A stretch of 37,546 nt of DNA, from positions 1 to 37,546 of the forward strand of contig CACZII010000005.1 of NCBI GenBank assembly GCA_902781185.1. Direction: 5' to 3'. This DNA is from Fibrobacter succinogenes. GTDB taxonomy: Bacteria; Fibrobacterota; Fibrobacteria; Fibrobacterales; Fibrobacteraceae. Position numbers and translations under genes: made by a program. Shown here piece after piece: positions 1-37,546 of this stretch; the stretch's first letter is position 1, and every line of letters begins with the position of its first letter. The notes under the pieces are model-generated. The model was not told the DNA's origin. It saw nothing but the letters and a program-made list of their open reading frames with translations, and searched no databases.

Positions 1-254
1 GTCACGCCGATGTTGGCTGCAAGGATAGCCTTGTCGATGGTGTCCACCAGCTGCTTTTCCCAGGGGGTCACCAGCAGCATACGAGGCTCGGGCACAGAAA
101 TCTTTGCCACCTGAGAAATCGGGGTGGGCGTGCCGTAGTAGTCGATACGCACATCGTTCAGGATAGCGGGGCTAGCCTGGCCAGCGCGGATCTTGGAAAA
201 TTCACGTTCGGTGGCCTCGATGGCCTTGTCCATTTTTTCGGTATATTCTGCCAT
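1..254 (-). CDS. frr: Ribosome recycling factor (5' part; runs off the left edge)
   Basis: Manual translation from ATG at 254: MAEYTEKMDKAIEATEREFSKIRAGQASPAILNDVRIDYYGTPTPISQVAKISVPEPRMLLVTPWEKQLVDTIDKAILAANIG, typical RRF; lies directly downstream of pyrH. Absent from ORF track because it is truncated. Confidence 0.96.
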   Translation of the reverse strand, partial: MAEYTEKMDKAIEATEREFSKIRAGQASPAILNDVRIDYYGTPTPISQVAKISVPEPRMLLVTPWEKQLVDTIDKAILAANIGV

Positions 255-257
255 AAT

Positions 258-292
258 TAGATTCTAGGTTACAGGTTACTGGTATTAGATTC
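258..292. repeat. Degenerate 7-bp tandem repeat (5 units) in the pyrH-frr spacer
   Basis: tagattc/taggtta/caggtta/ctggtat/tagattc read directly from the + strand. Confidence 0.4.
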
Positions 293-309
293 AAATATAA
301 GTAAAAAGC

Positions 310-1017
310 CTAGCAGTGGACCAGTGTGCCGAGGTCGCCTTCGATAGCGGCGCGGGTCAGGTTGCCCTTTTCCATCTTGAACACGAAGATAGGCATGTTG
401 TTTTCCATGCACAGGGCCACAGCTGCGGTGTCCATCACCTTGAGGCCGCGGGAAATCACTTCCTTGTAGCTGATGTCATCAAAGCGAGTAGCCGTCGGGT
501 CCTTTACCGGGTCGGCAGTGTAGATGCCGTCTACCTTGGTGGCCTTCATGATCACATCGCATTCACTTTCGATAGCGCGTAGCGCAGCGCAACTGTCCGT
601 GGTAAAGAAGGGATTGCCTGTACCGGCAGAGAAGATAACTACGGAGCCAGCGGACAAAAGCTTCAAGGCCTTGCGGCGGTCGAAGAATTCACAGACCGGT
701 TCCATGCGGATAGCGGACATCACCACAGAATCGACACCCTGCTTATCGAGTGCGTCTTGCATGGCAAGGCCGTTCATCACAGTACCTAGCATGCCCATGG
801 CATCGCCCTGAGCGCGGTTCATACCACCGGCCGAAGCGGAAATTCCGCGGACAAGGTTACCGCCACCGATAACCAGCGCCACCTGCACGCCCTGCTTGAC
901 GATAGATGCAATTTCAGACGCCATGTCAGAGAGAATGACATTGTCGATACCGTGGCCCTTTTCGCCAGCAAGGGCTTCGCCACTGAGTTTGAGAAGAATA
1001 CGTTTGAATTTTGACAT
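310..1017 (-). CDS. pyrH: UMP kinase
   Basis: RILLKLSGEAL, VIGGGN, GTGNPFFTTD, KATKVDGIY motifs; adjacent to frr. Confidence 0.98.
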   Translation of the reverse strand: MSKFKRILLKLSGEALAGEKGHGIDNVILSDMASEIASIVKQGVQVALVIGGGNLVRGISASAGGMNRAQGDAMGMLGTVMNGLAMQDALDKQGVDSVVMSAIRMEPVCEFFDRRKALKLLSAGSVVIFSAGTGNPFFTTDSCAALRAIESECDVIMKATKVDGIYTADPVKDPTATRFDDISYKEVISRGLKVMDTAAVALCMENNMPIFVFKMEKGNLTRAAIEGDLGTLVHC

Positions 1018-1026
1018 AGTACTGCT

Positions 1027-1037
1027 AATTTAAAAAT
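1027..1037 (-). promoter_or_regulatory. Putative -10-like element (T-run + TAAATT) 9 nt upstream of the pyrH ATG
   Basis: Minus strand ttttTAAATTagcagtactATG; the same TAnATT motif recurs upstream of frr, rpsB and ugd. Confidence 0.45.
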
Positions 1038-1042
1038 TTACC

Positions 1043-1882
1043 CTAAGGTTCCTGGATGCGGCGCATGCTGAAGGTCGCCGTGTAATCGGAATTCTGGTCA
1101 TTTCGGCGAAGGGCGGTCCATTCCATCACCCCGTTATTGATAGAGGCGATTTCCCACCATTCACGGTGTTCCGTGGTATCCCCCACATTCTTCCAGCGTG
1201 TGCAGAGCAGGTTCCCGTCAACAAAGTACTCTCCCCTGGAATTGACATCGGCCTGCCATTCACCATCTTCATCGAGACCCAAATAGAGATAGGTGCCATC
1301 GTTCTTGTATTCCCAACGATGCATCTTGCTGTCATCGAAGGCAGACTGATCGCTGGTAATGTGGCCTTCCCAAGTGCCAAGGATTTCCTGACTGTAATCC
1401 TTTTCGACTAGAACATATTTCTCGGAACGGGGACCGATAACCGCATAGGCCTCGCCGTCATTGAACAACGTTGTCTTGGCGTCAAGCAGAATCTCCTTGC
1501 CAGTAGCAGAAGAAACCGTCATCTCGGTAATCACCGACTTGCCGTTATCGTACTTACCCTTCACGATCACCTTGTTGCCGTCTATGGTCACGTCCATCTG
1601 CTTGCGGAATTCCCACCAGGCACCCACATCATTCATGGCCAAGCTGTTGTAGGCTTTTATGGTAGAATCCTCCAGCACAAAGGTATGCACAGACTTCTGG
1701 TTTGTGAGCACGGGAGCACCATCCGTTTCAGCGTGAATCCACTTGCCCAGGATCTTTTCGGAGAGGTTACCTACCGGCTGTTTTTCTTCCGAAGACCTGG
1801 AACCATCGTTATTAGAGCACGCCATGATTACTGCCGATGTGCAAACAAGGGCCGATGCCAAAATCCTTTGAATCTTTTTCAT
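1043..1882 (-). CDS. Lipoprotein with two lipocalin-like repeats
   Basis: Start moved to ATG 1882 (MKKIQRILASALVCTSAVIMA-C, lipobox-like). Two halves begin EKILGKW and QEILGTW, the GxW motif of lipocalin-like folds. Confidence 0.7.
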   Translation of the reverse strand: MKKIQRILASALVCTSAVIMACSNNDGSRSSEEKQPVGNLSEKILGKWIHAETDGAPVLTNQKSVHTFVLEDSTIKAYNSLAMNDVGAWWEFRKQMDVTIDGNKVIVKGKYDNGKSVITEMTVSSATGKEILLDAKTTLFNDGEAYAVIGPRSEKYVLVEKDYSQEILGTWEGHITSDQSAFDDSKMHRWEYKNDGTYLYLGLDEDGEWQADVNSRGEYFVDGNLLCTRWKNVGDTTEHREWWEIASINNGVMEWTALRRNDQNSDYTATFSMRRIQEP

Positions 1883-1902
1883 ATTTTCATCCCTATAAAA
1901 CT

Positions 1903-3360
1903 TTACTGCGCTGCAGATTTGGCGGTGCAACGAGCACTACCCTCTTCGGAAGTATATCCCACCGGACATGCCGTGCATTTGGCCCTGCCGCTGGAAGAAT
2001 AGGTTCCTGCCGGGCACTTTATGGCACTTTTACTCCCTTCTGGGCAGTAGGAACCAGCAGGGCAAACTTCGTAGCAGGAACTGCCTACAGGACACACATA
2101 TCCTGCAGGGCACGATTTACACGTAGATGATGACGTCGCACCTGTTGCCGCAGAATATGTCCCCGCAGGGCAAGTTGTACATACTTGCGTACCAATACTA
2201 CTCTTATACATCCCCTGCGGGCACATCATACAAGTCGAAGCATTTCGGTAATAGCCAGCAGTACAAGAATTGCAAGTGATCGAGCCTTCTGTTGAATAAT
2301 ATCCGGTAGGACACGCTTTGCACGAAACCTGACCACTCATATCTTGATACGTCCCAGCGGAACACGAAATGCATGAACCTTTTCCTATTGAACTCTGGTA
2401 CGTTCCGGCGGAACAGCTCATACAACTAACTGCACCCACTCCAGAATACGTTCCCGCAGAACAAGCTATACATGCAGATTGCGATGTAGCGCCAATTGTA
2501 TTGGAATACGTTCCCACGGGGCACTGCGTACAAGTAGATGCACCTGCACCGGAATATGTCCCCATGGAACACTTCGTACAGCTAGATGCGCCTGCACCAG
2601 AATACGTCCCCGCAGGACAGCTCACGCAACTGGACAAGCCCGAATCAAAATACGTTCCTGCAGTACATCCATTGGCGGGAACCACCACTATGACGGAGTC
2701 CGAACCGGGATTATACGGCAAGACAGAATCCTCAGGCGATTCAGGATTTACCAATATAACAGTATCCCTCGCCATAACAGAATCCGCCGGAACAACAGGA
2801 TCTACAGGCGTCATCAAAACTGGCAAATTCTGCGGATCCGCCGCCCCATCGGGGCAAGGCTGCATATTCGGATCTGTCGCTATGCACTTCTTTGCCTCAG
2901 AATCAAAATATGGATACTCGGGAATATCCGCGCAGTCCTTGGCAGAAGACGGATTAGAGGGAACAATGACATCGCTATAGCAAGATTCCTTTGCAGTATC
3001 ATATTCCCTACCACCGCACAAAGGAACGACCACAGTACTCGTGTCCACCTTTTTCAACGAATCCACCACCATAGCCGAGTCCTTTTTCACAGGCTCGTAC
3101 TTTGCAGAAGCAGTGTCCTTCGCTTCCTTCGGGTCTACCGGCAGAACGGATTCCTTTTTCTCCGGCACGCCCGTAGACGAAGCAGTATCCCTAGCCGTCG
3201 TCGTATCCCTGGCCACTGTCAAATCCTTTGCAGACACCGAATCCCTGGGTAATTCCGTATCCTTGGTGTCTTCCTTTTCAGAGGAATTCGCACTGGACGA
3301 GTCGTCACAGGCGACAAACAACAGAGCCATCACGCCAATAGAAAAAAATTTTTTCAGCAT
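1903..3360 (-). CDS. Cys-rich repeat lipoprotein (GCC2/GCC3 or ephrin-receptor-like CxxGTYS repeats) with a low-complexity stalk
   Basis: MLKKFFSIGVMALLFVA-C lipobox; SD-like GAGGTG upstream; D/S/T/V/P-rich linker; C-terminal half has about 15 units such as CPAGTYSGAGASSCTK. Confidence 0.85.
   Translation of the reverse strand: MLKKFFSIGVMALLFVACDDSSSANSSEKEDTKDTELPRDSVSAKDLTVARDTTTARDTASSTGVPEKKESVLPVDPKEAKDTASAKYEPVKKDSAMVVDSLKKVDTSTVVVPLCGGREYDTAKESCYSDVIVPSNPSSAKDCADIPEYPYFDSEAKKCIATDPNMQPCPDGAADPQNLPVLMTPVDPVVPADSVMARDTVILVNPESPEDSVLPYNPGSDSVIVVVPANGCTAGTYFDSGLSSCVSCPAGTYSGAGASSCTKCSMGTYSGAGASTCTQCPVGTYSNTIGATSQSACIACSAGTYSGVGAVSCMSCSAGTYQSSIGKGSCISCSAGTYQDMSGQVSCKACPTGYYSTEGSITCNSCTAGYYRNASTCMMCPQGMYKSSIGTQVCTTCPAGTYSAATGATSSSTCKSCPAGYVCPVGSSCYEVCPAGSYCPEGSKSAIKCPAGTYSSSGRAKCTACPVGYTSEEGSARCTAKSAAQ
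1920..2670 (-). repeat. Intragenic degenerate tandem repeats (about 48-60 bp units) encoding CxxGTYS...CxxC
   Basis: Recurring gaatacgttcc / gatgcacctgcacc-like segments around 2440-2620 match the protein repeat. Confidence 0.75.
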
Positions 3361-3390
3361 AGACTTTCACCTCTTTCCTTGAGGAATATT

Positions 3391-3420
3391 AAAAAAAATG
3401 GCCGCCCCAGGGGGACGACC
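3391..3420 (-). terminator. Intrinsic terminator after rpsB-tsf
   Basis: Minus strand GGTCGTCCC-cct-GGGGCGGCC stem (with G-U pairs) followed by a + T8. Confidence 0.8.
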
Positions 3421-3436
3421 AAATTAATTATTGCTA

Positions 3437-3476
3437 GAGATTGCTTCCCCTGAAACAAGTTCAGGGTCGCAATGAC
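3437..3476. repeat. REP-like palindromic element (GTCAT-type)
   Basis: Minus strand GTCATTGCGA-CCCTGAAC-ttgt-TTCAGGG-GAAGCAATCTC; internal hairpin and the GTCAT start shared with copies near 6.3 and 7.5 kb. Confidence 0.6.
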
Positions 3477-3482
3477 AAGCTC

Positions 3483-4367
3483 TTAGTTACCGCGTTCGAA
3501 GCGGATGAAGTTCACGACCTTCAGGCTGGAAAGACCGAGCTGCTTGGCAACGACTTCCTGGAGGTAGTCCTTGACAGAGAGCTTCTTCGGGTTCTTTTCA
3601 GACATGAAGAATTCCTGGTCTTCAAGAACGATTTCCTTGAGGACCTTGGCCACGCGACCATCAATCTGGCGCTGCATGAACTCGGGCTTGGTCTGCTTGC
3701 CAGAAGCTTCGATCTGAGCCTTGGCAATTTCCTTTTCCTTTTCGATGGTTTCAGCCGGAACAGAGGCGTCGTTCAGGGCCACCGGAGCAAATGCGGCGGC
3801 CTGCATAGCGATATCCTTTGCAGCCTGCTTGAGAGCGGCTTCGTCAGAAGCGGTACCTTCGAAAGCAAGTTCGGTAATCACGCCGATCTTGCCCTTCATG
3901 TGGCTGTAAACGCCAAACACGGAGTTAGCGACCTTCTTGATTTCAGCGAACTTGCGGAAGTCAATGTTTTCCTGGATCTTGACGAGCACGTCCTGGAGCA
4001 CATCGTTGATCTTCTTGCCATCCACGACAGCGTTCTTCAGGTCATCCACAGAGGAGATAGCCTGAGTTTCCACAGCCTTCACGGCCATGCCCGCGAGAGC
4101 CACGAAGTCGTCGTTGTTGGACACGGGTTCAGTTTCGCAAGAGAGTTCGAAAGCGGCAGCCTTGTCGGCGGTCTCCACGAGGTAGACGCGGCCTTCCTTG
4201 GCAGCCTTGTCGGCGCGCTTGGCAGCAACAGCGGCACCCTGCTTACGCAGGAGTTCCACGGCCTTGTCCATGTCGCCGTCAGTTTCGGTAAGGGCCTTCT
4301 TGCACTGCATCATGCCCACGCCAGTCTTCTGGCGGAGTTCGTTTACGAGAGAAGCGGTAATCTGCAT
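3483..4367 (-). CDS. tsf: Translation elongation factor Ts
   Basis: MQITASLVNELRQKTGVGMMQCKKAL...; true ATG at 4367, 1 nt after the rpsB stop. Confidence 0.98.
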   Translation of the reverse strand: MQITASLVNELRQKTGVGMMQCKKALTETDGDMDKAVELLRKQGAAVAAKRADKAAKEGRVYLVETADKAAAFELSCETEPVSNNDDFVALAGMAVKAVETQAISSVDDLKNAVVDGKKINDVLQDVLVKIQENIDFRKFAEIKKVANSVFGVYSHMKGKIGVITELAFEGTASDEAALKQAAKDIAMQAAAFAPVALNDASVPAETIEKEKEIAKAQIEASGKQTKPEFMQRQIDGRVAKVLKEIVLEDQEFFMSEKNPKKLSVKDYLQEVVAKQLGLSSLKVVNFIRFERGN

Positions 4368-4368
4368 A

Positions 4369-5109
4369 TTACTTTTCTTCCTCGCCGTTATCGAACTTCT
4401 TGACTTCTTCCTTTTCCACCTTCTTGTCGGTGGTACGCTTGGCAACGTTGGCGGCGATGTAGTCCACGATGAGCTTCAGGGACTTCACGGCGTCGTCGTT
4501 GGCCGGAATCGGGTAATCCACGAGGGTCGGGTCCACGTTAGTGTCGCAGATGCCGATGATAGGAATGTGCAGACGACGGGCTTCGGCCACAGCGATCTTT
4601 TCGTGCTGGAGGTCGGTCACGACCACGAGGCCAGGAAGGTTCACCATTTCACGGATGCCGCCGAACACGCCCAGCAGCTTTTCACGTTCACGGTTCTTGT
4701 CGAGCACTTCCTTCTTGGAGAGAGCCTGGAAGGTTCCGTCCTGTTCCATGGCGTCGATCTTGTCGATCTTCTTGATGGACTTGCGCACCGTCTGGAAGTT
4801 GGTGAGCATGCCGCCGAGCCAGCGGTTGGTGACGGAGAACTGGTTACAAGTAGCAGCAGCATCCAGCACGCACTGACGGGCAGTGGGCTTGGTACCGACG
4901 AACAGCACGGTCTTGCCAGATTCAGAGATCTTGGCAGCGGCCTTGCCGGCTTCTTCCAGAAGTTCGCGGGTCTTGGACAGGTTGAGAACGTAGATGCCGT
5001 TCTTTTCAGCCAAGATGTAGGGTTTCATTTTCGGGTTCCAGCGCTGAGTCTGGTGACCAAAGTGGGAGCCTGCAGCAAGCAGGTCTTCAACAGAAGGCAG
5101 ATTTGCCAT
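4369..5109 (-). CDS. rpsB: 30S ribosomal protein S2
   Basis: LLAAGSHFGHQTQRWNPKM, RWLGGMLTN, DTNVDP, IPANDD; ATG at 5109 preceded by AAGGA. Confidence 0.98.
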   Translation of the reverse strand: MANLPSVEDLLAAGSHFGHQTQRWNPKMKPYILAEKNGIYVLNLSKTRELLEEAGKAAAKISESGKTVLFVGTKPTARQCVLDAAATCNQFSVTNRWLGGMLTNFQTVRKSIKKIDKIDAMEQDGTFQALSKKEVLDKNREREKLLGVFGGIREMVNLPGLVVVTDLQHEKIAVAEARRLHIPIIGICDTNVDPTLVDYPIPANDDAVKSLKLIVDYIAANVAKRTTDKKVEKEEVKKFDNGEEEK

Positions 5110-5250
5110 AATGTATTCCTTTCGGTTGTTACTACCCGGACTGCAAATAAGCCGCAAAGCATGGGGCCAACCACGGGGGCCGGACCAATGCCACCGAAGC
5201 GACTCTCGCAAACCGGTGATTGGTTTTACCTTGGCGAAATTGCCAAAGCG
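5110..5250 (-). promoter_or_regulatory. Structured rpsB 5' leader (probable S2 autoregulatory element)
   Basis: About 140-nt leader between TAAATT (5257-5262) and the ATG. Segment 5199-5217 (ACCGGUUUGCGAGAGUCGC) can pair imperfectly with 5134-5155 (GCGGCUUAUUUGCAGUCCGGGU). rpsB leaders are known S2-binding structures in other bacteria. Confidence 0.55.
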
Positions 5251-5290
5251 GGCTATAATTTAGAAAAACCTGCACATTGCGTCTAGCCTC

Positions 5291-5327
5291 AAAAACAGAA
5301 AAGCCCCAGCATTTGCCAGGGCTTTCC
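5291..5327 (-). terminator. Intrinsic terminator after rplM-rpsI
   Basis: Minus strand AAAGCCCTGGCA-aa-TGCTGGGGCTTT followed by TCTGTTTTT. Confidence 0.8.
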
Positions 5328-5346
5328 GTAATAGCAGTTTCGCAGA

Positions 5347-5751
5347 TTAGCGCTTGCTGAACTGGAAGTGCTTACGAGCCTTCTTGCGGCCGAACTTCTT
5401 ACGTTCAACAGCACGAGAGTCGCGAGTCATGAGGCCTTCCTTCTTGAGGGCAGGCTTGTCTTCGGCGTTGTTAGCGACGAGGGCGCGAGCGATGCCCAGA
5501 CGGACAGCACCCATCTGACCGGCGATTCCACCGCCACGGGCGGTGACTTCCACGTCCCATTCTTCGGCATTGCCGAGGATGGCGAACGGGAGGTTGGCGA
5601 TCATGTTCTGCACTTCGGAATGGAAGTAATCCTTGAAATCACGACCATTGATAGTGCGCTTGCCGGAACCCGGCTTCAGGATCACAGCGGCGATGGCGTT
5701 CTTGCGGCGGCCCGTGCCACGGTAGATCTTCTTGTTCTTTGCGGTAGCGAT
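5347..5751 (-). CDS. rpsI: 30S ribosomal protein S9 (apparent ATC start codon)
   Basis: GGGIAGQMGAVRLGIARAL and ERKKFGRKKARKHFQFSKR motifs. Conserved N-terminal YRGTGRRKNAIA lies upstream of the ORF-track GTG (5685); the frame extends to ATC at 5751, 8 nt after GGAGG. Confidence 0.95.
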   Translation of the reverse strand: MATAKNKKIYRGTGRRKNAIAAVILKPGSGKRTINGRDFKDYFHSEVQNMIANLPFAILGNAEEWDVEVTARGGGIAGQMGAVRLGIARALVANNAEDKPALKKEGLMTRDSRAVERKKFGRKKARKHFQFSKR

Positions 5752-5774
5752 AGAGGTATCCTCCGTTCTAAAGA

Positions 5775-6203
5775 TTAGAAGTCAACGACTTCGGGGTTTT
5801 GTGCCGCGTGCGGATGTTCAGCGCCGGCATAGATTTTGAGTTTCTTGACCATCTTGTGGCCCAGAGCGCTGTGAGGGAGCATGCCCCAAATGGCAGCTTC
5901 CAGCGGAGCGGTGGGGTTCTTTGCCAGAAGGTCGGCAAAGTTGATCCAGCGTTCGCCAGCGATGTGACCGGTGTGGTGGAAGTACTGCTTCTGAAGGTTC
6001 TTGTTGCCAGTGACAGCAACCTTTTCAGCGTTGATGACAACCACGAAATCGCCGGTATCGACGTTGGGGGAATAGATGGCCTTGTGCTTACCCATGAGGA
6101 GGCGGGCAACTTCGCTTGCGACGCGACCCATAGGCTTGCCCGCTGCATCCACAAGCTTCCACTTGCGGGTAACGGACTTGGGGTTTACCGTAATGGTCTT
6201 CAT
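5775..6203 (-). CDS. rplM: 50S ribosomal protein L13
   Basis: WKLVDAAGKPMGRVAS, LMGKHK, DTGDFVVVINAEKV, GMLP, HPHAAQ. Confidence 0.98.
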   Translation of the reverse strand: MKTITVNPKSVTRKWKLVDAAGKPMGRVASEVARLLMGKHKAIYSPNVDTGDFVVVINAEKVAVTGNKNLQKQYFHHTGHIAGERWINFADLLAKNPTAPLEAAIWGMLPHSALGHKMVKKLKIYAGAEHPHAAQNPEVVDF

Positions 6204-6248
6204 GTAAATCCTCTAGTTAGATGATTCCAATATAGGGCTTTTTCATTC

Positions 6249-6278
6249 TATCAATTATACTAATTGTACTAATTGATA
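6249..6278. promoter_or_regulatory. AT-rich inverted repeat upstream of rplM
   Basis: TATCAATTA-N12-TAATTGATA, overlapping two direct TACTAATTG copies. Confidence 0.35.
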
Positions 6279-6314
6279 CATTGTTTTGGTCCTTATCATA
6301 ACGCCACGCCGGCC

Positions 6315-6344
6315 TGGATCCCCTCCCGTTGGTCGAGGATGACG
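6315..6344 (-). repeat. REP-like element, GTCATCCT...GGATCCA family
   Basis: Reverse complement cgtcatcctcgaccaacgggaggggatcca is near-identical at both ends to 7565-7602. Confidence 0.8.
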
Positions 6345-6353
6345 TGCAGACTG

Positions 6354-7415
6354 TCACTTTCGTTCGGAGGCGGCTTTGCGCATAAAGGCCAGGGCCTTGG
6401 ATCTACGTCGGGCGGTCTCCTGCAGGTTCACGGACTCGTCGTACTCGTCCACAATCTCGCGGCCGAGGATTTCTTCCAGCACATCTTCTAGGGAAACAAT
6501 TCCCGCGATGGCGCCGAACTCGTCCACCACGCCCACCATGTGGCCCCGCTGTTTCAAGAACCGGAGCAGTAACTTTTCAAGAGTCACGCTGTCGGGGATC
6601 AGCTGCAAGGGGCGCATCAGCTTACGGAGCTTGATATCGCGCTTACCTTCGGCCAAGTAGTTGTAGGCGTCCCGGCGGAGCACGATGCCAATCCATTCGT
6701 CCTTCTTTTCACCATAAAGCGGAATCCTGGAAAAGGGCCAGTTGCCCCGTTCGTCCAGGGTCTCCCCGATGGTCTTGTCGGCAGGCAGACTGAACACCAC
6801 ATGTCTGGGCGTCATCACCTTGCGGGCTACCACGGATTTCAGGGCCAGAATGTTCTTGATGACGGCAGCCTGGTGCTTATCGATAACCTCTTCACGTAAG
6901 CCGAGGCTCACCAGACTGTTGATGTCCTCAATGCTCACCTCCTTCTTCTCTTCGTCTTCGTGAGTCCAGTGCTTGGTGAGGGTGAGGCAAAGCCAGATGA
7001 TTCCAGTCCAACTTAAGAGTTTGGTGATATAATAGAACGGCACCGCTACAATAGGGGCCATCACCTTGGCTTGCTTTACGCCCAGAGTCTTGGGAGTGAT
7101 TTCGCCAAAGAGCAAAATAAGGACGGTAAGGGCAATGGGGAGCGCGAACTGCCCCGATTCAGGCAGGCGCCGCACGGCAAGGGCCGTGGCCAGAGAGGCT
7201 CCGATAGTGTTCGCGATGGTGTTCACCACCAGCACCGAGGCGATATAGCGGTCAATGTTCTCCTTTACATGGGTCAGGTACCTGCCGGTAAAGGCCTTGC
7301 GGCGCTGCAACGATTCCACCGTGCTAGGGGGCACGCTGTAAAACGACGCCTCCGTCACCGAACAGAAGGCAGAAAAGAACAGGCAGCAAAGAACAGTGAT
7401 AATTATAGCGAGCAT
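6354..7415 (-). CDS. CNNM (DUF21) + CBS-pair membrane protein, hemolysin/CorB-like
   Basis: FFSAFCSVTEAS, LLFGEITPKTLG, VMTPR, FSRIPLY, VVDEFGAIAGIVSLEDVLEEILGREIVDEYD. Confidence 0.92.
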   Translation of the reverse strand: MLAIIITVLCCLFFSAFCSVTEASFYSVPPSTVESLQRRKAFTGRYLTHVKENIDRYIASVLVVNTIANTIGASLATALAVRRLPESGQFALPIALTVLILLFGEITPKTLGVKQAKVMAPIVAVPFYYITKLLSWTGIIWLCLTLTKHWTHEDEEKKEVSIEDINSLVSLGLREEVIDKHQAAVIKNILALKSVVARKVMTPRHVVFSLPADKTIGETLDERGNWPFSRIPLYGEKKDEWIGIVLRRDAYNYLAEGKRDIKLRKLMRPLQLIPDSVTLEKLLLRFLKQRGHMVGVVDEFGAIAGIVSLEDVLEEILGREIVDEYDESVNLQETARRRSKALAFMRKAASERK

Positions 7416-7431
7416 AAAAACTTGTTTCCCA

Positions 7432-7522
7432 CGTCATCCTGGAGGGGTGAAACCCCGACGGGATCCATACATTGCGTAATAAAGAAAATATAAAATGTAT
7501 GGATTCTCCTTCGGAGAATGAC
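7432..7522. repeat. Inverted pair of REP-like elements (REPIN-like doublet)
   Basis: cgtcatcctggaggggtgaaaccccgacgggatccatacatt faces aatgtatggattctccttcggagaatgac; perfect 11-bp inverted repeat 7463-7473/7494-7504. Confidence 0.75.
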
Positions 7523-7564
7523 ATTTCTAATTCATAATTATAAGGGAGTCATCCTCACTTTTAT

Positions 7565-7602
7565 CGTCATCCTCGACCGAATGAAACGAGGGAGGGGATC
7601 CA
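7565..7602 (+). repeat. REP-like element, GTCATCCT...GGATCCA family (partial extra copy at 7548-7556)
   Basis: cgtcatcctcgaccgaatgaaacgagggaggggatcca. Confidence 0.8.
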
Positions 7603-7636
7603 TGCACTTCAATGAGTATTTGTTAAAGTCGAAAAA

Positions 7637-9958
7637 TCAAGGTTCAAAGTTCAACAGGTCTGGTTCAATGGCAAAGAACTGGGTGCGTTCCGCCTCTTTC
7701 ATAAAGTCCATAAGCATCTTGGAGCTAGGAACCGGTACCAAGAAGGATTTACCAGCAGAAAGCTGTACCAGTTCCACGTCGGTAGACTCTCCAATGTCGG
7801 CAAGGGCCTTGGCCTCGGCAATGGCAACGTCCAGACCACCCACCTTGTGAACCAGCCCTGCCTCCAAAGCCTTCCAGCCCACAAAGACCCGGCCACCGCC
7901 GTATTCGCTGTCAATCTTCGTCTTGTCTACGCCGGTGGCCTCGGACACCACTCCCACAAAGCGGTCGTAGAATTCGTCCATGTAGTCTTGCAGGGCCTGC
8001 TTCTCCTCGTCGGTCCAGGGCCTTGTATAAGTCTCGGCGTCAGCGTGATCGTGAGTCTTTACGGTCTCCGCTTTCAGCCCAAGCTTGGAAAGCAAGCCGG
8101 AAGCATCCACCTTGCCGCCGTAAATACCGATGCTCCCTACAAAGGCAAAGGGTTCCGCCACAATCTTGTCGGCGCCACAGGCAATGTAGTAGGCTCCAGA
8201 GGCGCCCATGTTCCCGATGCTCGCCACGATAGGCAGCCCCTGCTTACGCAGGTTTTTGAGGGCGGCCCAAATCTTGTCAGAGGCGATGGCAGAACCACCC
8301 GGCGAAGAGATACGCACCACCAAGGCAGACACTCCCCCACCCGCCAAACGGCGCAGGATTCCCGAGACTTCCTTTTCCATGGAGCCGTCAATAGAGCCGT
8401 CGATATTCAACAGGCCTATGCGGGCACGGTGCGACCAGCTTTCGTTAAAGATTTTGCGGTCGGTGGGTTTCCAAGTGACATAACCTGCGTAAGGCGCCTC
8501 TAGACCAAAGAAAGTCTTGAGCGCATAAGACGGCACCTGATCAATGTAAAGGATGGAATCGATGACACCCGCCTGCAGCGCGGCCTTGGCGCTTACCACC
8601 GGAACCTTCGCCAGGGAATCCAGCGTAGATGCCGTCTGCTCCACCGGAACATGCTTACGGAAAGCCATGCGGGTCGCCACATAGGCATTCATCATCTTCC
8701 AGAAATCATTGAAAAGTTCAAGCCGGTTCTCCCGAGCCTCCACCGACATGGAGTCTGCGATGTAGGGCTCTGCCGCCGACTTGTAGGCGCCGTGCCGCAA
8801 GAATTCCACCTTCACGCCCAGCTTGTCCAGCAAGCCCTTGTAGTACAGCGTGTTGCCACCGATGCCCCGCCAAGAAAAATGAGCCGACGGCTCCACCACA
8901 ATCCGGTCCACCGAAGCCGCCGCCAGCAACACAGAGAGACGTACGTCGTCCATGTAGGCAATAACCTTCGCTCCGCGGGCCTTCAGCTTCATGACACCCC
9001 GGTTAATCTCGTTGGAGATTCCCACGTTGCCCTTGTAGCCCGAAAAGTCCAGCATCACAATACTTGCCGAGGGGTCACGAAGCAGATGCTCGAACAGGGT
9101 CCGCACCTTCATAATGCCGATGGACTGAGGCCGTATAAAGGAGAGGGGCCCTTCCACTTCGGAAACTTCCATGTCCAATGGCACGCGGACAATCTGGGCG
9201 AACATGGAAGCGTTTGGGTTGCGGGCGGCGTGGTAACCCCAGGTCACCCCCTTAGGCAGGTAATCGTCGTAGAATTTCACAGCCAGGTTGTTGTACCCGC
9301 CGAAAGACATAGACATGGTGAGAGTGTATTCGTCATCGTCACCATAGATAGGCATCTTAAAGCCATAACGAGTGCCATACAGCTCCAGCTCGAAAAGCAG
9401 GCGGTGTTCTTCCCAATCCTCCACGTCATAGCTCACACTCAGATTCCGCCCGAGCCGAAGGGTGGCGCCTGCATTGTGAATGCGGTCCATAGAGGTGGGC
9501 CCTGCATATAGCAGATTCTCACAGGAGTAGGCCAAAGAGATGAACCTGAAAGGCCGAAGCATCACGCCCTGGGTGTAGGACCATTCCGTACCCCCGAAGG
9601 CGGCGCTACGGAAAGCCGTCAGGCGACTGCCCCAGAAAAAGTAGCGCCGAAGCAGGTCGGTGGAATAGGTCAGGTGCCAGCGGGATTCATCCAGGCCCTG
9701 GTCCGCATAGCGATACTCAAAGCTTGCACCCAGATGATCCAGATTTCCACCAACGCGGAACCTAGAAATCTCATCATCGTACTGGTAGTCTAGCAAAGTT
9801 CCCCAGGAATCAAGAGCCCTAAGCCCAGCCGGGTTGCCAAACAGCCCGTGATCTCCTTCCAAGGACACAAAGCCGGACTCGCCTGGCAAGTAGGCGAAAG
9901 CGGGAGCGAGCAAGAAAAGAATGCACCCGAGTAGATAGAGAAAAGAAACTTGCCGCAT
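7637..9958 (-). CDS. sppA: Signal peptide peptidase SppA (S49, two-domain) with N-terminal beta-barrel-like extension
   Basis: GAYKSAAE (Lys base), [16 protein letters not shown] (Ser nucleophile), GSIGI, GGRVFVG; signal peptide followed by NPAGL and about 230 aa of beta-strand-like sequence. Confidence 0.88.
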
Positions 9959-9976
9959 TCTTTACCGTCCTATAGT

Positions 9977-10804
9977 TTACGGAAATTCTGCTCTCAGATA
10001 TAGTTCCACCTTGTGGCCTGTTTCAAAGCCAAACAGGTTTCCGCGATTCATCTCATAGGCCATGCCTATGCCGAAGGGAAACGGGAACCATCCCACATAG
10101 CGAGCGATATCACCCCGCATCCGGAATCCACGATAAAGGTCGTCCATTTTCTGGTAGTCCTTTGCCAGATTGTGATTTTCAGATTCCTGGATGCGCCAGC
10201 GGAAAAGGAATACATAGCCAACCTGCCAACCTGTCCGGGCATACTTATCCCAAAAGGCATTCCAGACAAACGAAGTTTTTACCCCCACTTCATCACCGGG
10301 CTGGTAATTACGGTCTTCAATAAAGGAGTAATACTGTCCTGAAAGACCAAGGACCATATTCGGGCTAAAACGGTACACACCCATAGGTTCAATCCCCAGA
10401 CGTTCGAAACGCTCCACACGGCTTCCGTCGCCAGGCTTAAAACGCCAGCTTACGTTCAAACCAAAAAAGTCCAGCGGGAAAAACTTCATGCCCACGTAGG
10501 ATTCATTCAAACCATTCACCTGCAGGTTCACCATCTCATGAATCTGGTCATGAAGCATGACCTGCCACTCGTAGCTGACAAAACGATACGACATGTCGGT
10601 ATAAAAGCTCAGACAGTTGCAGGGGGCCACTTCCACAGACCACTTCAGGTCGGCGCTGTAAACATCGTCCCGGAGTTCGCCCACACCACCAACCGCAATG
10701 GCACTCTGGGGAGGCAAAACTGGCTTCAACGGCTCCGTCGCAAAAGCGGGAGCAGCCCACACAAGCAGCGATATCACCAAGCACAAAACGCCTGGCAAGC
10801 GCAA
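9977..10804 (-). CDS. Secreted hypothetical protein, probable outer-membrane beta-barrel (start uncertain)
   Basis: Signal-like LRLPGVLCLVISLLVWAAPAFA starting at a TTG just after the wzc stop; alternating aromatic strands; C-terminus ELYLRAEFP. The ORF-track start (10933) overlaps wzc by over 120 nt. Confidence 0.6.
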   Translation of the reverse strand: MRLPGVLCLVISLLVWAAPAFATEPLKPVLPPQSAIAVGGVGELRDDVYSADLKWSVEVAPCNCLSFYTDMSYRFVSYEWQVMLHDQIHEMVNLQVNGLNESYVGMKFFPLDFFGLNVSWRFKPGDGSRVERFERLGIEPMGVYRFSPNMVLGLSGQYYSFIEDRNYQPGDEVGVKTSFVWNAFWDKYARTGWQVGYVFLFRWRIQESENHNLAKDYQKMDDLYRGFRMRGDIARYVGWFPFPFGIGMAYEMNRGNLFGFETGHKVELYLRAEFP

Positions 10805-10805
10805 C

Positions 10806-12899
10806 TTAGTACTTACCGTACTTATAACCGTAACCATCCTGGCTGCCATGTTCATACTTGTTGATAACAATAGAAGCATGGGCATTGGGGTTGCCCTTGA
10901 GAATCTGCCCCATACCATCTTGAATGGCTTCAATGGAATGCTTGTTATATTCGATGACCATCACAATCTGGGCAGCCACACGGCAAGCAAGAGCAGCGTC
11001 TGTCACCAGCATAATCGGCGGCGTATCAATAATAATCAAGTCATACTGTTGCTTGAACTGTTCAATCAATTCCAGATAATGCTTGGAGCCCAACAATTCA
11101 GCAGGGTTCGCAGGAACATTTCCGCAGGGCAACACAAACAGGTTTTCCACCTCGGTGGAAGAAATCACTTGTTCCGGTTCAATCTCGCGCAACAAGACCT
11201 GAGAGAAGCCCTTTCCGCGCTTGATACCGAATTCCTTATGCAAGCGTCCCTTACGCAAGTCTGCGTCAATCAACAGTACCTTCTTTCCAAGGCCTGCATA
11301 AAGAGCAGCCAGGTTCACAGAGATAAAGCTCTTACCTACACCAGGAATAAGGCCACTCACGCCGATCACCGGCTGATCAGATTCCATCATGGAAAATTCA
11401 AGAGAAGAACGGAGGGCGCGCAGGGATTCCACGGCCACGTCATCAGGCTCCACCACTGCAAGCGGACGGGTACCCTTTGTGCCCTTGGGGTTGCCCTTGG
11501 GCACCTTAGCATAAACGGTAAAGCCTGTTTCCTTTTCAATGAAAGTCGCACTCTTGACGCCACCACTGAGTTTATCCTTGAGGGACACAAGAGCAGCACC
11601 CAACAGCAAGCCAAAAAACAAGAATACGGCAAGAATCAATTTCTTCTTGGGCTTCACGGGCTTAGTAGTCTGTTCAGCAAAGTCAACAATACGTACAGAA
11701 CCGACCTCACCTGCAGAAACCAAACGCAACTGCTGCACACTATTCAGCATGTTGGTATACAGGACCTTATTGAGTTCAACCTCACTAGTCAACTTCAACA
11801 CTTCTTGCTGGGTTTCCGGCAAATCCTTTACATCTCTCGATGTTGCAGCCAATTCACGACGAAGCGTCCGTTCTTGATCTTCAAGTGTCTTGACTGTGGG
11901 GTGTTCCGCATGGAACAGACGAATAGCTTCCTGCTTTTTCTGCTGGATTTCCAGAATATTCTGTTCTAATTGCATTCTTTTCTGAAGTACAATCTGTGTT
12001 TCAGCGGCTACGTCTACGGACCCGACCCTATTCTGGTAAGCATTCATGTTCATCAAGGAAGAATCCAACCGGGCTTTCAAGTCTGGCAACTGCTTTTCCA
12101 AAAATTCCAGGGTCTGCTGGGCCTCGGCATTACGTTCTTCCACATTCTGCCGCAAGTAAGAGGATGCCACCTCGTTCAGCACATCCACCGCACGATCCGG
12201 GTAAACATCTTGATATGAAAACTCCAGCACTCCTGTTCGTTTTCCCTTTTCCGTCACGTCAAATCTTTTCCTAAACTCCTCTACCGCGTCAAGGTACGTC
12301 AATTTGCCTACATCAAAACGCTGGCCCTTCTTTGCATCCATGGAATAAACACCAAAAGACGCCGAATCATCGGCATAAGGGAAATGGTAAGTCTGTCCAA
12401 CCGCACCAACCAGAACACGCTGATTATTGTAATCATATAGGGCAAAATCAACAGAATCCAGCACCCTGACCATCCAAGGCTTTTCCCGATCTTCCAGAGA
12501 CAGTCTGTCCCAAGGAATCTCAAAATTCATCAGCTCCATTCTACCTTCGCGATGAAGCAGGCGATCCCATTTACCCTTCGGGATGGCATAATACCGCAAA
12601 CGCTTTGATTCTACCGTGCTACCAAGGACCTTACGACTTTTTATCAGCTCTATTTCTGTTTCCGCAGGGCTCGTTGTGGCAAACAAAGCCGCCATATCAC
12701 CCATCATGGATGATCCCTTTGCATTTTTCGTCTCTATCTGAAGCAAGGCATCCACCTGATAAACAGGCCGAATCCACATTGCCACGAAAACACCCACTGC
12801 ACCAGCAAATAAGATGCACGGCAAGACAATAAGCCAATTTCTCAGCAAATTCTGCACTAGTTCAAATAAATCTTTCTCTTCTGTTTTTTTAGTAGCCAT
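10806..12899 (-). CDS. wzc: Polysaccharide co-polymerase / BY-kinase
   Basis: Wzz-like N-terminus (PVYQVDALLQI, EIELIKSR), ESLRALRSSL, Walker A PGVGKS, LLIDADLR, IIIDTPP, Tyr-rich tail YGYKYGKY. Confidence 0.95.
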   Translation of the reverse strand: MATKKTEEKDLFELVQNLLRNWLIVLPCILFAGAVGVFVAMWIRPVYQVDALLQIETKNAKGSSMMGDMAALFATTSPAETEIELIKSRKVLGSTVESKRLRYYAIPKGKWDRLLHREGRMELMNFEIPWDRLSLEDREKPWMVRVLDSVDFALYDYNNQRVLVGAVGQTYHFPYADDSASFGVYSMDAKKGQRFDVGKLTYLDAVEEFRKRFDVTEKGKRTGVLEFSYQDVYPDRAVDVLNEVASSYLRQNVEERNAEAQQTLEFLEKQLPDLKARLDSSLMNMNAYQNRVGSVDVAAETQIVLQKRMQLEQNILEIQQKKQEAIRLFHAEHPTVKTLEDQERTLRRELAATSRDVKDLPETQQEVLKLTSEVELNKVLYTNMLNSVQQLRLVSAGEVGSVRIVDFAEQTTKPVKPKKKLILAVFLFFGLLLGAALVSLKDKLSGGVKSATFIEKETGFTVYAKVPKGNPKGTKGTRPLAVVEPDDVAVESLRALRSSLEFSMMESDQPVIGVSGLIPGVGKSFISVNLAALYAGLGKKVLLIDADLRKGRLHKEFGIKRGKGFSQVLLREIEPEQVISSTEVENLFVLPCGNVPANPAELLGSKHYLELIEQFKQQYDLIIIDTPPIMLVTDAALACRVAAQIVMVIEYNKHSIEAIQDGMGQILKGNPNAHASIVINKYEHGSQDGYGYKYGKY

Positions 12900-13011
12900 A
12901 AAAAACCCATGTCTATTTGTAAAAAAAATACAAAAAAAAGACCTATTACAGCTTAAACCAATGTATATTTCACAGGAATTTCAAGAACCCCACCCCCCAA
13001 AAAACAGCTCG

Positions 13012-14235
13012 ATGCACCAAGCCCTATTCACCGCAATTATATGGATACTGATATGCCTCAGCGGCTGCGTTTGGGTTGAAGCAGACGACTCTCCAGACTA
13101 CCTACCCTTAGACGATTCGGAGTACCCCTATGCGGGAATTCCCCGTCTAGTCATCGAAACAGAAAATTTTGCCCAAATTCGGGACAAGGAAACCAAGATT
13201 CCCGCTAAGATGCAAATCTACGAGAAAAATGGTCCCGAAAGCGATGTAATCGATTTCACCATAAAGGGACGGGGCAATTCCAGTATCGGCATGAGCAAAT
13301 ACAGTATGAAAATAAAGTTTCCTGAAAAACGGGAAATGTTTGGAATGCCCGCAGACAAGGAATGGGCGCTCATCTCAAATCACGCCGACAAGACCCTGCT
13401 TCGTAATTACGCCACATTCAACTTGGCCAAACAGTTACAAATGGACTACGTGCCAAATTGCGTTTTTGTGGAGGTGTATCTAAACAGGACCTACATGGGA
13501 GTTTATCTTTTAACAGAAACCATCAAGGTCAACCCTTCTCGGCTTAGCATTCCCCAGGACGGCAACAACTACCTCGTAGAAGTAGACGCCTATCACGACA
13601 ACAATGACACCGTCATAAAAACAGTCAACAATCTACCCCTAAAAATCCACTACCCCAAAAATTGCGAAGACACCTGTCAAAAGCCCCTAAAGATTTTCGC
13701 CGACCAATGGGAAAAGTTTTTGCGGACCGACTTTCTGTTCGACAGCCTTTCCACCCGCTGGGTGGACATCCAGGACTACTCAGCCTACTACTGGATAGAA
13801 GAATTTTCCAAAAACACCGATAGCAATCTCAAGACCAGCGTTTTCTTCACTTGGGAACGGGACGGCAAAATAAAAATGGGGCCTGTCTGGGATTTCGACT
13901 TAAGTTACGGAGAATACAAGAACTACAGTCCCCAAAACTGGTATTCTAGATCCAATGCTTGGAATAGGTACCTGTTCAAAAACGGAAAGTTCAAAGAAGA
14001 AATCTCAGACTATTGGAAAGAACATAGGGACATCTTCTTAAACACAATCGATTCACTAGACCATTACAGAAAACACCTCGAGAAAGCGGCAGACAACAAC
14101 TTCAAGCGTTGGCCCGTACTAGGAACCACATTCCTCTGGGAATTCAACCAGAGCTACGATAGTCATAGGGAAGCCGTAGATTCCCTTAAAAGCTGGATGA
14201 AACAAAGGGTTCAATGGATTGATGGCAATATCTAA
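13012..14235 (+). CDS. CotH-family kinase lipoprotein
   Basis: Start placed at MHQALF...LSG-C lipobox; IKGRGNSS, DKTLLRN, YMGVYLLTE, MGPVWDFDLSYG. Confidence 0.85.
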   Translation: MHQALFTAIIWILICLSGCVWVEADDSPDYLPLDDSEYPYAGIPRLVIETENFAQIRDKETKIPAKMQIYEKNGPESDVIDFTIKGRGNSSIGMSKYSMKIKFPEKREMFGMPADKEWALISNHADKTLLRNYATFNLAKQLQMDYVPNCVFVEVYLNRTYMGVYLLTETIKVNPSRLSIPQDGNNYLVEVDAYHDNNDTVIKTVNNLPLKIHYPKNCEDTCQKPLKIFADQWEKFLRTDFLFDSLSTRWVDIQDYSAYYWIEEFSKNTDSNLKTSVFFTWERDGKIKMGPVWDFDLSYGEYKNYSPQNWYSRSNAWNRYLFKNGKFKEEISDYWKEHRDIFLNTIDSLDHYRKHLEKAADNNFKRWPVLGTTFLWEFNQSYDSHREAVDSLKSWMKQRVQWIDGNI

Positions 14236-15472
14236 CCGCACGATAAGCTTTCTCCTAGCCTTCCTGTCCTATTTTATGTCGGGATGCGTCTGGAGTAATT
14301 CTTCTGACAGCTCGGAATACCTACCTCTCGATGATTCTGAGTATCCATATGCAGGCCTGCCACGAATGGTCATTGAAACGAACGACTTTCATGAATTAAG
14401 GGATACTGAGACAGACATTCCCGCAAGAATGCAAATGTACGGTAAAAGCATTCCCGAAAGCGAAGTTATAGAGCTGACCATCAAAGGACACGGCAATTCT
14501 AGCTTTAAAGCCATGACAAAATTCTCCCTAAAAATTGAACTGGCTCAAAAAAAGGCCCTTTTAGGCATGCCACCAGACAAGGAATGGATCCTCATCTCCA
14601 ATTTTTCCGACAGAACCCTTCTAAAGAACTACGCTATTTTTAGGCTCGCACAAAAGCTAGGCGTCAACCATGTGCCACGCTCTACATTTGTTGAACTTTA
14701 TCTCAACCGTCAATACCAGGGAGTATACCTTTTATCAGAGAGCATAAAGGTCTCCAAAAACAGAGTAAATATACCTCAAAACAATTCATCTTTTCTCTTT
14801 GAAAAAACAACACGTTACCATCTTAACGGCGAAACTATTCGCACAAAGAAAAACACCCTCTTTAAAATCCGTTATCCAAAGCGCCCTTCTAACGAAACCA
14901 CCAGCAAATTGCAGGCTCAATTGAACCAATGGGAAGATTTTCTTTACGGAAAGGACTTCAATTCCGCCAAGATTGACGAATGGGTTGATATCGTTGACTA
15001 CATACGCTACTTCTGGTTGCTTGAGTTCTCGAAAAATTACGACGGCCGCTTCGGACGGAGCATCTTTTTCACCTGGCAAGAAAACGACATAATGAGGATG
15101 GGGCCCGTTTGGGATTATGACGAAACATTCGGTTGCTCAAAAGATGGCATGCCCAAACTATCCGCTGAAGGCTGGCATGCAAAATCTTCCGGCTGGAACA
15201 ACCCCCTGTTCAAGGACCATTCCATATGGAATCGGGCAGCAGAATATTGGAAGCAGAACGAGCACCTATTCAAGGCGTTCATAGATTCAATCGACGTCTA
15301 CGCTAATATCACCAAAAAAGCAACCCATAACGAGTTTAAACGCTGGAACGTGCTCGACAACACCGAATTCTGGGCTTATAAAGAAAGCTATAAAGATTAC
15401 AACGAAGCCCTGGACTCCCTCAAATCCTGGGCAAGACGGCGCATCGAATGGATTGACGCCAACCTGAATTAG
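14222..15472 (+). CDS. CotH-family kinase lipoprotein (paralog of the upstream gene)
   Basis: MSG-C lipobox; YLPLDDSEYPYAG shared with the neighbour; IKGHGNSS, YQGVYLLSE, MGPVWDYD. Confidence 0.85.
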   Translation: MAISNRTISFLLAFLSYFMSGCVWSNSSDSSEYLPLDDSEYPYAGLPRMVIETNDFHELRDTETDIPARMQMYGKSIPESEVIELTIKGHGNSSFKAMTKFSLKIELAQKKALLGMPPDKEWILISNFSDRTLLKNYAIFRLAQKLGVNHVPRSTFVELYLNRQYQGVYLLSESIKVSKNRVNIPQNNSSFLFEKTTRYHLNGETIRTKKNTLFKIRYPKRPSNETTSKLQAQLNQWEDFLYGKDFNSAKIDEWVDIVDYIRYFWLLEFSKNYDGRFGRSIFFTWQENDIMRMGPVWDYDETFGCSKDGMPKLSAEGWHAKSSGWNNPLFKDHSIWNRAAEYWKQNEHLFKAFIDSIDVYANITKKATHNEFKRWNVLDNTEFWAYKESYKDYNEALDSLKSWARRRIEWIDANLN

Positions 15473-16488
15473 CCCAAATATTCTATAAGCCTTTCAAATA
15501 TTTCCTTGAGGCCATAACGTGGGCGCCACCCAAGAGCCATCAGTTTTTCCGTATCGAGACGTAGCTTAGTCGGCGGAGCATACCCCATATTGTCAGCAAG
15601 CTCAACCTTCACCTGGCTATTCGGATTAATATTGTTATGCACGAATTCGGCCATGCCTCTTGCAGAAAGGTACGTCGAATCATTTGCCACATTGTAGCTT
15701 TCGCCATCAGCACCTTTCAACAGTATGTACAGAAGAGCCGATATAGAATCCGTCACATAACAATAGGGTCTCGACGACTCCCCCGTCGTGTGGAGAACAA
15801 TATCCTGCCCATGAGCAGCTAGTCTTGCAAACTGGGCTATAATCCGGGAATCATCCTTTGTTATCCCCGCACCCGATGTTTGCGTCAATCTAGCGATTTT
15901 CACAGGCACTCCGTATTCCGACGCATACAGACAGCATAGATTTTCCGTCGCTCTTTTCGCCATAGGATAGCTGCTACGAACAGACATCGGATTCAGATAC
16001 CCCTGAAAATCTTCCTTAACCGAAAGGGAATCATCATGTGACTCACCATAGACTTCCAACGAAGACAGGTAAACCATTCCACGAACCTGCTTCTGGCGGG
16101 CCAACTGCAACATCTTCTTAGTGCCGTCCATGATAATTTCAAACGTTTCCACAGGATGCTCTACGAAAAACTTGCTTGAGGTCGGAGCCGCACAATGCAC
16201 GATATAGTCTATCTTCTCCAACAGGCTATAGTCGTATTCTACTAAATCACATTCAATAAAATGAATATGCTCTTTTTGCCGTTCATCAAAGAGAACTTCG
16301 GCCTTTTTCAAATTCCTCACTGGGGCATAAACTTTTATCTGCTCATTTAACGCCAGCAAGCAACGAATCAACGACGAACCAATAAGCCCAGTTGCCCCAG
16401 TCACCAAGAATGTGGATTTCGTCAACTGGTTCGACAACTCAAAATGCTTCGCAAAAAGCGAAACATCTTCTTCAACAATTCTATTCAT
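15469..16488 (-). CDS. Extended SDR (NAD-dependent epimerase/dehydratase family), likely CDP-pentulose reductase in CDP-alditol synthesis
   Basis: VTGATGLIG, LSSLEVYG, YPMAK (YxxxK); coupled to an IspD/TarI-like gene. Confidence 0.8.
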   Translation of the reverse strand: MNRIVEEDVSLFAKHFELSNQLTKSTFLVTGATGLIGSSLIRCLLALNEQIKVYAPVRNLKKAEVLFDERQKEHIHFIECDLVEYDYSLLEKIDYIVHCAAPTSSKFFVEHPVETFEIIMDGTKKMLQLARQKQVRGMVYLSSLEVYGESHDDSLSVKEDFQGYLNPMSVRSSYPMAKRATENLCCLYASEYGVPVKIARLTQTSGAGITKDDSRIIAQFARLAAHGQDIVLHTTGESSRPYCYVTDSISALLYILLKGADGESYNVANDSTYLSARGMAEFVHNNINPNSQVKVELADNMGYAPPTKLRLDTEKLMALGWRPRYGLKEIFERLIEYLG

Positions 16489-16490
16489 TA

Positions 16491-17213
16491 TTAAAACCCA
16501 AAAATTTGCTGGTTTTCATGCACTTCTACCATAGCACGGAAAATAAAGAAATCCGTAGGCGTGGTAATTTTAATATTCTCCATAGGGCCAATAATAGTAT
16601 GGATCCTATGTCCATAATGGCTCATCATGGTGCAGGAATCGATAAAGTCATTTCTGCCCTCTGAACGGGCCTTCTCATGGGCTTCCAGAATATCATTAAG
16701 CTTAAAACACTGCGGTGCCCGAGCAATTAGGGAATCCGGACGGGAAGGTATTTCCAGAGAACCATCAGCCTGCTTCACAATAAAAGTTTCCGTGGCAGGA
16801 ACACAGGTGACGCAATTCCCCTTTTCATTGGTTTGAGCAATACAATCTGATATGGTCTGCTCTTTTATCAACGGCCGAACGCCATCGTGAATCAAGACGT
16901 TGCATTCATCACCGTACTTTTCCCTTGCAGCAAGCAAGCCCTTGTATATGGATTCCTGGCCGGTTTCGCCTCCAGAAACCACAACACCAACCTTGCTTAT
17001 CTCGAACTTATTCAATTGCTTTTGCAAAAAAGGAATCCAAGATTCGATACACACCACCACAATACCGTCTACCTGCGGGTGGTTGTCAAATAGTTCTAAC
17101 GTATAAACAATGATTGGTTTCCCTCTCAGTTCAAGAAACTGCTTAGGCCTAGAAACCGTATTCATACGCATTCCCGTTCCACCGGCAAAAATGACAGCTA
17201 TGTTCTTTTTCAT
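16491..17213 (-). CDS. IspD/TarI-family cytidylyltransferase
   Basis: AGGTGMRM, PKQFL, LIHDGVRP, NIKITTPTD; capsule context favours an alditol/pentulose-phosphate substrate over MEP. Confidence 0.9.
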   Translation of the reverse strand: MKKNIAVIFAGGTGMRMNTVSRPKQFLELRGKPIIVYTLELFDNHPQVDGIVVVCIESWIPFLQKQLNKFEISKVGVVVSGGETGQESIYKGLLAAREKYGDECNVLIHDGVRPLIKEQTISDCIAQTNEKGNCVTCVPATETFIVKQADGSLEIPSRPDSLIARAPQCFKLNDILEAHEKARSEGRNDFIDSCTMMSHYGHRIHTIIGPMENIKITTPTDFFIFRAMVEVHENQQIFGF

Positions 17214-17259
17214 GGGATGTCCCTTTTTCGCTTATTACCCCAAAAAAGATAGCAAACAA

Positions 17260-18165
17260 CTATCTCATTTTTCTAGACTTCAAGAATTTTGCCACACCGT
17301 GCGGATCATCCGTAAAAAATACCGTAAATCCGTGGTCCAGAAGCCAACCGTAGCTTGATTCCGCATCCATCAGCGCAAGCTGGTCATTGCGGCCTCCATT
17401 ACAGCACTTGCCAAGTAGAGTATCCACCCACAACCGATGGCCATATTCTGAATACGACTTCGTCTCTTTCAATATGGAGAGCTTGTCCGAAGGGAAAGCA
17501 ATATAATAACCTATGGGCTGCATTTTATTTTTCAGCTCCAAAAATTTGCCTTCATCATTTTTTCCATTGCAGGGAAGAAACGGAACGTAATTCACTTCTG
17601 GGTATTGCATCGCCAGCTTATAAGCGTCGGATTCCATGTTGACTGGCCCTGCTAGTAGAATTTGCCGATCCATTCCATGCCTATGCACCATTTCCAAGAC
17701 AGCCTCTTTATGGGCCTGCCACTTGTCCACGTACACTAGAATCTGCCCCTTTGCAAGATTCAGAACTTCTTCAAAAGAAGGAACAGTCTGGTCCGAGACG
17801 TAGTTTGTCGGCGTCTTCAAATGGAGTTTTTTTATTTCCTCAAATGTCAAATCAGAGACCTTGCCCTTGCCGTCTGTCGTCCGATTCACCGTTTCGTCGT
17901 GCATAATAACAAGAACTCCATCCTTGGTCATACGGACATCAACTTCTATAGCATCAAAACCCGACTTGATGCAATTGGCAAATCCCCTAAGGGAGTTTTC
18001 TGGAGCATATCGCCAATCTCCACGATGAGCGATAATCATAGCATAATCATGGGGCCCACGTTCTTTCAGTTTATCCAACAAAAAGTCAACACGATTTTCA
18101 TCGGCAATCGCAAATATTTGCAGTAGCGCAATTAAAACAAATAATTTTTTTAGAATAGAACTCAT
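17260..18165 (-). CDS. Glycerophosphodiester phosphodiesterase family protein with signal peptide
   Basis: IIAHRG, APENS, IEVDVRMTKDG, HDETVNRTT, TDDP; hydrophobic N-terminus. Confidence 0.9.
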   Translation of the reverse strand: MSSILKKLFVLIALLQIFAIADENRVDFLLDKLKERGPHDYAMIIAHRGDWRYAPENSLRGFANCIKSGFDAIEVDVRMTKDGVLVIMHDETVNRTTDGKGKVSDLTFEEIKKLHLKTPTNYVSDQTVPSFEEVLNLAKGQILVYVDKWQAHKEAVLEMVHRHGMDRQILLAGPVNMESDAYKLAMQYPEVNYVPFLPCNGKNDEGKFLELKNKMQPIGYYIAFPSDKLSILKETKSYSEYGHRLWVDTLLGKCCNGGRNDQLALMDAESSYGWLLDHGFTVFFTDDPHGVAKFLKSRKMR

Positions 18166-19523
18166 ACGCCAGCCTTCATCCCCAGTTCCCTCATTAAGTC
18201 ATCATAGATACCTCTTGAGGCTCCCTGTGGATTTTCGGGTCGCAAATAGCTGTCTATGAAAGCAACTCGTTTAACCTTCATGTAATCATCACCCGCGATG
18301 ACAACTCGCTTAATAAACGACTCTATTTCTTTTCCTTTCTCGGACGTATAAATATTTTCCAAAATCGCCTTTCCGCATTCATTCCAATCGCGAACGACAC
18401 CCGGATTTGCTATCAAGAAAAGCATAGGCTTATAGGTACAAGTATACTCCGCCGTAAACGACCCACAGTCCTGAATCATGGCATCTGACGTAAGGAACAA
18501 ATCCACATATTCATCCAAACACACCTGTGTGTTCGGCATAGTTTCCCACAGATTATAATATGCTTCTCGACGTTCCTTATTCCAGCCAGGAATTGCCATA
18601 TCCAGTTTTTTTGCCAATTCAGGATGAGGTTTAAACACAAATTGCACCTGGTCGGCATATTTCTTGGCCATTTCGACCATAAAATCGCATATATCCAAGA
18701 AATTCGCATCACGGTTTTTCTCTAGCATGTGGTGATGGGGCGCCCATATAATACGTTTCTTTTTCTTTTCCTGGGGTTTCCACACATCCACCACACTCTT
18801 TTTTGGAAAAAAGAAGGAATCTAACAGGGGGTATCCCGTTGCAACAGCATTTACGCCCTTGTTAATTGCATGCTTTTTCGCCATGTCCACATGCATTGGC
18901 GTTTCATAATAAATCTTCCAAAGTTTGTTGTGGAAATCTCTATTGAAATGTTCAATATAGCGGTTGCTAATCATCCAAGCATAAGGAACATAGGCCTGCA
19001 AGCAGTCCATATTATTCTCATAGCCAAAATCTACAAACTTGCCATATTCGTGCCAACAATTCATGTGGAACAGGATATCCGGATTCATCTCCTTGGACTC
19101 GCGCTTCGTCAAAACACGCTGTTCTTGTTCTGAATAGGGCAAGAAGACATTGTAGCCACGTGTTTTAAAGTATTCATAAACTTTGCGCATATGCGGGATA
19201 TAATCCGTCTGAATAACAGCTCCCGCCGCATAGGGGACCACAACAATGTAGGGGTTAAACCGCTCATCCTTTTCTAACAGGCGGTAAACACCCTCATATT
19301 TCCACTTGTTGGTTTCCAATATGTAAAAGGCAACGTTGATTTTTTCACCAGCCGACGCCTTCTTTCGCACCTTTTGAAGTACTACGGCGTATATAGCGGG
19401 AATGCTGTCGTATTTATGCCGCAAAACAAAATTCCGGATTACAGAATACCATCTCGTCAAGATAAGCATATTATAGACGATTATCTCATAATACCGGATC
19501 TTATTGCGCAACTTCAAAAGCAT
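18162..19523 (-). CDS. Divergent CDP-glycerol glycerophosphotransferase (TagF-like) superfamily protein
   Basis: TGYPLLD, IIWAPHH, FKPHP, SDAMIQDCGSFTAEY..TYKP. Confidence 0.7.
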   Translation of the reverse strand: MLLKLRNKIRYYEIIVYNMLILTRWYSVIRNFVLRHKYDSIPAIYAVVLQKVRKKASAGEKINVAFYILETNKWKYEGVYRLLEKDERFNPYIVVVPYAAGAVIQTDYIPHMRKVYEYFKTRGYNVFLPYSEQEQRVLTKRESKEMNPDILFHMNCWHEYGKFVDFGYENNMDCLQAYVPYAWMISNRYIEHFNRDFHNKLWKIYYETPMHVDMAKKHAINKGVNAVATGYPLLDSFFFPKKSVVDVWKPQEKKKKRIIWAPHHHMLEKNRDANFLDICDFMVEMAKKYADQVQFVFKPHPELAKKLDMAIPGWNKERREAYYNLWETMPNTQVCLDEYVDLFLTSDAMIQDCGSFTAEYTCTYKPMLFLIANPGVVRDWNECGKAILENIYTSEKGKEIESFIKRVVIAGDDYMKVKRVAFIDSYLRPENPQGASRGIYDDLMRELGMKAGV

Positions 19524-19533
19524 ATCTTTTCCA

Positions 19534-20727
19534 TCAAGAATCTAGAGTCCAAGAGACTTTGCCGGTCTTTATAAATTCATCAATTTTACAGGCTATGTCG
19601 AGAGCGGCATGTCCCGATTCAAACAAACCCGTCCTTTCCTTAAAAGCAGCCCACTTACTGGAGTTGTCCTCTTGATCAAAATTCAATATGTTCGCTTCTA
19701 ATTCATCGTTATTATGAGCATAGGGGAATGGCAGTTCATCCATTTCGTAATATACACCACGATCTTTCTTGTATTCTTCAAAATCAGTTGCAAAAGTAAA
19801 GCAAGGAATTTCTCGCAACGCGGCGTCAAATATGCAACTGGAATAGTCAGAAACAACGGCATCAGATGCAATAATCAAGTCTTGCATGTCATTATACTGT
19901 GTAGCATCCAAATAGCCCTTACACAGTCCAACATCTCTGTCTTTCACATAATTTGCAAGAATCGGATGCCATTTCACCATGACCGTCCACGTTCCACCAA
20001 ATTTTTTCTCAAAAGCAGACTTCATTCGAGCAAAATCTATCCCATAAACAGAGAAATCCATCTCTCCATTCTTCTCAAAAGAATCCCTAAATGTAGGGGC
20101 ATATAGGACTATTTTGTCATTTTCTGAAATACCAAAATGATTTCGAACATTTACAGGTATTTCTGGGTTACCTTTAATCAACTTGTCATTCTTGGGGTAG
20201 CCGCATTTATATATCAATCCTTTATAACCGAACGCCCTGCGATAAAGGGTCGACAAATGTTCTGACTGCGAAATAAATACATCAGATATATTGCACGTAT
20301 TAATAATTGATTTGGCCAACCGAGGGGTTTCGCGAACGTGAGTCACATCAAAATTGATTTTTTTTATACCCAAACCACCATGAAAAGTTTCTATGACAAG
20401 CTGGCCTTTACGCTTACGCCACCCCATTCCGTAAACATGTGAATTAATGTACACCTTCGCCGTGGCCATTTCAAACAGAAACTTAAAGACATTGTTATAA
20501 TACACAGGCCGAACCCAGCTGGGCAAATCCACCTGGAATTTCTTATCAACCAGCCACACAAAGTCAATGTCTGGATTCAGCTGATGCAAGGCTTCAAAAA
20601 CATACTGGGGATTGTCTCCAAACTTTCGCCCACGCATGGTATTGCCGATAATCTTGTTTCGGATTGGAAATATGCAGAATATTTTAAACAGCAACCCTTC
20701 AAAAAAATAAATCAACTTACTAACCAT
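19534..20727 (-). CDS. CDP-glycerol/alditol phosphotransferase (TagB/TagF family)
   Basis: GDNPQY, ETFHG..IKK, GYPKND, LYAPTFRD, KWHP, VSDYSSCIFD; ATG at 20727. Confidence 0.9.
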   Translation of the reverse strand: MVSKLIYFFEGLLFKIFCIFPIRNKIIGNTMRGRKFGDNPQYVFEALHQLNPDIDFVWLVDKKFQVDLPSWVRPVYYNNVFKFLFEMATAKVYINSHVYGMGWRKRKGQLVIETFHGGLGIKKINFDVTHVRETPRLAKSIINTCNISDVFISQSEHLSTLYRRAFGYKGLIYKCGYPKNDKLIKGNPEIPVNVRNHFGISENDKIVLYAPTFRDSFEKNGEMDFSVYGIDFARMKSAFEKKFGGTWTVMVKWHPILANYVKDRDVGLCKGYLDATQYNDMQDLIIASDAVVSDYSSCIFDAALREIPCFTFATDFEEYKKDRGVYYEMDELPFPYAHNNDELEANILNFDQEDNSSKWAAFKERTGLFESGHAALDIACKIDEFIKTGKVSWTLDS

Positions 20728-20742
20728 AAAAGCCCCCACCAC

Positions 20743-22038
20743 CTAGCCTAACTTTTCCAACGATTCATCTTGTTTTTTTACAGGATTCCAAAATCTTGAA
20801 AAAATAACCCAAAAGACTATAGCGTATGCCAGATCAACAACAATCTTCTGATCCATGCCAAAACCGAAAATTCCGTATATTACCACATTTCGGGCATAAT
20901 AGAACATAATAAAATGGCACAAAAAAGAATTCTTCAACTTCTTAACAAAGCGGGCCACCAAGGCTAAAACAATGACCACAACATAAGACCCAATAACGCC
21001 AAATTCCATGTAAAGATCACCGAATAGGGTTTTAAAGTAATACATATTAACCCCATAGATATGCGTCCAAAATTCGCGCAGACCTTCCGCCCCGTATTTA
21101 GAGTCGGGAAGTTCAAGTCCACCCACCCATTCGAGTACTTTTGGGAAAAAACGAACACCATATGTATGAACATCCGTAGAATTCCAATAAACCAATCCCA
21201 AATTCAAGAATGGTTCACCAAAATAGCGGAAAATTCTAAACACCGCCACATCAGAATCACCTTTAGCTCGCGCAACAGAAACAACCAAGGCGTAAAACAC
21301 CAGACCAAGAAGAACCAAAATTACAAACGCATATAACAGCTTTTTCATCTTAACGGGAATTTCACTACTAAAATTCAAATAAATGTATATCATGATAAAG
21401 AAGTCGAAGAACATGCCTCCCCGACTGCCATTCAAAATAGGCGGAATTACATAAGCGCAGAACCCCAATACTAGGAATAGCAAAGCCATCATAGCCTGCT
21501 GGTTCTTTGAAATACGATAAAACTGAAGATAGAAAAACACTGGCATCACGCAAATGGAAAGCCTTCTTAAAATTTTAGATATTATTACCTCTACATCAGA
21601 TCCATATCTTAAACCCAAATCCCCGGAAGCACTCATGTAATACGCATCTCCCGCATCAGTAACAAGTCCGAATTGGAATCCATATAGGTAAAAAAGCAGG
21701 TGTGCCAAGATTAAGAACAAAAAGACAACAGAACACCGGGAAACACGTCGTTTTTCCCACCCCAATTCAAATTTTGGTATTGCCTTCAATGGATAAAGAA
21801 CAACAGCCATCATGACGAACATAAGAGCATATGGAATAAAGCTCAAATATTCCATACTGCGGTGGTCCGATATTTCGTCTTGGTATAAGCCTATTTCAAA
21901 GACAAACACACCTATACAGGCAACGACAAAATACATTGCCACCGAGAAAATGTAGAACGCACTACACTCATCGCGATTGCGGAAACTCCAAAAAAGCCAA
22001 AGTCCGTATAATACTATGTTGGCAACAAAAATTTCCAT
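20743..22038 (-). CDS. wzy: Polysaccharide polymerase
   Basis: About 10-11 hydrophobic segments, GSRGG motif, LYMEFG, low GC, capsule-locus context. Confidence 0.75.
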   Translation of the reverse strand: MEIFVANIVLYGLWLFWSFRNRDECSAFYIFSVAMYFVVACIGVFVFEIGLYQDEISDHRSMEYLSFIPYALMFVMMAVVLYPLKAIPKFELGWEKRRVSRCSVVFLFLILAHLLFYLYGFQFGLVTDAGDAYYMSASGDLGLRYGSDVEVIISKILRRLSICVMPVFFYLQFYRISKNQQAMMALLFLVLGFCAYVIPPILNGSRGGMFFDFFIMIYIYLNFSSEIPVKMKKLLYAFVILVLLGLVFYALVVSVARAKGDSDVAVFRIFRYFGEPFLNLGLVYWNSTDVHTYGVRFFPKVLEWVGGLELPDSKYGAEGLREFWTHIYGVNMYYFKTLFGDLYMEFGVIGSYVVVIVLALVARFVKKLKNSFLCHFIMFYYARNVVIYGIFGFGMDQKIVVDLAYAIVFWVIFSRFWNPVKKQDESLEKLG

Positions 22039-22100
22039 AAACAGTTAGCAACCCACAAATACTTTTATATATAATTTAGCTCTTTATCTGTCTCCGCTCA

Positions 22101-22916
22101 CTAAACATTCCTATATATCTTGTAATTATGGGCAGGTTTCCTCTGTTCTACAGGAGGCATTACCATATAATCGCCATAAATATCCCGGAGCAGCTTATCG
22201 TAATTTTTGGGAGCCTTAACTTTAATACCTTCAAATTCTAGATATTCGTAGTCCATAAAGCACTCTTTCGGCTTGGGGCAAAACGGTTCTTCCCAAGTGT
22301 AGCATTCCACATAATCACTATCCTCAAAAGAATACATCTTCGACAAATTCTTCAGTTTTTTTAAATAAAACGCCATCGGGAAAAGGTACGAAAACAGATA
22401 CACTAGATAATTTGGAATATTTACCAAAAGATGCGCAGATTTATAGTATTTTTTTGCTCGCTGAAAACGGCAGCACTTTTTCCAAAGTTTTTCCCTGGGG
22501 AGAATTTTCCGTTTAGCCCTTGAAATATTTTTCCCAAGACCATCCAAGGGATATACATCTATGAAAAGGCCCAGACTTACGTTATGAGCAGCCGTTTCCA
22601 TCCTGAATCGCGTATCACAAAAACGCGGAATCCCGTAAGGGTAACCAGGAGAATTTTCAAAATCAAAAAGTTTGTACGGTAAAAGAGCAGCGGCATTTGT
22701 TTTACAATAATCGACAAACTTGTCAAATTCAGGACGGGTCATCCAAATATCAAAATCATCGTCCCAAGGGATATACCCCTTATGACGAGCGGCCCCAATC
22801 AACGTTCCATACGCAACAAAGTAGTTTATATGAATCTCATCACAAATCTGGATTATCTTTCTTAAGAGGCCTAACGTTTCCTGTTGTATTTCCTTAAGTT
22901 CTAATTCCTTTTGCAT
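22101..22916 (-). CDS. licD: LicD-family phosphotransferase
   Basis: YGTLIGAARHKGYIPWDDDFDIWMTR, FIDVYPLD, YGDYMVMPP. Confidence 0.93.
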   Translation of the reverse strand: MQKELELKEIQQETLGLLRKIIQICDEIHINYFVAYGTLIGAARHKGYIPWDDDFDIWMTRPEFDKFVDYCKTNAAALLPYKLFDFENSPGYPYGIPRFCDTRFRMETAAHNVSLGLFIDVYPLDGLGKNISRAKRKILPREKLWKKCCRFQRAKKYYKSAHLLVNIPNYLVYLFSYLFPMAFYLKKLKNLSKMYSFEDSDYVECYTWEEPFCPKPKECFMDYEYLEFEGIKVKAPKNYDKLLRDIYGDYMVMPPVEQRKPAHNYKIYRNV

Positions 22917-24334
22917 ACCTGAAGCTTCCTTAATTTCTTCTTTATGAACCCAAAACTACGCTCTTCGAAGAAAAGTAGTAAAAAACACAATGTTGCAGCA
23001 ATCGCCCACCGAACAAACAATGCATCTATGAAAAGCCTCCCTGCAAAAATGACAAAAAACACCAACAAGCTTATCAGCAGTATTTTTTTCGTATCAAACA
23101 AGGACTTTCCTTCGATTCTATATGCCAATATATAATGGAACGTAAAATACAAGACGTAAGTCACAAGAGTCGTATATGCAGCAGCAATATATCCATATTT
23201 CGTGATGAAAATGAAATTCAGTACGATATTCAAAAGCGCCGCCGAAACTGTTCCTAAAGCAATAAATTTCGTTTTCTCATAATAGTATTCTACTGAAGCA
23301 GGGATATTGTACAAAAAAACAAAAAAGCCCGCCCCAACCACCGGCATAACGCTGTATACCGCGTCATGATAAGAACTTGGCGCCAAAAGACGAACTATCT
23401 CGGGACTAATCAGAATGAGGACAGCATTGAACAAGGCCATTAAGGATATATATATCGTGCTTGTCTTTTTTATGGATTCTAAATCATCAGAATGCCTTTT
23501 TTCGTAAAACCAAGGTCCCCACGCATTGTCTAACGATTGCAAAGTCACATGATATATGGTGTATATTGTATAACTAAAGCTGTATATACCCGCCTGTGCA
23601 GTTCCTATCATCCTATATATCATCACACGATCAAACTGAGAAAGAATTGTTTGACTCAACCCATGGGGAACAATAGGCAAACTGTATCGTATGCCCCAAT
23701 TCAAAAAACTTCTGTAGTTACATGGTCTCGCTTTTTTTATAAAACCAATGGAGATAACCAGACCTACTAGAAAAACAGGTAGAGTTGCCCCTAAAATACG
23801 TCCCATATAGGCTGAAGAGGCAAAGAAAGTCTTTATTAAGATAATGGATAACGCTATAGAGGACACGGCATTTGTTGCAGCAACAAGCAAATATTTCTGA
23901 AATTTGTACTGAAGCCCTACATAAGCATTAAAACAGCAGATAACCGCATACCCAAAACAACATGGCACCAATAAATAGATACACCTTCTTTCAAGTCCAA
24001 GAATATTTTCGAACACCCCGGAAAACAGCAAAAAAACGGCTATAAAAATCGCAACCATAAAGTACAACAACAGCATCGTCGTAGAGACATAGTTGTCAAA
24101 TAAATTTTTGCCATCCATATCTCCGTACTTATATTTTGCATTTTTATAGCTGCTGTGTATAGCTAAGCCAAGAAGAACCATACAAATGGATTCACTTGCC
24201 GTAAATGTATTGAAAGTTCCATAATCACTTGGCGTTAGCAGGTGCGTAAAAATAGGAATTGTCAAAAATGACAATCCTTTCAGCATATAGTTGCCAATAA
24301 CGTATCCCAGACCTGCCTTAATCGCCTTTGACAT
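22901..24334 (-). CDS. wzx: Polysaccharide flippase
   Basis: IPIFTHLLTPSDYG, FDRVMI, AGIYSFSY, YGYIAAAYTT; multi-TM MOP pattern. Confidence 0.9.
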   Translation of the reverse strand: MSKAIKAGLGYVIGNYMLKGLSFLTIPIFTHLLTPSDYGTFNTFTASESICMVLLGLAIHSSYKNAKYKYGDMDGKNLFDNYVSTTMLLLYFMVAIFIAVFLLFSGVFENILGLERRCIYLLVPCCFGYAVICCFNAYVGLQYKFQKYLLVAATNAVSSIALSIILIKTFFASSAYMGRILGATLPVFLVGLVISIGFIKKARPCNYRSFLNWGIRYSLPIVPHGLSQTILSQFDRVMIYRMIGTAQAGIYSFSYTIYTIYHVTLQSLDNAWGPWFYEKRHSDDLESIKKTSTIYISLMALFNAVLILISPEIVRLLAPSSYHDAVYSVMPVVGAGFFVFLYNIPASVEYYYEKTKFIALGTVSAALLNIVLNFIFITKYGYIAAAYTTLVTYVLYFTFHYILAYRIEGKSLFDTKKILLISLLVFFVIFAGRLFIDALFVRWAIAATLCFLLLFFEERSFGFIKKKLRKLQVCKRN

Positions 24335-24352
24335 ATTCCACGCCAGTGTTCC

Positions 24353-25252
24353 TTACCATTCGATAAATATCTTTCGATTGGTAGTATAAATATCGTGATA
24401 ATGTCTCAAACGGAAAAAGACATTCGAAATTTTTCCACGCAACGTCCTTATGTTGTCTCTATATTTTGGGACATATTCCAAAAACGCCTTCTGAACAGAG
24501 GAAATGTCTGCTATTCTTTCTTGAATGGCCGCCGCCAACGGAACTCTATCTACCCTTTCCCGATTCTTTTTCAAATGCACTAACTTTAAAAAGGATCTCC
24601 AGTGAGGCCGATGAGAAGCATTTTTCCCATGTATACGATGTCTTGTAATAACAAACTTTTCATAATGCAAGCCTTTGCTAAAACACGCCAAGGCCGCAAA
24701 CCACGTATCATGATACAGAACATTTTGAGGAATTGGCAATGCTTTTTTCAAAAAAATTGCTCGAATAAGCATCGAAGCACCCTGAAAACAAGAGCTCCCA
24801 TAAAAAATGCGATATGCCTTCGCTAACGAACTACCCGAGCAATCATAAAAGTAGTCAGCCTCACTCAAAGACATTCCTATTTCTCTACCATCGCCGTCAA
24901 TCAATACAGCGTCACCACAGGCGATATCGTTATCTCCTATGACATCCAGAAGCTTCTTTAAGTGTTCCTTTTCCCAAATATCGTCTTGGTCTGAAAGAGC
25001 AATATAATCGCCTTTACATAGGGATATCGCTTTTTCAAAGTTCTTTTTGAACCCCAAATTTGAAGAATTCCTGTAGCAATGAAGTCTAGAGTCCTTTTCT
25101 TCATTCTGTTTTAAAAGGGCCCATGTACCATCAGTCGAGCAGTCATCGCAAACAATGATTTCAATGTCGCTATAATTCTGGTTAAAAATGGAGTCTAACT
25201 GTTCCTGTAAGAACCGCTCTCCATTATATGTCGCCATTGCCACAGAAATCAT
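24353..25252 (-). CDS. GT2 glycosyltransferase
   Basis: ISVAMATYNGE, DDCSTD, LSDQDDIW, HDTW. Confidence 0.93.
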   Translation of the reverse strand: MISVAMATYNGERFLQEQLDSIFNQNYSDIEIIVCDDCSTDGTWALLKQNEEKDSRLHCYRNSSNLGFKKNFEKAISLCKGDYIALSDQDDIWEKEHLKKLLDVIGDNDIACGDAVLIDGDGREIGMSLSEADYFYDCSGSSLAKAYRIFYGSSCFQGASMLIRAIFLKKALPIPQNVLYHDTWFAALACFSKGLHYEKFVITRHRIHGKNASHRPHWRSFLKLVHLKKNRERVDRVPLAAAIQERIADISSVQKAFLEYVPKYRDNIRTLRGKISNVFFRLRHYHDIYTTNRKIFIEW

Positions 25253-25304
25253 ACTTCAGGTTTCTTCTATTATCCGATTAACATTCTAAACACAAACGCT
25301 TAAA

Positions 25305-26480
25305 CTAAGATACGAACGGCTCGATAATATTCTTGATGATAAAGTCGGCCGTCTTCTCGATGTCTTCGAACGCGACGCGCTTCGGCAAATCGACGTTGAA
25401 AGCCTTCTTCACCTTCGCGACGAGTTCGTCGGTATAGACGAGCGTACCGTTTTCCACGTTCTCGATGCCGTCGCAGTAAATAGACTTGCGGTTTGCAGCA
25501 CGCATGTCATCCATGCCAAAGAGCGAAGTATCGAAAGAGACTTCCGCCTTCGCACCGTCAATGAGTACCGGGTAGCCACCGATTTCGCCATCGACGCCGG
25601 GCGCATGTACCTTGGTCACCGTCTTTTCGCGGAGAGCGGTCAAGATGGAATCGATGATGTTGAAGTTGCTCGAAGCGTTCATCATGTTGCGCTTCTGGTC
25701 CACGGGCATCGGGATGGAGCAGGCGGCCAGCACTTCGGCCTGGTCAAACGGCAAATCCTTGCCATCCTTCTTGAAATTCAGGAGCAGCGTCTGGCCCTCA
25801 GCGTGACCTTCCTTCGATATCACCACGTCGTGGAAATGGCTCACCGCAAGTGTCACATCGATATCGTTCAGGTTGTCGATGTTGTACTTTTCGGCCATGA
25901 AGAACTTCATGCGCGGAATCAGGTGGTTCAGGTTACCGCTACCGAAATCAAAGTAAGTCTTGCCCGCAGACTTGAGCCAGGGGATCACGGCGTCGGAATA
26001 CGAGGTGTTGATGGTGACGGCGTTCGAGCCAGTCTTTTCGTAAGCGGCCATGATGTTCTTCGCATAACGGATAGAAAGCGGGGACCAGATGCCGTAAGCG
26101 CGCAGGTTGCTCCACGAGATGCTCCCGTACTTGAGGCCCGAATACACGCGGCTGCTGTTCACGATAAAGTCGGGGTTTGCCTTCTTGATTGTCGCGGCGA
26201 TGCTGTCGACATCGTTCAGGTCGCAGTCGCCGAGAATTTCAATCTGGCTGCGCAGTTCGCGACGGATTGTCGCTGCCGTGCGGACGATGTTCACGTCCAT
26301 CTGCATCTTAGCGGCATTGCGGCCCGCGACCACGATTTTCAGCTGCGGGTCACGGAGGCTCACCAAAAAGTCGAGCAGGAACGTACCGACGCTCCCGAGT
26401 CCGATAATCATAATCGTAATCGTCTCGTTCTTTTCGACCTTGGACTTGAGCAAGGCAATTTTCTTGTTCAGGATATCCAT
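25305..26480 (-). CDS. NAD(P)-binding oxidoreductase of unknown function (saccharopine dehydrogenase/LDH-like Rossmann N-terminus)
   Basis: True start MDILNKK at 26480, 2 nt after the upstream stop; IIGLGSVG, VVAGRN, INTSYSD, APGVDGEIGGYPV. Confidence 0.7.
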   Translation of the reverse strand: MDILNKKIALLKSKVEKNETITIMIIGLGSVGTFLLDFLVSLRDPQLKIVVAGRNAAKMQMDVNIVRTAATIRRELRSQIEILGDCDLNDVDSIAATIKKANPDFIVNSSRVYSGLKYGSISWSNLRAYGIWSPLSIRYAKNIMAAYEKTGSNAVTINTSYSDAVIPWLKSAGKTYFDFGSGNLNHLIPRMKFFMAEKYNIDNLNDIDVTLAVSHFHDVVISKEGHAEGQTLLLNFKKDGKDLPFDQAEVLAACSIPMPVDQKRNMMNASSNFNIIDSILTALREKTVTKVHAPGVDGEIGGYPVLIDGAKAEVSFDTSLFGMDDMRAANRKSIYCDGIENVENGTLVYTDELVAKVKKAFNVDLPKRVAFEDIEKTADFIIKNIIEPFVS

Positions 26481-26482
26481 AC

Positions 26483-27226
26483 TTACTCCATAAGTTCGCG
26501 GACAATGTTGTAGTCCGCAACGGTGTTGCAATTGAACCAAGCGTCGAATGTGACTACGTCGTACTCTTCGCGGGAAAGCTTGTTGAAATACGCTTGGATA
26601 ATCTCGAGGTTCGTGCCCTGGAGCTGCTTCTCGGTCAGGGATGCGACGGCCTCGTACAGCTTTTCTGCCGACTGGAACTTCCACATCTGCGCAGAATTGA
26701 ATACCGCCAGGAACGGCTCCGGAATCGTGAGCGAAGAATGATTCGTGTCGTACAGGTAATGCGGGCGGCCATCCGTCGATACGTAAAGCGCCACGGCCTT
26801 GTTCGAATAGATGGGTTCGCGATTGATCGTGAGCACGCTTTTTTCGCTATCGTAAACCGGCTTGAAATTTTCTTTCAAGAAGAACAGGTCGCCTTCAACG
26901 AAGGTGACATCGCCCGGTTCCTTCACGGCCTCGATGCCCTTGTACAGGCTGTAGCCCGAACCGTAGTCCTTGAAGTGCTCGTTATAAACCAGTTCAATCT
27001 TGTCGCCGTAGGCTTGGAGGTTTTCCTTCACATATTCTTCAAGAGCAGAATAGAGGTAGCCGCCCACGATGATGTACTTGTCGTATTCACCGCAGTTTTT
27101 GATAAGCTGGTTCAACAGCGCAAACTTCGGGGAATCCTTATAGTAAAGGCACTTCAGGGTTTCCTTTTCCGTGTCCCTGTTAAAGCGGGTTGCCGTCCCG
27201 GCAACGGTAATAATCAGGTACTTCAT
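26483..27226 (-). CDS. LicC/PntC-like nucleotidyltransferase
   Basis: VAGTATRF, IIVGGY, YNEHFKDYGSGYSL, VEGDLFF, WFNCNTVADY resemble the LicC GT-A cytidylyltransferase pattern. Confidence 0.7.
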   Translation of the reverse strand: MKYLIITVAGTATRFNRDTEKETLKCLYYKDSPKFALLNQLIKNCGEYDKYIIVGGYLYSALEEYVKENLQAYGDKIELVYNEHFKDYGSGYSLYKGIEAVKEPGDVTFVEGDLFFLKENFKPVYDSEKSVLTINREPIYSNKAVALYVSTDGRPHYLYDTNHSSLTIPEPFLAVFNSAQMWKFQSAEKLYEAVASLTEKQLQGTNLEIIQAYFNKLSREEYDVVTFDAWFNCNTVADYNIVRELME

Positions 27227-28221
27227 CTTTCAATACTCTTCACGCACATTTCAAGGCCTTCGTCGAGAGTCACAATGGGTTTCCAGTGAGTACGCGTACG
27301 AATCTTGTCGGTATTGAGCAGGCGACGTTCCGGGTCGGACTTGCGGAAACCTTCGAACTTGATTTTCACGTCGTCCATGCCCATCTTCTTCGCAATCAGT
27401 TTCACCAGATCCACAATGGAGATTTCCTCTTCGGTCGCGACGTTATAGACAGTACCGTCGAGAGCCTCGGGCGATTCCATGAGTTCCATCACGGCGCGGC
27501 AGCTGTCGATGTTGTGGAGGAACGTACGCTTGTTAACCTTCGAATTCTCGAGCAGCGTGACTTCGGGCTTTTCGAGAAGGTTGTTGATGATGTGCGGGAT
27601 AATGTGGTCGGCAAAGCGTTCATGTTTGCTGTACACGTTCGCAAAGCGGATGGAGCAGCCCTTGATTTTGCCCTTGTCCACGGCATCCTTCATGAAAAAT
27701 TCCGTAAGCAACTTGCCCACCGCATAGCTCGTGCGCTGGCTATGTTCCGCCGTCGCCATGACCAAGAAATCGTCTTCGCGGACGCCGCCGTTCGCGTTCC
27801 ACGACTGCATGGAATACACTTCGGAGGTGGAGCAGTTGATGTAGGTGTCGGCACCGAGGGCGATTGCCATTTCAAGGAAGGTCTTCATCGAGATGACGTT
27901 CGTCTGGAACGTATGTTCCACTTCGTAGAAATGCTTCGTGTGGACAACCGCAGCGCAGTTGATAAACACCAGGCGGCCGGAGTATGAACCCTTGAGGCTC
28001 TTCACCTTGTCGGCGACAGCGGCCATGTTTTCGGCATTGTTGATATCGTATTCGAAAAAGATAAAGTCATCGCGACCGACTAGGTCCTTGACCGTGTCGA
28101 TGGAACTGGCGAAGAAGTTGTCAAAACCGACAACGATGTTTTCTTCTTTCAGCAGCTGGTGCGAAAGTTCACTGCCGGTCATGCCGGTGGCACCACTTAT
28201 GACATACAGATTTTTCTTCAT
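27223..28221 (-). CDS. Extended SDR (NAD-dependent epimerase/dehydratase/decarboxylase-like)
   Basis: ISGATGMTG, DNF, STSEVY, YAVGK (YxxxK), RFANVY. Confidence 0.85.
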   Translation of the reverse strand: MKKNLYVISGATGMTGSELSHQLLKEENIVVGFDNFFASSIDTVKDLVGRDDFIFFEYDINNAENMAAVADKVKSLKGSYSGRLVFINCAAVVHTKHFYEVEHTFQTNVISMKTFLEMAIALGADTYINCSTSEVYSMQSWNANGGVREDDFLVMATAEHSQRTSYAVGKLLTEFFMKDAVDKGKIKGCSIRFANVYSKHERFADHIIPHIINNLLEKPEVTLLENSKVNKRTFLHNIDSCRAVMELMESPEALDGTVYNVATEEEISIVDLVKLIAKKMGMDDVKIKFEGFRKSDPERRLLNTDKIRTRTHWKPIVTLDEGLEMCVKSIER

Positions 28222-28234
28222 GTTAAGCCTCTGT

Positions 28235-28963
28235 TTAAATTCCTAAAGTCAGACGATCCTTGTAGAACACATCTACCTCGTCCGTATAAAGTTCCTGTTC
28301 CGCCACGATGTCGTACGGAACACAAACATGCTCGTATTCCGTCGTCTCGGTATCGAGAATTCCAAACTGCGCGCAAGGATTAATGTTGCGCGGCTGCCCC
28401 ACAGATCCGGGATTAATAAAGACAGTCTTCTTCTTGTTTCTCGTGCTCGGGGAATCCGCCCTGAAAAGCACTTCGAAGTAATGGCACAAATGGGAATGGG
28501 CCGTCAGTACAAAATCGTACGGGGCGTATTCTTCACGCGTAAGTTCTACAGGCGTAAACTTGCCCCAGTACGGGTCACCCATAATGCCATGCACTAGTAG
28601 AAACTTCTTGCCGTCGATTTCCAGGGAACAAGTACCGTCGCGGTTCATCCTGTTGTTGATAAAGTCGATGGATTCCTGCGAAAGGCGCTTTTGCGTATAA
28701 TGGAGGATGGCGCGCCCACGGTCTGTCGCGAAACGAGTCGTGTCGTTGTCCATGACCGCTTTCTCGTGGTTTCCCCAGATTTTCGCGATAAACTTGTCAT
28801 CCATTTCGCGGACCATGTCCACGATTTCGTTCGGACGCATGCCGTAATTAACTAGGTCGCCCAACAGCACAAACTTGTCAACATTGCGACGTCCGACTTC
28901 CTCGAGCACCGCATTCAATGCCGTCACGTTCGCATGGATATCCGACAGCAGGGCGAGTCGCAT
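28235..28963 (-). CDS. Calcineurin-like metallophosphoesterase
   Basis: SDIHAN, LGDLVNYG, GNHE, VHG, AHSH, NPGSVGQPR. Confidence 0.92.
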   Translation of the reverse strand: MRLALLSDIHANVTALNAVLEEVGRRNVDKFVLLGDLVNYGMRPNEIVDMVREMDDKFIAKIWGNHEKAVMDNDTTRFATDRGRAILHYTQKRLSQESIDFINNRMNRDGTCSLEIDGKKFLLVHGIMGDPYWGKFTPVELTREEYAPYDFVLTAHSHLCHYFEVLFRADSPSTRNKKKTVFINPGSVGQPRNINPCAQFGILDTETTEYEHVCVPYDIVAEQELYTDEVDVFYKDRLTLGI

Positions 28964-28965
28964 TC

Positions 28966-30093
28966 TTATTTCCTCAGGAACTCCATGAGAGAGTTCTTGT
29001 TTTCGATAGGCGTGGTAGTCGGGCGGCCCAAGTCCTTGCGGTTGCCCTTCTTCACCTTGACTTCGAGGAGCACGGGGCCTTCCATACTGCGCAACTTGCC
29101 CAGCGATTCAGCAAGCGATTCCTTGCTGTCAGCGGTCAGAGCATCGCGATAACCCACGGCCTTCGCGACAGCGGGCAGGTCGATCTTGAGGCCTACCGTC
29201 GGCTGGCCGCCCACGGAGTCGTGCGCGCCGTTGTTGAACACCACGTGAACGTAGTTTGCGGGAGACTTGCTCGCGACAATCGCCATGGAACCCATGTGCA
29301 TGATGGTCGCGCCGTCACCGTCAAAGCACCATACCTTGCGGTCTTCCTTTTCCATCGCGATGCCAAGCGCAATCTGCGAGGCGTGTCCCATGGAGCCCAC
29401 CGTCAAAAAGTCGCGCTCGTGACCTTCACACTTCTGGGCGCGGTATTCAAAAAGTTCGCGGCTGATCATGCCAGTGGTAGAGACAATCACGTCCTTTTCG
29501 CCGAGCGCAGCAGCCACAGTCTGGATAGCTTCTTCGCGGCTCATCGTGAGGTCGTTTTTCTCGACGCTCTGGAGCTTGTAATCCTCGAAGGTGTCCTTCT
29601 CGATGACAAGCGCATAGACCTCGCCCGTTTCCTTCATCGTCTTGACGGCCTTCGCAATCTGCTTTGCCGCCTTGTCCTCTTCCTTGCAAAGCACGTCAAA
29701 GTTCACGCCCATGGTGTTCAGGATGCCTGTAGTCACCTTACCCTGCTTCACATGCTGGGGCTCGTCGTGAACGCCCGGACGGCCACGCCAGCCAATGAGA
29801 AGCAGTACGGGAATGTTGTAGACTTCCTTGTCGGTAAGCGAAGCGAGCGGGTTGATGATGTTGCCTTCGCCCGAGTTCTGCATGTACACGACACCGATGT
29901 TTCCCGTAGCCAGGTGGTAGCCAGCAGCAAGGCCCACGGCAGCACCTTCGTTCGCGGCAATCACATTATGCCTTGCATCCTTATTGTCGGCAATGTAGGC
30001 ACAAATGTTCTTGAGCAAGGAATCGGGAACCCCGGCAAAAAAATCAATGCCGTAGGAACCGAGTGTGTCGATAAAAAACTTCGGACTAATCAT
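28966..30093 (-). CDS. aepY: Phosphonopyruvate decarboxylase
   Basis: FAGVPDSLLK, ANEGAAVGLAAG, YMQNSG, DEPQH, VGSMGHASQ, ThDP motif DGDG...NN, HDSVGGQPT. Confidence 0.96.
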   Translation of the reverse strand: MISPKFFIDTLGSYGIDFFAGVPDSLLKNICAYIADNKDARHNVIAANEGAAVGLAAGYHLATGNIGVVYMQNSGEGNIINPLASLTDKEVYNIPVLLLIGWRGRPGVHDEPQHVKQGKVTTGILNTMGVNFDVLCKEEDKAAKQIAKAVKTMKETGEVYALVIEKDTFEDYKLQSVEKNDLTMSREEAIQTVAAALGEKDVIVSTTGMISRELFEYRAQKCEGHERDFLTVGSMGHASQIALGIAMEKEDRKVWCFDGDGATIMHMGSMAIVASKSPANYVHVVFNNGAHDSVGGQPTVGLKIDLPAVAKAVGYRDALTADSKESLAESLGKLRSMEGPVLLEVKVKKGNRKDLGRPTTTPIENKNSLMEFLRK

Positions 30094-30106
30094 AAGTAGA
30101 ATACCG

Positions 30107-31417
30107 TTACTTCTTCATCGTTCCGGGAATGAGGTTCAGAATCTGCTTGATGGGCATACAGTAGTCGTTGGAAGCCTCAAGGCTACGACTGTGCGTCAGG
30201 ATAGATTCGGCGCACTTCACCATGGCAGGGTATGCAGACCTCAGCATGTGGTTTGCATAGATGACCACGTTGATGCCCCAGGTCGCCAGTTCCTCTTCGG
30301 TAAACTGGTTGTAGGTCGTGGGCACGGCGACAATCGGCGTATGCGCATCCTTTTCGCGAAAGCGCTTGCAGAATTCCTTGATATCCTCGCCGCTCTTGTC
30401 CTTGGAATGAATCATGATGCCGTCGGTACCGGCAGCCACATAGGCATGGCAGCGTTCCAGCGCATCGTCGACGGACTTGCCCGCAATCAGGGATTCGCAG
30501 CGGGAAATCACCATGAAGTCATTCGTAATCTGTGCGTCCTTGCCTGCACGAATCTTGGTGCAGAAGCCCTCGATGGTGTCCTGCGTCTGGATGGCGTCAG
30601 TCCCGAACAGGGAGTTCTGCTTGAGCCCAACCTTGTCCTCGATAATAACCGCAGAGATGCCGAGGCGTTCCAGCGTGCGGACCGTAAAACCGAAATGTTC
30701 CACCTTTCCACCCGTGTCACCATCAAAAATGACTGGCTTGGTCGTGACTTCAAGCGTATCGTTCAGGTCGTGCAGGCGGGTCGTGAGGTCCACCGCCTCG
30801 ATATCCGGCTTGCCCTTGCTGGTAGAATCGGTAAGGGACGAAGACCACATGCCATCGAACTCGCGGATGCAGCCGTTTATCTCAACACTCGTGTGTTCGG
30901 CAATAAGACCGGTAAGGCCGTTATGCGATTCCAGAATACGGACAATCGGCTTTGCCGCAATCAGACGGCGCAGCGAAGAAAGCCTAGCCTGCGGGGTCGT
31001 GCCCAGCGATTCCATTTCCTTCTTGAGGCCGGTCGAGGTAATGCCCTGCGTGTAAGGGATTTCAATCACCTTGCCACCCTGAGCTTCCATGACCTTGAAC
31101 ACCTCATCACGGATATACTTGTCCGGGCCGTAGAGCCAGTCGTCACCGTGGATGATGTAGTCCGGCTTGTACTTTTTCAGGTTCTCGACATAGCTCCATT
31201 CATCCTGAGGCACGACCTTCGAGACTCCGCGGATGTTCTCGATGACATTCTTGCGTTGTTCGTAGTTCAGGTATGGAAGACGCTTGTGCGTCGCAATCGC
31301 CTTGTCCGTAAAAAGCCCAATCATCACATCGCCATACTTGGCGCCCTCATTGATGATATTGATAAGACCTGGGTGCATAATGTCCCCGATCATTCCTAGA
31401 TAAACAGTCTTTGGCAT
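30107..31417 (-). CDS. aepX: Phosphoenolpyruvate mutase with N-terminal cytidylyltransferase-like domain
   Basis: PepM signature EDKVGLKQNS (EDKx5NS), DGDTGG, YANHMLR; N-terminal domain with MHPGL, HGDDW, PYTQGITST. Confidence 0.96.
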   Translation of the reverse strand: MPKTVYLGMIGDIMHPGLINIINEGAKYGDVMIGLFTDKAIATHKRLPYLNYEQRKNVIENIRGVSKVVPQDEWSYVENLKKYKPDYIIHGDDWLYGPDKYIRDEVFKVMEAQGGKVIEIPYTQGITSTGLKKEMESLGTTPQARLSSLRRLIAAKPIVRILESHNGLTGLIAEHTSVEINGCIREFDGMWSSSLTDSTSKGKPDIEAVDLTTRLHDLNDTLEVTTKPVIFDGDTGGKVEHFGFTVRTLERLGISAVIIEDKVGLKQNSLFGTDAIQTQDTIEGFCTKIRAGKDAQITNDFMVISRCESLIAGKSVDDALERCHAYVAAGTDGIMIHSKDKSGEDIKEFCKRFREKDAHTPIVAVPTTYNQFTEEELATWGINVVIYANHMLRSAYPAMVKCAESILTHSRSLEASNDYCMPIKQILNLIPGTMKK

Positions 31418-31447
31418 AAAAACGCTCTCCCCATTTCTTAAAGTAAA

Positions 31448-32209
31448 TTAAGACTTTACCCCAAATTTCCGCTTCAAGAAATTAAAGCCTTTCACAATCC
31501 AGTTCTGTTTTTCCATAAACATGCAGGGAATTTCCTTGTACTTTATGGAATTTGTTTCCAACCAAACATCTATTAGTCTTTCGCTTACAAAGCCAAATAC
31601 GCGAGAATCATTCTGGTTGTATTGAGAAATATCCAGCCGTTTTTCCAGTTCAAAAAGGATGTCGAACAGCCATTTACAATAACTATCGAACTTATCCTTT
31701 TTCATTATAAACATATTGAAACGATGGCCAATCGTTCTTTTCATGTAGGCATCATAGGCAGCCAAATACTCGGGATATTTCTCAGACAGGATCTGTCTTG
31801 TCGTATCCAAATCTATAGCATGGTGAGCATGGACATATTGCGAGTAATTTGACTCAATGAAGTAGTTCCTTGGTTTCGGCAAGATTACATCAACACCCTG
31901 AACTAGGGATTCCAATTCGGAAGCCGTTAAAATGGATGACCATTTATCTCTACCCGGCTTAGTAGAAAAATGCCTGCGGTAGTGGGACAGTCCGATATAT
32001 TCGGCATCCATGTTTTTCCAAGCCCAATAAAGACCGGTAAGTTCACAATAGTTTTTGTTCTTCACACTGATATTGTCGCCCACGTTGTCCATGGCGTAGC
32101 CCAAGGAATTCTTGCCCTCAGCACCAACCTGAACAGGAATATACATGGAATCCGTCGGCATCTGATACGCCTTGTGTGTTGCAACAATTATCTTAGCATT
32201 CAAGCTCAT
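31448..32209 (-). CDS. DUF4422-family glycosyltransferase (likely galactofuranosyltransferase)
   Basis: VATHK, DNISVKNKNYCELTGLYWAWKN, GLSHYRRHF, NMFI, GFVSERL; ATGA overlap with the upstream gene; glf nearby. Confidence 0.85.
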   Translation of the reverse strand: MSLNAKIIVATHKAYQMPTDSMYIPVQVGAEGKNSLGYAMDNVGDNISVKNKNYCELTGLYWAWKNMDAEYIGLSHYRRHFSTKPGRDKWSSILTASELESLVQGVDVILPKPRNYFIESNYSQYVHAHHAIDLDTTRQILSEKYPEYLAAYDAYMKRTIGHRFNMFIMKKDKFDSYCKWLFDILFELEKRLDISQYNQNDSRVFGFVSERLIDVWLETNSIKYKEIPCMFMEKQNWIVKGFNFLKRKFGVKS

Positions 32210-33168
32210 ACTAACTCTTTTTCTCCGCAATCCTTGAACCAGTCTCTAAAGGCATCCTTTAAAGAATACCCTAGCGGATAATCCCGCGCTAATTTTGCAC
32301 CATCAATGTTGGTGGACACCATGAGTTTCTTCACACGGGCGGGACATATACCTAAACCCAGTCCGCCAAGCATGCCACATACCGTCGCTGCAGCCATCAT
32401 CGGTTTTTGAGGAATGTACGGAATGTGACGGTTCATGCCAGTCGCTTCAAGCATAGTACTTGCAATCTGTTCTATGGTAAACGAAGGGAAATAACAGCAG
32501 TTGTAAAGCTGCACCCGATTTGCGTTTTCATTTTCGGCCATAGCAAGCATGACTCGTACCAAATCTTTCACATAGATGCAAGCCTTGATTGTATCTTTGC
32601 GGCCAGCATAGGCAAACTTGTGACCTTTCAAGCCCTTATACAAGCGAGTCATATTGCCATTCTCGCCCTTACCGAATACGATTCCCGGACGAACGATAGA
32701 AAGCCTATGGTTTTCGCCTTTAGCAGACCACTCTCGATGAATCTTTTCAGCAACCAACTTGGAAATTCCATAAGGCGTGTTGGGGGTCGGGAGAGTTTCT
32801 TCGGTCTTCAGTTCTTCAGCAGCGCCATAAGGGGCAATGCTGCTGGTGAATACGATGTTCTCTATGCCATTCTTTTCGGCAAAAGCGCAGACATTCTCTG
32901 CACCGCGGATGTTAGTTTCAAAATAGGCGTAATCAGGATGTCCAGGAGTGCGGTGAATGGCAGCGAAATTAAAGACAAGCGTATTCTTACCGAAACTTCC
33001 CTGCATTTCAATCGGTTTACGAACATCGATCTTTTGAGAGAATTCGGTGCCTTCAGCAAGCAAATCTGCAACATATATTTTCGCATCCGGATACTTTTCC
33101 CGAAGTAACCGCTGCATATGAGACCCAATGAATCCACACCCACCAAAAATCACAAAAGAATCAAACAT
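32206..33168 (-). CDS. NAD-dependent epimerase, Gnu-like (possible lipid-linked sugar 4-epimerase)
   Basis: FGGCGFIG, AAIHR, FTSSIAPYG, YGISK, REW, RPGIVFG..ENGN. Confidence 0.75.
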   Translation of the reverse strand: MFDSFVIFGGCGFIGSHMQRLLREKYPDAKIYVADLLAEGTEFSQKIDVRKPIEMQGSFGKNTLVFNFAAIHRTPGHPDYAYFETNIRGAENVCAFAEKNGIENIVFTSSIAPYGAAEELKTEETLPTPNTPYGISKLVAEKIHREWSAKGENHRLSIVRPGIVFGKGENGNMTRLYKGLKGHKFAYAGRKDTIKACIYVKDLVRVMLAMAENENANRVQLYNCCYFPSFTIEQIASTMLEATGMNRHIPYIPQKPMMAAATVCGMLGGLGLGICPARVKKLMVSTNIDGAKLARDYPLGYSLKDAFRDWFKDCGEKELV

Positions 33169-33170
33169 TT

Positions 33171-34295
33171 TTACCCGAACTCCTTCCCTACGCAGGCAAG
33201 AGCCTCCGCAATCACGTGATGCATGTCAAAATACTTGTACATTCCCAGACGGCCGCCAAAAATCACGTTTGCTTCTGCATCGGCCAAGGCCTTGTACTTG
33301 GCATAGAGCGCGTTGTTCTTTTCGTCGTTCATGGGGTAATAAGGCTCATCCCCACGCTTCCAAGTGGCAGGATACTCGCGAGTCACCACCGTATGGTCTG
33401 TGGCAAGGCCGCCCTGACAACCATATTCAAAATGTTTATGCTCAATGATACGGGTAAAGGGAACCTCTGCTTCCGTGTAATTGACTACGGCATTGCCCTG
33501 GTAATTTTCCTGGGGTAGGTCCTCCGTCTCAAAGCGGAGACTGCGATATTCCAATTCACCAAACTTGTAGTCGTAATACTCGTCAATCATACCCGTGAAA
33601 ACGATTTTTCGAGCGTCAGCAACTAGAGCACCACGTTCCTTGAAGAAATCCACCCCTAGACGAACCTCGACACCCTCCAGCATTTTTTCAACTATCTGAG
33701 TATAACCACCAACAGGGATCCCCTGGTACTTATCGTTAAAGTAATTGTTGTCGTAAACCAGACGCACGGGCAATCGCTTGATAATGAATGCCGGGAGCTC
33801 AGTACACTTGCGGCCCCACTGTTTCTCGGTATAGCCCTTGATGAGCTTTTCGTAGATATCGCGGCCAACCAGTGACAGCGCCTGTTCTTCTAGATTGGCA
33901 GGTTCACGGCCATTCAACGCGGCAACCGCTTCCGCCTTCTGCTCATCCAGCTTCGCCTGGGCTTCGGACGGAGTCCTGACCCCCCACATCTGGCTGAAGG
34001 TATTCATGTTGAAGGGCAGATTATACAGTTCTTTCTTATAGCGGGCCACTGGGCTATTGGTATAGCGATTGAACTCCGCGAACTGCTGGATATAGTCCCA
34101 GACTTCCTTGTTGCTGGTATGGAAAATGTGAGCACCAAACTTGTGTACATTTATACCACCCACATTTTCGGTGTAGACATTACCAGCAATGTGGGCACGC
34201 CGGTCTATTACGAGGACACTTTTCCCCCGCTTATGCGCTTCATGCGCAAAGACCGCTCCAAAAAGGCCTGCACCCACAACAAGGTAGTCAAACAT
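33171..34295 (-). CDS. glf: UDP-galactopyranose mutase
   Basis: VGAGLFG, HKFGAHIFHT, YTEKQWG, YFNDKYQGIP, RIIEHKHF, EPYYP, GRLGMYKYFDM. Confidence 0.97.
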   Translation of the reverse strand: MFDYLVVGAGLFGAVFAHEAHKRGKSVLVIDRRAHIAGNVYTENVGGINVHKFGAHIFHTSNKEVWDYIQQFAEFNRYTNSPVARYKKELYNLPFNMNTFSQMWGVRTPSEAQAKLDEQKAEAVAALNGREPANLEEQALSLVGRDIYEKLIKGYTEKQWGRKCTELPAFIIKRLPVRLVYDNNYFNDKYQGIPVGGYTQIVEKMLEGVEVRLGVDFFKERGALVADARKIVFTGMIDEYYDYKFGELEYRSLRFETEDLPQENYQGNAVVNYTEAEVPFTRIIEHKHFEYGCQGGLATDHTVVTREYPATWKRGDEPYYPMNDEKNNALYAKYKALADAEANVIFGGRLGMYKYFDMHHVIAEALACVGKEFG

Positions 34296-34297
34296 TT

Positions 34298-35668
34298 CTA
34301 CTCAGCCTTTCCCTTACCGATACTGGACACTTCGAAGCCAATCTTACGAAGAGCGTCAGCATCCAAGATGTTACGCCCATCAAACACGAAGGCCGGCTTG
34401 GCCATGCCCTTATAGATGCGTTTCCAATCCAGCTCAGCAAAGCACTTCCATTCGGTGCAGACCACCACAGCGTGGGCGCCTTCGGCGGCCTTGTACGGGT
34501 CTTCCTCAAACTGAACCTGGTCCAGCACGTCCTTCAGGTCGCGCTTGGCGTCGGGAATGGCCTTCGGATCGGTAACCACAGGCTGAGCATGCTCGTTGAG
34601 CAAGTCGCGGACCACCAGGTTGGCGGGGCTTTCGCGGGTATCACCTGTATTAGCCTTGAAGGCAAAGCCGAACACGGCGATCCTCTTGCTAGCAATGGTG
34701 TTGAACATGGTTTCCAGCATGCGATCCACCACACGGTGGGTCTGCCATTCGTTAATCTTCACCACAGATTCCCAGTAGGCAGCGACTTCGGGCAGTCCGT
34801 AATAGCCGCACAGGTACACCAGGTTCAAAATATCCTTCTTGAAGCAACTTCCGCCAAAGCCGATAGAGGCCTTGAGGAACTTCGGGCCAATACGGGTATC
34901 CTTGCCCATCACGTAGGCCACCTCATCTACGTCAGCCCCAGTCTTTTCGCAAAGGGCGCTAATGGAGTTGATGGAGCTGATGCGCTGAGCCAGGAAGGCA
35001 TTGGCAGTAAGCTTGGTAAGCTCGGAACTCCAGAGGTTCGTCGTCAAGATGCGCTCACGGGGAACCCAATGGGCATACACGTCCACCAACTTCTGGCAGG
35101 CGGCCAAGCCAGACTCCGTCTGGTGAGAGCCGATGAGCACGCGGTCCGGTTCGAAAAGGTCCTTGATGGCGGTGCCTTCAGCAAGGAACTCGGGGTTAGA
35201 GAGCACTTCAAAATGCAAGCCCTTGTCGTTGCTATTCAGAATCCGTTCCATGGCGGCGGCGGTACGCACCGGGAGTGTGGACTTTTCCACAATAATCTTC
35301 CCTTCGTTCGCCACTTCCAAAATGTTGCGAGCCGTCTTTTCCCAGTACTGCAGGTCAGAAGCCTTGCCAGCGCCATGGCCAAAGGTCTTCGTAGGTGTGT
35401 TCACGGAAACAAAGATGATATCTGCTTCCTTAATGGCCGCGGGAATGTCCGTGCTAAAGAAAAGATTCCTGCCACGGGCACGTTTTACCACATCATCCAG
35501 GCCAGGTTCAAAAATCGGAAGGTTGTCGCTATTCCAAGCGTCTATTCGGGCCTGGTTGATATCCACCACGGTCACTTTCACGTCGGGGCACTTGTCGGCA
35601 ATAACGGTCATGGTGGGGCCACCGACGTAGCCCGCGCCAATACAGAGAATTTTCGTATTGAAGCTCAT
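34298..35668 (-). CDS. ugd: UDP-glucose 6-dehydrogenase
   Basis: Start [19 protein letters not shown] at 35668; [43 protein letters not shown]. Confidence 0.96.
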
Positions 35669-35677
35669 AGTACCTAT

Positions 35678-35692
35678 AATGTAGAAAAAAAA
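35678..35692 (-). promoter_or_regulatory. Putative promoter of the capsule operon (T8-c-TACATT, 9 nt before the ugd ATG)
   Basis: Minus strand ttttttttcTACATTataggtactATG in the divergent ugd/SGNH spacer. Confidence 0.45.
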
Positions 35693-35741
35693 GGCTATCT
35701 TTATGCCCAAGGAACCAAGACGAGCAACCATAGAAGCAACC

Positions 35742-36359
35742 ATGCAAAAAAAACACAGTTTTACCCCCTTTTTTCTGTTGCCGTTCTTGTCTTTCCTGCT
35801 GGCAGGATGCACTCAGGATGACGCCGTTTCTGAGCTATGCTTTATCGGCGATTCCATTACGCACCAATGGGATGTGGAATCTTTCTTCCCCGGGTATATC
35901 ATCCACAAGCATGCCGTCAACGGGGCCAAATTACGCGACATTCAAAAATGGGACATATCGGATTGCAAAGGCAGGTGGACCATAATGCTCATGGGCACAA
36001 ATGACATAGGGCATATCGGCATAAACCAAGAAAATGCCCAGGATACCATCCAGTCCTTCGCCCACGCCTATGTCCAACAGGCCCAAGTTCTTCAAGCCGA
36101 ATTTCTTCTTGCCATTTCAATCCTACCCCGCCATTACAAAGGCGAAAATGAAATAGACCACAACAGGCTCATTGAAAAGCAGAACCAACTTTTAGCAGAT
36201 TCTTTGAAAAACACAAATTTAAGATTCAAATTTGTAGATGCATATAGTCTGTTTCTTGACCAAGACTACACCATCAACGAAGACCTATTCCGTGACGGGC
36301 TTCACCCGAGGCCAGAAGGATATGAAATCTTAAGCAATGCTATCAGGAGAGAACTATGA
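35742..36359 (+). CDS. SGNH/GDSL hydrolase lipoprotein
   Basis: LLAG-C lipobox; FIGDSIT, MGTND, DGLHP blocks. Confidence 0.88.
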
Positions 36360-36967
36360 AAGTGATTTTTTCTATCCTCTTTCTTGCTCTGACCCTATAC
36401 GCAAGCGAAGCCGAATTTTCCATCGCCATGCGCAATTCCAAGTACGGATCCATCGGTTTCGAATACAATGACATCGGTGTGGTATATGAAAACTCCGTAT
36501 TTATTGATGTCCTTGAAAAGCAATATGCAAGGTTGTTAATTTATCATGATTTTTCCTGGACTGACCGCATCGAATTGCGCTACTCCCTATACTACGGGAC
36601 CCGTTACAATCAGGATTATTACGATTACGGTGGGATTTTCGAAATCAACACCAGAATCATTAAGCATGCCCTCCAGTTTTCTGGAATTTATCAACCCTAT
36701 TACGACAGCGATCTAGAAATCAGCCACGGCTATTCCGTAGCTCTCTCCTTATTCCCCCTCTCCGAAGTAGGAGTCACAGGGGGCATACGCAACATTCCAG
36801 ACTATCGGGAAACGGAAAGGCGGGTATTTGCAGGATTGGTTTTTGATACGCCTCACCTACTTCTCCAACCCATTATTTCAACGCCTTTGCGAAGTGGCGC
36901 CAAGTCTGTCACGCGACTGACAATCAACTTTGTATACAGGCTTTCTTTACTTGAAAACGGCAGTTAG
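36356..36967 (+). CDS. Secreted hypothetical protein, beta-strand rich (possible small OM barrel)
   Basis: Signal peptide [16 protein letters not shown]; Tyr/Gly-rich alternating strands; ATGA overlap with the SGNH gene. Confidence 0.65.
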   Translation: MKVIFSILFLALTLYASEAEFSIAMRNSKYGSIGFEYNDIGVVYENSVFIDVLEKQYARLLIYHDFSWTDRIELRYSLYYGTRYNQDYYDYGGIFEINTRIIKHALQFSGIYQPYYDSDLEISHGYSVALSLFPLSEVGVTGGIRNIPDYRETERRVFAGLVFDTPHLLLQPIISTPLRSGAKSVTRLTINFVYRLSLLENGS

Positions 36968-37546
36968 GGATGACACCTTTTCAGGGTCGATAGTCCTAGT
37001 CTCTTCCTTGACGCCATCGCTCCAGCCGCTGAAGGCGCCACCATTGGCTTTCGCGGTCAATTTTACAGGGGTCCCCTTGAAGAACGACACGGTTACCGAA
37101 TTACGGTCCAGCGGTAGATTGTGGACCATGATTTTACCGGAACCCTGTACCGAAAGCGTAACCTTGGCGGTTTCACCTAATCCAAAGAAATCCGTCATTT
37201 CAGACATGATAACGGCCTGACGAGAGCCCGCAAAGGTTTTCATTTTTTCCAGTTGCCCGCTCATGTACGAGGCATTCAAATTCCAGCGTTTCTGGTCCCG
37301 AGCTATTTCAGATTCAATTTCAGACATCATCGTGTTGATGCGTGCCAAAAGCCTGGACTTTTCGAAATAGGTAGCCAGCAGAACGGGCATACGGTTGATA
37401 AACGCCGTCTTGAAATTCTTGTTTTCAAGCATCCTTCGGAGCAAAAGCGTAGAGGCCGGGCCATTGGGCCAGTCAGGGCCATCTTCAGCCGTCGCAAATT
37501 CGAATATATTGTTCTTGAATTCGCTATACTCGTTGCCAAATCCAAA
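36947..37546 (-). CDS. C-terminal part of a probable CotH-family protein (5' end beyond the right edge)
   Basis: Frame is open to the window edge: FGFGNEYSEFKNNIFEFATAEDGPDWPNGPASTLLLRRMLENKNFKTAFINR...EIARDQKRW, then a short beta domain with FSGWSDG. Confidence 0.7.
   Translation of the reverse strand, partial: FGFGNEYSEFKNNIFEFATAEDGPDWPNGPASTLLLRRMLENKNFKTAFINRMPVLLATYFEKSRLLARINTMMSEIESEIARDQKRWNLNASYMSGQLEKMKTFAGSRQAVIMSEMTDFFGLGETAKVTLSVQGSGKIMVHNLPLDRNSVTVSFFKGTPVKLTAKANGGAFSGWSDGVKEETRTIDPEKVSSLTAVFK

What the first reader, a model, noticed from the sequence alone, without database searches (positions are those of the whole stretch)
25305..31417. Six-gene phosphonate cassette inside a capsule locus with an unexplained route beyond phosphonoacetaldehyde
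Seen: tightly coupled genes (gaps -4 to 13 nt) for PepM, phosphonopyruvate decarboxylase, a metallophosphoesterase, an extended SDR, a LicC/PntC-like nucleotidyltransferase and an uncharacterised Rossmann oxidoreductase, embedded in a wzx/wzy/wzc locus. Established: PepM + Ppd give phosphonoacetaldehyde (PnAA). Known glycan phosphonates then use a PLP transaminase (AepZ/PhnW, giving 2-aminoethylphosphonate) or an iron-type alcohol dehydrogenase (giving 2-hydroxyethylphosphonate), and PntC-type enzymes activate the product as a CMP conjugate. Neither a transaminase nor an Fe-ADH is in this window. Inference: the four extra enzymes define a different route. Options are reduction of PnAA or CMP-PnAA by a non-canonical reductase, oxidation to phosphonoacetate, or reductive condensation with an amine or sugar. 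The product could be an undescribed phosphonate substituent on a surface glycan.
Basis: partly seen in the sequence, partly recalled or inferred. Interest (0 to 1): 0.85.

Follow-up and report, generated by a model that had tools for sequence, protein, structure and literature searches.

The report
Serine-based route to capsule phosphonate HEAEP
Six linked genes in a capsule locus, shared with gut bacteria, methanogens and one Vibrio phage, likely make a known but unexplained surface phosphonate, N-(2-hydroxyethyl)-2-aminoethylphosphonate, by an undescribed route predicted to join phosphonoacetaldehyde to serine and then remove CO2 with a xylose-synthase-like enzyme.

Summary
The six genes form a discrete module (25315-31417) in a probable Fibrobacter capsule locus. 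Among 63 related loci with enough flank, 59 hold all six genes. In the genus, the four tailoring genes replace pntC-aepZ directly after ppd; 0 of 21 genomes with the oxidoreductase have AepZ. Vibrio phage Va2 carries all six, scattered over 41 kb. The product is probably not undescribed: Li & Horsman 2022 flagged this cluster type and pointed to the N-hydroxyethyl-AEP (HEAEP) of the F. succinogenes polysaccharide, but the route is unsolved. New here: the oxidoreductase has an LDH/MDH fold with an altered catalytic site, and the SDR keeps all six active-site residues of UDP-xylose synthase although canonical UXS exists elsewhere. CMP-N-(phosphonoethyl)-L-serine maps atom for atom onto UDP-glucuronate. 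Best model (0.55): NADPH-dependent condensation of PnAA with (phospho)serine, dephosphorylation, CMP activation, UXS-type decarboxylation to CMP-HEAEP, then LicD transfer. No step after PnAA is tested. The scan met this cassette before in other genomes.

The parts
30107..31417 (-). PepM (PEP mutase, EDKVGLKQNS motif) with an N-terminal PF01467 cytidylyltransferase-like domain whose HxGH motif reads HPGL (possibly inactive)
   Evidence: motif definition from PMC6697681
28966..30093 (-). Phosphonopyruvate decarboxylase (Ppd), giving phosphonoacetaldehyde
   Evidence: TIGR03297 520.4 bits over cut-off 312.5
28235..28963 (-). Calcineurin-like metallophosphoesterase (MPE) with intact metal ligands and conserved R82 and R175; predicted to remove the O-phosphate of a phosphoserine adduct, or to edit CMP-phosphonates
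   Evidence: PF12850; nearest solved 3rqz, 3qfm; residues shared with the phage copy
27223..28221 (-). Extended SDR with the full UDP-xylose synthase/ArnA fingerprint T132 S133 E134 Y166 K170 R300; predicted oxidative decarboxylase of CMP-N-(2-phosphonoethyl)serine
26483..27226 (-). DUF6564 protein, distant LicC/PntC-type nucleotidyltransferase; predicted phosphonate cytidylyltransferase
   Evidence: PF20202 310 bits, PF12804 19.5 bits; profile hits LicC 1jyk E 6.8e-5 and PntC-AEPT 6pd1 E 0.056
25305..26480 (-). Oxidoreductase (OXR, 391 aa) of LDH/MDH fold; G53-R54 suggests NADP(H); His215 matches the LDH catalytic His and R190 the substrate Arg; predicted reductive aminase for PnAA plus (phospho)serine
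   Evidence: AF2 pLDDT 96.8; Foldseek and VIA Z 22.0 to MDH 9sc9, rmsd 3.4, 282 aligned; profile alignment to LDH; conservation
25315..31417 (-). Boundaries of the exchangeable six-gene DNA module (84-92% nucleotide identity to Fibrobacter loci with different flanks); swap point with pntC-aepZ at about 28964
   Evidence: blastn; GC3 contrast
22101..22916 (-). LicD-family phosphotransferase; candidate for transfer of the CMP-phosphonate to the glycan (it could instead serve the polyol-phosphate genes of this locus)
   Evidence: PF04991; LicD hit in 55 of 77 related loci
15469..25252 (-). Host capsule genes downstream: GT2, wzx, licD, wzy, two TarF-like transferases, GDPD, IspD/TarI-like cytidylyltransferase, a second extended SDR
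31448..35812 (-). Capsule genes upstream: ugd, glf, an extended SDR, a DUF4422 protein

Best explanation
The six genes likely make CMP-activated N-(2-hydroxyethyl)-2-aminoethylphosphonate (HEAEP) for a surface glycan, by a predicted route without a transaminase in which serine supplies both the nitrogen and the hydroxyethyl arm. Steps: (1) PepM and Ppd give phosphonoacetaldehyde (established family chemistry; membership shown). (2) The LDH/MDH-fold oxidoreductase condenses PnAA with O-phospho-L-serine or L-serine and reduces the imine with NADPH (inferred). (3) The metallophosphoesterase removes the O-phosphate (inferred; weakest step). (4) DUF6564 adds CMP to the phosphonate (inferred from LicC/PntC likeness and from replacing pntC). 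(5) The SDR runs the UDP-xylose synthase cycle on CMP-N-(2-phosphonoethyl)serine: it oxidises the serine hydroxyl, loses CO2 from the beta-oxo acid and re-reduces, giving CMP-HEAEP (inferred from residues and substrate mimicry). (6) A LicD-type enzyme transfers HEAEP to the capsule repeat (inferred). I put about 0.75 on HEAEP as product and 0.55 on this route.
For: Unit of selection: 62 of 63 full-flank loci hold all four tailoring genes and 59 of 63 hold all six, across Fibrobacter, Bacteroidales, Lachnospiraceae, Treponema and Methanobrevibacter, with ppd in changing positions. Phage Va2 holds all six, dispersed over 80.9-122.5 kb. Replacement: 0 of 21 OXR-bearing genomes of the genus have AepZ over cut-off; of 11 pepM genomes without OXR, 5 have aepZ beside pepM and 3 an Fe-ADH between pepM and ppd; DNA identity to the AEP loci stops at the ppd stop codon. 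Product: Li & Horsman link an S85 neighbourhood with PF12850, PF16363 and no AEPT to N-hydroxyethyl-AEP. SDR: the six hUXS1 residues named in PMC3438964 align to T132, S133, E134, Y166, K170, R300. They are present in 69 of 70 cassette rows (the 70th is truncated), in the phage copy, UXS and ArnA; Gmd has 5 of 6, RmlB 4, GalE 3. 5 of 5 cassette genomes tested have a separate canonical UXS at 53-56% identity; Ugd is in only 3 of 77 loci and not found in Va2. The phage SDR groups with the cassette SDRs (98/96). Reasoning, not a call: P-CH2-CH2-NH-CH(COO-)-CH2OH maps onto P-O1-C1-O5-C5(COO-)-C4-OH of UDP-glucuronate, and L-serine (S) matches C5 (S) (descriptors recalled). OXR: R111, K117, R190, K263 and R264 are invariant in cassette and phage, enough for a polyanionic substrate pair. 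Three rhizobial plasmid homologues sit beside alanine racemase, a HAD hydrolase and a DMT exporter, two of them also beside an FAD/2Fe-2S oxidase trio that I read as opine-oxidase-like.
Against: No enzyme was assayed. Fold search does not rank UXS above epimerases and dehydratases (Z 28-30.6, tied). The best PDB sequence hit of the SDR is a dTDP-glucose dehydratase. In the small tree the cassette clade is not sister to UXS/ArnA, and Bcs1-like reductase SDRs group with UXS. I know no LDH-fold imine reductase (recall). The paper states that the S85 polysaccharide is not definitively linked to its cluster; I could not read Vinogradov 2001 or fetch the named S85 record. Exceptions: L038 has aepZ and pntC inside the cassette; L077 lacks the SDR and has a class V aminotransferase near pepM; L029 has a choline/ethanolamine kinase inserted (L034 a homologue); L016 has a broken SDR and L074 broken pepM/ppd. 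4 of 50 non-Fibrobacter cassette genomes have AepZ over cut-off, and 15 more have weaker class V hits. Va2 has no detectable LicD. Kin are not independent.
Confidence: 0.55

Rival explanations
1. The product is HEAEP, but OXR condenses PnAA (or PnPy, as Li & Horsman wrote) directly with ethanolamine or phosphoethanolamine; MPE frees the hydroxyl and the SDR has a separate role.
For: This is the proposal in print. A choline/ethanolamine kinase plus a LicC-like gene is inserted in the cassette in L029, with homologues in L034. It needs the fewest steps.
Against: It leaves unexplained an SDR kept in 62 of 63 loci and in a phage with an intact decarboxylase fingerprint. No ethanolamine-supplying gene recurs among the neighbour clusters that were annotated. 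Ppd is retained in 60 of 63 loci, which argues against PnPy as substrate.
Confidence: 0.15
2. The cassette makes another phosphonate: HEP by non-canonical reduction of PnAA or CMP-PnAA (OXR or SDR as carbonyl reductase), or an undecarboxylated N-(phosphonoethyl)amino acid.
For: An LDH/MDH fold is a carbonyl reductase scaffold and the catalytic His is kept. UXS-like SDRs can be simple reductases (Bcs1-type, recalled; such SDRs group with UXS). L077 lacks the SDR. The link of HEAEP to the cluster is unproven.
Against: Sister genomes make HEP-type products with a single Fe-ADH, so four genes are not needed. The nitrogen of HEAEP needs a source, and the closed genome G110 has the cassette and no AepZ match.
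Confidence: 0.13
3. The SDR is a sugar-nucleotide decarboxylase or dehydratase (UDP-xylose or a related acceptor sugar), and the phosphonate is joined to a sugar rather than to serine.
For: Its nearest named relatives are 'UDP-glucuronic acid decarboxylase family' proteins and dehydratases. The window has ugd upstream.
Against: Identity to UXS is only 26-28%, while canonical UXS lies elsewhere in 5 of 5 genomes. Ugd is in 3 of 77 loci and not found in Va2. The SDR stays between MPE and DUF6564 across phyla whose glycan genes differ.
Confidence: 0.08
4. AEP is made by a transaminase elsewhere, and OXR acts as an opine-type dehydrogenase joining AEP to (phospho)hydroxypyruvate. This gives the same N-(phosphonoethyl)serine intermediate, and the later steps are unchanged.
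For: A 2-oxo-acid substrate is the normal LDH geometry, and the Arg171 equivalent R190 is kept. L038 carries aepZ inside the cassette. 4 of 50 cassette genomes have AepZ and many have weaker class V aminotransferases. The own genome is 71.7% complete.
Against: 0 of 21 OXR genomes of the genus have AepZ over cut-off, including near-complete and closed ones. No AepZ hit in Va2.
Confidence: 0.07

Closest known systems
Unclassified 'post-Ppd other' neighbourhoods GCF 60 (F. succinogenes S85) and GCF 869/685 (archaea) of Li & Horsman 2022 (PMC8942020)
   Same: ppm and ppd with PF12850 and PF16363 genes, no AEPT; same genus; the paper points to N-hydroxyethyl-AEP on the S85 polysaccharide.
   Different: The section and supplement part I read assign no gene to a step, do not name the oxidoreductase or DUF6564, and propose ethanolamine plus PnPy. 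Here a serine/decarboxylase route is proposed. I could not compare the named S85 sequence.
Phosphonyl tailoring (Pnt) pathway for AEP: Ppm, Ppd, AEPT, PntC (Rice et al. 2019, PMC6697681)
   Same: PepM-Ppd entry, a LicC-like cytidylyltransferase, LicD-like genes and a glycan locus. Sister genomes carry pntC-like plus aepZ at the same position.
   Different: No AEPT. DUF6564 has no blastp match to the Fibrobacter PntC-like protein at E 10. Three extra enzymes.
[quoted passage not shown]
   Same: Extended SDR fold; all six active-site residues named in PMC3438964 are kept.
   Different: 26-28% identity, a separate clade, canonical UXS present elsewhere. The predicted substrate is an acyclic CMP-phosphonate, not UDP-glucuronate.
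L-lactate/malate dehydrogenase superfamily (including GH4)
   Same: Whole-chain fold (Z 22.0, rmsd 3.4, 282 aligned to 9sc9; GH4 Z 19); catalytic His and substrate Arg positions kept.
   Different: 11-17% identity. The Asp of the His-Asp pair is His186, the Asn of the NP-D loop is Tyr161, and the cofactor Asp is replaced by Gly-Arg. A C=N reduction is predicted rather than C=O.
Fom1 of fosfomycin biosynthesis (PF01467 cytidylyltransferase fused to PEP mutase)
   Same: Same domain order in the window's PepM.
   Different: HxGH reads HPGL here and in 40 of 72 aligned rows, so the domain may be inactive. No Fe-ADH for HEP.

Membership tests
PEP mutase | TIGR02320 over cut-off and EDKxxxxxNS motif | tested here: met
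   404.5 vs 319.55 bits; EDKVGLKQNS
Phosphonopyruvate decarboxylase | TIGR03297 over cut-off | tested here: met
   520.4 vs 312.5 bits
AEP (Pnt) pathway | AEP transaminase (AepZ/PhnW) in the cluster or genome | tested here: not met
   None in the window or the 71.7%-complete genome; 0 of 21 OXR genomes of the genus over cut-off
AEP (Pnt) pathway | PntC-type (PF12804) cytidylyltransferase | tested here: inconclusive
   PF12804 19.5 bits, under cut-off 27; profile hits LicC E 6.8e-5 and PntC E 0.056; no blastp match to the sister PntC-like protein
HEP pathway (PhpC/FomC) | Fe-ADH beside pepM-ppd | tested here: not met
   0 of 77 loci with this query. Unlinked Fe-ADH matches occur in 90 of 101 genomes regardless of pepM, so genome-wide absence cannot be used.
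Li & Horsman GCF 60/869 type | ppm + ppd + PF12850 + PF16363, no AEPT | tested here: met
Li & Horsman GCF 60/869 type | Sequence identity to the named S85 cluster, and HEAEP in this organism's glycan | not testable with these tools
   The named record is not in the annotated collections; no chemistry possible; Vinogradov 2001 not held
UDP-xylose synthase / ArnA decarboxylases | Thr118, Ser119, Glu120, Tyr147, Lys151, Arg277 | tested here: met
   6 of 6; 69 of 70 cassette rows and the phage copy
UDP-xylose synthase / ArnA decarboxylases | Orthology to UXS (high identity, same clade) | tested here: not met
   26-28% against 53-56% for the canonical gene; own clade in an 18-row tree with long branches
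UDP-xylose synthase / ArnA decarboxylases | Structure closer to UXS than to epimerases and dehydratases | tested here: inconclusive
   Z 30.1 for 2b69, tied with epimerases at 30.6 and RmlB-type at 29.8
LDH/MDH superfamily | Two-domain LDH/MDH fold | tested here: met
LDH/MDH superfamily (true LDH or MDH) | His-Asp catalytic pair, Asn of the NP-D loop, NAD-selecting Asp (roles recalled) | tested here: not met
   His215 kept; Asp position is His186; Asn position is Tyr161; G53-R54 at the cofactor loop
Saccharopine / carboxyspermidine dehydrogenase | Whole-chain fold, beyond the NADP-binding N-terminus | tested here: not met
   PF03435 under cut-off and N-terminal only; Z 11.6 (4ina) and 9.9 (1e5l) against 22.0 for MDH
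All six enzymes | Catalytic activity and substrates | not testable with these tools
   needs assays

The most novel reading that the evidence does not exclude
The module is an eighth early branch of phosphonate biosynthesis built from two enzyme types not described before. One is an LDH/MDH-fold NADPH reductive aminase that joins an aldehyde to (phospho)serine. The other is a UDP-xylose-synthase-like SDR that decarboxylates an acyclic CMP-amino-acid phosphonate mimicking UDP-glucuronate, i.e. PLP-free serine decarboxylation. It is used on surfaces of gut bacteria and methanogens, and by a cultured Vibrio phage that has no LicD and may put the phosphonate on its DNA or virion.
Probability: 0.45. 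Interest if true: 0.85.

Novelty: new variant of a known kind. Interest (0 to 1): 0.66.

Why it matters
It would explain a surface phosphonate whose structure has been in print since 2001 without a pathway, and it assigns a testable step to each of four uncharacterised protein families. It would add two reaction types: imine reduction on an LDH scaffold and PLP-independent decarboxylation of an N-alkyl-serine by an SDR. The module is an exchangeable alternative to the AEP and HEP modules in one genus, so cultured strains give a natural control series. It also occurs in human and animal gut Bacteroidales and in methanogens. Phage Va2 offers a cultured virus carrying the whole set. The score is held down because the cluster type and probable product were already noted in print and all tailoring steps are inferred.

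Tried and rejected
Saccharopine-dehydrogenase membership for OXR: rejected on fold. Single-sequence PDB search with OXR: no hit at E 10. Fold search to separate UXS from epimerases and dehydratases: tied. The T-S-E and R-x-x-Y motifs alone do not discriminate, since Gmd has both; only the set with R300 does. Genus-wide Fe-ADH search: uninformative, 90 of 101 match and none over cut-off. Context for the 30-44% identity OXR group: pattern scans of viral contigs and metagenome contigs found nothing, and two alignments were too diverse to scan; only Va2 was found. A single-sequence phage search with DUF6564 found nothing, although a profile found the Va2 copy. Two unannotated faecal 'phage' scaffolds with PepM were fetched but not analysed. 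Promoter and terminator scan: 16 and 11 sites against 11.7 and 13.2 expected, no signal. Expression: contigs from 4 RNA runs of 4 studies (4 of 24 listed) cover the module at 85% likeness or more, but not its flanks; these are relatives' contigs and may be DNA, so I do not count them. Paper searches found no biosynthetic study of HEAEP and no paper on phosphonate genes in Va2; most subscription journals are not searched. Two papers were not held. No complex prediction was run.


Full report
1. Observation. The six genes are real, on the minus strand, with gaps of 13, 2, 13, -4 and 2 nt. PepM and Ppd pass their curated cut-offs. The others are a PF12850 metallophosphoesterase (MPE), an extended SDR, a DUF6564 protein (NTP) and a 391-aa Rossmann protein (OXR, start 26480). 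PepM carries an N-terminal PF01467 domain whose HxGH motif reads HPGL; 40 of 72 aligned rows have this form and 22 keep HxGH. wzx, wzy, wzc, licD, ugd, glf, two TarF-like genes and an IspD-like gene surround the module. OXR homologues at 95-99% identity are named Fibrobacter, so the window is taken as Fibrobacter. The genome is 71.7% complete; it shows no AepZ (only a SufS-like hit) and one unlinked Fe-ADH.

2. The six genes are one unit. An OXR scan of GTDB genomes gave 77 loci in Fibrobacter, Bacteroidales, Lachnospiraceae, Treponema, Methanobrevibacter and a few others. I set aside 14 loci with under 5.5 kb upstream of OXR. Of the other 63, MPE and NTP are in 63, the SDR in 62, PepM in 61, Ppd in 60, and all six in 59. 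The order MPE-SDR-NTP-OXR is fixed while ppd moves. A LicD hit is in 55 of 77 loci, AepZ in 1, Fe-ADH in 0, Ugd in 3; L077 also has an under-cut-off class V aminotransferase near pepM. At DNA level the module runs from 25315 to 31417 at 84-92% identity to Fibrobacter loci with other flanks. Its GC3 is 0.63-0.77, against 0.39-0.49 for the downstream glycan genes. It is a native block set into an AT-rich capsule locus.

3. It replaces the known branches. In 101 genomes of the genus, PepM matches in 29, OXR in 21 and AepZ passes cut-off in 7. 18 of 21 OXR genomes have PepM and none has AepZ over cut-off (one, G095, has a weaker class V hit). Of the 11 pepM genomes without OXR, five have a pntC-like gene and aepZ beside pepM, three have an Fe-ADH between pepM and ppd, one has a pntC-like gene at a contig end, and two are fragments that I did not fetch. 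Identity to the AEP-type loci ends at the ppd stop codon. The closed genome G110 has a homologous capsule locus with the module and no AepZ match. Outside the genus, 4 of 50 cassette genomes have AepZ over cut-off and 15 more have weaker hits. Kin are not independent, so I give no statistics.

4. A phage has the whole set. Vibrio phage Va2 (MW073017.1) encodes PepM (109638), a Ppd-like TPP enzyme (104837), MPE (121782; 35.5% identity), the SDR (111676), DUF6564 (80916) and OXR (86429), dispersed among nucleotide-metabolism genes. No Ugd, LicD, AepZ, PntC or Fe-ADH hit was found in it. Six dispersed genes at about 27-36% identity argue for joint function rather than operon hitchhiking.

5. OXR. 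The AlphaFold2 model (88 sequences, pLDDT 96.8) matches malate and lactate dehydrogenases over the whole chain: Z 22.0, rmsd 3.4, 282 residues to 9sc9; GH4 glycosidases Z 19; saccharopine-dehydrogenase-type proteins only 11.6 and 9.9. The profile alignment to LDH puts His215 on the catalytic His and R190 on the substrate Arg. The partner Asp is His186, the loop Asn is Tyr161, and the cofactor loop is G53-R54, which suggests NADP(H) (LDH residue roles recalled). R111, K117, H186, R190, H215, K263 and R264 are invariant in cassette and phage. Of 17 plasmid hits I read 7. Three rhizobial ones lie beside alanine racemase, a HAD hydrolase and a DMT exporter, two of these also beside MmgE/PrpD and an FAD/2Fe-2S oxidase trio that I read as opine-oxidase-like. 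The other four lie in varied small-molecule or catabolic clusters. This is a weak hint that the family makes N-alkyl amino acids.

6. SDR. Eixelsberger et al. (PMC3438964, passages read) name Thr118, Ser119, Glu120, Tyr147, Lys151 and Arg277 as the hUXS1 active site, with Ser119, Glu120 and Arg277 distinctive of the UXS group. Counting along the alignment to 4lk3, these are T132, S133, E134, Y166, K170 and R300. The set is in 69 of 70 cassette rows, the phage SDR, an annotated UXS-family protein and E. coli ArnA; Gmd has 5, RmlB and Fcl 4, GalE 3. Yet the SDR is only 26-28% identical to UXS, and 5 of 5 cassette genomes tested have a canonical UXS at 53-56%. Against this reading: the fold search ties UXS with epimerases and dehydratases, the best PDB profile hit is RmlB, and the 18-row tree has long branches and does not join the cassette clade to UXS, though it joins the phage SDR to it at 98/96.

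7. NTP and MPE. The DUF6564 profile hits LicC (E 6.8e-5) and T. denticola PntC-AEPT (E 0.056), and the gene stands where pntC stands in sister loci. MPE keeps all metal ligands plus R82 and R175 in cassette and phage; its nearest solved relatives are 3rqz and 3qfm. Its substrate is the least constrained.

8. Mechanism. Li & Horsman 2022 (PMC8942020; abstract, section 18, passages and part 1 of 2 of the supplement read; figures not visible) report that F. succinogenes makes an exopolysaccharide with an N-hydroxyethyl derivative of AEP (their ref. 49, Vinogradov 2001, not held). They note that AEPT is absent, suggest reductive amination with ethanolamine, and state that compound and cluster are not definitively linked. 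HEAEP needs an N-C2-OH unit. Serine supplies it if a carboxyl is lost, and a UXS cycle removes exactly such a carboxyl, beta to an oxidisable alcohol. In CMP-N-(2-phosphonoethyl)-L-serine the chain P-CH2-CH2-NH-CH(COO-)-CH2OH maps onto P-O1-C1-O5-C5(COO-)-C4-OH of UDP-glucuronate, with matching (S) configuration (my reasoning; descriptors recalled). The model is therefore: OXR joins PnAA and (phospho)serine; MPE removes the phosphate; DUF6564 adds CMP; the SDR decarboxylates to CMP-HEAEP; LicD transfers it. The first two enzymes are shown by family membership; all later steps are inferred. Confidence is 0.75 for the product and 0.55 for the route. Rivals: direct ethanolamine (0.15), another product such as HEP (0.13), a sugar-acting SDR (0.08), AEP plus hydroxypyruvate (0.07).

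9. Comparison and novelty. It works like the Pnt pathway of Rice et al. 2019 (PMC6697681, passages read) in entry, CMP activation and glycan context, but fails the AEPT test. It meets the GCF 60/869 description. Eight searches found no study of this route and none on Va2's phosphonate genes; subscription journals are largely outside the library. PMC13576164 (passages) did not bear on it. Earlier notes of this scan describe the same cassette in other genomes and one names HEAEP and the OXR as candidate; a word search for the serine/xylose-synthase reading found none. Verdict: a new variant of a known kind, with a probable known product and an unsolved, now testable route. Interest 0.66.

Noticed in passing
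MW073017.1 80916-122525 (L116, L117): Cultured Vibrio phage Va2 encodes all six genes, dispersed near RNR, dUTPase and a nucleoside deoxyribosyltransferase-like gene. No LicD was found, so the acceptor (DNA, virion or host surface) is open. The record's product names around 111069-112713 appear shifted by one gene.
   Followed up: partly
L104, L105, L110 (rhizobial plasmids): Distant OXR homologue beside alr, a DMT exporter, a TIGR01459 HAD hydrolase and a C45 peptidase, in two cases also MmgE/PrpD and an FAD/2Fe-2S oxidase trio: possibly an undescribed opine-like synthesis and catabolism locus.
   Followed up: partly
L106:5480-13761 (Bacillus plasmid): OXR homologue within an MFS, three ATP-grasp genes, an aminotransferase and a HAD hydrolase: an uncharacterised small-peptide cluster.
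   Followed up: no
L085-L094: Within one genus, three interchangeable modules accompany pepM-ppd: pntC-aepZ, an Fe-ADH, or the four-gene set.
   Followed up: yes
L038, L029, L034, L077, L016, L074, L096/L097: Variants: aepZ and pntC inside the cassette (L038); choline/ethanolamine kinase, LicC-like and IspD-like genes inserted (L029, L034); SDR missing (L077); SDR broken (L016); pepM and ppd broken (L074); two degenerate copies with no pepM found in G091.
   Followed up: partly
P0024 and P0027 clusters: OXR homologues at about 34% identity lie on contigs of up to 121-133 kb, and P0036 of the same group reads like the Va2 protein; many of this group may be phage-encoded. Not verified.
   Followed up: partly
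window 15469-20742: IspD/TarI-like cytidylyltransferase, a second extended SDR, GDPD and two TarF-like transferases suggest a CDP-polyol-phosphate-linked capsule backbone beside the phosphonate.
   Followed up: no
window 12814-15472 (+) and 36947-37444 (-): Three CotH-family kinase genes; two interrupt the capsule locus on the opposite strand just before wzc.
   Followed up: no
window 1043-3360 (-): A 485-aa cysteine-rich protein with six ephrin-receptor-like repeats (PF07699) and a 295-aa ORF with no Pfam hit lie between the EF-Ts gene and a PF00696 kinase gene (probably pyrH).
   Followed up: no
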